This document shows positions 1 to 32,000 of a stretch of 32,000 bases of DNA, piece by piece (position 1 is the first letter of the stretch; the number at the start of each line of letters is the position of its first letter). The stretch lies in the NCBI GenBank assembly GCA_963705375.1, contig OY970071.1, forward strand, positions 600,001 through 632,000. The letters run 5' to 3'. The position numbers were made by a program, and so were the translations under genes. This stretch comes from Candidatus Saccharimonadota bacterium. Its GTDB lineage: Archaea > Micrarchaeota > Micrarchaeia > Micrarchaeales > Micrarchaeaceae. Below the pieces are notes generated by a model. The model was given only the letters and a program-made list of their open reading frames with translations, was not told the origin of the DNA and made no database searches.

Positions 1-3000
1 TGACCGTGTGCAGTATAGGCAGGTAGCTTATGCTCTTGAGCATGGCTGTGAAGTTGAATGCGGAAGTGGTGCCTATTCTTGCCGGATTGTTGGGCATTAG
101 CAAGTACGTGATGCCGTTTATTATCAGCGATGCAGAGCTAGACCCTATCGAACTCGCAGTAATTTCAAAAGATGTGCCGTTGAGCGAAACAGTCTTGGAA
201 TTCGGCACGGACATGTTCGATATCTCATAGCATGATGACGTTATCTTGGTAACAACAGGGCCTATGGGTCCGCCTGCGCCACTGCCGCCACTTGAACTCC
301 AGCCCGTGCTGCTGCCTCCTGATGAGGGCTGCACAGAGAATAGGCCAACAATAGGGTCACCGTTGAAGCTGAAAGAGACACTGCACGGAGCTGTGGTCGA
401 AACACTTGTCGGAGTTATCGCAGACCATGTCGCACCGCCATCCTTTGATATGAACGGTGTCGGTGCAGAGGTTACGCTGCACGAGTAATAAAGCACCGCA
501 TTCACGGTTATGTCGTTTGATGATGCAGGATTCACATACATAACCTCCACTGCAGAATGGCCAGGGTTGGAAGGGCTGCTCGATGTGATGTTCTGCACCA
601 CCACGTTGACGCTTTCAACTGCGGTGTTTGTGGTAGTGAATGTGAAGGATTGACCCAATATGTTTGTGGTTACCGGAACGTTGTTTGTTACATTCACGCC
701 TAATGAATTAGCAGGAGCGCCATTGAGGAGTATTGTGGTTTGTGATGTTTGCGGCACAAACACAACAATCTGAGCAGCTGTGACCTGGTTTGCGGAGACC
801 GCTGTTGTGGCCGAGTCTTTGACACCTATGCAGTAGTATGTGCTGATTGTTGGAGAGACAACGAACGTCGTTGACTGTCCAGAGACTCCCGATGCCGTAT
901 TTGCCACAGTAGTGTCAGATGAACATGTTGAGGATGAACCTGAGAACAGCGTTACTGCGAAGTTCGGTGCGCCGCCTGTCCAATTTGCGGTTATCGTATT
1001 GGACTGGCCATTGGCTATTGTTGCGCCAGTTGTTGTCAATGATGAGAGTGTGTTGTACATTGTCCACGATGTTGACGGTATTGAATTGAATGATGTGGAA
1101 ACTGAATCACTCATCACGAAGTTTCCGGTCTCTGTGCCTATCTCGTTAGAGGCAGTTGTCCATGTTGATGATAATGATGTGCCTGTCTGGTTAGGCATTG
1201 TAATTGTGTTTGTTATCGAACCTGTGTTCGTTATGATCGCGTTTCCTATGTAGCTCGGCGTCCCTCCTGTTATTGTTGCCGTGATGGTCTGAGTCTGGCC
1301 GACATCGACCTTCGCACTTGTCGGCGTTGGCTGTGATATCGATGGTGCGGCGTTGACCACAATCTGGACGGCAAAGAACTGGTTTGCTGACATAGCTGTG
1401 GTTGCGCTGTCCTTCATTCCGATGCAGTAGTATGTGCTACTGGTTGGAGAGGCGACGAATGTCGTTGAATGCCCCGAGATGCCTGATGCAGTATTAGCGA
1501 CAGTGGTGTCAGATGAACATGTCGAGGATGAACCTGAGAACAGCGTTACTGCGAAGTTCGGCGTGCCACCTGTCCAACTTACAGGTATTGTGTAGCTCTG
1601 GCCGTTGTCGATTGTTCCGCCGGACGTTGAGAGAGACGACATCAGCGAATTGACACCGAATGTGTTGGTCGTTGATGCAGAGCCACTTACGCCGTCTGTA
1701 ACTGTGAACTTGATCTGAGGCGCGCCTAGAGCGTTGTTCGTCTGAGGCACCCGGAATGTGAATGTCGCAGGCGAAGTCGTGATCATTAGTGAGTTCGCGA
1801 TCACGTTGCCATTGATCGTGTTGGTGATGTAGAAGTTCGCCGTGTATGGAGATGTGCCGCCTGTCCATGAACCCGTTATTGTCTCGTATTGCGACTGATC
1901 TGCGATGTTGTTCGATGACCAGGCGCTTGTGATTGATATTGCGGGGTTTACTACTATTTGAACTGCTGTGACCTGATTCGCAGTGTTGGCCACGGATGCG
2001 CTGTCATTTACGCCTATACAATAATATGTGCTGCTGGATGGGGAGACAACGAATGTCGTTGATTGGTCCGAGACGCCTGATGCAGTATTAGCGACAGTGG
2101 TGTCAGATGAACATGTCGAGGATGAACCTGAGAACAGTGTTACTGCGAAGTTCGGCGTGCCACCCGTCCAACTTACAGGTATAGTGTAGCTCTGGCCGTT
2201 GTCGATTGTTCCGCCGGACGTTGAGAGAGACGACATCAGCGAATTGACACCGAATGTGTTGGTCGTTGATGCAGAGCCACTTACGCCGTCTGTAACTGTG
2301 AACTTGATCTGAGGCGCGCCTAGAGCGTTGTTCGTCTGAGGTACCTGGAATGTGAATGTAGCCGGTGACGTCGCTGCTGAGACTACACCGGAAATTACGT
2401 TGCCATTGATCGTGTTGGTGATGTAGAAGTTCGCCGTGTATGGAGATGTGCCGCCTGTCCATGAACCCGTTATTGTCTCGTATTGCGACTGATCTGCGAT
2501 GTTGTTCGATGACCAGGCGCTTGTGATTGATATTGCGGGGTTTACTACTATTTGAACTGCTGTGACCTGATTCGCAGTGTTGGCCACGGATGCGCTGTCA
2601 TTTACGCCTATACAATAATATGTGCTGCTGGATGGGGAGACAACGAATGTCGTTGATTGGTCCGAGACGCCTGATGCAGTATTAGCGACAGTGGTGTCAG
2701 ATGAACATGTCGAGGATGAACCTGAGAACAGTGTTACTGCGAAGTTCGGCGTGCCACCCGTCCAACTTACAGGTATAGTGTAGCTCTGGCCGTTGTCGAT
2801 TGTTCCTCCGGACGTTGAGAGAGACGACATCAGCGAATTGACACCGAATGTGTTGGTCGTTGATGCAGAGCCACTTACGCCGTCTGTAACTGTGAACTTG
2901 ATCTGAGGCGCGCCTAGAGCGTTGTTCGTCTGAGGTACCTGGAATGTGAATGTAGCCGGTGACGTCGCTGCTGAGACTACACCGGAAATTACGTTGCCAT

Positions 3001-5287
3001 TGATCGTGTTGGTGATGTAGAAGTTCGCCGTGTATGGAGATGTGCCGCCTGTCCATGAACCCGTTATTGTCTCGTATTGCGACTGATCTGCGATGTTGTT
3101 CGATGACCAGGCGCTTGTGATTGATATTGCAGGATCGACTACATAAGCGCCTGAGTAGATAGAGTTGTATGTGTTCGGAGTGGCATCAGTTACTGTAACG
3201 CTCATTTTCTCTGGAGAGTTAGAGACGTCGACGCTTGTGAGCGGGAAGGTGAGTGTGTTAGTAGATAGCGCGTTTGTGAACATGTAATTTTTCACTATCG
3301 CATTCGAGATGGAGTTGACCACGAGCCAGTTGTAGGTGTAGGGACCGTTGCCGTTGCTCGCCGTTGCTGTGAAAGTCTCATACTGACCCACGTCCGCCGT
3401 GGGACTGCTCGGACCTGAGGTGATGGCGACCGATGGTGCTGTGATGAGTGGACCGTAGAAATCTAGAGGCATATTCCCATCGGGCTGGAAGACACGAATT
3501 CTCGCCCATTGAAGGAATAGACCTGGATTGCCTGCACCTATTGCACTCATCCCGATAGGGCTCGCAGTCCCCCCACTTCCAGAAGGATATTCGAAATATG
3601 CATTAGCGTTCGGAGCTTCGAGATCCTGCGCACTGGCAAATACATAGTTTGCAGGAAGGTAGAAGGTATATAGCGAGGGAGAACCTTGCGTGTATGTGGT
3701 AGGGGCATTGGCTTCAGATCCAACCCCATTTGCATAGAGGACAAAGGTGTTGCTGGCTGCTTGATCAGCGTAGTCGATTGCTGCTCCGTTTATGCCATTT
3801 GATCCGATATAACCAAAGGCCTCAAGATGACCAGTTGTCGCAGTTGGGACAGTTACCTCCATCTCCAGAAGCTGCGTCCAGTCTAAGCCGAAGTTTGAAG
3901 TGGTTAGGATATTCCCACTTGTCATTATGACTCCGTTGTCTTGCGTCACTCCGCTTGCAACCCATCCGCTCGGCGTTGAAGTCCCTGCAAAGTTTTGGTA
4001 GAGCGTCGGGAACACTAGTGCGCCGTTGTCATACTGCGCATAGGCGCTTGAGAGCACAGGAGACTCTCCCCACGAGCCTATGCTGTTGAAGTTGTTTGTA
4101 GATGTAGAGTAGAATCCAAAGTATATGCTGTTGTCCACAAGCCAACCACTCTCTGGAATCGTGCACCAGATGCCGAGAATGTTCGAGGTGTATAGGTTGG
4201 AGGTCTGTTGTTCGTTGAGCACGTTGCCAGCAAGCCAGCAGTCATATGGAGAGCCAGATACGCCGTCGAATACAACGAAGTTCTGCATGTTGCTTGCTTC
4301 ACGGCTTTGATATGCACCTGCATCGAAGTGAAACTGGGCTTGCGTGTTTGCATCCATTGCTGTGGTGCTAGTGGATGACAAGTATGCTGGCATATAATAA
4401 AGGACGCCTTTTGGAATGATGACGTTGGGTGTGTTTGAAAACAAGGATATTACATAGACTGCTCCGACGTTCCCATCTCCTACATAGAGGGTGTTGGTGG
4501 TGGAATTGATGTAGAGAGCTCCTAAGGTATATGAGCCAGTAGTTATCACAGTCCCTATGGAATTGTCGATGGTGTTGATGGAGTAGATGGTGCCTGTGCC
4601 CCACGCGCCTGTGTAGAGGATGTTGGTGGCGGGATCGAAAGAGAGGGAGCCTATGGCCGGTGCAACAGTAGCTATCGCAGTGCCTACGGAATTGTCGATG
4701 GTGTTTATTGGGTAGATGTTGCCTGAGCCCAAATCTCCTGCGTAGAGGATGTTGGTGGCGGGATCGAAAGAGAGAGCAAATATTGCTCCTGCTCCAGTAG
4801 TTATTGTAGGTCCTATAGAATTGTCTATGGTGTTTATGGTGTTGACAGTACCTGACAAATCACCTACGTAGAGGGTGTTGGTGGCGGGATTGACGTAGAG
4901 AGCCAATGTCATTCCAGCCCCAGTGGTTATCGTGGTGCCTATGGAATTGTCTATTGTGTTGATTGGGTAGACGTCACCTGAATAAAAATCTCCTGCGTAA
5001 AGGGTGTTGGTGGCAGAATCGAAGGCGAGAGCACCTATGCTCGATGCACTAGTCGCTATTGTGGCGCCTATGGAATTGTCGATGAGGTTAATGGGATAGA
5101 TGTTGCCCGAGCTCCAATCACCTACGTAGAGGGTGTTGGTGGTTCTGTCGAAGGCGAGGGAGCGAATATTAGATGAGCCAGTGACAAATACATTTGTTGG
5201 AATTGGAGCACTGCACACCAGATGCAAGAAGCTGGACAGCAGCATAAGCATAAGCAGCAGAGACGCCTTTCCGATCTTTGTTGTCAT
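1..5287 (-). CDS. Very large secreted surface/adhesin-like protein, 3'-partial (at least 1762 codons, continues past left edge)
   Basis: Hand translation of the minus strand from ATG 5287-5285 stays open down to position 2. It is not in the ORF track because there is no stop in the window. The N-terminus MTTKIGKASLLLMLMLLSSFLHLVCSA looks like a signal peptide. About six ~42-aa repeats follow (FDxxTNTLYxGDxxSGxxYxINxIDNSxG), resembling YVTN-type beta-propeller repeats. Next comes a ~300-aa central domain I cannot assign, then repeated ~95-100-aa Ig/PKD-like modules (GGTSPYT and SWTGGTPNF motifs). Confidence 0.85.
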   Translation of the reverse strand, partial: MTTKIGKASLLLMLMLLSSFLHLVCSAPIPTNVFVTGSSNIRSLAFDRTTNTLYVGDWSSGNIYPINLIDNSIGATIATSASSIGALAFDSATNTLYAGDFYSGDVYPINTIDNSIGTTITTGAGMTLALYVNPATNTLYVGDLSGTVNTINTIDNSIGPTITTGAGAIFALSFDPATNILYAGDLGSGNIYPINTIDNSVGTAIATVAPAIGSLSFDPATNILYTGAWGTGTIYSINTIDNSIGTVITTGSYTLGALYINSTTNTLYVGDGNVGAVYVISLFSNTPNVIIPKGVLYYMPAYLSSTSTTAMDANTQAQFHFDAGAYQSREASNMQNFVVFDGVSGSPYDCWLAGNVLNEQQTSNLYTSNILGIWCTIPESGWLVDNSIYFGFYSTSTNNFNSIGSWGESPVLSSAYAQYDNGALVFPTLYQNFAGTSTPSGWVASGVTQDNGVIMTSGNILTTSNFGLDWTQLLEMEVTVPTATTGHLEAFGYIGSNGINGAAIDYADQAASNTFVLYANGVGSEANAPTTYTQGSPSLYTFYLPANYVFASAQDLEAPNANAYFEYPSGSGGTASPIGMSAIGAGNPGLFLQWARIRVFQPDGNMPLDFYGPLITAPSVAITSGPSSPTADVGQYETFTATASNGNGPYTYNWLVVNSISNAIVKNYMFTNALSTNTLTFPLTSVDVSNSPEKMSVTVTDATPNTYNSIYSGAYVVDPAISITSAWSSNNIADQSQYETITGSWTGGTSPYTANFYITNTINGNVISGVVSAATSPATFTFQVPQTNNALGAPQIKFTVTDGVSGSASTTNTFGVNSLMSSLSTSGGTIDNGQSYTIPVSWTGGTPNFAVTLFSGSSSTCSSDTTVANTASGVSDQSTTFVVSPSSSTYYCIGVNDSASVANTANQVTAVQIVVNPAISITSAWSSNNIADQSQYETITGSWTGGTSPYTANFYITNTINGNVISGVVSAATSPATFTFQVPQTNNALGAPQIKFTVTDGVSGSASTTNTFGVNSLMSSLSTSGGTIDNGQSYTIPVSWTGGTPNFAVTLFSGSSSTCSSDTTVANTASGVSDQSTTFVVSPSSSTYYCIGVNDSASVANTANQVTAVQIVVNPAISITSAWSSNNIADQSQYETITGSWTGGTSPYTANFYITNTINGNVIANSLMITTSPATFTFRVPQTNNALGAPQIKFTVTDGVSGSASTTNTFGVNSLMSSLSTSGGTIDNGQSYTIPVSWTGGTPNFAVTLFSGSSSTCSSDTTVANTASGISGHSTTFVASPTSSTYYCIGMKDSATTAMSANQFFAVQIVVNAAPSISQPTPTSAKVDVGQTQTITATITGGTPSYIGNAIITNTGSITNTITMPNQTGTSLSSTWTTASNEIGTETGNFVMSDSVSTSFNSIPSTSWTMYNTLSSLTTTGATIANGQSNTITANWTGGAPNFAVTLFSGSSSTCSSDTTVANTASGVSGQSTTFVVSPTISTYYCIGVKDSATTAVSANQVTAAQIVVFVPQTSQTTILLNGAPANSLGVNVTNNVPVTTNILGQSFTFTTTNTAVESVNVVVQNITSSSPSNPGHSAVEVMYVNPASSNDITVNAVLYYSCSVTSAPTPFISKDGGATWSAITPTSVSTTAPCSVSFSFNGDPIVGLFSVQPSSGGSSTGWSSSGGSGAGGPIGPVVTKITSSCYEISNMSVPNSKTVSLNGTSFEITASSIGSSSASLIINGITYLLMPNNPARIGTTSAFNFTAMLKSISYLPILHTV
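1348..3130 (-). repeat. Three tandem copies of a 594-bp (198-codon) unit inside the surface-protein gene
   Basis: ORF-track shadows at 1509-1868, 2103-2462 and 2697-3056 are spaced exactly 594 nt apart. Units 1942-2535 and 2536-3129 are essentially identical; I saw one mismatch, ccgccgg at ~2206 versus cctccgg at ~2800. Unit 1348-1941 diverges at its left ~130 nt and around 1741-1800. A weaker fourth copy lies at ~754-1347. Confidence 0.9.
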
Positions 5288-5590
5288 ATCACGCGCTTTT
5301 TACCAGAACCGTAAATCCAGCCTTTCCACGTCTTGCATTTTCAGCTTGGGAAAACCGATACTCAGACCTTACCTGTGCAGACCAGTATTTTGCTAAACTG
5401 AGTATGCTTAAATAGATTGTGTTTCTGATGTACAGTCTGTTTTGAGGAGCCGTTTTGGAGTTTTTGTGCAGTGCTGTGCTGGATGTGAATCGAGACGGAA
5501 TCCTACACATTGAAGAGCTCAGGCACACTAAAGGCGCTGTTGAAATAACTGCGACTCTGTTTGTAAAGGGAAAGTAAGCTTGAAGCTTGC

Positions 5591-6190
5591 TCACCGGCGC
5601 ATCAGGTCGCGAAGCAGCGCGTCTTCAGGAAATATAATGTAGGCACCATTGCCAACAGAGCATTTTCGTGAATCGTCAAGATAGATGTCATACCTTTCTT
5701 TGAGCGGGTACATTCCTTTTGTGATTGCGACAACGCCCCACTCGGATTCGCGCGGAAGCGGATCCGGGAGGTGCACGTATGCAAGATTCTTGAACTCTCG
5801 CCCGACATCTCTTTCATACATTATAGGACTAAGCGTCGTGTGCAGATTCTCGTCCTCGTTTATCAAATATGGACCATGTGTCGCGACCAACGGCCGTTCG
5901 AGCAAAGGACAGGAGTGCAGAACAACTCCAATGTGCTCTGCCACCCATCTTGTGGAAGTCATCAAAACACGGTGTTGCATGATTTCGTCAAGGCTTTCCC
6001 TGTTGCGCAGAACATCGGATAGAGTGGCGAGCCACGATCCGCCATTGTTTGGAGACGATTCGAGAAGCTGCACCTGCGTGTGCGCATCAGAAGTGACTAG
6101 AATCTGGTTGTTTTGAATTTTTGCATACATAAAATCATTGCCAACGGCTTGAGTGCTCCAGATATATATACCTGCTTTCTTTGGATTCAT
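5591..6190 (-). CDS. Hypothetical protein, 199 aa
   Basis: Complete ORF, divergent from psmA. No motif recognised. Confidence 0.5.
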   Translation of the reverse strand: MNPKKAGIYIWSTQAVGNDFMYAKIQNNQILVTSDAHTQVQLLESSPNNGGSWLATLSDVLRNRESLDEIMQHRVLMTSTRWVAEHIGVVLHSCPLLERPLVATHGPYLINEDENLHTTLSPIMYERDVGREFKNLAYVHLPDPLPRESEWGVVAITKGMYPLKERYDIYLDDSRKCSVGNGAYIIFPEDALLRDLMRR

Positions 6191-6421
6191 GCCCGTTTTG
6201 AATACAGGGCACTAATCCACTCTATTCAGTTTATAGCTCAAACGCAGTTCGTTTGTGAAAAGTTGCAGAATTGCTCACATGCACAGTTCCAGATTCTACC
6301 ATAAAAATGGCAAATCTGGCTGGCCAGTGTCTCTCGTGAAGGAATATTAGAAAGAGTTATAAATGTTATATCAGAAAATGATGCACTAATGCTTTGCATT
6401 TAATCATTGGATGGTGAACTG

Positions 6422-7120
6422 ATGTATCCTAACATACAAGCGTATGACCGCGGGGTCATGTTCAGTCCTGACGGAAGGCTCTTCCAGGTGGACTATGCAA
6501 GAGAGAACGTGAGGAAGGGCGCAACAGCCATGGGCATAGTCGTGGACAACGGCGTGGTGCTCGTAGCGCACAAGAACATTGTAGAACCTCTCGCAGTCCC
6601 TAGCACAGTGCAAAAAATATTCCGTGTTGACTCGTTCATAGGCGTTGCGTACAGTGGCATGATATCAGACGGCATGCACCTCATAGCGCAGCTCAGGAAC
6701 AAAGCTCAGTCGCACAGAATGGTTTACAACGAGACAGAATCAGTTGAGATGCTCACGAAGGAGATATCAGAGGAAATGCAGGTCGCAACTCAGTACGGAG
6801 GCATAAGACCTTATGCAATATCTCTGCTTGTTGCAGGCATAGACAACAGCCCTAAGCTGTTCGAGATAGATCCGAGCGCAGCGTATCTCGGCTACAAAGC
6901 GGAAGCAATAGGCGCGGGCAAGAAGACAGCCGAAGAGATACTTGTAAAGAATTACAAAGACAACATGTCTGTTGATGATGCGATAAATCTTGGCATCAGC
7001 ATAATCAAGAAGGTACAGGAGACAGGCAAGCTGGATGAGAACAACATAGACATATCCACGATAACTAAGACTGCGGGATTTGCCACATTCACTCCTGACC
7101 AGATATCAAAGTACATCTAA
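6422..7120 (+). CDS. psmA: Proteasome subunit alpha
   Basis: MYPNIQAYDRGVMFSPDGRLFQVDYA matches the alpha-subunit N-terminal signature (YDR..FSPDGRLFQVEYA). ATG 6422 is preceded by GTGA (6414-6417) plus 4 nt. The ORF-track TTG at 6407 is probably too early. Confidence 0.93.
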   Translation: MYPNIQAYDRGVMFSPDGRLFQVDYARENVRKGATAMGIVVDNGVVLVAHKNIVEPLAVPSTVQKIFRVDSFIGVAYSGMISDGMHLIAQLRNKAQSHRMVYNETESVEMLTKEISEEMQVATQYGGIRPYAISLLVAGIDNSPKLFEIDPSAAYLGYKAEAIGAGKKTAEEILVKNYKDNMSVDDAINLGISIIKKVQETGKLDENNIDISTITKTAGFATFTPDQISKYI

Positions 7121-7141
7121 CCTCCCTTCGTTCTTTGTGGT

Positions 7142-7831
7142 ATGATGCAACAGAAAATAGTAACAGTCAAGCTTCGTAAAGGCGGTGAAGAGTTCGAGCT
7201 CCTTGTTGATGCAGGCATGGCATACGAGTACGTGACAGGCAAGCGCAGCGATCCTCTAAGCGTGCTGCAGACAGAAGAAGTGTTCAAGGATGCACGAAAG
7301 AACGAAAGGCAGAACATCGAGAAGATAAAGAAGGTGTTCGGAACAACTGACATAGTGAAGATAGCAGAAGTCATACTAAAGGAGGGGGATGTCCCGATGA
7401 CAGCTGAGCAGCGCAGCCAGCAGACAGAGGAGAAGCGCAAGCAGATAGTAGACATAATATCGAAGAATTCGATAGATCCAAGGACGAATGCACCAAATCC
7501 GCCAATGCGTATCGAAAACGCGATGAAAGAAGCGAAGGTGAACATAGATCCGTTCAAGAATTCCGGCGAGCAGGTAGAAGATATCGTCAAGAAGATAAGC
7601 ATCATAATGCCGATAAAGTTTGCAACAGTAAGGATGACCGTGACAGTGCCTCCGGCATTCGCAAACCGCGCCTTCGGTACGCTAAAGAAGTTCGGCATGA
7701 AGTCGGAACGCTGGCTTCCAGATGGCAGCCTGCAAGCGTCGCTCGAATTCCCTGCGGGAATGCAGAGTGACTTCTTGGAGCGCATAAACAACGCAACACA
7801 AGGGCAAGCAGACGTGAAGATAGAAAAGTGA
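7142..7831 (+). CDS. SBDS-family ribosome maturation protein (Sdo1)
   Basis: The N-terminal [14 protein letters not shown]...VFKDARKNE pattern and the position between psmA and rrp4 are typical of the archaeal superoperon. Confidence 0.85.
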
Positions 7832-7838
7832 TTGTACG
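7828..7838 (+). promoter_or_regulatory. SD-like GTGAT + TGT spacer + ACG (putative rrp4 initiation site), overlapping the SBDS stop TGA 7829-7831
   Basis: The 12-mer AGTGATTGTACG at 7827-7838 is identical to 9977-9988. The same geometry with ATG or GTG occurs at several other starts in the window. Confidence 0.5.
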
Positions 7839-8459
7839 AAAAGACTCATAGTACCTGGAGAACTTATAACATCGAAACCGATAAGGCTGGACAATTCATT
7901 CGTCAAGGATGGTTCCACCTATTCGAAGACGTTAGGAATCTACGATGACCGCGAAATAGTGCCATTAGAGGGCACATGGAAAGCCAGTGTTGGAGATTCT
8001 ATCGTAGGCATAGTCAGCGAGGCAAGGACGAATGTCTGTTTTATTGATTTGTCGTCATTTGTGCGCGGGCTTGTGGTGCTGCGCAAGTACGAAACCGGAC
8101 CAGAAAAGGGCAGCGTCGTAAGCGCCATAGTGAAAGACGTTGAGAACAAAAAGACCGCGATACTGGAAGGGACACGAGAGCTGCACGGCGGCGTGTTGAT
8201 AAAGGTAAAGCCTGCAAAGATACCAAGGATCATAGGAAAGAGCAACACGATGATCAACCAGATATCAAGCTTGACGGCTTCGCACATCGTCGTGGGCATG
8301 AACGGGCTCATATGGATCAATGGCGGGAACAGCAAACTTGCGATCGCTGCGATTGAGCGCATAGGCGAGGAAGCCCATGTACCAGGCCTAACGATGCGCA
8401 TCAAGGAGATGCTCGAGAAAGAGAAAGATAATATTGATATTGAAAAGGGAATTATATGA
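7836..8459 (+). CDS. rrp4: Exosome complex RNA-binding protein Rrp4 (N-terminal + S1 + KH domains), apparent non-canonical ACG start
   Basis: The ORF track starts at GTG 7959. The same frame is open from 7824 and encodes TKRLIVPGELITSKPIRLDNSFVKDGSTYSKTLGIYDDREIVPLEG. As I recall it, this matches the conserved Rrp4 N-terminal domain (A. fulgidus MRKIVLPGDLL...VIPLKG). There is no ATG, GTG or TTG in frame between 7824 and 7958. GTGAT at 7828-7832 plus TGT places ACG 7836 at the start position. Confidence 0.75.
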   Translation, partial: TKRLIVPGELITSKPIRLDNSFVKDGSTYSKTLGIYDDREIVPLEGTWKASVGDSIVGIVSEARTNVCFIDLSSFVRGLVVLRKYETGPEKGSVVSAIVKDVENKKTAILEGTRELHGGVLIKVKPAKIPRIIGKSNTMINQISSLTASHIVVGMNGLIWINGGNSKLAIAAIERIGEEAHVPGLTMRIKEMLEKEKDNIDIEKGII

Positions 8460-9196
8460 AAAGCAACAAACCGGTCCTGATAGTGAACAACAAAAGGCTG
8501 GACGGAAGGGATTTCGACGAACTTAGGCCAATAAACATAAAGGCAGGAGTCATCGAGAATGCTAGCGGATCCGCTTACGTGGAATGGGGCAACAACAAGA
8601 TACTGGCCGCGGTTTACGGGCCAAAGGAAGTCACTCCAAGGCACATGACAGACCCTTCGAAGGCGATAATAAAATGCAGATACACCATGGCACCGTTCTC
8701 GAGCCTTTCTGAGCACGGCAGAAGCGGGCCTTCGCGAAGATCGACGGAGATATCGAAGGTGGCAAAAGAGGTGTTCGAGAACGTCGTGTTCCTCAACGAG
8801 TTCCCGGGCAGCGAGATAGACATATTCATAGAGGTGCTTCAAGGAGACGGCGGCACGCGTGCCGCAGGCATAACAGCAGCATCTGTGGCGCTGGCCAGTG
8901 CAGGCATACCGATGAGGGACCTTGTGTATGCGGTGTCAGTGGGCAGAATAGACGACAAGCTCGCTCTGGACCTCAACATGATAGAGGACAACTACTCGGA
9001 TAGCGACATGCCGATAGCTGTCGCCCCAAGAGACAACGACATAGTGCTTCTGCAGATGGATGGAGGTCTCAGCAGGGAGCAGCTGTCAAGATGCATCTCG
9101 ATCGTGTTGAATGCAGGCAAGGACATATCCAAGAAGCAGGTCGAAGCGCTGAAGGAAAGCTATGAAAGTGTGTCAAAGAAATATGAGGTTAGATGA
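8456..9196 (+). CDS. rrp41: Exosome complex exonuclease Rrp41 (RNase PH-like)
   Basis: LDGRDFDELRPINIKAGVIENASGSAYVEWGNNKILAAVYGPKE is RNase PH-domain sequence. The ATGA overlap with rrp4 fits operon coupling. Confidence 0.92.
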   Translation: MKSNKPVLIVNNKRLDGRDFDELRPINIKAGVIENASGSAYVEWGNNKILAAVYGPKEVTPRHMTDPSKAIIKCRYTMAPFSSLSEHGRSGPSRRSTEISKVAKEVFENVVFLNEFPGSEIDIFIEVLQGDGGTRAAGITAASVALASAGIPMRDLVYAVSVGRIDDKLALDLNMIEDNYSDSDMPIAVAPRDNDIVLLQMDGGLSREQLSRCISIVLNAGKDISKKQVEALKESYESVSKKYEVR

Positions 9197-9981
9197 AAAT
9201 GGATAGCATAGATATGATAAGAGTCAATTATGTGAAGAGTCTGATCGCCAAGAACACGCGTGAAGACAGCCGTGGCTTTTACGACTTCAGGAAAATAAGC
9301 ATCAAGACCGGCACAATGGGAAACGCGGAGGGATCGGCGCAAGTTGATCTCGGCGCCACAAGAGTGATTGCAGGGGTCAAGATAAGCCTAGAGAAGCCAA
9401 TGGAAGACACACCAGACCAGGGCAACATGACTGTCGCTGCGGAGCTTCTGCCGCTCGCAAGTTCAAAATATGAGACAGGCCCTCCAAGCCCTGACGCGAT
9501 AGAGCTTTCGAGAGTTGTTGACAGGGGCATACGCGCCGGCAACTGCATAGACCTTAAGAGTCTGTTCATAGAGCCTGAAAAGGCATGGGGCGTCTACATA
9601 GATGCGTATGTGCTTAACTATGGAGGGAACCTGTTCGATGCGTGCGAGATTGCAGCCATGAGCGCGCTGCTCAACTCCAAGATGCCGATATACGAGGATA
9701 GCAAGGTAATACGCGAGAACCTTAAGCAAAAGCTCAAGATAGACAACATAGTCACATCCACCACTTTTGCAAAAGTAGACGGCATGATACTGCTGGACCC
9801 TTCTAGTGACGAAGAGACTGCATGTGATGCAAGACTCACAATAGCGACGGATGGAAGCAGCGTGAGGGCTATGCAGAAGGGCTTAGGAGGCAGCTTCAAG
9901 GTCAAGGAGGTGGAGGAGCTCGTCGACATATCATTTAATAAGCATGTAGAACTAAAATCTCTAATAGAGAGAAGAGAGTGA
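9193..9981 (+). CDS. rrp42: Exosome complex component Rrp42 (RNase PH-like, inactive subunit)
   Basis: REDSRGFYDFRKISIKTGTMGNAEGSAQVDLGATRVIAGVK, the ATGA overlap with rrp41, and GAGGT upstream. Confidence 0.9.
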   Translation: MKMDSIDMIRVNYVKSLIAKNTREDSRGFYDFRKISIKTGTMGNAEGSAQVDLGATRVIAGVKISLEKPMEDTPDQGNMTVAAELLPLASSKYETGPPSPDAIELSRVVDRGIRAGNCIDLKSLFIEPEKAWGVYIDAYVLNYGGNLFDACEIAAMSALLNSKMPIYEDSKVIRENLKQKLKIDNIVTSTTFAKVDGMILLDPSSDEETACDARLTIATDGSSVRAMQKGLGGSFKVKEVEELVDISFNKHVELKSLIERRE

Positions 9982-9988
9982 TTGTACG
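9978..9988 (+). promoter_or_regulatory. SD-like GTGAT + TGT spacer + ACG (putative rpl37ae initiation site), overlapping the rrp42 stop TGA 9979-9981
   Basis: Identical 12-mer to 7827-7838. Confidence 0.5.
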
Positions 9989-10222
9989 GCAAATGCTAGC
10001 ATAAGATACGGCACAATAATACGGAAGCGTTTCGCTCAGATAAAGAAGGATAAGCGCACGCTCTACAAATGCAACGCATGCGGGAAGAGCGCGGTGCGAA
10101 GGATAGGCACTTCTATATGGAGGTGCAAGCACTGCAGCACCACGTACGCAGGCGGCGCGTACACGATGAAGACCCCTGCGGGCGAGGCCGCGAAGAGGCT
10201 CATAGAGGGCATAAAGCAGTAG
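9986..10222 (+). CDS. rpl37ae: Ribosomal protein L37Ae (zinc ribbon), apparent non-canonical ACG start
   Basis: The frame is open from 9968 to 10222 and encodes TANASIRYGTIIRKRFAQIKKDKRTLYKCNACGKSAVRRIGTSIWRCKHCSTTYAGGAYTMKTPAGEAAKRLIEGIKQ, which has the CxxC...CxxC and RYG..IRK signatures of L37Ae. The first canonical in-frame start is a GTG after the first CxxC, which would truncate the zinc ribbon. The gene is absent from the ORF track. Confidence 0.75.
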   Translation, partial: TANASIRYGTIIRKRFAQIKKDKRTLYKCNACGKSAVRRIGTSIWRCKHCSTTYAGGAYTMKTPAGEAAKRLIEGIKQ

Positions 10223-10257
10223 TTGTTCCTGGAAATGAATTGTATTGAAGTGATCTA

Positions 10258-10389
10258 ATGGCATACGTATGCGCACACTGCGGCAAGCAGATAAAGCAGT
10301 TTGACAATTTCGTCAGATGCACGTACTGCGGATTTAGGATACTGGTGAAGAAGAGACCGAACATAGCGAAGGAAATATCGACAGATTGA
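10258..10389 (+). CDS. rpoP: DNA-directed RNA polymerase subunit P (Rpo12), 43 aa
   Basis: MAYVCAHCGKQIKQFDNFVRCTYCGFRILVKKRPNIAKEISTD has the CxxC...CxxC zinc ribbon followed by RILxKxR. GTGAT 10250-10254 plus 3 nt precedes the ATG. The gene is below the ORF-track size cutoff. Confidence 0.85.
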   Translation: MAYVCAHCGKQIKQFDNFVRCTYCGFRILVKKRPNIAKEISTD

Positions 10390-10421
10390 TTATACGCGAT
10401 AAAAAGAAGAGGCAGGTGAAT

Positions 10422-10841
10422 ATGAAAGTTCTTTTCGTTTGCGGGGACAACATGGGAAGGAGCCAGGCAGCAGAAGCTCTGTTCAATCTGCATGCAAAGA
10501 CAAGCAAGGCAGAGAGCTGCGCTGGAAAGCTCGAGATCAAAGAGAACACCACACTTTCCGACATCAAGAATAACAAAAAAGTCGAGGATGTTGTCAAGAT
10601 ACTGAAGAAAGACTATAACATAGACATAAGCAAGAAGATGGCCAAGCCATTCAGCATGGATATGACGAATAACGCAGACATTATAATTTCGATGTGCTCT
10701 GAAGGCGAGTGCCTCAACATACCAAAAGCAGAGCACTGGGATGTTCCTTACCTTCCCCCACTAGATTTCAAGGGTAAAGAGGAGGCAATCAAGGCCCTCG
10801 ACGAAAAGATCAAGGATTTGTTAAAGAGGATAGGAGACTAA
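10422..10841 (+). CDS. Low-molecular-weight phosphotyrosine phosphatase / ArsC-like protein, paralog 1
   Basis: MKVLFVCGDNMGRSQAAE contains the CX5R(S) P-loop. GGTGA lies upstream of ATG 10422. The ORF-track TTG 10386 is probably too early. Confidence 0.8.
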   Translation: MKVLFVCGDNMGRSQAAEALFNLHAKTSKAESCAGKLEIKENTTLSDIKNNKKVEDVVKILKKDYNIDISKKMAKPFSMDMTNNADIIISMCSEGECLNIPKAEHWDVPYLPPLDFKGKEEAIKALDEKIKDLLKRIGD

Positions 10842-10894
10842 GCTCTTGCAGAAACCGACCGTTTCAAAAGCCTTAGAGGCCAAGAAAGGATATA

Positions 10895-11311
10895 ATGAGG
10901 GTTCTTTTTGTTTGCGGCGATAATTTAGGTAGAAGCCAGGTTGCCGAGGCGCTGTTTAACCTGCACGCGAAAAGAAGCAAGGCAGAGAGCTGCGCTGGCA
11001 AACCTGAAGTCAAAGAAAGAAGATTGCTTGTGGATGTAAGGCACAAGTCTGTAGAAGAGTGCCTGGAGATAATGAAAAAAGATTATGGCATAGACATAAG
11101 CAGGAAAGTCTCAAAGCCTTTCAGCGCTGAAATGGTAAATGATGCAGACCGTGTAGTAATTCTCTGCTCTGGTTCGGAATGCCCAGACGTACCAGGCGCA
11201 GAGCATTGGGACATACCAAAGCTGTCGCCTCTTGACTTACATGGAAAACAAGAGGTTATCAAGACCATTGGCACTAAGGTCAATGAGCTACTGAACAGAA
11301 TCGGGGACTGA
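10895..11311 (+). CDS. Low-molecular-weight phosphotyrosine phosphatase / ArsC-like protein, paralog 2
   Basis: MRVLFVCGDNLGRSQVAE contains the CX5R(S) loop. The protein is collinear with the upstream paralog over its whole length. Confidence 0.8.
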   Translation: MRVLFVCGDNLGRSQVAEALFNLHAKRSKAESCAGKPEVKERRLLVDVRHKSVEECLEIMKKDYGIDISRKVSKPFSAEMVNDADRVVILCSGSECPDVPGAEHWDIPKLSPLDLHGKQEVIKTIGTKVNELLNRIGD

Positions 11312-11323
11312 ACTGATCCGCAG

Positions 11324-11572
11324 CTATTTGGATGATCCGCTGCCCACGATTATGGTTTCTGAGACGCTCTTCACGCGCTCATAGAGCACGCTGTTGTTCG
11401 CAAGCAGCTTCGCCGTGTTCTGGCTCCTCATGAGGTCGTCTATCTTTGTCAGGAGCAGGCTTGAGACTGCGCCGTTCTCGAAATTAAGTATGATGTCTTC
11501 GACATAGCCTATCTTCTTTCCCGTGTTGCTTATTATCTGCTTGCCGTATAGTTCCGACAATAGGATGGTCAT
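11324..11572 (-). CDS. PRC-barrel domain protein, 82 aa
   Basis: LYGKQIISNTGKKIGYVEDIILNFENGAVSSLLL fits the PRC-barrel pattern. Confidence 0.65.
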   Translation of the reverse strand: MTILLSELYGKQIISNTGKKIGYVEDIILNFENGAVSSLLLTKIDDLMRSQNTAKLLANNSVLYERVKSVSETIIVGSGSSK

Positions 11573-11576
11573 CGTT

Positions 11577-12179
11577 TCACCTGATTCGCTCTATATGTTT
11601 CATAGCATAGATTCTTATTATATTCTCCTTGAGTTCGTGTATGAAGGATTGCCGATCCTCTTGGAGCTTTTGCACGAACTCCTGCCTATCTTTTTCGATG
11701 GCTTCGTGCTCCTCTGGAGAAATGCCGTGCGCGCTGCCCAGCACCGATTCGAGATGCTGCAAGTATTGAGACACTGTAAACTCGAGATATTCTTCAGTTA
11801 TATGGTAGCTTTGCTTGTTGCATGCCGTGCAGCAGTATATCGGCATGACGGGAAGGCTCCTGCTTGATGATATAGAATCTGCAGACCTTACAAGGCGGAC
11901 CGCGCCGCAGCTAGGGCATGGTTTGTTCAGTTTCACCTCTTCGTAAGCCTTCTCCAGCACACTGGACGATGCAGCACCTAGTGTAAGCCCTATGCACTGC
12001 TCTGATGTCGTGTTTTTGAGCAGTTGCTGCGTCAGTACTGCGCCTTCGCAATCGAAAGTGGTTTCAAGAGTTCCGCCGACCTTATCCTCCCAAAGCATGA
12101 AAGTCTTCCTGCCTCGATTGCCGCATTCTAGCAGCACCTTGCCAGCGCTCCTTGCAATGAAAGCCTCACCGTCTGTCAT
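11577..12179 (-). CDS. Hypothetical protein with a CxxC...CxxC zinc-ribbon, 200 aa
   Basis: Contains CPSCG...CCTACNK. The start ATG abuts the histone stop (TGAATG), so it is likely co-transcribed. Confidence 0.55.
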   Translation of the reverse strand: MTDGEAFIARSAGKVLLECGNRGRKTFMLWEDKVGGTLETTFDCEGAVLTQQLLKNTTSEQCIGLTLGAASSSVLEKAYEEVKLNKPCPSCGAVRLVRSADSISSSRSLPVMPIYCCTACNKQSYHITEEYLEFTVSQYLQHLESVLGSAHGISPEEHEAIEKDRQEFVQKLQEDRQSFIHELKENIIRIYAMKHIERIR

Positions 12180-12383
12180 TCAATCGCCAAATTTTATTCC
12201 ATAGGTGTCGATGTCGTCTTCGAGGACAGACTTCCTGCCGCTGGCTTTCGCCCTGTTCACGGCATAGCGTGCTATCTTCTTCGCCTTCTTCTCCAGCATG
12301 CGCGCTAGCGCGTCAGCGGCAGCATCGCTTATCGATATGCCGTTCCTGTTCACCATCCTCTTTATCGTCTGTTTTGATATCAT
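12180..12383 (-). CDS. Archaeal histone (histone-fold, HMf-like), 67 aa from ATG 12383 (ORF-track GTG 12407 is the alternative)
   Basis: ISKQTIKRMVNRNGISISDAAADALARMLEKKAKKIARYAVNRAKASGRKSVLEDDID matches the histone-fold layout, including the RKT/S-hydrophobic-x-x-x-D motif near the C-terminus. Confidence 0.75.
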   Translation of the reverse strand: MISKQTIKRMVNRNGISISDAAADALARMLEKKAKKIARYAVNRAKASGRKSVLEDDIDTYGIKFGD

Positions 12384-12537
12384 TTCAGCACTCAAGATCT
12401 TCGTCACAGCGTGAGCTCAGCTACAGTGCGATATTCATCATTGTAATTGGATTGGTTACAACCAATAAATAGTTTACTGTGCTGCGCATTCCGCATAGGT
12501 ATTTATATTTTAAGACGCGGAATTGTTCGGTGTTTTT

Positions 12538-12858
12538 GTGGGGATAACAAATGTAACCGACGCGAACTTTGAAGCTGAAGTTCTGAAATCCAAGATACCT
12601 GTGGTGGTCGACGTATGGGCACCGTGGTGTGGGCCGTGCAGGGCGTACGGGCCGATAGTGGAGGAGGTCGAAAAAGAGTATGCTGGAAAGGTCAAGTTTG
12701 TGAAGCTTGATGCTGATGAGAACGACAAAACCACGCAGAAATACGAGATAATGAGCATACCGACAACGATGCTGGTAGAGAAAGGTCAGATAAAGGCGGT
12801 GAACGTAGGGGCCATGCAGAAAGAGGCCCTCAAGAAATGGCTGCAGAGCAACCTATAG
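12538..12858 (+). CDS. trxA: Thioredoxin
   Basis: WAPWCGPCRAYGP active site. The TATA-like tatttatatttta at ~12500-12512 favours GTG 12538 over TTG 12523. Confidence 0.9.
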   Translation: MGITNVTDANFEAEVLKSKIPVVVDVWAPWCGPCRAYGPIVEEVEKEYAGKVKFVKLDADENDKTTQKYEIMSIPTTMLVEKGQIKAVNVGAMQKEALKKWLQSNL

Positions 12859-12875
12859 ACAAGCGGCGAGAGTGT

Positions 12876-13253
12876 ATGGAAATGCAACGAGAGAATTTTG
12901 ATAAAAAAGAAGAAAAAAACAAAGAACAGAACGGCACGCAGGACACGTGCATGAGCATAGCAGGAATAGATTTTGTCCGTGAAGGGCGTGACGCTGACAT
13001 CTATTGGATATCAAAAGAGATCCTAACCAAAAAGGACATTGAGGCGCTGGCGAAGGGGATATTGAAGACAGAATTTTGTATTGCTAACTATGCCGAAGAT
13101 GGGCGCGCGGTCCTAGTTGGAAAGAGCATTGAGGGGGACACACAACATCCAGATGGAGAAGTGCAGACCGGTAACAATTACAGGCACTACTTGCGATCGG
13201 TCACGAACATCTGCTTCACACATGGTTTATACACGGATGAAGACGAAGATTGA
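12876..13253 (+). CDS. Hypothetical protein (P1) whose domain is paralogous to the N-terminus of 15404-16069
   Basis: IAGIDFVREGRDADIYWISKEILTKKDIEALAKGILKTEFCIANY aligns with IAGFDFVMVRTGTGVCRVSDRALTRSDLENLSSSIANTDLHVANY. The start is uncertain: 12837, 12876 or 12949. Confidence 0.5.
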   Translation: MEMQRENFDKKEEKNKEQNGTQDTCMSIAGIDFVREGRDADIYWISKEILTKKDIEALAKGILKTEFCIANYAEDGRAVLVGKSIEGDTQHPDGEVQTGNNYRHYLRSVTNICFTHGLYTDEDED

Positions 13254-13291
13254 CACGCCGGCGTTCGAACCGCTTGCAGTACTGAATGTGA
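13249..13291 (+). pseudogene. Orphan 43-nt fragment of a hisS allele (codons 40-54 equivalent)
   Basis: 37/43 nt are identical to hisS 18176-18218. It reads IDTPAFEPLAVLN in one frame. All five differences within the 13 shared codons are at synonymous third positions. There is no HisRS similarity on either side. Confidence 0.7.
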
Positions 13292-13296
13292 GGATA

Positions 13297-14286
13297 TCAG
13301 GAGGGCTCGTGAAATTCCAACTTGGTAACTTGGGAGTCCATACAATTGAGTTCGAGAAAGAACTTTCTTGCCTCTTGATACAAGGTAGCAGCAATTCTTC
13401 CATCATCAATAGCTGGTGTCAGCACCAAAGGAAGCATCTTTTGCATTGAGTCTAATGCCTGCCCTGCCAGATTGTTTAGTTCGGAATCTACAGATGGAAT
13501 TTCTAACGCTCTTTCTGGCTCTAACGTATACATTCTAAGGGCATAATCGCGTGCAATAATATTAGTCACATGGTGAAGCGTAGCATCCTCATCATTTCCC
13601 ATAGACGCCTCAATTGCATCTATAGAAGAGGGATGATTTTCACTTCCCATCAGTCTAAACTGACTAGACACGAAGGACATTATACCATCTATCGGTCTTT
13701 CGGCCCCGGCGATGCTTTCGTTTAACTTTTGAACAAACGAGTCGTTTGAATTCAGGAGCCTTGCCTTTAAGGTGAGCATAGGTTCAGAATTCGAAAGCAA
13801 AGGAATGGAAGCAAGTAAGGCAGCTTCAAGCAACATAGTTGATCTATCGTTTGAATTTGAATGGGCCATAATATTTAGACATGTATTAACACGGCCACTA
13901 AATGTGTCAATAATACTCTCTATGAATTCCTGTCGTGGATTTTCAAGCGGACGCGCGTTACGGATAGTATCATTTATCTCATTTACAGGCTTGGCAAAAT
14001 TTATTAACAAATTGTTGCCGTTGTTAAGTGTAGCTTCGCTGATTCGAGGAACAACATAAAGCGAACCCTTAGCAGCGTGATTAACCCTCCCTATAATCTT
14101 AGCAAGCACAGGATCGCTTTGCTTTTCTGCATTAGCAAGCGTCAGGTTTTCAGATCGTGAGTTCTTTATGTCATTTACTACATGTGCTACTCCCTCCGCA
14201 AAAGGCTTCACATAATCCTTTGAGCTAGCAACTTGGCCAATGGCTTGGAACGGTTGAGACACTATCTTTTGAGCATCCAGAGGCAC
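13297..14286 (-). CDS. Hypothetical protein, 329 aa (ORFan)
   Basis: Complete ORF. GTG 14286 is preceded by GGTGAT + cat on the minus strand, and a TATA-like ttatatttatat lies ~30 nt upstream. Confidence 0.6.
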   Translation of the reverse strand: MPLDAQKIVSQPFQAIGQVASSKDYVKPFAEGVAHVVNDIKNSRSENLTLANAEKQSDPVLAKIIGRVNHAAKGSLYVVPRISEATLNNGNNLLINFAKPVNEINDTIRNARPLENPRQEFIESIIDTFSGRVNTCLNIMAHSNSNDRSTMLLEAALLASIPLLSNSEPMLTLKARLLNSNDSFVQKLNESIAGAERPIDGIMSFVSSQFRLMGSENHPSSIDAIEASMGNDEDATLHHVTNIIARDYALRMYTLEPERALEIPSVDSELNNLAGQALDSMQKMLPLVLTPAIDDGRIAATLYQEARKFFLELNCMDSQVTKLEFHEPS

Positions 14287-14363
14287 ATGATCACCATAAC
14301 TCTGCTTTACGCATATAAATATAACTTTTGCTTCTGAGTGCCATACTGTGGGACCTCAGAAGA

Positions 14364-15095
14364 TCACAGAACATCTTTTGTCCCCTGCACCTGCAGTTCG
14401 GCCAATTGAAGCGTAAGGGCTTTGATTTTTCCTTCAACGTCACGCTTTGTTTCGCCATCATCCATAATCTTCACAATTTCCTCGTACGTTTTTATTTCAT
14501 CGGCCATCAACATGGAGGCGTTTTCGGGAAACTTATTTCTTTCCTCTGCAAGCCTATTGACAGTCGCAAATAGGTCTTTAATTGTCTGCACGTTAAGTAT
14601 GTGACGCTCCCATTCTTCTAAGCCCGCAATAGTATCCAGAATTGGTGCGTTGTCAGATCCGCAATGCTCTGCTAAACTCTTCCATAGATCTTTAGCAGCA
14701 GTGACGAAGCGTATATCATAAGGGTGCATGTTTGCAGCAGATAATGCTTTCCAAGCTGAATGTTCCGTAGACTCGTATTCTGAAAGAGCATTCAGCTGTA
14801 CCATAACGTCGTCAACTGCATCTTCTACGACCGAAGGCGTACGTAGCAGTTTAGAAGTATCTGTAGAATTTTCATCAACCGATCCGGCAGAATTGGCAAT
14901 CTCCAGTTCATTCTGAGATAATAGGTCCCGTCTAATATCGACAAGGTGTGGCACAGGACCTTGAGCGTTTCCAGGGCCGGGAAGATTTTCAACATTCAGC
15001 CTATCAAGGGTACTTTCGTCTCGAGATGCACGATCTTCTGCACCTCTTTTCTCCTTATCAACGGGCATATGCTCAGGCAGTAGTATATACGGCAT
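14364..15095 (-). CDS. Hypothetical acidic protein, 243 aa (ORFan); the start may be ATG 15068
   Basis: Complete ORF. A minus-strand ATAAATAT box at ~15101-15108 sits too close to ATG 15095 and fits a leaderless start at 15068 better. Confidence 0.55.
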   Translation of the reverse strand: MPYILLPEHMPVDKEKRGAEDRASRDESTLDRLNVENLPGPGNAQGPVPHLVDIRRDLLSQNELEIANSAGSVDENSTDTSKLLRTPSVVEDAVDDVMVQLNALSEYESTEHSAWKALSAANMHPYDIRFVTAAKDLWKSLAEHCGSDNAPILDTIAGLEEWERHILNVQTIKDLFATVNRLAEERNKFPENASMLMADEIKTYEEIVKIMDDGETKRDVEGKIKALTLQLAELQVQGTKDVL

Positions 15096-15403
15096 AGGAG
15101 ATATTTATGGGTATGGCAATTTTGGGTCATTGAATTGGTATATAAACCTTTGCATTATGGGGTTGTAGATCTAGAGTTCTGACTGGCATAGAATCTATTC
15201 TTTCGCGAGGGAGGATATGATGGATCCATTTTGCCTGTTTTCTCGCCATCGATCTGACTGTTCCCAGATTAAGTGTTCGCACGACCACTTTATCGCTAAG
15301 GGCACTTATCCGCTTTGACTATAGGAACTTATTTTGAGATAAGACAGCTAGGAGTTATAGAGGAAAGTCATAAGTATTTAAAAAATAAACCGATTGTGAT
15401 TAA

Positions 15404-16069
15404 ATGGAGAGCACGACAGTACAAAGGAATATTCAGAAGATCGCAGGTTTTGATTTTGTAATGGTCAGAACAGGTACAGGCGTGTGCCGGGTATCAGATA
15501 GGGCATTGACCAGAAGTGATTTGGAGAACCTGTCGAGTTCGATAGCGAACACTGACTTGCATGTTGCTAATTATAAGGAAGTGGCAATAATGTACCGCTC
15601 AAGCCTCCGTGCAGGGCAAGTTTCTTCGTTTGAACACGCGTTTGAAGAAGGCGTTGCGACTTGTGACATAGGGTTCGAGATGGACGAAGCAGGGCCGTAT
15701 AAGATCCTTGACCATGACATCAAGACACTGTTGGAAGAACAACAAAGATGGTTCAACCTAACAATTAGGGACGTAGACGACATAGTAAAAAACAAACTAT
15801 TCGGCGAAGCAGAGTCAGACAGGGTTCTGCTGCATTCTGGAAAAGGCCATGTGACCCTTAGAACGATGAGCATTGGCGGCAATGCTTATCTCGAAATTTC
15901 TGCAGGATCCATTTTCAAAGGGGATGATAGAGGTCACGTTATTTTGCTTGGAAATACAGAAGAAGCAGCAGCACGGCAAGGCAACAAGGAGATGCCAACG
16001 AACAACTATGAAGACCTTATGAGGAGAGACCCTGACACCTTCATAGGCAACCACAAATATTGCAGATAA
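15404..16069 (+). CDS. Hypothetical protein (P2), 221 aa, N-terminal domain paralogous to P1
   Basis: Complete ORF with a TATTTAAAAAATAAA box at 15375-15389. See the alignment with P1. Confidence 0.6.
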   Translation: MESTTVQRNIQKIAGFDFVMVRTGTGVCRVSDRALTRSDLENLSSSIANTDLHVANYKEVAIMYRSSLRAGQVSSFEHAFEEGVATCDIGFEMDEAGPYKILDHDIKTLLEEQQRWFNLTIRDVDDIVKNKLFGEAESDRVLLHSGKGHVTLRTMSIGGNAYLEISAGSIFKGDDRGHVILLGNTEEAAARQGNKEMPTNNYEDLMRRDPDTFIGNHKYCR

Positions 16070-16082
16070 ATACAGTGGGCAG

Positions 16083-16457
16083 GTGTGCCTGCCCAAAAGT
16101 CATATATATCTCCTGCGCAGTAAATATCATACAAGGCAAAGTGAGAGTGATGACGGACCAACACGAAGTGTGCAATCATATGCACATATTGATGGCTGCT
16201 GTGCCTTGCAACTAAGGCCAATCATAGCAAGAGCTCTCAACAAAAACCAGATTCTGATTCTTAATGCAGTCAACTCTAACACAGAATACCGAATATACAG
16301 CACAACCGCTCTTCTGAACAAACTAAGCTCGGAGCGAGGTGTGCCGACTTCTACACTAAGACTAAACACGAGCATACTCGAAGAGTTGGGCCTGATAGAG
16401 AAGAAGTCGGCCATGCTTACTGAGATTGGAAGACTGATACTTTCGATTATGATGTGA
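16083..16457 (+). CDS. Winged-helix (MarR/ArsR-like) DNA-binding protein; start uncertain
   Basis: The C-terminal ~75 aa, ILILNAVNSNTEYRIYSTTALLNKLSSERGVPTSTLRLNTSILEELGLIEKKSAMLTEIGRLIL, fit a wHTH pattern. The N-terminal part from GTG 16083 looks non-globular, so a later TTG or GTG start is possible. Confidence 0.55.
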   Translation: MCLPKSHIYLLRSKYHTRQSESDDGPTRSVQSYAHIDGCCALQLRPIIARALNKNQILILNAVNSNTEYRIYSTTALLNKLSSERGVPTSTLRLNTSILEELGLIEKKSAMLTEIGRLILSIMM

Positions 16458-16461
16458 TAGA

Positions 16462-17310
16462 ATGACAAAAACATATTTGGTTACGAAAGATCTGGTAGAA
16501 ACGCTGAGAAACAAGTACGTGCTGGAAATACCAGACACTCTAGCCATTCAAGTCAGAGGCATAGAGAATGAGTTCCTAAAGAAGTTCTGGGAAACCATCG
16601 ATTTGCCGGAAAGTGTGGAGAAGAAAACAGTTGATGCACAAGAACTTGCGCGTATGCTTTCTGAAAAGCTCACTGGGCTGCTAAGATGTGAATCCAAATG
16701 CAACGACTACTACATAAGCATGGACAGGATATACCTTCCAGAAGCCCCTGCGTTCTTGGAAGTAACAAGGATCACAAACCGAGAAACTGGAAAGTATGAG
16801 ATAGGGCCGCGCGCAGGCTGCGGCCCGCTTAATGCCCAAATAGCAAGCATGGGATTAGACCGCGGAAGCAAGATCACACTGGCAGACGTTGGTGCGTTCA
16901 GTGGAGGCACGCTGAACAAAATCTGCTTCATGTTCGAACAGCAAGGCATAACAATTTCCAACATATGTTTAGGCGTCGCAAATTCTGCAATTGCCACGAT
17001 AGAAGACTCTGGCATAAAAGACACGCTTACTGTGGCGCTTTGGTTTGATTTTTACGAATGGATAGAACTAAGGAAGCTATTGATTGACGGGAGGCTTGTA
17101 GGTGTTAGAAATGATGGCATACGGGAGTACATACCCTACTATTTGGGAGACCTGGAGGATTGGGCCAGCATACCTGCAGACAAAGTGGAAGAAACGGCAG
17201 AGCTATGCAAGACATATAGTGAACGGCTCATTTGCCTCCTTAGAGAGTATGGGACATCTGAACGCGAAATAAAAGAAAGAATAGGCGTTCCTGTCAAAAT
17301 GACAGGTTAG
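16462..17310 (+). CDS. Hypothetical protein with a possible type-I phosphoribosyltransferase-like PRPP loop, 282 aa
   Basis: GTGAT 16454-16458 plus 3 nt precedes the ATG. The motif SKITLADVGAFSGGTLNKI resembles the hydrophobic-strand-D-x-x-x-x-(T/S)G-G-T PRPP-binding loop. The fold assignment is inference only. Confidence 0.6.
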   Translation: MTKTYLVTKDLVETLRNKYVLEIPDTLAIQVRGIENEFLKKFWETIDLPESVEKKTVDAQELARMLSEKLTGLLRCESKCNDYYISMDRIYLPEAPAFLEVTRITNRETGKYEIGPRAGCGPLNAQIASMGLDRGSKITLADVGAFSGGTLNKICFMFEQQGITISNICLGVANSAIATIEDSGIKDTLTVALWFDFYEWIELRKLLIDGRLVGVRNDGIREYIPYYLGDLEDWASIPADKVEETAELCKTYSERLICLLREYGTSEREIKERIGVPVKMTG

Positions 17311-17393
17311 GTTTAAGTGAGTAACCATTGTAAAAGATAGATACACGTAAGTGTTTAGCGATACGGTCTAACAGTATTTGAATGGTTGAGGCA

Positions 17394-17945
17394 ATGAGAA
17401 GATTACAAATAGGAGTGATGGGATCAGCAGCGGATTTAAAATATTCAAAATCTGCTGAAATGGCAGCGACAAGGCTGGGGGAGTTGATAGCAAAGAACAA
17501 CGGCATACTGATATTCGGCGCAGAAAAGGATGGCGATTCACTTTCAGCTGCTGCTTGCAGGGGTGCAAAAAAGGCAGGAGGGCTCACAGTCGGAATAACA
17601 TATAATAAAGGAAAGGACGTACGGCAGAAAGAAGATGTTGATGTGATAATTCCGTGTGGATTGGAGCGTGGAGGCGGCAGAGAGTTTGTATTGACGCTTG
17701 CCTGCGACGCAATAATAGCAATAAGCGGCGGCTCTGGAACCCTTAATGAAATAGCTGTAGCGTACCAGGCAGACATCCCAATAATAGTGCTTGGCGGGTT
17801 CGGAGGCTGGGCCGAAGAGCTGGCAGATAGATATCTAGACGGCAGGAAACGCAGAAAGGCCATCCTTGCCAAGACACCTGATGAAGCAGCAGGATTGGCG
17901 TTTAAAGAAGCCGGACTTTATGCCAAGAAGTATGATGGTGCATAA
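17394..17945 (+). CDS. TIGR00725-type SLOG/LOG-like Rossmann protein
   Basis: IGVMGSA...GILIFGA...AACRGAKKAGGLTVGI...DVIIPCG...AIIAISGGSGTLNEIAVAY...PIIVLGG follows the LOG/DprA-like (GGxGTxxE) family pattern. GAGG lies upstream of ATG 17394. Confidence 0.8.
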   Translation: MRRLQIGVMGSAADLKYSKSAEMAATRLGELIAKNNGILIFGAEKDGDSLSAAACRGAKKAGGLTVGITYNKGKDVRQKEDVDVIIPCGLERGGGREFVLTLACDAIIAISGGSGTLNEIAVAYQADIPIIVLGGFGGWAEELADRYLDGRKRRKAILAKTPDEAAGLAFKEAGLYAKKYDGA

Positions 17946-18058
17946 ACCAAGTAGTTCTGGAAAGGACTCTTGTAGAGCATTACCGCAGGAACCGAAGTTA
18001 TTGCGACCCATCCATAATAAAAAGATTCTCAGAGAAAATGTAACTACGTTGTGATACA

Positions 18059-19333
18059 GTGCCAGAAATACCCTTCCCACGTGGAGTTAGAGACCTGATG
18101 CCGAATGAGGCACTATTCAGAAATGAGCTGCTTAAGAGTGTAGAGAGCACTTTCCAGCTCTTCGGCTTTTCCGCCATTGATACTCCGGCATTTGAACCGC
18201 TTGCAGTTCTGAATGCGAAAAATGCCATTGGAGAAGATACCAAGTTGATATACGAGCTAAAGGAAGAAAACCTTGGCCTCCGCTACGACCTCACAGTGTC
18301 GCTTGCACGCTACATGGCCATGCACCAAGAATTGCCGATGCCGTTCAAGCGCTACCAGATAGGCAAGGTCTGGCGCAGGGAGGAACCTCAGAAGCTGAGA
18401 TACCGGGAGTTCACGCAGGCAGATGCAGACATAGTCGGCGGAACCAGATCGCTTGCTGATGCAGAAGCGATAGCGGCAGGGGCGTACGCGCTAGAAAGAA
18501 TAGGCATCGATTACGTAATAAAGATAAATGACAGAGCGCTCATGGAGAAGGTGTTTGAAAAGATAGGCGTAGACAAAGAGTTGTTCGTAGGCGCCGCAAG
18601 GGCTATAGACAAACTCGAAAAGGTAGGGGAAGACCGGGTGTCTGAGGCTTTGAGAGGCCTCGGAATAGGCAACGACGCTGTGGATGGCATAACAGAACTG
18701 GCAAGGCTTGGCGGATCGAACACATACAAAATGTCGTACATAGACGAGCTGCTCGGTGATGAAAAAGCCGCGAAGGATTTGAAGGACACACTTCTGGCGC
18801 TTGCACAGTACAGTGTGCATGGCGATGCTATAGTCGACTTCTCTTTGATGAGAGGGCTCGATTACTACACTGGAATCGTGTTCGAAATCAAGGCAAAGAG
18901 CGACCTGATTGGACCATCCATTGCTGGCGGAGGCAGGTACGACAACCTTGTCGGCATATACGCAGGCAAAGCAATGCCAGCTGTCGGAGTTTCTTTAGGA
19001 ATAGAACGGATACTTCAGTTGCTTAATTATTCCTCATCGACAGAGTGCAGCTATGCGAAGGTCTTCGTCGCATACGTCAAGGATAAAAACTACAGCTACG
19101 CATTGAAAGTGGCAAATACGCTAAGAGCAAAGAGCATACCAACTGAGATAAACATATCATCACGTAACCTCGCAAACCAGCTCGCGCATGCAAACAGCTT
19201 GAAGATAAAGTATGTGATAATAATCGGCGATGTCGAGGAAAAGGCCGGAAAGCTAAAGCTGCGCAATCTTGTGAGCGGGGACGAGCAGATTATCGGAGTT
19301 GAAGATGCTGCAAATATGATAAAAGGGGTTTGA
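18059..19333 (+). CDS. hisS: Histidine--tRNA ligase
   Basis: Class II motifs are present: RYREFTQADADIVG and AGGGRYDNLVG. A C-terminal anticodon-binding domain is present. GTG 18059 is preceded by GTGAT 18051-18055 plus 3 nt. Confidence 0.95.
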   Translation: MPEIPFPRGVRDLMPNEALFRNELLKSVESTFQLFGFSAIDTPAFEPLAVLNAKNAIGEDTKLIYELKEENLGLRYDLTVSLARYMAMHQELPMPFKRYQIGKVWRREEPQKLRYREFTQADADIVGGTRSLADAEAIAAGAYALERIGIDYVIKINDRALMEKVFEKIGVDKELFVGAARAIDKLEKVGEDRVSEALRGLGIGNDAVDGITELARLGGSNTYKMSYIDELLGDEKAAKDLKDTLLALAQYSVHGDAIVDFSLMRGLDYYTGIVFEIKAKSDLIGPSIAGGGRYDNLVGIYAGKAMPAVGVSLGIERILQLLNYSSSTECSYAKVFVAYVKDKNYSYALKVANTLRAKSIPTEINISSRNLANQLAHANSLKIKYVIIIGDVEEKAGKLKLRNLVSGDEQIIGVEDAANMIKGV

Positions 19334-19855
19334 ATGGCAAAATCGGATGTTGACGTACTGACAGAAGAGAAGGTTGGAAAGGGCGGAGTCCTCGCTAAGA
19401 TATATTTTGACATGCAGAGCAAGAACAGGGAGGAGATACAGCCGGCGCTTGTGGAGCTCATAAACGAGCATCTGCTAAAGGAGCGTGGAGTGGTCTACTG
19501 CTACGGCGCTGTTGACGAACCCATAGAGCAGGGTGGTGTGTTCATAACCAACGCAATAGTCACGGTGCTCGTTGAGAATTTTTTAACCCTTGTGAACATC
19601 GCTTTCAACTACTCGCCTGCCGGTGTGGAGATAATTAAACCTGATAGAGAGATAAGTTTCAAGCCGTCAGAGCTGCAGTCGATGCTCCTGGACATATCGC
19701 AGATTTCAATCAATTACTCAAGGTACGTGCTTGAGCACGTCCTAACTCCAGAGGATTTGACCAAGATAACTGCACAGCTCGAGAACAGGAAGGTAGTTGG
19801 CAAGCAGCTCATGGAGAAGAAAGAAGAAAATAAAGACGGGCAGGGCAGCAAGTAG
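19334..19855 (+). CDS. Hypothetical protein, 173 aa, translationally coupled to hisS (TGAATG)
   Basis: Complete ORF abutting the hisS stop. No motif recognised. Confidence 0.55.
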   Translation: MAKSDVDVLTEEKVGKGGVLAKIYFDMQSKNREEIQPALVELINEHLLKERGVVYCYGAVDEPIEQGGVFITNAIVTVLVENFLTLVNIAFNYSPAGVEIIKPDREISFKPSELQSMLLDISQISINYSRYVLEHVLTPEDLTKITAQLENRKVVGKQLMEKKEENKDGQGSK

Positions 19856-19868
19856 CGCAGTGCGGCAG

Positions 19869-21326
19869 TCAGTTGCCAGCAGCATACCACACCGTGCCGT
19901 GCTCGGTATCCTCCAACATCACCTTGTAGTCACGCTCCAGTTCTGACCGTACAGCGTCAGCCTTTTCGAAGTCCCTGCTGGCCCTTAGAGCATCTCGTTC
20001 CCTTATTAGGGCGTATGCCCTGCTTGGAATGCCCTTCTTGTACGAATCCTGCGTGAGCAAGCCAACAACATGAGGCAGGCCAACTACAGAGTCCATCACA
20101 GTGTTCTTCGTCTTTGCACCGATGCCTTCCTGCGTGTCTGCAAGTACCCTCAGGGCGTTTATTGCCGTTATAAGATGAGAGAGTGCAAGCGGCGTGTCAA
20201 AGTCGTCATTCATGGCCTTTACAAACCCGTTTGAGAAGCTCTTCGCTATCTTCAGCGCTTCAGAATCTGTATTTTCGTTCTCTACATCTTTCATATTATA
20301 AAACAGGCTGAGCGCAGAATACATGTACCGGAGCGACTTCCTCGCATTATCGATTAGCTCGTCCGTGTAATCAATGCTCTTTCTATAGTGTGTCGAGAAT
20401 ATCATGTAGCGCAGCTCCTCCGCGCTGTGCTTGCTGAGCACATCCCTTATGGTTATGAAGTTTTTCAGGCTCTTGCTCATCTTCTGGCCTTTTATGTTCA
20501 GAACTCCAGAATGCAGCCAGTATTTTACGAACCTGTTTGTACCGAAGGCCGCCTCTGCCTGCGCTATCTCGTTGGAATGGTGAGGGAATATGAGTTCGCT
20601 GGCGCCTCCGTGCAGATCGTACTCAGGTCCGAAAATCGCATAGGTCATTGCAGTGTCTTCTATGTGCCATCCAGGCCTGCCTTCAAGCACCTTCTCGCCG
20701 TCAGGGAATTTGATCGTTATCTTCCAGGATGGCTCATCGGGCTTTGCTGCTTTCCAGAGTGCGAAGTCGTACTCGTGTCTCTTGCCTTCCTTTGGTTCTA
20801 TTCTGTGTTCCTGCAGCATGTCTATGCTCATTCCCGAAAGCTTGGTGTAGTCCTTAAATCTTGCCACATCATAATACACGTCACCGTCAAGATGGTAGGC
20901 GTAGCCATTATCTGCAAGCATCTGTATCTGCTCTTTTATTGTATCGATATAATCGTGCGACCGCGGAAACATGTCTACGGATTCCTTCGCTCCGACCGCA
21001 TGCAGATCTTCCAGGAAACGGGCCTCGTAATGGCGCGCCAGTTCGAAAGGTTTTATCCCGCGCTCTTTTGCCCTGTTTATTATCTTGTCTTCGACATCTG
21101 TTATGTTTTGAATGTACTTTACCTTGTAGCCGAGGTACCTTAGCCATCGCGCCACTATGTCAAAATCGATGTATGTTCTTGCATGGCCTACGTGCGCATC
21201 ATCATACACAGTCTGACCGCAAACGAACATGTTCACGGACTTGTCGTGCAACGGCACGAACTTCTCTTTCGACCTTGAAAGGGTGTTGTAGACAATCAAC
21301 GGCACAAAATCACTATTTTTATTCAA
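19869..21326 (-). CDS. cysS: Cysteine--tRNA ligase
   Basis: HIGH-type HVGHARTY and KMSKS motifs; 485 aa. Confidence 0.95.
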   Translation of the reverse strand: MNKNSDFVPLIVYNTLSRSKEKFVPLHDKSVNMFVCGQTVYDDAHVGHARTYIDFDIVARWLRYLGYKVKYIQNITDVEDKIINRAKERGIKPFELARHYEARFLEDLHAVGAKESVDMFPRSHDYIDTIKEQIQMLADNGYAYHLDGDVYYDVARFKDYTKLSGMSIDMLQEHRIEPKEGKRHEYDFALWKAAKPDEPSWKITIKFPDGEKVLEGRPGWHIEDTAMTYAIFGPEYDLHGGASELIFPHHSNEIAQAEAAFGTNRFVKYWLHSGVLNIKGQKMSKSLKNFITIRDVLSKHSAEELRYMIFSTHYRKSIDYTDELIDNARKSLRYMYSALSLFYNMKDVENENTDSEALKIAKSFSNGFVKAMNDDFDTPLALSHLITAINALRVLADTQEGIGAKTKNTVMDSVVGLPHVVGLLTQDSYKKGIPSRAYALIRERDALRASRDFEKADAVRSELERDYKVMLEDTEHGTVWYAAGN

Positions 21327-21351
21327 TATGACGATTTATTGTATAAAGCAA

Positions 21352-22245
21352 TTATTCTTTATAATTGATTGTGCTTAGATAACGCTCTCCGCGGTCTGGC
21401 AAGACAGTCACTACACACCTATACCTCTTGAGCAGTTCTCTTGCGGCCAGCATGTTCGCCCCAGAGCTTATCCCAACCAGGAGTCCGTGTTTCCTTGCCA
21501 GCTCTTTGGTCATTGCGATTGCATCATCGCCGTTTACAGTGACGACCTCATCGATGATGCTGCGGTGGTCTGCCACCAGTTTTGGGATAAATCCCTCTCC
21601 AATACCTTGTATGCGGTGCGCTCCAGGTTCGCCCCCTGATAGTACGGGGGATTCTGCGGGCTCGACTCCGATTATCCGTACATTGGGATTCGCTTCTTTC
21701 AACGCCTTTGCGATACCAATTAGCGTTCCGCCAGTCCCTATCCCGGCAACGAATGCGTCAACCATACCTTTCGTCTCGTTTATAATCTCCTTACCAGTAC
21801 CCTGCCTGTGCGCTTCTATGTTGTCTTCGTTCTCGAACTGTCTGGGCAACCAGGCGTCAGGGTAGGCCTTGATAAGTTCTTCGTATTTTCTGATAGCGCC
21901 ACCCATGTCTTCACCTGCAGGCGTGAGCACCAGTTCGGCCCCGAACGCTTCCATCATCTTCCTTCTTTCCACACTCATCGATTCGGGCATGACTGCGGTG
22001 AATTTGTACCCCTTTATGGCGGAAATCATGGCGAAAGATATCCCAGTATTCCCGCTTGTTGCCTCTATTATCCTGCTTCCAGGTTTTAGAATGCCTCGTT
22101 CCTCCGCTTTCTTAACCATGTACCAAGCCATACGGTCTTTTATGCTGCCAGTAGGGTTAGTCGTTTCCAGTTTTGCCAGTATCCCATCTATTTGGAGCAT
22201 AGGAGTGTTCCCTACCAAGTCCAGCATGCTATTTTTGACGTTCAT
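21352..22245 (-). CDS. PLP-dependent cysteine synthase family protein (CysK/CysM/CBS-like)
   Basis: NPTGSIKDRMAWYMV contains the PLP-lysine motif, and SGNTGISFA is present. Confidence 0.88.
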   Translation of the reverse strand: MNVKNSMLDLVGNTPMLQIDGILAKLETTNPTGSIKDRMAWYMVKKAEERGILKPGSRIIEATSGNTGISFAMISAIKGYKFTAVMPESMSVERRKMMEAFGAELVLTPAGEDMGGAIRKYEELIKAYPDAWLPRQFENEDNIEAHRQGTGKEIINETKGMVDAFVAGIGTGGTLIGIAKALKEANPNVRIIGVEPAESPVLSGGEPGAHRIQGIGEGFIPKLVADHRSIIDEVVTVNGDDAIAMTKELARKHGLLVGISSGANMLAARELLKRYRCVVTVLPDRGERYLSTINYKE

Positions 22246-22256
22246 GAAATCAACAT

Positions 22257-23177
22257 TTATTCTAAAATGTTTTGACTAAATAAGCCTATACTTAAATACT
22301 TCTCGCCATTATCTGGCAGTACGGCCACCACGATGCCGGCATTGTTCAGCGCAGCCGATTTCTTGAGCGCGACATACAGTATTGCAGCAGAGCTCATACC
22401 CGCAAATAACCCTTCTTCTTTGGCCAGCTTGCCTGCCAGATTGAGAATATCAGGCATAGTCTCACCCCCTATCTCTATTATCTCGTCAAAATATTTATCG
22501 TCGAACAGAGCGGTCGGATTGGACTCTTTAGGGTTTCGTAGGCCGTGTATGCTAACGCCAACCTTCGGAGTCACGCCTATGATCCTTATATCTTTGTTGT
22601 ACTCTTTGACTCGCATGGAAACCCCCACGCCAGTACCTGCTGTGCCGATACCCATCACTATCGTGTTCACTTTTCCATCAGTTTGATCAAGAATTTCTTT
22701 GCCCGTAGTTTCATAATGCGCTTGTATGTTTGCAGGGTCTCCAAACTGGTTTATGTCAACATACTTGTCAGGACTTTCCCTTAAAATTTTCCGCTTAAGT
22801 TCTATGGCTCCGGACGTACCTTGTTCGGCCGGCGAGAGGATAAGTTCTGCCCCGTACGCCCTAATTATTTGTCGTCTTTCCATGCTTGCAGATGCAGGCA
22901 TCACTACTGAAACTTTGTACCCTTTTACTGCGGATATCATTGCAAGCGCTATACCTGTATTGCCCGACGTCGCCTCCAGAATGGTTTTTTCGCCGTTTAA
23001 TCGTCTGGCGGTTTCTGCAGAGTTAATCAGATACAGTGCGGCCCTGTCCTTTATGGAGCCGCCGATGTTGTACCACTCCAGTTTTGCATACAATGTGGCA
23101 CCATCAGGGTTCGCAGACCTTATCTTTATCATCGGCGTTTTCCCTATGAGATCGAGTATGCTGTTTACAACGGCCAT
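22257..23177 (-). CDS. PLP-dependent cysteine synthase family protein, second paralog
   Basis: NIGGSIKDRAALYLI and SGNTGIALA. The start is chosen at ATG 23177 because the minus strand reads GGTGATTGTATG (23186-23175). The ORF-track ATG 23189 is the alternative. Confidence 0.88.
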   Translation of the reverse strand: MAVVNSILDLIGKTPMIKIRSANPDGATLYAKLEWYNIGGSIKDRAALYLINSAETARRLNGEKTILEATSGNTGIALAMISAVKGYKVSVVMPASASMERRQIIRAYGAELILSPAEQGTSGAIELKRKILRESPDKYVDINQFGDPANIQAHYETTGKEILDQTDGKVNTIVMGIGTAGTGVGVSMRVKEYNKDIRIIGVTPKVGVSIHGLRNPKESNPTALFDDKYFDEIIEIGGETMPDILNLAGKLAKEEGLFAGMSSAAILYVALKKSAALNNAGIVVAVLPDNGEKYLSIGLFSQNILE

Positions 23178-23361
23178 ACAATCACCCATTACCCTGAAAA
23201 AGGACTAGAAGGAAACTACTGCGCGTCCTGGCTTGCCCTGCGTTCAATACATATTTGACTCTGTAGAGCATCTGCATTGGCGGGACATCACGTTCACTGC
23301 GGTCACTATGAATATTAAGGTATAAAAAGATACTGTACAGCAAAACGGCTCCTTGTGCACT

Positions 23362-24402
23362 CTATGTGAAGTTGTATGTTATGTTTGATATGATTCCTTG
23401 CTGTTGTAAGGGCCTTGCTGCAAGAACAAAGTCGCCGACGGCTATGAAATGAAGCTCGCTTGATGTGCTTGCAACAACCCTTATGCGTACAGCCTTTCCA
23501 GCAAGATAGCTCAGATCCATAGTCGCATTTCGGAAGGTGGACGCCGCATTAAAATCAAGGGACGTGTTGTATGTGTTGTAGTGCGCAAGTATCTTAGGGG
23601 TGTTGTTCTCTAGCACTTCCAGATAAAGGAATTCGTCGTCAGGACTTATCACCTTGAAGTTCACGAAAGGTTTTGAAGGATTCACTATGAAAGGACTCGA
23701 TGTGATGTTGCCGGGGCCTGTTGAAACACCGCAGTTGAACGTCGTCGCAAAGAATGTGCCATTGTAGCCAAGCCACGGTTCGCCGATATAGCACATCTTT
23801 TTGTTCGCTTGGGTCAGGTTAAGAGGCATGGTGCCGAAGCCTGCATTCGTGACTTTCCATCCTACAAACGTTCCGGTGCCAAAATTTCCATTATAGATAA
23901 AGTTTCTGACTATGGTTGGAGGTGTCGTGGTTTTGTTAAGGGTCAGGGCAGCATTGCCGCAGCTTCCTCCGCCAAGACCGGAGCGCAGAGTTACGTTATA
24001 TATTTGGGCCGGAAGCGATACATTTTCATAAAATGTTTTGCAGGCATAAGTGGAACTCTGATTCACATAAGTAGTGTTGCCTGATGTTATGGTGACGAGC
24101 TCGGCACCAGAATTCCCAGCAGCAACCCACATGCCGATAAGACCGCCGGTCCATCTACATCTCCCTGTCGTGCTGGAATTTTCTGCAGCAAGGTTTAGAT
24201 TGAAATTGCTGCAGCTGACCACGGATTGTGAAAAATTAAATATAGTGGTGCTGCTCGGTTTCGAGGCATTTATTGTTGTGCTATTGGACCCGATCGACGT
24301 GGTCGTGCGTGCAGGTTTTTTGAAATAAGCGTGCACTTCGACGTAAGCAAGCGCACCCATGATGATGAACAATATGATGAAAACAGGAATGCCCTTATTC
24401 AT
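23362..24402 (-). CDS. Secreted/membrane-anchored protein rich in N-glycosylation sequons, 346 aa
   Basis: N-terminal hydrophobic helix IPVFIILFIIMGALAYV. I count at least 15 NxS/T sequons in the translation. No catalytic motif recognised. Confidence 0.65.
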   Translation of the reverse strand: MNKGIPVFIILFIIMGALAYVEVHAYFKKPARTTTSIGSNSTTINASKPSSTTIFNFSQSVVSCSNFNLNLAAENSSTTGRCRWTGGLIGMWVAAGNSGAELVTITSGNTTYVNQSSTYACKTFYENVSLPAQIYNVTLRSGLGGGSCGNAALTLNKTTTPPTIVRNFIYNGNFGTGTFVGWKVTNAGFGTMPLNLTQANKKMCYIGEPWLGYNGTFFATTFNCGVSTGPGNITSSPFIVNPSKPFVNFKVISPDDEFLYLEVLENNTPKILAHYNTYNTSLDFNAASTFRNATMDLSYLAGKAVRIRVVASTSSELHFIAVGDFVLAARPLQQQGIISNITYNFT

Positions 24403-24495
24403 GCAGACTCACGTGGTTATATTAAACAAGCTAGATTAAAGCTTTTCCTTTCTGTGATTTGTTTCGGTTTGATTATACGTTTCGCACTGCACACC

Positions 24496-24504
24496 ATATA
24501 AATA
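24496..24504 (+). promoter_or_regulatory. TATA box for rpl41e
   Basis: ATATAAATA lies 19-27 nt upstream of ATG 24523. Confidence 0.4.
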
Positions 24505-24522
24505 GTTTTGCATGAAGAAATA

Positions 24523-24654
24523 ATGCGTAATGGTGCTTATTTGGGAAGCATACCTAGAAAATGGAAAAAGAAAGGAAGAATGCGCTGGAAGTGGAAGAAG
24601 AAGCGCCGAAAGCGATTGAAGAGAGCTCAGAACCGCAGAGTAGGCAAGCTGTAG
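24523..24654 (+). CDS. rpl41e: Ribosomal protein L41e (small, highly basic), 43 aa
   Basis: Hand-translated as MRNGAYLGSIPRKWKKKGRMRWKWKKKRRKRLKRAQNRRVGKL. The RKWKKKGRMRWKW...RLKR core matches archaeal L41e as I recall it. An ATATAAATA box at 24496-24504 lies ~20-27 nt upstream, suggesting a leaderless transcript. Below the ORF-track size cutoff. Confidence 0.65.
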   Translation: MRNGAYLGSIPRKWKKKGRMRWKWKKKRRKRLKRAQNRRVGKL

Positions 24655-24832
24655 CGTTCTGGGCTTGTTCTGCCTACTTGCATGCATGTGCATGGAAAGC
24701 TGATGAAGGAGAGCGGTAGCGCTCTACTTTACAAGCACCTCTAGCACAGTTCACCTTGTCATAGTTACAATACCGTAAGCTGGACTAAGGCTCTGACAAA
24801 GCATAAAATATACGTAAGCTAGGCCGTGCAGC

Positions 24833-26302
24833 CTACTTTACAAGCTTCTCCAATATGGGATATGCTTCGTATATGCGCTCCTGCTCAAGCTGCTGGTACA
24901 GCATGTAGATGATGCCCACAGTAAGCAGTATGCCCATGCCGCTCCCTATGGCACCTGTCAGCGTGGCCAGTGCGGAAATAAGCCCAACGGCTATGCTGCC
25001 TAGAACAGTCAATGAAGGCACGTACTTGTTCAGGATGTTCTCAACTATGCGCGGATCCCTTCTGAACCCCGGTATCTGCCACCCCTGATCGCCTATCTGC
25101 TCTGCGAGGTTCTTTGGGCTCTGGCCTGTGAGGCCGACCCAGAAATTGCCGAACACCACGCAAAGTATGATGAGCACCACCGTGTAGATTATGACGTGCA
25201 TCCACTCGGGAACTGGAACAACACCACCCCACGGAAGGAAGAGCTGTGTCGTTGTGGTCAGCAGGTAGGTAACGTATGGTCCGTAGCCTCCGATGCCACC
25301 ATATGAGGCAGAGTACGGCAGAGGGAAGTTTGGCGATATCAGATACGTGATGCCACCACTCAGCTGCAGGCTTGTGGCACCTGTCGCGGACATTACAGTC
25401 CTGTAAAGTGCGAGGAACTTGGCCATGTTTGCTAATGGCCCTTTCACGCCGTTAAGGACTCTGAACCACACGGTAAGGCTGAGCTCGAGAGAGGATGTTA
25501 GTATGACAGGCAGCACGCTCACATACAGAAAAGGTATCGGTAACCTGCCACCTATTCCGCGCATTTGCTCGAACGCCAACGGCAGTTCCACCTTCATCTC
25601 GTATATGTAGATGCTGACAAGGAACACCAGAATCGCGAAGAAAAGCGGACCGAATGCGATGATCGCGTTAGAGACCGCCGCAGCGCCTCCAGCCTGTACT
25701 GCCTGGATGGCTTCTGGCACCAGTATCTCGAATGTACCAGCAACTATGGCATAGGAAACTCCACTTGCTATGAAAAGGTTGATCCCAGATGTTACGCCGT
25801 ATTTGCTCATCAGTTCATCCAAGTATATGATGAATATCGATCCGATGATGAGCTGCAAGACCACCATGCCTAGAACAGAAGCGTTAGCTATCGGCACGTA
25901 GCCCGTCGCAACGAACACATAGGACTCTATGCACGCGAGTGCGATAGCGGAGAGCTTCTGAAGGCTCTGGAACCTAGCTTCCTGAGCAGGGTCTGACAGG
26001 TCAAGGTCCACTATGCCTGAGCCCTGAATGAGCTGAAGGACCATGCTTGCGAGCACTATAGGGCCTATTCCGACAGTTATCAGGCTTCCTATCTTTGCAG
26101 CGAAAATGATGCTTATCAACTGAAGGAAGGGTTGTGACACGGCAGACCTGTTCACACCGACCGCAAAGGTGTTGTAGAGTAGGAAATATACTGCGAGTAT
26201 GCCCGCAGTCCAATACATCTTCTCCCTTATTGAGAGAGGAGAATCTGGGCTGCGTATGCTCGGTATGTACTGAGATATGCTATCCATGAATTCTAGAGCC
26301 AT
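24833..26302 (-). CDS. secY: Protein translocase subunit SecY
   Basis: A ~489-aa polytopic membrane protein with a SecY-like sequence throughout. ATG 26302 overlaps the upstream gene's TGA by 1 nt. Confidence 0.93.
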   Translation of the reverse strand: MALEFMDSISQYIPSIRSPDSPLSIREKMYWTAGILAVYFLLYNTFAVGVNRSAVSQPFLQLISIIFAAKIGSLITVGIGPIVLASMVLQLIQGSGIVDLDLSDPAQEARFQSLQKLSAIALACIESYVFVATGYVPIANASVLGMVVLQLIIGSIFIIYLDELMSKYGVTSGINLFIASGVSYAIVAGTFEILVPEAIQAVQAGGAAAVSNAIIAFGPLFFAILVFLVSIYIYEMKVELPLAFEQMRGIGGRLPIPFLYVSVLPVILTSSLELSLTVWFRVLNGVKGPLANMAKFLALYRTVMSATGATSLQLSGGITYLISPNFPLPYSASYGGIGGYGPYVTYLLTTTTQLFLPWGGVVPVPEWMHVIIYTVVLIILCVVFGNFWVGLTGQSPKNLAEQIGDQGWQIPGFRRDPRIVENILNKYVPSLTVLGSIAVGLISALATLTGAIGSGMGILLTVGIIYMLYQQLEQERIYEAYPILEKLVK

Positions 26303-27357
26303 CAATGCACCTTCCTTTTTGTTTGTTTGGTCTTTCTGAACCTTACGGTGTATGTACCGTTATGAATTAAACATGTTGCGTTCATTGCAGCACCTTTTGT
26401 AGCGTTGCGTATAAAACCGTGCAGAAACGCAATAGAAAGATCCGTGAATTCCTTCCTGGAGTGGAGCTTGTCAAACTGAAGTGCGATGTCGAACTTGCCG
26501 AGCATCTTGATCTTTGCTACCCCGAAGTTCAACAATTCGACCGATTTCTCGACTGTTTCGAGCATGTGAGATTGGGTCATAGTTTCAATCCCGAGCTCAG
26601 AAGCCAACCTGGCACCGAGGTAGTCTGCAATCGTCCTTATCTCGGAGAAATACTTCTTGTCCAGAAGCACCAGCGATGAAAGCGCATAGTATTCGCTTGC
26701 TATGCTCTGGTCTGGCGATTCGGTGTAGCGAACCTGACGCGATAGGTCTTCAACGAATGCGCCGAAAGCGGCATCTATCGCGAAGTCGTTTGTATCATAA
26801 GGATTGCTTGAAAGATTGAACTCGCATCTGTCTTCAGCGTTGCTCGAGCAGGTCTTCTCTGCGATTTGCAGGAGTTGACCGTTCGATGCAGTCAGAAAGC
26901 CGGAGATCATTCCAGCCTCAAAGGAGTGCGTGCTCATGCCGAGAGACATGCGCGGCATGTCATGCATGCCTATCATTATCCTGTTTGGGAAAGCATGATA
27001 CGTTATGCGGCCAAATCCGGCGTGCTCAAAGAAGGAAACAATGTCACTGACGCTCTCCTCATAGAGCGTGTATCGTTTCGACTGGGAACACAGCTTATAT
27101 AAGCTTCTGCCTGCAGCTATGCCATGCCTATAGCTCAATGTGCGCAAGCTTGGAGTAGTATTCGCAATCAAAGAATAGAACGTAAGGGCATGCTTGCTCA
27201 CTCTGCCGCTATTGTGCCCAGCCATTATGGTCTTAAGCAGTGCGGTTTCGTAGGTCACATGGTGTTCCGGTAGCGCGTAGTGAGTTTCGTATCTGCGCAC
27301 TGAACTCGTTGTACGCCCGGTCCGCCTTACTTTTTTTGTTTTTCTTTGCATGACCAT
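26302..27357 (-). CDS. Hypothetical protein with V4R-like (4-vinyl reductase type) domain(s), basic N-terminus
   Basis: HSFEAGMISGFLTASNGQLLQIAEKTCSSNAEDRCEFNL resembles the V4R C-terminal signature (aromatic-xAG...G-hydrophobic...E..C...G...C.F). Confidence 0.55.
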   Translation of the reverse strand: MVMQRKTKKVRRTGRTTSSVRRYETHYALPEHHVTYETALLKTIMAGHNSGRVSKHALTFYSLIANTTPSLRTLSYRHGIAAGRSLYKLCSQSKRYTLYEESVSDIVSFFEHAGFGRITYHAFPNRIMIGMHDMPRMSLGMSTHSFEAGMISGFLTASNGQLLQIAEKTCSSNAEDRCEFNLSSNPYDTNDFAIDAAFGAFVEDLSRQVRYTESPDQSIASEYYALSSLVLLDKKYFSEIRTIADYLGARLASELGIETMTQSHMLETVEKSVELLNFGVAKIKMLGKFDIALQFDKLHSRKEFTDLSIAFLHGFIRNATKGAAMNATCLIHNGTYTVRFRKTKQTKRKVH

Positions 27358-27364
27358 CAGTGTG

Positions 27365-28396
27365 TCAGTTTCCTTGCGGTGTCAGCCCCATAATAGACTC
27401 CAAATGCATTATTGCCGGGAGGGAGCACACCGAGGCCGCATTATTTATTGCAGGGCACGCCTCGGCCACATACACGTCCGCGGCGGCATATTCCTGGTAA
27501 GCAAATGTTGTGTTGAAGTTCTTAAACTGGCCGATTATCTGATGGTGAGTCATGTATGATAAGGGTGGTAGCGATGCTGATCGGTTTGCAGTCTGGTTGC
27601 CGAACACTACAGCATCAGCGCCGGTGTTTATCGCAGTGCCCCACAATGTGAATGGAGTTCCAGTGAATAGGTGGGTATTGTTCATGAATGCCATGGCTTG
27701 CCGATAGTTTTGGTTCGGAGAGTTATTTACAAAATATACCATCGGATTTGCGCTATGGACGAAAGAGAATCCCCCAGATACGTTAGAGACATATTCTGTA
27801 GAAAAGAAGTTCAGGGAACTGCTGTTGTAGTGGTTGCCGTATTCCGCTATCCCTTTTGAAGTGTAGTTGTACACATCCCAGTAAAGCGTGGGCACATCGT
27901 AGTCGCCAAAAGCGCTGTATCCTTTGTAGATTGCACTGAAGCTGCCGAAACGGGAGAGAGCAAGCGCCATCGCCCATCTGTTCTCAGCGCAGTAAACGCA
28001 CGATATCGCACCGATGTACACCACACTTGGCTTCCCATTTATGACCAACGGAGAGACAGGGGCCATGCGATGCACAAACACCGAACCAACATATGTGTTA
28101 TTTTGCATGCTTTCCCCTGGAAAAGACAGGTTTAGAAGCATGTTGCCTGCAGTTTCAAAATTGCTGTTAGGTGCATTGTTAATCGACGAGAGCTCCTGGC
28201 TGCTCAGAGGCGCATCTATGCCTGTGAGCCTGTGTCCTGCAGGCTGGCCGTTTATCAGCACAAGAAGCGATGGGTACAGAAGAGCCAGAGCAAGAACGAC
28301 CGCTGCCACAGCAAAAATCGCAGTGGTTATTTTGAAAATCCTTAGTTTAGACGCTAGAGCATAGAGCTTTGATTTTTGGGCTTGTTTTCTGGGCAT
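27365..28396 (-). CDS. Membrane-anchored exported protein, DUF929-like (thioredoxin-like CxxC)
   Basis: N-terminal TM segment ITTAIFAVAAVVLALALLY. IGAISCVYCAENRWAMALALSRFGSF matches the DUF929 CxxC-(A)ExRW...ALxxFG motif as I recall it. Many NxS/T sequons. Confidence 0.65.
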   Translation of the reverse strand: MPRKQAQKSKLYALASKLRIFKITTAIFAVAAVVLALALLYPSLLVLINGQPAGHRLTGIDAPLSSQELSSINNAPNSNFETAGNMLLNLSFPGESMQNNTYVGSVFVHRMAPVSPLVINGKPSVVYIGAISCVYCAENRWAMALALSRFGSFSAIYKGYSAFGDYDVPTLYWDVYNYTSKGIAEYGNHYNSSSLNFFSTEYVSNVSGGFSFVHSANPMVYFVNNSPNQNYRQAMAFMNNTHLFTGTPFTLWGTAINTGADAVVFGNQTANRSASLPPLSYMTHHQIIGQFKNFNTTFAYQEYAAADVYVAEACPAINNAASVCSLPAIMHLESIMGLTPQGN

Positions 28397-28452
28397 GTTA
28401 CCGGAACACTATATCTTCTTTGTTATAAAAACTTTTGCAGAGCAGTGTTGTT

Positions 28453-29286
28453 ATGGTTCTGAACGTAAAGGAATCAGAGCAGACTTACGCAAAATCCCTG
28501 TTGACCAAGATGCTTGAGCGGGAAGACGAGACAAAAAGCATCGTTGAACTCGCGGATGCGCACTGCCATCTAGACCTAATCAAAGACGTTGCCGTGATAA
28601 AAGAGACCATCGCGTACGGGGTGGGCACGATCATAACTGACGGCGTGGACACGGCATCTAATGCAAGGAGCATCGAGCTTGTGGATGGCGAGCACATATT
28701 TGCAGCGCTCGGAATAGACCCTGAGCACGCGATGCTGATAAAAGAAGACGAACTTAATTTCAACATTGGGATGATAAGGAGCAACGCGAGCAAGATAATA
28801 GCAATCGGAGAGATAGGTCTCGACTACAAGGAAGCAAAGACCGATCCTGAGAGGGCATGGCAGAAGCGCGTATTCGGCAGTTTCCTCGACCTTGCGGATG
28901 AGCTGCACCTGCCGGTAAGCGTGCATTCGAGAGGCGCGATGGAGGACGTGATAGAGATGATCCAGGCGCACCGTCCAGAGAGCACGCACATACATTTCTT
29001 TGATGGAGATGCAGGGCAAGCCAGGATGGTCGATGAGCTCGGATGCATGATATCGGTGCCGCCTGTAGAGTCTAAGAAAAGGGCCGAAGCGATAAAAGAA
29101 ATGGCGCTTGAGCGCATAATGGCGGAAAGCGATTCTCCGATCGTGGGAGCCACCCCACGCGATGTTGAGAGATCAGTTCGCACAGTCGCCTCTGTGAAAG
29201 GCATGACCTTTGAGGGCGCCGCAGAGGTGCTGACACACAATACGAAAAACTTCTTCAATACGCAGAAGATAGGGTTGAGATTTTGA
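28453..29286 (+). CDS. tatD: TatD-family metal-dependent hydrolase/DNase
   Basis: LADAHCHLDL, IGEIGLDY and LPVSVHSR are TatD motifs. A TTATAAAA box at 28423-28430 lies upstream. The start may instead be ATG 28510. Confidence 0.85.
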   Translation: MVLNVKESEQTYAKSLLTKMLEREDETKSIVELADAHCHLDLIKDVAVIKETIAYGVGTIITDGVDTASNARSIELVDGEHIFAALGIDPEHAMLIKEDELNFNIGMIRSNASKIIAIGEIGLDYKEAKTDPERAWQKRVFGSFLDLADELHLPVSVHSRGAMEDVIEMIQAHRPESTHIHFFDGDAGQARMVDELGCMISVPPVESKKRAEAIKEMALERIMAESDSPIVGATPRDVERSVRTVASVKGMTFEGAAEVLTHNTKNFFNTQKIGLRF

Positions 29287-29395
29287 ATAGTGAATGTTCA
29301 GTAAGGGAAGACTTCGTTTTTGGTAAAGACTAGAAACTTGAAAAAGTCAAGATTGACGAAGTGGCAAGTCTTTGAAGAACAGACGATGCGTAATC

Positions 29396-29402
29396 ATATA
29401 TA
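29396..29402 (+). promoter_or_regulatory. TATA box for tRNA-Arg
   Basis: ATATATA lies 23-29 nt upstream of the mature 5' end at 29425. Confidence 0.45.
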
Positions 29403-29424
29403 GCTTATTCGCGCATAAGATGTA

Positions 29425-29525
29425 GGGCTCGTAGCTCAGCTTGGACAGAGCGGCAACCTTCTAAGGTGCTCAAAATGCATCAAGGAGTAAGTTGATGGTC
29501 GTGGGTTCAAATCCCACCGGGCCCG
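29425..29525 (+). tRNA. tRNA-Arg (anticodon UCU) with a ~26-nt intron at the canonical 37/38 position (about 29464-29489)
   Basis: Folded by hand. Acceptor GGGCTCG/CGGGCCC with one G-U pair. D arm GCTC/GAGC. Anticodon stem GCAAC/GTTGA with a G-A mismatch at 27-43. Loop CTTCTA|intron|A. T arm GTGGG-TTCAAAT-CCCAC. Discriminator G. An ATATATA box at 29396-29402 lies ~25 nt upstream. Intron borders are ambiguous by 1-2 nt. Confidence 0.85.
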
Positions 29526-29621
29526 ATGAAATTTGCAGATGTCAAGCTTCGGGTTCGAATCCGTACAATGCAAAGCAAGACAAGCCTGAAAAGGCGGGTT
29601 CTGGTGCGTTCGGCTCCATCA

Positions 29622-29646
29622 GTTTGCATGAGCACTCCATGCAAAC
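29622..29646. other. Perfect 9-bp stem / 7-nt loop hairpin (GTTTGCATG-agcactc-CATGCAAAC) between the tRNA and a convergent ORF
   Basis: Read directly from the sequence. Function unknown; possibly a transcript-end structure. Confidence 0.4.
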
Positions 29647-29665
29647 CTAGGCAGACGACACTAGT

Positions 29666-30274
29666 TCAATCTTCTGTTCTTAACACTCCCTCAATTTTCG
29701 ACCTGATTTTGACCCCAACCACCACCAAGACAACGCGCAGAGGGCCTTCGTCCGCAACGAGGTCGAAACGCGACCCGATGAAACTGGCAATGGTGTCCGT
29801 AAGTACGTTCAGCCACAACGGGTTCTTTCCTGGATAAGCATAAATCGTCTTTTCCATGTCGCCCTTTCCTTCTACGAGCTTGCCTTCATTATCGAAAGTA
29901 CACCAACCTGATTCCTTGAGACCTTTTCCATCCAGATGGAACCATTTTCCCTTCAATCGCGCCTTTACGTCCAGGTTTCTGTCTATAAGTACAAGTGCTT
30001 CCTGATAAGTCAGGGGCCTTAGGTGATTGTGCTTCAAAAGTTTCATAGACTTGGCATGATTTGCCTCGGTTTCAGATACGAATACGCCAGTATTGTTTAC
30101 TTCCGTAAACTGTGTTTCCGTGATCGCTTTAGTTTTGGGCATTTTATCAAAGCTATCTATTACCATTATCTCCGTTTGTCCAGATACGCATACTATTGGT
30201 TTTCCTGACAGTTTATTTACGACTCTTTGTTGAAAATAACCCCATCTTTCGTCCAGCACGATCGCTTCGAGCAC
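29666..30274 (-). CDS. Hypothetical protein, 202 aa (GTG start uncertain)
   Basis: Complete ORF. No motif recognised. Confidence 0.45.
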   Translation of the reverse strand: MLEAIVLDERWGYFQQRVVNKLSGKPIVCVSGQTEIMVIDSFDKMPKTKAITETQFTEVNNTGVFVSETEANHAKSMKLLKHNHLRPLTYQEALVLIDRNLDVKARLKGKWFHLDGKGLKESGWCTFDNEGKLVEGKGDMEKTIYAYPGKNPLWLNVLTDTIASFIGSRFDLVADEGPLRVVLVVVGVKIRSKIEGVLRTED

Positions 30275-30307
30275 GTAGAGTGTGCAGCAAAACCTGCTTA
30301 AGCAACC

Positions 30308-30844
30308 CTAAACGATCAAGTCCCTAAGCGCAAGTGGTTCGTATTCCCAATCTCGAAGTTCTTCCATTCTAGATCGGCTAATCTCAGTATCTACAGTACC
30401 ACATAAATCGCATGCAATTTTGTGCAGCTTATATGATGCCTCTTTATCATTCTTTATATCAAAGCCTTCAACGCTTATTTCAATATAATGTTCCTGGTGA
30501 TTGTAGGTCACTACGACATAAATACCGTTTTCGGCTTCGGAACTGTGGTACACATCCTCAAAAGGCTCACGCATTTTGTAAGGAGTTTCGTTCTTTGGAA
30601 GAATGCCTCGTATGTTATCCAATTTATCCTCAGGAACCTCAAACCTGTAGAATATGGCACCATACGCACTATTGTAGTGGTATATAAAATTTCCCATATA
30701 TTGGGCCGCCTGTTCATTTTGCACTTCTTTTTTTGTAGTATCAATATGGACTTTTCCTGTAGTTGGCACAGTATCACAGTAATGTTCCGTATTTCCAGAT
30801 ATTTCTATGTTTCTGTTGCCCAATTCCAACGGCGCGGAAGGCAT
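30308..30844 (-). CDS. Hypothetical protein (~178 aa from ATG 30844)
   Basis: ORF 30308-30925. The internal ATG 30844 avoids overlap with the divergent gene. Confidence 0.45.
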   Translation of the reverse strand: MPSAPLELGNRNIEISGNTEHYCDTVPTTGKVHIDTTKKEVQNEQAAQYMGNFIYHYNSAYGAIFYRFEVPEDKLDNIRGILPKNETPYKMREPFEDVYHSSEAENGIYVVVTYNHQEHYIEISVEGFDIKNDKEASYKLHKIACDLCGTVDTEISRSRMEELRDWEYEPLALRDLIV

Positions 30845-30878
30845 AAAAGCGCACGCACAAATATACTGGATAGAGAGC

Positions 30879-31325
30879 ATGGAGGAAAGCGAGGAGAAGG
30901 ATATAAGGTATGTCCTAGAAGTCATTTCACCAGATAAGCAACGCTATGATACGCCTGGAGACTGGGTGCCAGGCAAGCCGGCCAGAATTGTCAGTTCAAA
31001 AATGGAAAAGGAGGATTACGAGTTCCTCATCCTGCTTCATGAACTTATAGAATATCACCTGTGCAAAAAGAAAGGGATCACTGATGAAGCTGTGGTCGAG
31101 TTCGACAAAAAATTTGAAGAGGACCGCAAAGAGGGAAAGCACTCTGCGATGGAAGAGCCAGGAAACAGCCCGCAAGCTCCGTACAGGGACGAGCACGTGT
31201 TCGCAACAAAGCTAGAAAGACTAATGGCGAAGAAGTTGAGCGTTGACTGGGAAAGATACAGTGAGGCAGTGCACGGAGTGCCCAAAGAAGAAGGAAAGAA
31301 ACATTGGTGGATATTCAAAAGATGA
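30879..31325 (+). CDS. Hypothetical protein (~148 aa from ATG 30879)
   Basis: ORF 30807-31325. MEESEEKD... begins 34 nt from the divergent gene's start. Confidence 0.45.
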   Translation: MEESEEKDIRYVLEVISPDKQRYDTPGDWVPGKPARIVSSKMEKEDYEFLILLHELIEYHLCKKKGITDEAVVEFDKKFEEDRKEGKHSAMEEPGNSPQAPYRDEHVFATKLERLMAKKLSVDWERYSEAVHGVPKEEGKKHWWIFKR

Positions 31326-31334
31326 ATGGCAGGA

Positions 31335-32000
31335 CTAGAAATACCCCCAGCTGAGCAGCATGTCGCTGTCCCTGAACCATCTTTGACCTATGTCTGAACG
31401 ATAGAACATGTTAGGCATCATGACATTCTTGACATTCTGGTACGTTTTCTGTATCGCTTCTGACATTGAAGGGCCAGAACCAGTGACTACTAGCGCATAG
31501 CCAGACTCTCCTGCAATGTACCAGTCATTACCTATCCTTTTCACTTCACCTATGTGTATCCCGTCAAGGCTTTGGTGCTTGAACAGGATAGCAGCGCCTT
31601 CAGAATATTTTTTGAATGCCTTTTGGTCTTCAAATGGGAAAGGAGGTATTGCAACAACCACGCCAAGCTGGTATCCTTTCTTCGCCTTCAATTGCGCATC
31701 CTTTCCATGCGCAAGATCGTATAGGAAAGCACCCCATTCGCTGGCAATCCCTTCCATCTGGATGCTTATCGTAGGGTAGCCGAAGCGTGCAGTCCATTCC
31801 AGAGGATATATTCCCCTGCCATTCACTATGCAGTTTATGTCTATGTAACCCACATAACCGCTAGCCACAAGTCTTTCTTTGGTCTTTAACAGCGTGTTCT
31901 CGAATATCGGATTGCTTTTGGTCCAGTACATCGATGTGCCCATCTCTCCTGTGCTTGGACCTATTTCATCAGGAAACAGGTGCTTGTGCTCAAAGTTGAT
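31335..32000 (-). CDS. purD: Phosphoribosylamine--glycine ligase (PurD)-like ATP-grasp protein, 5'-partial (N-terminus beyond right edge)
   Basis: The frame stays open upstream of M 31943 to the window edge. EHKHLFPDEIGPSTGEMGTS resembles the PurD DHKR...GPNTGGMG motif. The C-terminal FYRSDIGQR resembles the PurD YRxDIG motif. Confidence 0.65.
   Translation of the reverse strand: MNFEHKHLFPDEIGPSTGEMGTSMYWTKSNPIFENTLLKTKERLVASGYVGYIDINCIVNGRGIYPLEWTARFGYPTISIQMEGIASEWGAFLYDLAHGKDAQLKAKKGYQLGVVVAIPPFPFEDQKAFKKYSEGAAILFKHQSLDGIHIGEVKRIGNDWYIAGESGYALVVTGSGPSMSEAIQKTYQNVKNVMMPNMFYRSDIGQRWFRDSDMLLSWGYF

What the first reader, a model, noticed from the sequence alone, without database searches (positions are those of the whole stretch)
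7824..7958. rrp4 N-terminal domain is encoded upstream of any canonical start codon; ACG sits at the initiation position
The ORF track starts Rrp4 at GTG 7959 (166 aa, S1+KH only). The same frame is open from 7824 and encodes a clear Rrp4 N-terminal domain (KRLIVPGEL...IVPLEG). That stretch has no in-frame ATG, GTG or TTG. The SBDS stop TGA (7829-7831) lies inside AGTGATTGTACG, in which GTGAT is SD-like (complementary to the AUCAC of the 16S 3' end). ACG 7836 lies 4 nt after GTGA. ATG or GTG occupies that same spacing at psmA (6414/6422), rpoP (10250/10258), the 16462 gene (16454/16462), hisS (18051/18059), the 14286 gene and the 23177 gene. An alternative is initiation at the GTG of the GTGA overlap (7828) followed by a -1 shift on CGAAAAG, giving MIVRKRLIVPGE. 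Either way, an essential exosome subunit is expressed non-canonically and would be truncated by standard gene callers.
Basis: partly seen in the sequence, partly recalled or inferred. Interest (0 to 1): 0.65.

Follow-up and report, generated by a model that had tools for sequence, protein, structure and literature searches.

The report
Conserved ACG start codons in archaeal operon
In this small archaeon (Micrarchaeota) and its relatives, the exosome subunit Rrp4 and the ribosomal protein L37Ae begin at an ACG codon where other archaea have ATG, so standard gene finders truncate both genes.

Summary
The rrp4 frame is open from 7824. Its first ATG/GTG/TTG is GTG 7959. ACG 7836 aligns with Met1 of orthologous and crystallised Rrp4.

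This is not a sequencing error. ACG is kept in seven diverged lineages from independent assemblies. Synonymous sites between them are near saturation, and the N-terminal domain is under purifying selection (dN/dS 0.06-0.34). In three loci of two lineages an in-frame TAA directly precedes ACG. The nearest outgroups carry ATG in the same junction (SBDS stop TGA inside GTGAT, then a 4-nt spacer).

The same 12-mer, AGTGATTGTACG, recurs at the rrp42/rpl37ae junction. There ACG 9986 aligns with Met1 of L37Ae, and it is conserved in the same clade. ACG, CTG or ATA also sit at start positions in other archaeal lineages, all but one behind an SD-like motif.

Best explanation: ACG is read as a near-cognate start codon, positioned by the SD-like GUGAU and helped by termination-reinitiation coupling. 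mRNA C-to-U editing cannot be excluded. No translation or RNA data were available.

The parts
7142..7831 (+). SBDS gene. Its stop codon TGA (7829-7831) is embedded in the SD-like motif of rrp4.
   Evidence: Pfam SBDS_N, SBDS_domain_II and SBDS_C; ORF list.
7828..7832 (+). SD-like GTGAT, 3 nt upstream of ACG. It overlaps the SBDS stop codon.
   Evidence: The same motif and spacing precede ATG or GTG of at least 7 other genes in the window. GTGATT is invariant in all relatives.
7836..7838 (+). ACG, the proposed initiation codon of rrp4.
   Evidence: It aligns with Met1 of orthologues and of PDB 2BA0. It is ACG in 7 diverged lineages and ATG in L087 and L005. An in-frame TAA directly precedes it in L001, L004 and L086.
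7836..7958 (+). Coding segment for the Rrp4 N-terminal domain, which canonical-start gene calls omit.
   Evidence: There is no ATG, GTG or TTG in frame. dN/dS is 0.06-0.34 within the ACG clade, the same range as the rest of the gene.
7836..8459 (+). Full-length rrp4 CDS (207 codons plus stop). Its stop overlaps the rrp41 start (ATGA).
   Evidence: NCBIfam Rrp4 E=1.6e-36 with model positions 2-221 covered. Pfam KH_6. PDB 2BA0 E=5e-30.
8456..9196 (+). rrp41 (RNase PH). Its ATG overlaps the rrp4 stop.
   Evidence: Pfam RNase_PH and RNase_PH_C; sequence.
9193..9981 (+). rrp42 (RNase PH). Its stop TGA (9979-9981) lies inside the second GTGAT.
   Evidence: Pfam; sequence.
9977..9988 (+). Second copy of the 12-mer AGTGATTGTACG: SD-like GTGAT 9978-9982, rrp42 stop, 4-nt spacer, ACG 9986.
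   Evidence: There are two exact matches in the window and none with one mismatch; 0.13 are expected.
9986..10222 (+). rpl37ae (ribosomal protein L37Ae), 78 codons, proposed ACG start at 9986. The first canonical in-frame start is GTG 10094, which would remove the first CxxC of the zinc ribbon.
   Evidence: Translation. Pfam Ribosomal_L37ae E=4.8e-23. ACG aligns with Met1 of MANASIRYG orthologues, and it is ACG in L004, L164, L001 and L087. pN/pS is 0.20-0.45 for codons 2-36.

Best explanation
ACG 7836 is the translation start of a full-length Rrp4 (N-terminal domain, S1, KH). ACG 9986 is likewise the start of L37Ae.

Shown: both codons sit exactly where orthologues have ATG. Each is 3 nt after an SD-like GTGAT that contains the upstream gene's TGA stop. 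This ACG state has been kept through long divergence while the downstream codons stay under purifying selection.

Inferred:
- The operon SBDS-rrp4-rrp41-rrp42-rpl37ae is translated by coupled ribosomes.
- A ribosome or small subunit terminating at UGA is held by GUGAU pairing with the AUCAC near the 16S rRNA 3' end. This places ACG in the P site.
- Initiator Met-tRNA (anticodon CAU) pairs at codon positions 1 and 3 and tolerates the central C-A mismatch, so the proteins begin with Met (MKRLIVPGE..., MANASIRYG...).
- The strong positioning and the high local ribosome supply offset the weak codon.
- ATG-to-ACG is a single transition. It probably fixed as a slightly deleterious or near-neutral change in these small-population symbionts. 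It is occasionally reverted (ATG in L087) or backed up by a new adjacent TTG (L168, L169).
For: Alignment to orthologous starts:
- ACG aligns to orthologous Met1 for rrp4 and for L37Ae.

Conservation:
- Seven rrp4 lineages from independent projects (Logan ERR11594402; JGI 3300035696 and 3300033405; ENA ERZ27256877, ERZ27256913 and ERZ25039480; GTDB CAISDH01) keep ACG. The 2 nt before it and the codons after it vary.
- Pairwise pS between these lineages is 0.4-0.8, and N-domain dN/dS is 0.06-0.34.
- The third base of ACG is invariant, whereas only 6 of 46 conserved four-fold sites are.

No alternative start:
- An in-frame TAA directly precedes ACG in L001, L004 and L086, so nothing upstream can be translated in frame.
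- Codon 2 of L37Ae is Ala with synonymous GCA/GCG changes, so translation begins at or before it.
- ACG is the only near-cognate codon at or upstream of codon 2.

Ribosome-binding site and coupling:
- GTGAT plus 3 nt is the working ribosome-binding site of this genome.
- The operon is tightly coupled, with ATGA overlaps at rrp4/rrp41 and rrp41/rrp42.

Interchange with canonical starts:
- ATG and ACG interchange within the clade, independently at the two genes. L087 is ATG at rrp4 and ACG at L37Ae. L169 is TTG-ACG at rrp4 and ATG at L37Ae.

Recurrence elsewhere:
- L37Ae has ACG in L155 and CTG after an in-frame TAG in L156.
- rrp4 has ATA behind GGAGGTG in L142 and GGTG in L130.
- rpoP has ACG behind GAGGTGAT in euryarchaeal MAGs.

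Literature:
- Termination-reinitiation coupling is demonstrated in archaea (PMC6728339).
- About 30% of putative alternative initiation sites in the H. volcanii harringtonine profiling were near-cognate codons (PMC7261190).
Against: - There is no direct evidence of initiation: no peptides, ribosome footprints or cDNA.
- ACG is not among the accepted start codons of translation table 11. From my own knowledge, it is a very weak initiator in E. coli reporter assays.
- L37Ae is a ribosomal protein, which is expected to need efficient translation. A weak start there is odd unless ACG works well in this context or is edited.
- The 16S rRNA 3' end of this organism is not in the window, so the anti-SD pairing rests on general archaeal knowledge.
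- No other ACG starts were found in about 70 kb of clade sequence. The effect is therefore site-specific, not a genome-wide relaxation.
Confidence: 0.68

Rival explanations
1. C-to-U editing of the mRNA converts ACG to AUG at 7837 and 9987, as at ACG start codons in plant organelles. Initiation itself is then canonical.
For: ACG sits exactly where relatives have ATG at two genes of one clade. A ribosomal protein gene would be expected to need an efficient start. Conservation of all three bases of ACG fits an editing site as well as it fits a near-cognate start.
Against: To my knowledge, mRNA C-to-U editing has not been described in archaea. Beyond the ordinary SD GTGATT, the sites share no motif: the 2 nt before ACG and the codons after it vary. 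No conserved structure was found. ACG, CTG and ATA also appear at start positions in unrelated archaeal lineages, which points to a general ribosome property, not a clade-specific enzyme.
Confidence: 0.08
2. Translation starts further downstream, either at a near-cognate such as ATA 7848 or at GTG 7959. The protein then lacks a few N-terminal residues or the whole N-terminal domain.
For: GTG 7959 is the first canonical start, and it is what gene callers choose. An ATA or ATT codon lies at codon 4 or 5 in all ACG lineages.
Against: Codons 2-41 are under purifying selection as strong as the rest of the gene, so they are translated. GTG 7959 has no SD-like motif upstream, and it is not a conserved start: relatives' callers chose different internal codons. 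ATA/ATT at that position is equally common in ATG lineages, where it encodes the conserved Ile. In L37Ae, a start at GTG 10094 would delete the first CxxC of the zinc ribbon. From my own knowledge of the solved archaeal exosome structures, the Rrp4 N-terminal domain anchors the protein to the Rrp41/Rrp42 ring.
Confidence: 0.08
3. Initiation occurs at GTG 7828 in the +1 frame, followed by a programmed -1 frameshift on CGAAAAG.
For: In the window, GTG ATT GTA CGA AAA G allows tRNA-Lys to re-pair one base back.
Against: The slippery sequence is absent in L001 (CGAGAAAG) and in L084/L164 (CGAAGAGG). It is also absent at the rpl37ae junction (GTACGGCAAATG). No conserved downstream structure was found. 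ACG itself is invariant, which this model does not require.
Confidence: 0.02
4. Sequencing or assembly error, or a decaying pseudogene.
For: A single T-to-C difference separates ACG from the canonical ATG.
Against: ACG is found in independent assemblies from at least six samples or projects and in seven diverged lineages. It occurs twice in the window, inside an identical 12-mer. Purifying selection acts on both genes.
Confidence: 0.02

Closest known systems
Near-cognate (non-AUG) initiation, e.g. ACG and CUG starts in eukaryotic and viral mRNAs, and AUU, AUA or CUG starts in a few bacterial genes (own knowledge)
   Same: The codon is one base away from AUG. It sits at the position fixed by the initiation signals and is presumably read by initiator tRNA as Met. 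It is conserved across species.
   Different: The organism is an archaeon. The codon is ACG, which is not in translation table 11. Positioning is by an SD-like motif that contains the upstream stop codon, not by scanning and Kozak context. The genes affected are core housekeeping genes with no canonical alternative start.
[quoted passage not shown] 2019, PMC6728339)
   Same: Stop and restart codons are within a few nucleotides of each other. The SD motif lies inside the upstream ORF. The operon also has ATGA overlaps.
   Different: The pairs studied there use ATG, GTG or TTG restart codons. Reinitiation on ACG was not examined. Dependence on upstream translation is untested here.
ACG-to-AUG start-codon creation by C-to-U RNA editing in plant chloroplasts and mitochondria (own knowledge)
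   Same: A genomic ACG lies where relatives have ATG, in essential genes.
   Different: No editing machinery or cDNA evidence is known for archaea. No editing-specific cis motif is shared by the sites.
Start-codon turnover in prokaryotes (Belinky et al. 2017, PMC5622118)
   Same: The changes follow the same logic: a sub-optimal start at a site with a strong SD-like motif, later reversion to ATG, or rescue by a neighbouring start codon.
   Different: That survey recorded AUG switching only to GUG, UUG, CUG and AUU, and it relied on annotated starts. ACG is invisible to it.

Membership tests
Archaeal exosome cap protein Rrp4 | N-terminal domain, S1 domain and KH domain in one chain | tested here: met
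   The alignment to A. fulgidus Rrp4 (2BA0_A) covers query residues 2-203 against chain residues 2-223, E=5e-30. Pfam KH_6 matches at residues 119-166. The N-terminal motif xKRLIVPGE is shared with the family.
Archaeal exosome cap protein Rrp4 | Score above the curated NCBIfam equivalog cut-off (NF003181) | tested here: not met
   The score is 125.6 bits against a cut-off of 200, with E=1.6e-36 and model positions 2-221 of 221 covered. This is a divergent DPANN sequence. The family assignment rests on domain order, structure match and operon context.
Archaeal exosome cap protein Rrp4 | Position in the conserved superoperon psmA-SBDS-rrp4-rrp41-rrp42-rpl37ae-rpoP | tested here: met
   Pfam hits of the neighbouring genes. 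The same gene order is seen in L001, L171 and L172.
Near-cognate start codon | The codon differs from AUG by one base and aligns with the orthologous AUG | tested here: met
   ACG versus ATG at the same column, in the same junction A(A/G)GTGATTnn, for rrp4 and L37Ae.
Near-cognate start codon | No canonical start is available in frame upstream, and the reading frame is closed upstream | tested here: met
   In the window, the frame has TAG at 7821-7823 and no ATG, GTG or TTG before 7959. TAA directly precedes ACG in L001, L004 and L086.
Near-cognate start codon | A ribosome-binding signal at the spacing used by canonical starts of the same genome | tested here: met
   GTGAT plus 3 nt is followed by ATG or GTG at 9 sites and by ACG at these 2 sites.
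Near-cognate start codon | The protein N-terminus begins at that codon with Met (peptide or ribosome-profiling evidence) | not testable with these tools
   No proteomic or ribosome-profiling data are available.
Termination-reinitiation coupling | Upstream stop and downstream start overlap or lie within a few nt, with an SD inside the upstream ORF | tested here: met
   TGA 7829-7831 to ACG 7836, and TGA 9979-9981 to ACG 9986: both have a 4-nt spacer, and the stop lies inside GTGAT. The architecture is conserved in relatives.
Termination-reinitiation coupling | Downstream translation depends on translation and termination of the upstream gene | not testable with these tools
   This needs reporter assays with premature stops, as in PMC6728339.
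Programmed -1 ribosomal frameshift | A conserved slippery heptamer and a downstream stimulatory structure | tested here: not met
   The heptamer is not conserved. RNAalifold finds no structure: 2 pairs, -0.13 kcal/mol.
C-to-U start-codon RNA editing | The transcript carries U where the genome carries C | not testable with these tools
   No transcript data are available. No shared cis element beyond the SD was found.

The most novel reading that the evidence does not exclude
This Micrarchaeota clade has a lineage-specific change in how start codons are made or read. It could be mRNA C-to-U editing that turns ACG into AUG. It could instead be an altered initiation apparatus (aIF1 or initiator tRNA) that accepts ACG efficiently enough to serve a ribosomal protein gene. 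Two genes switched in the same ancestor, which is what prompts this reading.
Probability: 0.15. Interest if true: 0.9.

Novelty: new variant of a known kind. Interest (0 to 1): 0.7.

Why it matters
Archaeal start codons are taken to be AUG, GUG and UUG, and gene callers and start-codon surveys build that in. Here two essential genes have had no canonical start across a long evolutionary span. One encodes an exosome subunit and the other a ribosomal protein.

If ACG is read as a start, three things follow.
- SD-anchored, termination-coupled sites in archaea tolerate near-cognate codons. That bears on how start-codon fidelity works in a system with eukaryote-like initiation factors.
- Universal marker genes (Rrp4, L37Ae, RpoP) are being truncated or missed in DPANN and other archaeal MAGs.
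- The claim is directly testable with one reporter series or one N-terminal peptide.

If the codon is instead edited, that would be mRNA editing in archaea, which to my knowledge has not been described.

Tried and rejected
- -1 frameshift from GTG 7828: rejected, because the slippery site is not conserved and is absent at the second junction.
- SBDS-Rrp4 fusion by +1 or -2 shifting at the stop: rejected, because an in-frame TAA lies between the SBDS stop and ACG in L001 and L004.
- Conserved RNA structure around the junction: none found.
- Other non-canonical starts in the window and in 2 x 20 kb of clade contigs (L171, L172): only rrp4 and rpl37ae are credible. All other hits fall in non-coding frames.
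- Unbiased count of codons at GTGAT+3 across all loci: too noisy to use, because GTGAT also occurs inside genes.
- tRNA search for an unusual initiator tRNA: ARAGORN found none. Rfam found one intron-containing tRNA that is not an initiator.
- Literature: full-text searches and DOI look-ups failed throughout. Three papers were fetched by PMC id; a fourth PMC id that I guessed was not held. The statement that ACG starts are undescribed in archaea therefore rests largely on my own knowledge.

Full report
**The sequence.**
The window carries the archaeal exosome superoperon. The genes are psmA (ATG 6422), SBDS (7142-7831), rrp4, rrp41 (8456-9196), rrp42 (9193-9981), rpl37ae and rpoP (10258). The rrp4 frame is open from 7824, after TAG 7821-7823. 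It reads K S D C T(ACG 7836) K R L I V P G E L.... The first ATG, GTG or TTG in that frame is GTG 7959, 45 codons after the upstream stop. The SBDS stop TGA 7829-7831 lies inside AGTGATTGTACG.

**The upstream stretch encodes the Rrp4 N-terminal domain.**
The NCBIfam Rrp4 model aligns protein residues 2-196 to model positions 2-221 of 221 (E=1.6e-36). The score of 125.6 bits is below the curated cut-off of 200, as expected for a divergent DPANN sequence. A. fulgidus Rrp4 (PDB 2BA0) aligns residue 2 to residue 2 (E=5e-30). Micrarchaeota orthologues begin M-[KR]-x-[ILF]-V-x-P-G-[ED]. P0008 begins MKRLVVPGELIAAKPVRLDN, against TKRLIVPGELITSKPIRLDN in the window. ACG therefore occupies the column of Met1.

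**The ribosome-binding site.**
GTGAT followed after 3 nt by ATG or GTG occurs at 9 of 61 GTGAT sites. About 2 are expected from triplet frequencies, and other spacers give 0-2. These sites include rpoP, 15404, 16462, hisS, 14286 and 23177 (GGTGATTGT-ATG); psmA has the variant GGTGAACTG-ATG. ACG 7836 sits at exactly this spacing.

**It is not an error, and it is conserved.**
I fetched the DNA of relatives.
- ACG is present in an independent, near-identical assembly (L003).
- It is also present in six further lineages that share 62-75% Rrp4 identity with the window: L167; L164/L165/L084; L004; L001/L002/L085/L086; L168; and L169/L170.
- The junction A(A/G)GTGATT-nn-ACG is kept while nn varies (GT, CT, AA, TG) and the following codons vary.
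- In L001, L004 and L086 the two variable bases form an in-frame TAA directly before ACG. This excludes any upstream extension or an SBDS fusion.
- L087 and the outgroup L005 carry ATG in the same junction. All more distant Micrarchaeota have ATG at that codon; most also keep a GTGA(T)-type junction.
- In an NJ tree, L087 nests inside the ACG clade with 89% bootstrap support, and L005 is the outgroup (76%). ACG is therefore probably ancestral to the clade, and L087 a reversion.
- L168 and L169 are not sister lineages, yet each has a TTG directly before ACG (GAT TTG ACG). This looks like independent rescue by a canonical start.

**The N-domain is translated.**
Within the ACG clade, Nei-Gojobori dN/dS for codons 2-41 is 0.06-0.34. 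The rest of the gene gives 0.11-0.22. Pairwise pS is 0.4-0.8, so synonymous sites are near saturation. Among 46 four-fold-degenerate columns with a conserved amino acid, only 6 have an invariant third base, and the ACG column is one of them. Database proteins for these relatives are truncated to 156-192 aa, at different internal codons. This confirms that gene callers mis-annotate the gene.

**A second ACG start, which the finding did not mention.**
The exact 12-mer AGTGATTGTACG recurs at 9977-9988 (2 matches, 0.13 expected). TGA 9979-9981 is the rrp42 stop. ACG 9986 opens a 78-codon frame: TANASIRYGTIIRKRFAQIKKDKRTLYKCNACGK...IKQ*. This is ribosomal protein L37Ae (Pfam E=4.8e-23).
- Orthologues begin MANASIRYG, and ACG aligns with that Met.
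- The first canonical in-frame start, GTG 10094, would delete the first CxxC of the zinc ribbon.
- ACG is conserved at this gene in L004, L164, L001 and L087. The outgroup L005 has ATG.
- L169 also has ATG, but that contig is indel-ridden.
- Codon 2 (Ala) shows synonymous GCA/GCG changes, and pN/pS for codons 2-36 is 0.20-0.45.
- Callers give 43-60 aa for this gene in L171 and L172.

**Recurrence elsewhere.**
- Among about 98 distinct L37Ae junctions, the start column is ATG 75, TTG 9, ACG 6, GTG 5 and CTG 1. Two distant sequences are misaligned.
- The sixth ACG (L155) belongs to a different Micrarchaeota group. Its relatives have TTG, or CTG directly after an in-frame TAG (L156).
- Two rrp4 loci, L130 and L142, have ATA at the start column behind GGTG and GGAGGTG, with no canonical start nearby.
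- In euryarchaeal MAGs, rpoP (Pfam Zn_ribbon_RPAB4) reads cGAGGTGATTTC-ACG GTT TAT AAA TGT (L072, L077, L079, L074, L075).
  - In L072 and L077 the L37Ae stop TGA lies inside that SD, 4 nt before ACG, and no canonical start is in frame.
  - In the other three, an in-frame TTG overlaps the L37Ae stop 7 codons upstream.
  - The sister loci have TTG at the ACG column.
- The non-canonical codons seen are mostly the transition neighbours of ATG: ACG (the great majority) and ATA, with one CTG.

**What was excluded.**
That heptamer is CGAGAAAG in L001 and CGAAGAGG in L084/L164, and nothing comparable exists at the rpl37ae junction.
- RNAalifold finds no conserved structure around the junction.
- Scans of the window and of 2 x 20 kb of clade contigs found no further credible non-canonical starts. 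The effect is site-specific.

**Mechanism.**
Shown: the position, the conservation, the purifying selection and the lack of any alternative start.
Inferred: the operon is translationally coupled, with ATGA overlaps at rrp4/rrp41 and rrp41/rrp42, and TGA plus 4 nt at SBDS/rrp4 and rrp42/rpl37ae. A terminating ribosome is retained by GUGAU pairing with the 16S 3' end. This places ACG in the P site, where initiator tRNA reads it despite a central mismatch.
Termination-reinitiation is established in archaea, with variable SD contribution (PMC6728339). Near-cognate codons made up about 30% of putative alternative initiation sites in Haloferax ribosome profiling, but that study set them aside (PMC7261190). 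A survey of 61,358 ancestral AUG starts recorded switches only to GUG, UUG, CUG and AUU. It relied on annotated starts, so ACG could not be seen (PMC5622118).
The main rival is C-to-U editing of the mRNA. It cannot be excluded without RNA data. It is disfavoured because the sites share no motif beyond the SD, and because the pattern recurs in unrelated lineages.

**Novelty and limits.**
Non-AUG initiation is a known kind of event. A conserved ACG start on core archaeal genes, tied to a stop-in-SD junction, is to my knowledge not described. No direct evidence of translation exists here.

Noticed in passing
window 9977-10222: rpl37ae also starts at ACG (9986). The junction is the identical 12-mer AGTGATTGTACG, directly after the rrp42 stop. 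The first canonical start, GTG 10094, would remove half the zinc ribbon. The ACG is conserved in L004, L164, L001 and L087.
   Followed up: yes
L072 4951-5099; L077 4962; L079 4957; L074 4942; L075 4942: rpoP in euryarchaeal MAGs (fen_29, bog_38, MFD bins) has ACG 3 nt after GAGGTGAT. In L072 and L077 the L37Ae stop TGA lies inside that SD and no canonical start is in frame. In the other three, an in-frame TTG overlaps the L37Ae stop 7 codons upstream. Sister loci L081, L073 and L078 have TTG at the ACG column.
   Followed up: partly
L155 4681; L156 2189: In a different Micrarchaeota group, L37Ae has ACG (L155) or CTG directly after an in-frame TAG (L156) at the start column. Relatives L148 and L162 have TTG.
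   Followed up: partly
L130 1145; L142 2498: rrp4 has ATA at the start column behind GGTG (L130) or GGAGGTG (L142). No canonical start lies within 12 codons upstream of the PGE motif.
   Followed up: partly
L046 4890-5237: A conserved 115-aa Micrarchaeota protein of unknown function has GGTGAT-gtt-ACG where homologues have GGTGAT-nnn-ATG. It is found in a single lineage, so an assembly error cannot be excluded.
   Followed up: partly
window 744-3287 and 4471-5182: There are about four tandem copies of a 594-bp unit and about six copies of a 129-bp unit. The minus-strand translation looks like beta-propeller-type repeats (...NTLYVGD...). No long open frame spans them, and the three 119-aa ORFs (1509-3056) each have about 45 open codons upstream of their ATG.
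   Followed up: no
window 29425-29525: Rfam finds a tRNA here (51 bits) with a 27-nt insertion in the anticodon-loop region, probably an intron. ARAGORN missed it. My reading of the alignment gives anticodon UCU (Arg).
   Followed up: partly
L169 3121-4653: In this long-read-style contig, rrp41, rrp42 and rpl37ae are broken into fragments by indels. Its ATG at the L37Ae start and TTG-ACG at rrp4 should be treated with caution.
   Followed up: no
window 10386-11311: Two tandem paralogues (151 and 138 aa) share the motif MKVLFVCGDNMGRSQ / MRVLFVCGDNLGRSQ. They were not characterised.
   Followed up: no

Follow-up and report, generated by a model that had tools for sequence, protein, structure and literature searches.

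Putative ACG initiation codons of rrp4 and rpl37ae in a conserved gene cluster of Micrarchaeota

Two gene junctions in the exosome cluster

The window, by which we mean the whole stretch of 32,000 nucleotides analyzed here, comes from a member of the Micrarchaeota (DPANN) and carries at 6.4-10.4 kb, on the + strand, the conserved cluster psmA, SBDS, rrp4, rrp41, rrp42, rpl37ae and rpoP. At two of the junctions within this cluster, SBDS/rrp4 and rrp42/rpl37ae, an ACG triplet occupies the place of the start codon. The features concerned are the following.

7828-7832, + strand: SD-like element GTGAT of rrp4, which includes the SBDS stop TGA (7829-7831)
7836-7838, + strand: ACG, proposed rrp4 initiation codon, in frame with Rrp4
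7836-8459, + strand: rrp4 coding sequence, 207 codons plus stop, with KH_6/KH_1 domains; its homologs are named exosome complex component RRP4
9978-9982, + strand: SD-like element GTGAT of rpl37ae, which includes the rrp42 stop TGA (9979-9981)
9986-9988, + strand: ACG, proposed rpl37ae initiation codon, in frame with L37Ae
9986-10222, + strand: rpl37ae (eL43) coding sequence, 78 codons plus stop; Pfam PF01780

The rpl37ae frame is open from 9968, just after a TAG at 9965-9967, to the TAG at 10220-10222, and its product matches PF01780 with E=4.8e-23, residues 7-77 aligning with profile positions 14-84 of 85. The first in-frame ATG, GTG or TTG is the GTG at 10094, which would open an ORF of only 42 aa (10094-10222) that lacks the first CxxC. 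Upstream of the ACG, the nearest in-frame stop is six codons away, with no near-cognate codon between. The original prediction had given the extent of this frame (9968-10222), had held that the gene has no usable canonical start and had placed the GTG after the first CxxC, all of which we confirm. The rrp4 frame is similarly constrained: it opens at 7824, an in-frame stop lies four codons upstream of the ACG, there is no near-cognate of ATG from the frame opening to the ACG, and the first canonical start, GTG 7959, is 41 codons past it.

Each ACG is located three nucleotides past its GTGAT element, and the two junctions share the 12-mer AGTGATTGTACG, which has exactly two copies in the window, at 7827-7838 (SBDS/rrp4) and 9977-9988 (rrp42/rpl37ae). 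The shared 12-mer, the upstream TGA stop within each copy and the position of ACG four nucleotides after GTGA had all been predicted and were reproduced here. The accompanying argument, that such sharing is very unlikely by chance, was not: with the repeat region left aside, 55 same-strand pairs of identical 12-mers were counted in the window versus about 21 expected, the expectation assuming uniform composition, and among relatives the spacer is TGT, TAA, TCT, TTG, TGC or TAC, leaving only GTGAT-N3-ACG as the common part. What is unusual is that both copies of AGTGATTGTACG lie at gene starts in the same register, not that the 12-mers are identical. We therefore rejected AGTGATTGTACG as a special element, given the variable spacer, the frequency of identical 12-mers and the occurrence of GTGATTGT before a normal ATG at 23177(-); it is made up of an SD element, three spacer nucleotides and the start-slot codon.

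The same layout is the usual one for canonical starts in the window, where GTGA(T/A)-N3-ATG/GTG is found at no fewer than nine starts. Example contexts are gtgatcta-ATG (rpoP), ggtgatcat-GTG, gtgattaa-ATG, gtgataga-ATG, gtgataca-GTG and ggtgattgt-ATG (23177(-)).

6422, 11572(-), 14286(-), 15404, 16462, 18059, 21305(-), 23177(-) and rpoP 10258: canonical starts with GTGA(T/A)-N3
23175-23186, - strand: comparator GGTGATTGTATG, with SD and spacer as in AGTGATTGTACG and then a normal ATG, in a PALP-family gene (Pfam family taken from the ortholog in locus L120)

Both ACGs of the window are placed at the SD distance of canonical starts, as seen at these starts (at least nine) and at 33 ATG starts across the loci compared. 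GTGAT fits the SD sequence expected from the 3' end of archaeal 16S rRNA, with which it presumably pairs.

Several other features of the window were recorded. A minus-strand ORF at 1-5299, of more than 1,760 codons, runs past the left end of the window and contains four tandem 594-nt units (about 744-3287) and an array of 129-nt repeats (about 4485-5174); its product is probably a repetitive surface or secreted protein. Just 3' of rpoP lie two adjacent paralogs of the low-molecular-weight phosphatase / ArsC type (10422-10841 and 10895-11311, + strand), both starting with M(K/R)VLFVCGDN; both are missing at that position in L120 and L130. At 29425-29525 (+) there is a tRNA gene of 101 nt, scored by Rfam at 51 bits and missed by ARAGORN, with an insertion of ~27 nt after the anticodon loop that is probably an intron, and a small ORF (29526-29837) begins exactly at its 3' end.

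Start slots of rrp4 and rpl37ae among relatives

The comparison set comprised 74 loci from species-representative genomes and 45 metagenome loci, together with 14 further loci, on contigs encoding Rrp4 proteins, that came from a homology search and whose gene calls are mostly truncated. L120 and L130 come from peat or bog samples. Alignments with the genome loci covered 67 relatives for rpl37ae and 70 for rrp4. The codon aligned to the rpl37ae ACG is ATG in 53/67 relatives and GTG or TTG in another 9/67, so that 62/67 are canonical; the codon aligned to the rrp4 ACG is ATG in 51/70, and most of the 70 are canonical. Counting about 100 Micrarchaeota loci in total, nearly all have ATG, GTG or TTG at the codons aligned to the two ACGs, with ATG in the majority. 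The protein N-termini agree with this register. L37Ae reads TANASIRYG in the window versus a consensus of MANASIRYG in relatives, and the conserved Rrp4 N-terminus TKRLIVPGEL matches MKR(I/L)VVPGE in relatives, whose consensus is MKRIVVPGE. Peptides expected from an N-terminus at the ACG position would be (M/T)ANASIR... and (M/T)KRLIVPGELITSK....

On the Rrp4 tree the window belongs to a clade of eight lineages (the window, L001, L124, L120, L122, L126, L127 and L077), to which L008, with ATG at both rrp4 and rpl37ae, is the sister lineage. Rrp4 amino acid identity to the window is 64-74% within the clade, while codon identity at identical Rrp4 residues is only 50-60%, and synonymous divergence is near-saturated. 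The rrp4 start slot nonetheless holds ACG in seven of the eight lineages (the window, L001, L120, L122, L124, L126 and L127) and ATG in L077, and the rpl37ae slot holds ACG in five of the six lineages with data (the window, L001, L120, L122 and L077) and ATG in L127. ACG and ATG are the only codons found in these slots within the clade. The codons of L127 (contig_51209) call for caution, because rrp41, rrp42 and rpl37ae are fragmented there by frameshifts (4621-6153) in a pattern that looks like assembly indel errors, not biology. The assignment of ACG to the start-codon position, as first proposed, is borne out both by the canonical codons aligned with it in relatives and by its retention at both genes of the clade. 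ATG at a different junction in relatives had been named in the original prediction as grounds for abandoning the ACG start. This pattern is true of distant relatives but leaves the ACG start unrefuted, because the nearest relatives keep ACG.

The sequence that follows the ACG evolves as a reading frame. Between the window and L122, rpl37ae codons 2-5 have three differences (GCA/GCG, AAT/AAC and GCT/GCC) and rrp4 codons 2-4 have two (AAA/AAG and AGA/AGG), all of them third-position and synonymous. Judged from these substitutions, the codons just 3' of the ACG behave as coding sequence and are translated. Both frames are intact and under purifying selection. Reassignment of ACG was considered and rejected: internal ACG codons align with invariant Thr at Rrp4-186 (119/119), Rrp41-134 (121/122) and SBDS-115 (105/106), and therefore ACG is not reassigned.

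Archaeal starts are generally taken to be AUG, GUG or UUG, and ACG is not among the starts of NCBI table 11; standard gene finders therefore cannot call ACG starts. Public calls in ACG lineages give Rrp4 proteins of 182-192 aa versus about 207, and L37Ae of 43-60 aa or no call at all, a systematic N-terminal truncation that arises because of the ACG start.

L120 12138-12320, L122 3340-3519 and L130 12255-12386: truncated or missing calls of rpl37ae and rrp4 (proteins P0001, P0003, P0004, P0006 and P0009)

Such truncated Rrp4 and L37Ae calls distort DPANN marker-gene sets and estimates of completeness.

Near-cognate codons in other start slots

A third gene family shows the same kind of start slot.

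11577-12179, - strand: Zn-ribbon gene, whose ATG abuts the TGA that ends the preceding histone-fold gene

ACG replaces this ATG in L001 and L008, while L120, a near relative of L001, has ATG. The first canonical start in L001 and L008 lies 13-17 codons past the ACG, beyond the conserved IARS.GKV motif. The slot holds ATA in L002, L006 and L011, ATC in L003, and ATG, GTG or TTG in the other lineages; downstream of it, the orthologs in L002 and L003 run for more than 50 codons without a canonical start. In addition, the SD-defined slot of rrp4 is ATA in L029 and L099 and possibly in L036.

We made an unbiased survey of GTGA[TC]-N3 sites across all loci, counting frames of at least 100 codons that open within eight codons upstream of the slot. 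The slot held ATG 33 times, ACG 8 times, GTG 3 times and ATA 3 times, counts that are phylogenetically non-independent; at control spacings of 2, 5 and 6 nt, ACG was counted 2, 1 and 0 times, respectively. The counts nonetheless imply several separate ATG/ACG changes in three genes. AAG and AGG, the poorest near-cognates, were absent from the start slots surveyed, in which ACG, ATA and ATC were present. A scan of the window, L001, L077, L120, L122, L127, L008 and L130 for ACG starts found no convincing ones beyond the three gene families, so that the ACG-start genes amount to 2 of ~35 window genes and to three families overall, which are phylogenetically non-independent. No ACG case is more than 4 nt from an upstream stop: the TGA is inside GTGAT for rrp4 and rpl37ae and abuts the slot (TGA-ACG) in the Zn-ribbon gene. 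The only upstream sequence common to the three families is the SD element GTGA(T/C).

Proposed initiation at ACG, competing readings and known systems

On this comparative evidence we consider it likely that translation does begin at ACG 9986 of rpl37ae and at ACG 7836 of rrp4. In the proposed mechanism the P site would come to lie on the codon three nucleotides past GTGAT, either in a ribosome that has just finished SBDS or rrp42 or in a small subunit that SD/anti-SD pairing keeps in place. The likely route to this position is reinitiation, once the ribosome has terminated at a TGA that lies within or next to the SD element. Initiator Met-tRNA (anticodon CAU) would then pair with ACG at all but the middle base, a weak codon-anticodon interaction for which the constant SD spacing and the link to upstream termination may compensate. 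Sussman et al. in 1996 are said to have found ACG to be a poor initiator in bacteria, at about 1-3% of AUG. Output from ACG is probably lower than it would be with AUG, which is counter-intuitive for a ribosomal protein, and this lower efficiency might be used for tuning protein dosage.

The spread of codons across the start slots suggests that near-cognate codons may be tolerated in the SD-anchored, termination-coupled initiation of these ultrasmall archaea. A more far-reaching version, which we regard as rather unlikely, is that the Micrarchaeota or this family have a changed apparatus, through relaxed aIF1 proofreading or an altered initiator tRNA, or reinitiate independently of the initiator, such that ACG and AUA/AUC are efficient and interchangeable genome-wide at SD-coupled junctions. 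If true, efficient ACG, AUA and AUC starts would enlarge the set of archaeal start codons beyond what annotation now recognizes. With respect to a special initiator tRNA, ARAGORN returned no tRNA from the window and only Ser, Thr and Pro tRNAs from all loci; the Rfam tRNA at 29425-29525 was rejected as an initiator, its anticodon being read as UCU (Arg).

A different route to the same protein would be C-to-U editing of the mRNA, which would turn the genomic ACG into AUG before translation and leave the decoded codon canonical. The pattern within the clade is that of an edited site, since the genomic ACG sits exactly at the ATG of relatives and only ACG or ATG is found. In other lineages, however, the Zn-ribbon slot holds ATA or ATC, which C-to-U editing cannot repair, whereas near-cognate tolerance covers ACG, ATA and ATC together. 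We know of no C-to-U editing of archaeal mRNAs, whether as machinery or as edited transcripts; only tRNA editing is known to us. Editing of ACG to AUG here would be the first such case for an archaeal mRNA and is the rarer alternative, one that we judge improbable.

Quite improbable as well is that the ACG remains untranslated and that synthesis begins downstream, at ATA/ATT (codon 6 of rpl37ae, at 10001, and codon 5 of rrp4, at 7848) or at the GTGs at 10094 and 7959. Table 11 does list ATA and ATT as starts, and one or the other is present at codon 4-6 in every clade member, but these codons are 15-18 nt from the SD element, outside the N3 spacing of every other gene, and the Ile codon is also shared by relatives whose start is ATG. 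Between ACG and ATA, moreover, the window and L122 differ only synonymously, and the encoded residues fit the family consensus (ANAS or K/R-K/R). A start at GTG 10094 would cost L37Ae half of its zinc ribbon, and one at GTG 7959 would cost Rrp4 41 conserved residues.

We consider it very improbable that a canonical start in another frame (GTG 9978/7828 or TTG 9982/7832) is followed by a programmed -1 or +1 frameshift, or that an RF2-like +1 shift at the TGA yields a fusion. Both window junctions do have GTG at -8 and TTG at -4, and the order of SD element and UGA stop is loosely reminiscent of the prfB frameshift site. The GTG at -8, however, is part of the SD element and is found at every GTGAT-led gene, and the TTG at -4 is missing in L001, L120 and L122. 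Neither a slippery sequence nor a conserved 3-nt spacer accompanies the junctions. Relatives also place stops in the way: in L124 and L127, where TTG is immediately 5' of the rrp4 ACG, the GTG frame meets TGA at its third codon, and in L001 and L120 an in-frame TAA is immediately 5' of the rrp4 ACG, therefore allowing no upstream ribosome entry into the rrp4 frame. A Rrp42-L37Ae fusion is, in addition, functionally implausible. On these comparative data we rejected the -1 shift from the GTG at -8, the +1 shift from the TTG at -4 and the RF2-like fusion alike; the original prediction had already rated a -1 shift from GTG 9978 as the weaker option, and the lack of a slippery site, the variable spacer and the stops in relatives support that rating.

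Artefact or decay can hardly be credited, be it an error of sequencing or assembly or pseudogene formation in a reduced genome. Both ACGs are one base from ATG, but at least seven distinct lineages have ACG, and assemblies made independently from different samples reproduce it: an independent Logan read-set assembly (L129, 99.8% identical to window 7429-8818) also has the rrp4 ACG, and all four L077-type genome assemblies (L130-L133) have the rpl37ae ACG. The frames are intact and under purifying selection, and their products are a core ribosomal protein and a cap subunit of the exosome. The early dismissal of sequencing error thereby stands through these assemblies and the ACG clade, and not through the identity of the 12-mers, which is weak evidence for it.

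Initiation at ACG, as proposed here, has precedents outside the archaea. Near-cognate starts are known from AAV VP2 and the ACG of Sendai virus C', from the class IIA codons of E. coli (CUG, AUU, AUC, AUA and ACG) and from the AUU of infC. As in these eukaryotic, viral and E. coli cases, the codon in the window is one base from AUG, occupies a defined site and is presumably decoded by a singly mismatched initiator tRNA. In contrast to these known cases, the ACG starts described here are archaeal and clade-conserved, and each would be the sole start of an essential conserved gene, with no alternative isoform; their context is an SD element and an adjacent upstream stop, as opposed to the scanning and Kozak context of eukaryotic near-cognate starts. 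Archaeal initiation uses eukaryote-like factors, and the ACG starts offer a testable case for start-codon fidelity in archaea.

The junctions also resemble prokaryotic termination-reinitiation coupling, in which the stop is within a few nucleotides of the start and the SD element lies inside the upstream gene. As in coupled operons, the ACG-start genes and their neighbors lie close together on one strand, in what is a conserved archaeal exosome cluster. Unlike usual prokaryotic coupling, which employs ATG, GTG or TTG, the codon here is ACG, and dependence on upstream translation is putative. The genomic ACG at a position where homologs have ATG recalls the start editing of plant chloroplasts and mitochondria, yet unlike in those organelles, ATA and ATC occur in the same slot of relatives, beyond the reach of C-to-U repair. 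What sets these genes apart from the known cases, we provisionally conclude, is an ACG that would serve as the sole start of essential genes in an archaeon and that has been kept across a clade.

Follow-up and report, generated by a model that had tools for sequence, protein, structure and literature searches.

Introduction

Genomic islands can occupy hotspots between core genes, the regions of genome plasticity, in which strain-variable cargo lies between the same two conserved genes. Gene relics or pseudogene fragments can be left by recombination, whether illegitimate or facilitated by homology. Repair junctions can carry filler DNA, on which the literature that was found is mostly eukaryotic. 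In the dusA-specific islands and prophages an integrase lies next to the att site, the 5' end of the gene is derived from the island and the far junction retains a piece of the gene's first 5' end (Farrugia et al., 2015; PMC4482086).

The locus described here was analysed in a stretch of 32,000 nt (the window). Its host is an archaeon of the Micrarchaeota (DPANN) with a small genome (source contig of 1.21 Mb). Like the islands at hotspots, the locus has cargo with a lower GC3, three ORFans by database search and no integrase found, in a spacer between the thioredoxin gene (trx) and hisS that is empty in most relatives and holds a GNAT gene (PF00583; locus L001), a PIG-L gene (PF02585; L002), a winged-helix (wHTH) gene (L016) or, here, 5.2 kb of DNA. 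Unlike those islands, the block holds a short piece of the adjacent core gene, such as was seen in none of 41 related loci, and resides in a small-genome DPANN archaeon. With the dusA islands (PMC4482086) it shares imperfect direct repeats that lie around foreign DNA and stem from the 5' region of a housekeeping gene, the gene being intact on one side. It differs from them in that there is no integrase match, no 5' remnant and no sign of a foreign hisS promoter or, in a test of low power, of a foreign hisS 5' end, and in that the repeats lie off the limits of the inserted DNA. As in relics and filler DNA, a copy of tens of nucleotides of a nearby gene ends abruptly at a junction of differing composition; in contrast to these, no microhomology is visible at its two junctions and its divergence is more like that of two coding alleles than like the decay of a fresh copy.

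Results

Extent of the block between trx and hisS

A comparison of synteny, proposed in an earlier note on this DNA, yielded relatives in which trx and hisS are adjacent and the block is absent. Across about 30 genomes and metagenome contigs of relatives, trx lies 7-124 nt upstream of hisS and the gene order around it is conserved; the gap is 98 nt in L027 (78% HisRS identity) and 67 nt in L042. As the gap in the relatives is this short, the 5.2 kb of DNA present here (about 12859-18009) is, on comparison of the sequences, a lineage-specific insertion. It carries seven genes between trx and the hisS promoter (Table 1).

Table 1. Features of the trx-hisS region (positions in the window).
Feature	Position	Strand	Description
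Thioredoxin gene (trx)	12538-12858	+	PF00085, E=1.8e-30; conserved left neighbour, left edge of the variable spot
ORFan gene	12951-13253	+	100 aa in databases (longest ORF from 12837); self match alone among 5.8e9 proteins; absent from related loci
hisS pseudogene fragment	13249-13291	+	hisS codons 40-54, IDTPAFEPLAVLN stretch near the HisRS N-terminus; 37/43 to 18176-18218
ORFan gene	13297-14286	-	329 aa; GC3 0.38, lowest in the block
243-aa gene	14364-15095	-	Sub-threshold PF12325 (TMF_TATA_bd) match only; GC3 0.385; absent from related loci
ORFan gene	15404-16069	+	221 aa; self match only among 5.8e9 proteins; paralog of 12951-13253
Small winged-helix regulator	16170-16457	+	TK0271-family/Csa3-like C-terminal domain; NCBIfam NF053753, E=7.8e-16 (below curated cut-off)
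282-aa gene	16462-17310	+	No Pfam, PHROGs, NCBIfam or PADLOC match; no meaningful PDB sequence match
SLOG-superfamily gene (LDcluster4/TIGR00725-like)	17382-17945	+	PF18306, E=1.9e-32; last gene of the block
Conserved hisS promoter/leader	18010-18033	+	ATCCATAATAAAAAGATTCTCAGA; A/T-rich, TATA-like; 23/24 to the L027 spacer, kept in L001
Resident hisS	18059-19333	+	Intact, 424 aa, GTG start; PF13393 and PF03129; right repeat copy at 18176-18218

The gene at 12951-13253 is missing from the relatives and is paralogous to 15404-16069, with 38% identity in a stretch of 47 aa (E=2e-8) and a C-terminal match (E=0.007), so that the block starts at the trx stop codon (12858) and not at 13249. Because this gene also belongs to the block, the hisS fragment is internal to it. 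Homology with the relatives restarts about 170 nt upstream of the right hisS copy, and the conservation of 18010-18033 places the right edge of the insertion there (about 18009). The left repeat thus lies 390 nt inside the inserted range, and the right repeat 170 nt outside it, past the conserved promoter. The two hisS copies had been interpreted in the earlier note as attL and attR, bracketing an element that integrated in the 5' part of hisS; this interpretation does not fit the limits of the insertion, which the repeats do not match. That the element supplied a replacement 5' end of hisS, as was also suggested, is likewise not supported, in view of the conservation of the hisS promoter/leader in L027 and L001. 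A duplication of the promoter at the left edge of the block was not found, only a generic ATAAAAA being common to both places.

In the comparison of composition that the earlier note had proposed, the block lies below its surroundings: its GC content is 0.42-0.45 vs 0.47-0.50 in the flanks, and the GC3 of its genes is 0.38-0.50, with most flank genes at 0.54-0.71 and three at 0.48-0.51. At the fragment there is a step in GC3, from 0.50 in 12951-13253 on its left to 0.38 in the gene pair 13297-15095 on its right. Compared with its kin, the genome as a whole leans toward A/T (GC3 0.55 vs 0.65-0.85).

The resident HisRS is 83% identical to that of L001 over its full length, and the next nearest proteins show 78% and 75% identity. 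When HisRS, trx and the MJ0538-like neighbour were looked up as exact proteins, this strain alone was returned. A conspecific or congeneric genome that lacks the block or shows an intermediate state was not found, and the order of events is therefore one that we infer. In comparison with the relatives no discontinuity was detected at hisS codons 39 or 54, the test being of low power. Third-position identity to L001 is 0.49 in codons 1-39 and 0.54 in the rest, synonymous sites being near saturation, and GC3 is 0.54 and 0.56, respectively, both comparisons resting on 39 codons only. With its differing cargo in the relatives, the spacer of about 50-100 nt between the trx stop and the hisS promoter is best read as a recurrent insertion hotspot in Micrarchaeota.

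Genes of the block

According to the earlier note all genes between the two copies are ORFan or accessory. This holds for 13297-14286 and 15404-16069, which matched only themselves, and for the block as a whole in that it is absent from the relatives. The search of 5.8e9 proteins and a full HMMER scan of 1.84e9 representatives returned 13297-14286 alone, and this protein has no family match in Pfam, PHROGs, NCBIfam or PADLOC. The same four profile libraries gave no integrase or recombinase among the block proteins, in agreement with the earlier note, which had recognized no integrase. The winged-helix regulator matches Csa3 in PADLOC (E=3e-5), and homologs of it occupy the trx-hisS spacer of L016 and precede HisG-hisS in L006. 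The label 'PRTase-like' that had been given to 16462-17310 was supported neither by Pfam, at E<=10, nor by PDB sequences, and the gene has no similarity to the HisG gene that precedes hisS in L006. AlphaFold2 single-sequence models were unusable (pLDDT 37.5 for 16462-17310 and 37 for 13297-14286). The SLOG gene, absent from the related loci, matches TIGR00725 with E=2.7e-25, which is below the curated cut-off. No block genes were found in viral contigs, plasmids or phages; among viral contigs this includes relatives of 14364-15095 and of 16462-17310. Scraps of other core genes were not found within the block.

The hisS fragment

The coordinates and sequences of the two hisS copies in the earlier note proved exact. 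The stretch 13249-13291 matches hisS 18176-18218 at 37/43 positions with the hisS frame preserved, and the same peptide, IDTPAFEPLAVLN, is read in that frame from each copy, as had been claimed. Five differences are synonymous third-position changes, which was likewise stated correctly; the sixth, in codon 14 (GTG, Val, vs GCG, Ala), is non-synonymous, and dS is about 0.67. The longest exact run common to both copies is 14 nt (GAACCGCTTGCAGT). The pair is by a wide margin the strongest repeat in the window. Chance was rejected as its origin: the runner-up match of the 43-mer over the whole window and both strands is 24/43, and the binomial estimate for a match of 37/43 over all position pairs is about 2e-7. 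In a self-BLAST of the window the pair is unique besides tandem arrays, paralogs and one inverted match of 37 nt between 7500-7536 and 21689-21725.

Both ends of the fragment are abrupt, with no hisS homology on either flank. To the left of 13249 neither hisS codons 1-39 nor the promoter could be traced, in any frame or at the DNA level. Two convergent stops, at 13253 and 13297, leave a gap of 43 nt that the fragment occupies, just as the earlier note described, and the fragment supplies the TGA stop codon (13251-13253) of the left-hand gene. Of the paralogous ORFan genes, 12951-13253 lies to its left and 15404-16069 to its right. A tandem duplication that included the paralog and hisS as a single event was rejected, the paralogous proteins being 38% identical and the hisS copies 86% as DNA.

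The nearest relative of each hisS copy is the other copy (37/43). L001 and L027 score 32-34/43, the hisS genes of the relatives match the fragment at 24-34/43, and both copies have derived states in common that are missing from L001 and L027. Outgroup polarization assigns about three changes to each lineage, the non-synonymous one to that of the fragment. The probability that at least 5/6 differences are synonymous is 0.054 for a neutral fragment copied locally from a constrained resident gene, and 0.007 if all changes fell within the fragment. The earlier note had derived the left copy from a different, once-functional hisS allele; these values are suggestive of such an origin and do not demonstrate it. 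As the synonymous bias is marginal (P=0.054), a local copy and a foreign allele are not separable by it.

A widespread repeated motif, the finding that according to the earlier note would speak against its proposal, was not encountered, and the 43-mer was rejected as such a motif: a degenerate 39-nt pattern of the fragment gave 0 matches in viral contigs, and a second copy of it is present in the window alone among 42 loci. The flanks of the 41 related loci (570 kb) yielded no piece of hisS. An RNA element was rejected as the identity of the fragment, which has no Rfam match and no stable fold, folding being no better than that of shuffled sequences. An assembly artefact is unlikely, since an independently assembled Logan contig, ERR11594402 (L026), is 100% identical over 12354-21281, both junctions included, and no exact repeat exceeds 14 nt.

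Discussion

On balance we favour the view that the fragment is a dead scrap of hisS (codons 40-54), left behind at a junction within a lineage-specific block of mosaic structure in an insertion hotspot; this is probable, if well short of certain. Its source, by copying or by capture, would have been a hisS allele from within the lineage, either the resident gene long ago or the allele of a close strain in incoming DNA, the allele of a related strain being somewhat more likely in view of the synonymous-only pattern. Capture may have taken place during illegitimate or homology-assisted recombination adjoining hisS, and the fragment may later have been trimmed at both ends by deletions or further insertions. 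It would have no present role other than to provide the stop codon of 12951-13253, and the resident hisS would have a promoter and 5' end of its own and would never have been interrupted. Counted against such a relic are the two illegitimate junctions, the exact fill of the spacer and the donated stop codon, which are an unexplained coincidence. A novel recombinase is also conceivable among the block genes, these being ORFans.

The 43 nt could also be a purely local templated copy of the resident hisS, 4.9 kb away, used as filler or patch in double-strand-break repair or in a rearrangement at the junction of the convergent genes and subject to drift afterwards, without any foreign allele. A short fragment that is abrupt at both ends and sits exactly at a junction fits this well, as do the mutual proximity of the copies with their derived states not seen in L001 and L027, the polarization of about three changes per lineage with the non-synonymous one on the fragment side, and a synonymous excess of only P=0.054. 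However, in a neutral copy of 43 nt about four times as many changes are expected as at the approximately 11 synonymous sites in the resident hisS, and most of them should fall on first and second codon positions, whereas the split is about 3:3 and 1/6 differences is non-synonymous (P about 0.1, a binomial estimate). Moreover, codons ending in G or C (ACG, TTC, GCG and GAC) are retained in the fragment despite the A/T shift of the genome. A local copy is rather unlikely. More doubtful still is a site-specific element that hit hisS codons 40-54 and brought its own promoter and codons 1-39, 13249-13291 being attL and 18176-18218 attR, with later loss of the native 5' end, the promoter and the integrase and with 12951-13253 overlaid by a second, related element. 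Imperfect direct repeats with an exact core of 14 nt and diverged arms do resemble hybrid att sites (PMC4482086), the synonymous-only divergence is compatible with two once-functional alleles, and the composition and gene content between the copies look foreign; an element from a close relative would also bring a promoter like that of L001 or L027, so that conservation of the promoter does not strictly exclude it. Against it, the sequence left of the presumed attL lacks hisS codons 1-39 and a promoter remnant, and the place expected for that remnant is taken by a paralog of a gene inside the 'element'. No integrase or recombinase turned up in the four profile libraries, codons 1-39 of hisS do not stand apart in identity or GC3 (a test of low power on 39 codons) and the hisS promoter looks orthologous. 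Three other relatives carry cargo at the spacer between trx and the promoter without hisS repeats, the 43-mer and the block genes were not found on viral or plasmid contigs, and at least two extra, precisely positioned deletions would be required.

A function of the fragment is harder to credit. The 3' end of the 13297-14286 mRNA, read through on the minus strand, might be antisense to hisS codons 40-54 and allow the island to modulate an essential aminoacyl-tRNA synthetase, or the fragment might act as a sense decoy in the 3' UTR of 12951-13253. Since both strands lack T5 termination runs in 13100-13500, convergent transcripts are predicted probably to cross the fragment, and the predicted pairing of the antisense with hisS mRNA comprises about 39/43 positions including G:U, with a duplex energy of about -64 kcal/mol; preservation of the fragment also exceeds what neutral decay would leave. 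Yet the block is known from one genome only, there is no Rfam match or structure, and the pairing is a trivial consequence of the homology; such a role is highly improbable. Hardly better placed is the more speculative possibility that the fragment is the attachment sequence of an integrase-less DPANN mobile element of a kind not seen before, with a new type of recombinase among its ORFan proteins (13297-14286, for example) that would target the conserved N-terminal stretch of HisRS, or that the island tunes the essential hisS mRNA or holds it hostage by an antisense from the 3' end of the 13297-14286 transcript.

To return to the recombination relic, the hisS scrap would be a small physical trace that DNA which bore a hisS allele from within the lineage, or was copied from one, took part in the assembly of the block. 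It points to recombination among relatives or to a local rearrangement rather than to classical insertion by an integrase. Foreign DNA can lie between direct repeats derived from a gene without these being att sites, and the limits of an insertion are to be set first by means of empty sites. With several lineages that have differing cargo at one trx-hisS spacer, a recombination hotspot is documented in Micrarchaeota, organisms with tiny genomes in which the routes of gene gain are poorly known.

Two hisS-derived copies in the window

A short stretch matching the resident hisS gene is present to the left of this gene. The two copies are identical at 37 of 43 positions, with an exact common core of 14 nt (GAACCGCTTGCAGT), and both encode IDTPAFEPLAVLN in the hisS frame. 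Of the six differences, five affect third positions and are synonymous; the remaining one, in codon 14, gives Val in the left copy versus Ala in hisS. The coordinates and the count, as well as the shared peptide with its five synonymous differences, were exactly as described in the earlier note. A chance origin of the match was ruled out: the second-best hit of the 43-mer on either strand of the window reached 24/43, and a binomial calculation for all pairs of positions gave about 2e-7. An independently assembled Logan contig (ERR11594402) showed 100% identity to window positions 12354-21281, so the arrangement is reproduced.

Features of the inserted block and of hisS
Feature	Position	Description	Sequence or family
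Left copy	13249-13291	fragment of hisS	ATTGACACGCCGGCGTTCGAACCGCTTGCAGTACTGAATGTGA
Winged-helix gene	16170-16457	small protein	TK0271-family / Csa3-like
SLOG gene	17382-17945		PF18306, TIGR00725-like
Resident hisS	18059-19333	complete histidyl-tRNA synthetase gene	PF13393 and PF03129
Right copy	18176-18218	inside resident hisS	ATTGATACTCCGGCATTTGAACCGCTTGCAGTTCTGAATGCGA

The hisS homology of the left copy ends abruptly at both sides. The frame upstream of it reads ...MVYTRMKTK, unlike residues 1-39 of HisRS, and no further hisS similarity was found around it by tblastn, tblastx or short-word blastn. Its first few bases supply the TGA stop (13251-13253) of the gene at 12951-13253. The fragment lies in frame within an ORF on the plus strand (13237-13449, internal ATG at 13237, TTG start at 13117), which would encode MKTK-IDTPAFEPLAVLNV... 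and overlaps the opposite-strand gene 13297-14286. This ORF is the sole route to expression of a HisRS-like peptide and is probably spurious.

A BLAST comparison of the window with itself revealed no other such repeat save tandem arrays, paralogs and one 37-nt inverted match. The latter (7500-7536 and 21689-21725, 84% identity) connects two distant genes, perhaps because a protein motif is common to both. The adjacent paralogs 10386-10841 and 10895-11311 on the plus strand (67% DNA identity) both match PF01451 (LMWPc, low-molecular-weight phosphotyrosine phosphatase family). On the minus strand a frame at 1-5299, stop-free over 747 codons or more (position 5299 leftwards beyond 3058) and apparently extending beyond the window start, contains 594-nt tandem units at 762-3142 (76-94% identical) and 129-nt (43-aa) tandem units at 4485-5142. 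It has the appearance of a gene for a giant, repeat-rich protein, the three 119-aa ORFs within 1509-3056 being its probable shadow frames.

The fragment is internal to DNA inserted between trx and the hisS promoter

HisRS places the window, which belongs to a contig of 1.21 Mb, in the Micrarchaeota (DPANN archaea). HisRS identity to the window was 83% for L001, the closest genome locus, and 78% and 75% for the metagenome contigs L027 and L028. When the window ORFs were compared by tblastn with 42 related loci, the order PRC-barrel protein, 200-aa gene (without family match), histone, thioredoxin (trx), hisS, MJ0538-like and CysRS was conserved. The gap between the end of trx and the start of hisS is 7-124 nt in about 30 loci (98 nt in L027 and 67 nt in the related locus L042) versus 5,200 nt in the window. 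The adjacency of trx and hisS without the block, which the earlier note had suggested looking for, therefore exists in relatives, and the DNA between the two genes in the window is an insertion. In the related record L025 (5976-7391, equal to L036) an intein that carries a LAGLIDADG homing-endonuclease domain (PF14890, PF14528) splits the thioredoxin gene without a change of frame, giving a 471-aa ORF. This record is labelled Acidoferrum bacterium; as its gene order is that of Micrarchaeota, it is probably mis-binned.

At the left, homology with relatives ends at the trx stop (12858). At the right it resumes at 18010, some 170 nt before the right copy begins. The A/T-rich, TATA-like segment 18010-18033 (ATCCATAATAAAAAGATTCTCAGA), located some 30 nt before hisS begins, is identical to the L027 spacer at 23 of 24 positions and is also conserved in L001, which indicates that homology resumes upstream of the hisS promoter (at about 18016-18026). 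Within hisS, no discontinuity was seen between codons 1-39 and the rest, either in GC3 (0.54 and 0.56) or in third-position identity to L001 (0.49 and 0.54), a comparison of low power as L001 is distant enough for synonymous changes to be near saturation. The gene 12951-13253 (100 aa in databases) is absent from all related loci examined and is paralogous to 15404-16069 in the block (38% identity over 47 residues, E=2e-8, with a second, C-terminal matching segment, E=0.007). This shows that the hisS fragment is not at the edge of the inserted block but internal to it, with related genes at both sides.

Composition of the block

A comparison of base composition, proposed in the earlier note, gave a GC content of 0.42-0.45 across 13000-17500, below the 0.47-0.50 of the flanks. 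GC3 is 0.38-0.50 in the block genes versus 0.54-0.71 in most flanking genes; three other flanking genes (10895-11311, 22257-23189 and 23362-24402) have 0.48-0.51. It steps at the fragment, from 0.50 in 12951-13253 to 0.38 in the convergent pair 13297-14286 and 14364-15095. The ORFs 13297-14286, 12837-13253 and 15404-16069 matched only themselves, 12837-13253/12951-13253 among 5.8 billion proteins and 13297-14286 also when 1.84 billion representatives were scanned in full with HMMER. The gene 16462-17310 had no match, and the searches did not reproduce the label 'PRTase-like' that it had received. No integrase, recombinase, transposase or replication protein was detectable in the block with Pfam, PHROGs, NCBIfam and PADLOC, in agreement with the earlier statement that no integrase is recognisable; the proposed search of viruses and plasmids, covering IMG/VR contigs, PLSDB plasmids and GenBank phages, yielded nothing that resembles the 43-mer or the block. 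Single-sequence AlphaFold2 models of 16462-17310 and 13297-14286 were unusable. The ORFan 15404-16069 is flanked by a 26-nt inverted repeat (15084-15109 and 16101-16126, 81% complementary, A/T-rich, TATA-like), the arms of which may be divergent promoter elements or a chance match.

Origin of the fragment

The left copy matches the resident hisS at 37/43 positions versus 24-34/43 for the hisS genes of relatives, and exact IDTPAFEPLAVLN was encoded by no relative examined. Judged from this similarity, the fragment would stem from the resident lineage, or from one very closely related to it, at a time when L001 and L027 had already split off. The copies differ with pS 0.44, dS about 0.67 and pN 0.03, and the nearly synonymous-only pattern weakly favours divergence while both were still coding. 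The claim that the left copy derives from a different, once-functional hisS allele is therefore favoured, but weakly: at least five synonymous changes out of six have a probability of 0.054 under a neutral local copy with a constrained resident gene, and of 0.007 if all changes fell in the fragment. A noisy outgroup polarisation assigned about three changes to each lineage and the single non-synonymous change to the fragment side. Since the fragment has G/C-ending codons where the resident hisS, shifted towards A/T (GC3 0.55 versus 0.65-0.85 in kin), has A/T, the evidence points mildly to a close relative with somewhat higher GC as the donor of the allele.

The system closest to the proposal that two hisS copies bracket an element integrated in the 5' part of hisS is that of the dusA-type islands. 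These integrate in the 5' part of a gene, supply a new 5' end, have the remnant 5' end at the far junction and carry an adjacent integrase (PMC4482086). Of four features that could be compared, three fail here: the insertion does not begin and end at the repeats, a remnant hisS 5' end is absent and an integrase was not detected. On the fourth, a foreign 5' end of hisS, the low-power comparison of codons 1-39 with the rest showed no discontinuity. The insertion and its empty sites are real, but the hisS copies do not bracket it as an attachment scar. A decayed integrative element targeting hisS would need additional deletions with endpoints precisely at codon 40 and where 12951-13253 ends, besides the loss of its integrase, and is quite improbable. 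The leading explanation, somewhat probable, is that the fragment is a recombination relic, a small pseudogene piece of hisS. It would have been captured when DNA lying next to a hisS allele, or copied from one, was joined at a junction within a mosaic island, and would have been trimmed since. Templated copying of the resident hisS to provide filler DNA in a repair event, which would fit the close similarity of the copies, appears rather unlikely. As T5 runs are missing near the fragment on either strand, convergent transcripts probably cross it, and an antisense RNA is predicted to pair with hisS mRNA. A function as antisense or decoy has no conservation, structure or Rfam match in its favour and is most improbable.

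The trx-hisS spacer as a site of gene gain and loss

Other genes occupy the same spacer in relatives. L001 has a GNAT acetyltransferase gene (9258-9908, gap 1,014 nt) that separates trx from the conserved promoter segment of hisS, and the related locus L002 has a PIG-L/LmbE deacetylase gene (7236-7940, gap 903 nt) between trx and hisS. In two distant relatives a homolog of the winged-helix gene in the block was found, in L016 (9170-11284) within the trx-hisS spacer (gap 504 nt) and in L006 (1-2243) followed by HisG (ATP phosphoribosyltransferase, PF01634) and then hisS. The latter two loci hint at an older association, regulatory or related to histidine, at the site upstream of hisS. A scrap of hisS was present in the flanks of 0/41 related loci, which implies that insertion at the spacer normally takes place without hisS sequence. 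The differing cargo indicates that genes are repeatedly gained and lost in the spacer from trx to the hisS promoter, and the feature in the window is an accessory island at this hotspot that contains a small gene relic.

Follow-up and report, generated by a model that had tools for sequence, protein, structure and literature searches.

Two-gene units made up of a SLOG-superfamily gene and a phosphoribosyltransferase (PRTase) gene have been predicted by comparative genomics for the YpsA clade, beside conflict systems (Burroughs et al., 2015, as cited in PMC6459960). The Rossmann-like SLOG fold family also comprises the LOG enzymes, i.e., cytokinin riboside 5'-monophosphate phosphoribohydrolases, with the catalytic pair Arg99/Glu122 in C. 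glutamicum LOG (PMC4979012), as well as the Moco carrier protein (MCP) and TM1055. Type I PRTases (APRT, HGPRT, OPRT, and UPRT) form the clan of PF00156 and have a core alpha/beta fold with a 5-phosphoribosyl-binding strand-loop-helix. With respect to transcriptional control, the small stand-alone winged helix-turn-helix (wHTH) protein TK0271/Tar of Thermococcus kodakarensis binds TGGACA-N8-TGTCCA upstream of BRE/TATA (PMC6737238).

The locus described here is a trio of genes in an archaeal stretch of 32,000 nucleotides (the window, i.e., the whole stretch of DNA that was analyzed). It resembles the YpsA-PRTase pairs in joining a SLOG-superfamily gene and a PRTase-like gene in a unit, but it differs from them in that its SLOG protein belongs to SLOG cluster 4 and not to YpsA, in the PRTase family involved, in its archaeal hosts, and in its linkage to hisS, tRNA-His, HAD, PNP, and PfkB genes. 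Overall, the module looks like histidine-linked ribose-nucleotide metabolism and not like defense or signaling.

The gene trio and its core proteins

Three same-strand ORFs of 124, 282, and 187 amino acids (aa) occupy positions 16083 to 16457, 16462 to 17310, and 17382 to 17945 of the window (plus strand). These coordinates and the gap of 4 nt between the first two, both given in a first-pass annotation of this DNA, are borne out by the ORF list, and the two motifs that it quoted, KITLADVGAFSGGTL and ISGGSGTLNEIAVAY, are found in the ORFs. Family-profile matches of ORF1 and ORF3 and the homologs of ORF2 (170 representatives among 1.84 billion, at an E value of ≤1e-3) indicate that none of the three ORFs arose by chance and that each is a genuine gene.

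The 282-aa protein encoded at 16462 to 17310, here termed PRTL, is the core of the module. It had been called PRTase-like on account of a PRPP-loop-like motif, and both the fold model and the structure searches agree with this call. The AF2 model is confident (pLDDT, 90.4; pTM, 0.87); its best Foldseek matches are APRT, HGPRT, PurR, and XPRT, with E values down to 4.7e-5 and probabilities of 0.98 to 1.00, and the top 37 structures in VIA-align are all type I PRTases (Z of 7.4 to 10.9). At the level of the model, a divergent type I PRTase fold with the core alpha/beta architecture is thereby confirmed for PRTL. The PRPP-binding motif of type I PRTases is made up of a hydrophobic strand, two acidic residues, and a G- and T-containing loop for the 5'-phosphate. 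In hhalign, the PRTL segment ITLADVGAFSGGTL falls on the PRPP loops of canonical PRTases encoded by the same genome, the strand-loop-helix aligning with ILLVDDISDRGDTL; its conserved residues are D142, the first of the two acidic ones, G148, and T150. PRTL differs from the type I PRTases by about 80 additional N-terminal residues, by a long helical C-terminal part, and by a Val at the second acidic position of the PRPP motif. UPRTs likewise have a single acidic residue at that position. Across the wide PRTL family, the polar residues R103, R117, Q126, D142, R204, D205, and Y226 are nearly invariant.

A further difference from the type I PRTases is that the window protein has no match in Pfam or NCBIfam, PF00156 being without a match at E values of ≤0.1; the PRTL family profile gave only noise against PDB sequences (E of >0.3). 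Among 111 wider relatives, 21 match PF00156 at an E value of ≤0.01 (best, 8.7e-7), the four whose scores were compared with the gathering cut-off all lying under it, and sub-threshold matches to UPRTase and PRTase-CE also occur, e.g., weak ones to PF24390 (PRTase-CE) in nine of the relatives. HAD fusions (442 to 496 aa; P0029, P0037, and L026) are the only fused forms of PRTL that were seen, and the search returned no proteins of at least 495 residues. In the PRTL tree, the deep branching is unsettled and the window protein sits on a long branch, so that no donor can be named.

More specific roles for PRTL were considered and rejected. A substitute PRPP synthetase is unsupported because PRTL and PF13793 show no complementary pattern: genome G000 lacks PF13793, yet 8 of the 14 PRTL-carrying genomes have it. 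For a missing uracil PRTase the comparison is uninformative, since PF14681 is absent from G000 and likewise exceeds the cut-off in 0 of 10 relatives, with or without PRTL. A link to the pentose-bisphosphate/RuBisCO pathway was dropped, as G000 has no RuBisCO.

PurR of B. subtilis consists of a wHTH plus a PRTase domain, and its structure (1o57) is among the top Foldseek matches of PRTL. A split sensor of this kind, in which PRTL, as a subunit that binds PRPP or a nucleotide without catalysis, would regulate transcription together with the adjacent wHTH protein, would also fit the narrow gap between the two genes and the loss of the second acidic residue. We nevertheless regard it as very improbable, given that most PRTL loci have no wHTH gene, that PRTL is fused to HAD phosphatases, that many of its polar residues are nearly invariant across a wide family, and that the Tar family works alone in Thermococcus (PMC6737238).

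The third gene (17382 to 17945) had been assigned to the LOG-type/SLOG proteins, and the profile searches sustain this assignment. PF18306 (SLOG cluster 4) is matched with 112.4 bits, exceeding the gathering threshold of 26.3 (E of 1.9e-32), and TIGR00725 with 88.7 bits (E of 2.7e-25), which misses the curated cut-off of 106.9 and marks the protein as related but under the equivalog threshold. Within the ORF from 17382, the start is probably ATG 17394, because homologs start with MRKLQIGVMG. The nearest solved relatives are 6y01, MCP (2iz5), and TM1055 (1rcu), with profile E values of 1e-37 to 1e-39 to MCP-type structures; these relatives have no demonstrated hydrolase activity, and the presence of a non-catalytic cofactor carrier (MCP) among them counts against the enzymatic explanation favored below. 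The likeness to the LOG enzymes lies in the GGxGTxxE loop, the full motif PGGxGTxxE reading SGGSGTLNE with Ser for the leading Pro, and in the Arg/Glu pair. This pair, R100 and E123, shows no variation among 17 PRTL-linked homologs, and its spacing of 23 residues is that of C. glutamicum LOG. Judged from these residues, the PRTL-linked SLOG protein keeps the LOG catalytic pair and the phosphate loop, and hydrolase activity is predicted. Unlike LOG, MCP, and TM1055, the SLOG protein is here always paired with a PRTase-like gene.

Regulator, operator, and leader

ORF1 had been described as a small winged-helix protein, and it does match the NCBIfam family TK0271_fam (NF053753) at 7.8e-16 over residues 44 to 123. 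Since the wHTH domain spans these residues, the real start is probably TTG 16206 (gene at 16206 to 16457, plus strand) or GTG 16170 rather than GTG 16083, from which the mechanical ORF runs. With 58.1 bits, the protein misses the NF053753 cut-off of 130 bits, and its sequence places it as a distant member of the TK0271/Tar family; in PADLOC, it matches the C-terminal wHTH of Csa3 at 3e-5. Homologs with 34 to 46% identity lie directly upstream of PRTL in L026 and in the L052/54/55/58/60/65 group and directly upstream of a PRTase-like gene in G003.

A putative Tar-type operator, the palindrome TGGGCA-N8-TGCCCA, is located at 16076 to 16095, 6 nt upstream of the TATA box ATATATAT (16102 to 16109, plus strand), which is preceded by a BRE-like CCCAAAA and whose TATATA is invariant in the upstream alignments of six lineages. 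The window wHTH shares with TK0271/Tar the small stand-alone format, the NCBIfam family, and the palindrome architecture TGGxCA-N8-TGxCCA just upstream of BRE/TATA, the position expected of an activator. Palindromes are found at the equivalent position in the L055 group (TGGTCA-N8-TGTCCA) and in G003 (AGGGCA-N8-TGTCCA), and the box at 16076 to 16095 is the only one of the Tar type that adjoins a TATA box in the whole 1.21-Mb genome. The genome has a second Tar-like box at 486 kb, but this one is intragenic and has probably arisen by chance. The differences from TK0271/Tar are that the window half-sites deviate at one position, that the wHTH score is well under the equivalog cut-off, that the predicted target, instead of aromatic amino acid genes, is an operon of PRTase-like and SLOG genes, and that the regulator gene lies inside its own regulated operon, behind a conserved uORF. 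Neither the operator nor the uORF leader had been noticed in the first-pass annotation.

The leader contains the motif GTGATG-N5-CCAACAC (16147 to 16164, plus strand), which is conserved across loci and is unique both in the window, where 0.01 occurrences are expected, and in the genome. It is exact in 11 of 82 loci, at 10 places, and lies just upstream of the wHTH gene at the nine places that have one and upstream of the PRTase-like gene in G007. A 21-codon uORF starting with M-T-D-Q-H extends from 16150 to 16215 (plus strand), at the same position in five lineages; relative to the wHTH gene, it is read one base ahead, and its stop codon overlaps with the probable start of that gene. The ATG-started uORFs have 21 codons in the window, L055, L026, and G007 and 23 codons in G003, and across the five lineages only M-x-x-Q-H is conserved, His codon 5 always being CAC. 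The window uORF has three scattered His codons, of which only His5 is conserved.

At six loci, PRTL is preceded by a uORF ending in HH(H)-X-stop, a pattern that was chosen after the data had been seen; 1,000 shuffles gave a mean of 0.65 and a maximum of 4, and the reverse strand gave 1. The uORF stop is followed by a small GC hairpin and then a T-rich stretch at five of these six loci, with z values for the hairpins of +0.35 to -3.8. Generic HH-containing uORFs upstream of PRTL are not significantly frequent (7 of 39 loci versus 3.1 ± 1.6 in shuffles and 9 on the reverse strand), and an Rfam search of the region from 12.8 to 18.2 kb found no family at an E value of ≤1. A reading of the window sequence also places a 7-bp hairpin, with a T-rich stretch after it, at the 3' end of PRTL (17290 to 17306, plus strand); it may serve in processing or partial termination.

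The short uORFs with two or three terminal His codons, a hairpin, and a T-rich stretch at some PRTL loci of the Nanoarchaeota type are reminiscent of the enterobacterial hisL attenuators. The PRTL leaders differ from these in that they carry two or three His codons only and have no demonstrated alternative structures, and the window uORF differs in that only one of its His codons is conserved and that its overlap is with the start of a regulator gene, not with a terminator. To our knowledge, leader-peptide attenuation is not established in Archaea, and the His-codon leaders, if acting as attenuators, would be the first that we know of.

Gene neighborhoods and the link to histidine

The neighborhood survey comprised 50 distinct PRTL loci, all of them from DPANN archaea where labeled. 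A SLOG gene is present in the same array at 34 of these, so that both observations on which the first-pass proposal depended, the PRTase-like fold of the 282-aa protein and the co-occurrence of its homologs with SLOG/LOG genes, stand. SLOG is replaced by a HAD phosphatase at seven loci, often together with a nucleoside phosphorylase (PNP), and is itself sometimes fused or adjacent to PfkB or HAD (PfkB~SLOG in L007 and HAD~SLOG in L010); the tree reveals partner swapping among close PRTL relatives. The exact trio of wHTH, PRTL, and SLOG genes is shared by six metagenomic contigs, all from a single closely related group.

At 17 of the 50 loci, hisS belongs to the array, following SLOG or PRTL and often overlapping by 1 to 4 nt, and at 11 loci tRNA-His lies directly upstream of PRTL on the same strand; every tRNA gene located ≤310 nt upstream of PRTL is a tRNA-His gene. 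Gene overlaps of 4 nt hint that the products may form a physical complex. The array PRTL-SLOG-hisS of the window ends with hisS (18059 to 19333, plus strand; Pfam tRNA-synt_His, 3e-44), which is the only histidyl-tRNA synthetase gene of the genome and was vertically inherited (83% identity to G002 and 71% to G001). From these neighborhoods, the core pair of PRTL and a LOG-like protein is seen to recur across tiny DPANN archaea beside tRNA-His/hisS. The place of hisS in the array and the tRNA-His upstream at many loci had been overlooked before. Two features of the window count against our preferred explanation: hisS has its own TATA-like box and is preceded by a gap of 113 nt, and tRNA-His is located about 414 kb from the array.

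The first-pass annotation had proposed a nucleotide-derived metabolite or signaling module and had pointed to nucleotide-centric conflict and signaling systems. In a system of this kind, the PRTase would make a nucleotide-derived signal that SLOG senses or degrades. The YpsA-clade SLOG-PRTase pairs beside conflict systems (PMC6459960), the weak matches of nine relatives to PF24390, a family mentioned in a retron survey, and the patchy, HGT-prone distribution of PRTL would be compatible with this. Such a system is not supported, since PADLOC (undescribed systems lie outside its library) matched neither PRTL nor SLOG, the wHTH alone being similar to that of Csa3/CARF, PHROGs yielded one weak DprA-like match and none for PRTL, the recurrent partners HAD, PNP, and PfkB are metabolic, none of the 50 loci has an effector, toxin, or sensor partner, and translational coupling connects the array with a housekeeping aminoacyl-tRNA synthetase gene. 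We consider it hardly credible. The supposed nature of the block as mobile-element cargo is not supported either, because G003, whose PRTase-like gene is of a different family, has wHTH, PRTase-like, SLOG, and hisS genes in the corresponding chromosomal position, where thioredoxin and hisS are the flanking genes. A simple site-specific integration into hisS was also rejected: codons 1 to 39 of hisS are missing in front of the 43-nt repeat, and hisS is native from end to end.

The module is patchy (14 of 401 genomes of the phylum), and PRTL and SLOG are nearly identical in G344 and G187, the genomes of two different families. Such a distribution would suit a generic nucleobase or nucleoside salvage that hitchhikes on the hisS/tRNA-His transcription unit and has no functional tie to histidine; all partner domains are of enzyme types that are standard in salvage, the window hisS has a promoter-like element of its own, and unrelated genes are packed into operons in DPANN genomes. 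We judge this alternative distinctly unlikely, because the adjacency of tRNA-His and hisS recurs at HisRS identities of only 30 to 36%, that of tRNA-His also recurs with HAD-type partners, a different PRTase-like family is found at the same place in G003 and G007, and some leaders end in His-His.

Histidine might instead be involved chemically, the "base" being histidine or an imidazole precursor, e.g., in an N-ribosyl or phosphoribosyl imidazole compound from the host, which SLOG or HAD plus PNP would free when histidine is short, thus providing a supply route for an auxotroph. The tight and recurrent linkage to tRNA-His/hisS, the His codons in some leaders, and the M20 peptidases that adjoin the array in G019, G190, and L050 speak for such a route; the M20 family includes Xaa-His dipeptidases. 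The absence of HisG and HisD from the genome likewise speaks for it. However, a PRTL ribosylating histidine would use up histidine in starvation, there is no sequence pointer to the substrate, and we know of no PRTase or LOG enzyme that has histidine as its substrate; overall, this chemistry has a minor chance of being correct.

Proposed function and significance

On balance, we lean toward the view that the three genes constitute a self-contained operon under the control of an activator, with a core enzyme pair that acts on phosphoribosyl compounds and is genomically tied to histidine-tRNA charging. The best reading of the chemistry is a histidine-linked turnover or salvage of ribotides. PRTL would make (or reverse) an N-glycosidic bond between PRPP and some base, and SLOG would hydrolyze a ribonucleoside 5'-monophosphate to the free base and ribose 5-phosphate, HAD plus PNP or PfkB plus SLOG being possible other routes to the same products. 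PRTL and SLOG would accordingly form a ribotide turnover or salvage unit and not an immune system, and the wHTH protein is predicted to activate the operon from the palindrome. Judging by the His-codon leader uORFs and by the linkage of the module to hisS and tRNA-His, its expression may follow the supply of histidine or His-tRNA.

Further points count against this explanation. In the PRPP motif, Val stands in place of the second acidic residue, and the window PRTL has no Pfam PRTase match; a forward PRTase beside a ribotide hydrolase would amount to a futile cycle if both acted on the same base. As HisG and HisD are absent from the genome, a biosynthetic use is not obvious. With respect to the leaders, the His codons of the window uORF are scattered, the count of generic HH-containing uORFs is insignificant, the HH-X-stop pattern is post hoc, and the hairpins are small.

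DPANN archaea and CPR bacteria are regarded as dependent on their hosts, with hardly any biosynthesis of their own. A bolder and tentative proposal is that DPANN share a histidine-responsive pathway, with a new PRTase family and a LOG-like enzyme placed between tRNA-His and hisS, which may be switched either by His-codon leader uORFs (ribosome-mediated attenuation) or by an activator of the Tar type whose gene follows a conserved uORF and which may supply or spare histidine where its biosynthesis is absent. Handles for experiments are provided by the new PRTase family with its confident structural model, the LOG-like partner with its catalytic residues intact, and the predicted archaeal activator-operator pair with its conserved uORF. 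A conserved and tightly regulated enzyme pair that is wired to tRNA-His and hisS would indicate a metabolism hidden from standard annotation, because its core enzyme PRTL is labeled "hypothetical protein" in every public record that gives it a name.

Fold and partner of the PRTase-like protein

The first-pass annotation had described a trio of a winged-helix (wHTH), a PRTase-like and a TIGR00725 gene, and all three open reading frames are present together with both quoted motifs. ORF1 (16083-16457, 124 aa) is followed by ORF2 (16462-17310, 282 aa; PRTL), which starts 4 nt past its end, by ORF3 (17382-17945, 187 aa) and by hisS (18059-19333). The winged-helix assignment of ORF1 is confirmed by a match of residues 44-123 to the TK0271 family (7.8e-16, NCBIfam) and by a resemblance to the Csa3 C-terminal wHTH, and ORF3 proved to be SLOG/LOG-like as proposed, with a match to SLOG cluster 4 (PF18306, 1.9e-32) and one below the cut-off to TIGR00725.

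PRTL itself had zero matches in Pfam or NCBIfam. The family is rare (170 representative clusters at E<=1e-3 among 1.84 billion), its close relatives stem from DPANN metagenome-assembled genomes, and all public records that carry a name read "hypothetical protein." An AlphaFold2 model based on 13 homologues is confident (pLDDT 90.4, pTM 0.87), and its top Foldseek matches in the PDB are solely type I phosphoribosyltransferases (PRTases) and regulatory relatives, namely APRT (4.7e-5), HGPRT, PurR, XPRT, and OPRT. The first 37 matches of an independent all-against-all structural search were type I PRTases or PRPP synthetases (Z 7.4-10.9), and the predicted structure and both searches thus support the PRTase-like fold suggested for this protein. 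In a profile alignment, ITLADVGAFSGGTL coincides with the PRPP loops of the organism's own APRT-like and HGPRT-like proteins, with the first acidic residue, Gly, and Thr retained and the second acidic residue replaced by Val. Among 111 wider relatives, PF00156 is matched by 21 (E<=0.01), UPRTase by 7 and PRTase-CE by 9, and R103, R117, Q126, D142, G148, R204, D205, G210, and Y226 are nearly invariant. Judged from the alignment, this conservation of polar and glycine positions fits an enzyme; that PRTL and the wHTH form a split PurR-like sensor, a reading for which the PurR match speaks, is very improbable.

Among the proteins of this genome are an OPRT~OMP-decarboxylase fusion, an APRT-like protein, and a small HGPRT-like protein (C1: 16.3-17.8 kb, 827.4 kb, and 934.4 kb). 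The N-domain of PRPP synthetase (PF13793), present in 14/14 control genomes and 238/401 genomes of the phylum, was not detected in it; a role of PRTL as a substitute for PRPP synthetase was checked and is not supported.

The nearest solved relatives of the SLOG protein are of the Moco-carrier type (6y01, 2iz5) or TM1055 (1rcu), with LOG enzymes further away. R100 and E123 do not vary among 17 PRTL-linked SLOG homologues, and their spacing of 23 residues equals that of Arg99 and Glu122, the catalytic residues of the Corynebacterium glutamicum LOG (PMC4979012). E123 lies inside SGGSGTLNE, a variant of the LOG motif PGGxGTxxE (PMC4979012). PRTL would form or reverse a PRPP-dependent N-glycosidic bond, and SLOG would split a ribonucleoside monophosphate into base and ribose 5-phosphate.

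Partner exchange and the link to histidine

Scans of a genome collection, of metagenomes, and of 401 genomes of the same phylum yielded 50 distinct PRTL loci, which were annotated with BLAST and Pfam. The expected co-occurrence with SLOG genes holds for 34 of them, in which a SLOG cluster 4 gene stands in the PRTL array and usually overlaps the PRTL stop by 4 nt. A HAD phosphatase substitutes for SLOG in 7/50 loci, 4 of which have a PNP_UDP_1 phosphorylase next; hisS directly follows PRTL in 2/50, and another 7/50 are too short or have unrecognised neighbours. Gene fusions join PRTL to HAD (P0029, P0037, and L026), HAD to SLOG (L010), and a PfkB-like protein to SLOG (L007), and in L011, L033, and L061 a stand-alone PfkB-like gene separates PRTL from SLOG. 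The PRTL tree intermixes closely related proteins with a SLOG-type and with a HAD-type partner, so that the partners look interchangeable; HAD plus PNP, PfkB plus SLOG, and SLOG alone would be alternative routes from a nucleotide or nucleoside to free base and ribose phosphate.

A conflict or signalling function, as initially considered, was not borne out: the 50 loci have no recurrent effector-like, toxin, or sensor gene near PRTL, PADLOC has no match for PRTL or SLOG, and PHROGs returned none for PRTL and a single weak DprA-like match for SLOG. We regard such a system as extremely improbable.

Several arrays have further neighbours. M20-family peptidase genes flank those of L003 (4077-5294), L029 (3-563), and L050 (759-1046), and in the window's own genome the orthologue (48% identical) lies ~29 kb upstream of the trio, beyond the window. 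A conserved ~300-aa protein beside HAD genes inside the array (L003:5986-6891 in G019; L029:3669-4592 in G190), for which Pfam, PADLOC, and PHROG gave nothing, may be an additional pathway member. The PRTL proteins of L027 (G344) and L028 (G187) are almost identical and their SLOG proteins agree within one percentage point in identity to that of the window; the genomes are assigned to two different families, a sign of recent horizontal transfer or of a binning artefact.

The hisS gene lies inside the PRTL array at 17 loci, frequently with 1-4 nt overlaps with SLOG, and the encoded HisRS proteins are just 30-36% identical to that of the window. A same-strand tRNA-His(GTG) was found by ARAGORN 29-307 nt upstream of PRTL at 11 loci, including HAD-type loci without SLOG and hisS, and tRNAs at that position are tRNA-His without exception. 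In two Nanoarchaeota-type loci, tRNA-His and PRTL are closely preceded by LAGLIDADG-domain ORFs (L005:6826-7980 and L009:6674-7543). In the window, hisS is separated by 113 nt from the gene before it and has a TATA-like box of its own, and the tRNA-His gene is ~414 kb distant from the trio. Generic salvage hitch-hiking on hisS could accommodate this arrangement; set beside the tRNA-His genes of loci that lack hisS, it is improbable.

A short upstream ORF (uORF) ending in HH(H)-X-stop precedes PRTL at 6 loci from ~4 lineages (shuffles, mean 0.65 loci, maximum 4 in 1000; reverse strand, 1), a pattern that was defined post hoc, after inspection of the data. The generic count of "HH in a uORF" upstream of PRTL was not significant. 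In 5/6 of these loci a GC hairpin of 4-7 bp, individually weak, extends from the stop codon and is followed by a T-rich stretch. The window's genome has a single hisS copy and lacks HisG and HisD, and its match to His_biosynth (PF00977) is just weak and partial, so that the organism is probably a histidine auxotroph.

Overall, we lean toward the trio being an operon for the turnover or salvage of ribotides that is linked to histidine; the activities of both enzymes, the substrate, the direction of flux, and the histidine response are what we infer. A ribotide pathway specific to histidine or imidazole would share the tRNA-His and hisS adjacency; it appears rather unlikely.

The slot between thioredoxin and hisS

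Synteny was compared with two genomes of the same genus (G001, G002) and three of the same family (G003, G005, G007), with the window's slot (12859-18058) set against L046, L047, L048, and L081. The conserved frame consists of thioredoxin (12523-12858), a variable slot, hisS, a 173-aa gene, and cysS. The slot holds 20 bp in G005, ~1 kb of unrelated genes with a GNAT-like ORF in G002 or an LmbE-like ORF in G001, and in G003 a wHTH with 46% identity, a protein of 266 aa whose loop (LLDDVVASGGT) is canonical, and SLOG; the window has four ORFan genes followed by wHTH-PRTL-SLOG. The second PRTase-like family of G003 also occurs in G007, upstream of a SLOG gene. Since HisRS of the window is native (83% identity to the G002 protein across the full length), the module has long been present at this locus, in varying form. 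The presumed mobile context hence does not hold as simple recent cargo; the slot is nevertheless recombinationally active, as the ORFan block and a hisS-like repeat show.

This 43-nt direct repeat (13249-13291 and 18176-18218, 86% identical) represents hisS codons 40-53, copied to the left margin of the ORFan block. The two copies have in common substitutions (to A, V, and N at the protein level) that are absent from hisS of G002, G001, and G005. Simple site-specific integration was rejected as its origin, because hisS codons 1-39 are missing ahead of the left copy. Two ORFan proteins (12837-13253 and 15404-16069) with a common N terminus of ~58 residues (34% identity) flank the hisS-like fragment on either side.

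Operator-like box, leader, and uORF

The sequence 5' of the wHTH gene shows nucleotide conservation across lineages that have just 34-46% identity in their proteins. It comprises a Tar-type palindrome, TGGGCA-N8-TGCCCA (16076-16095), a BRE-like CCCAAAA between palindrome and TATA box (16102-16109), and, 37 nt past the latter, the leader motif GTGATG-N5-CCAACAC (16147-16164). The palindrome resembles in architecture and position the experimentally defined site of Tar (TK0271), TGGACA-N8-TGTCCA upstream of BRE/TATA (PMC6737238), and is a predicted operator. Corresponding boxes are TGGTCA-N8-TGTCCA in the L055 group and AGGGCA-N8-TGTCCA in G003. The box combined with a TATA element is unique in the 1.21-Mb genome, and so is the leader motif. 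The latter was matched in 11/82 loci at 10 places, 9 of them immediately 5' of a wHTH gene and the one in G007 5' of the PRTase-like gene.

A uORF starts at the ATG within GTGATG and has 21 codons (window, L055, L026, and G007) or 23 (G003), with only M-x-x-Q-H conserved across lineages. Wherever a wHTH follows, i.e., outside G007, its frame is one base behind that of the uORF, and the conserved wHTH part begins in overlap with the uORF stop or no more than a few codons away from it. In L055:87-230, and likewise in L052, L054, L058, L060, and L065, the conserved wHTH N terminus is LRPVLLRSLNKNQ, and the frame upstream of it contains neither ATG nor GTG nor TTG. Its translation must use a non-canonical start codon or re-initiate after the overlapping 21-codon uORF, and lacking a canonical start codon it probably depends on the uORF. 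The wHTH would activate its own operon via the palindrome, and the uORF would set the amount of regulator made, a step that its conserved His codon may render sensitive to histidine.

SLOG-PRTase pairs have already been noted by comparative genomics in connection with the YpsA clade (PMC6459960). In the literature library searched, we found no published description of the PRTL family or its coupling to SLOG cluster 4, nor of the tRNA-His/hisS linkage or the Tar-type operator with its uORF. The window contributes an archaeal version of the module, from Micrarchaeota and other DPANN lineages, with archaeal-type regulation.
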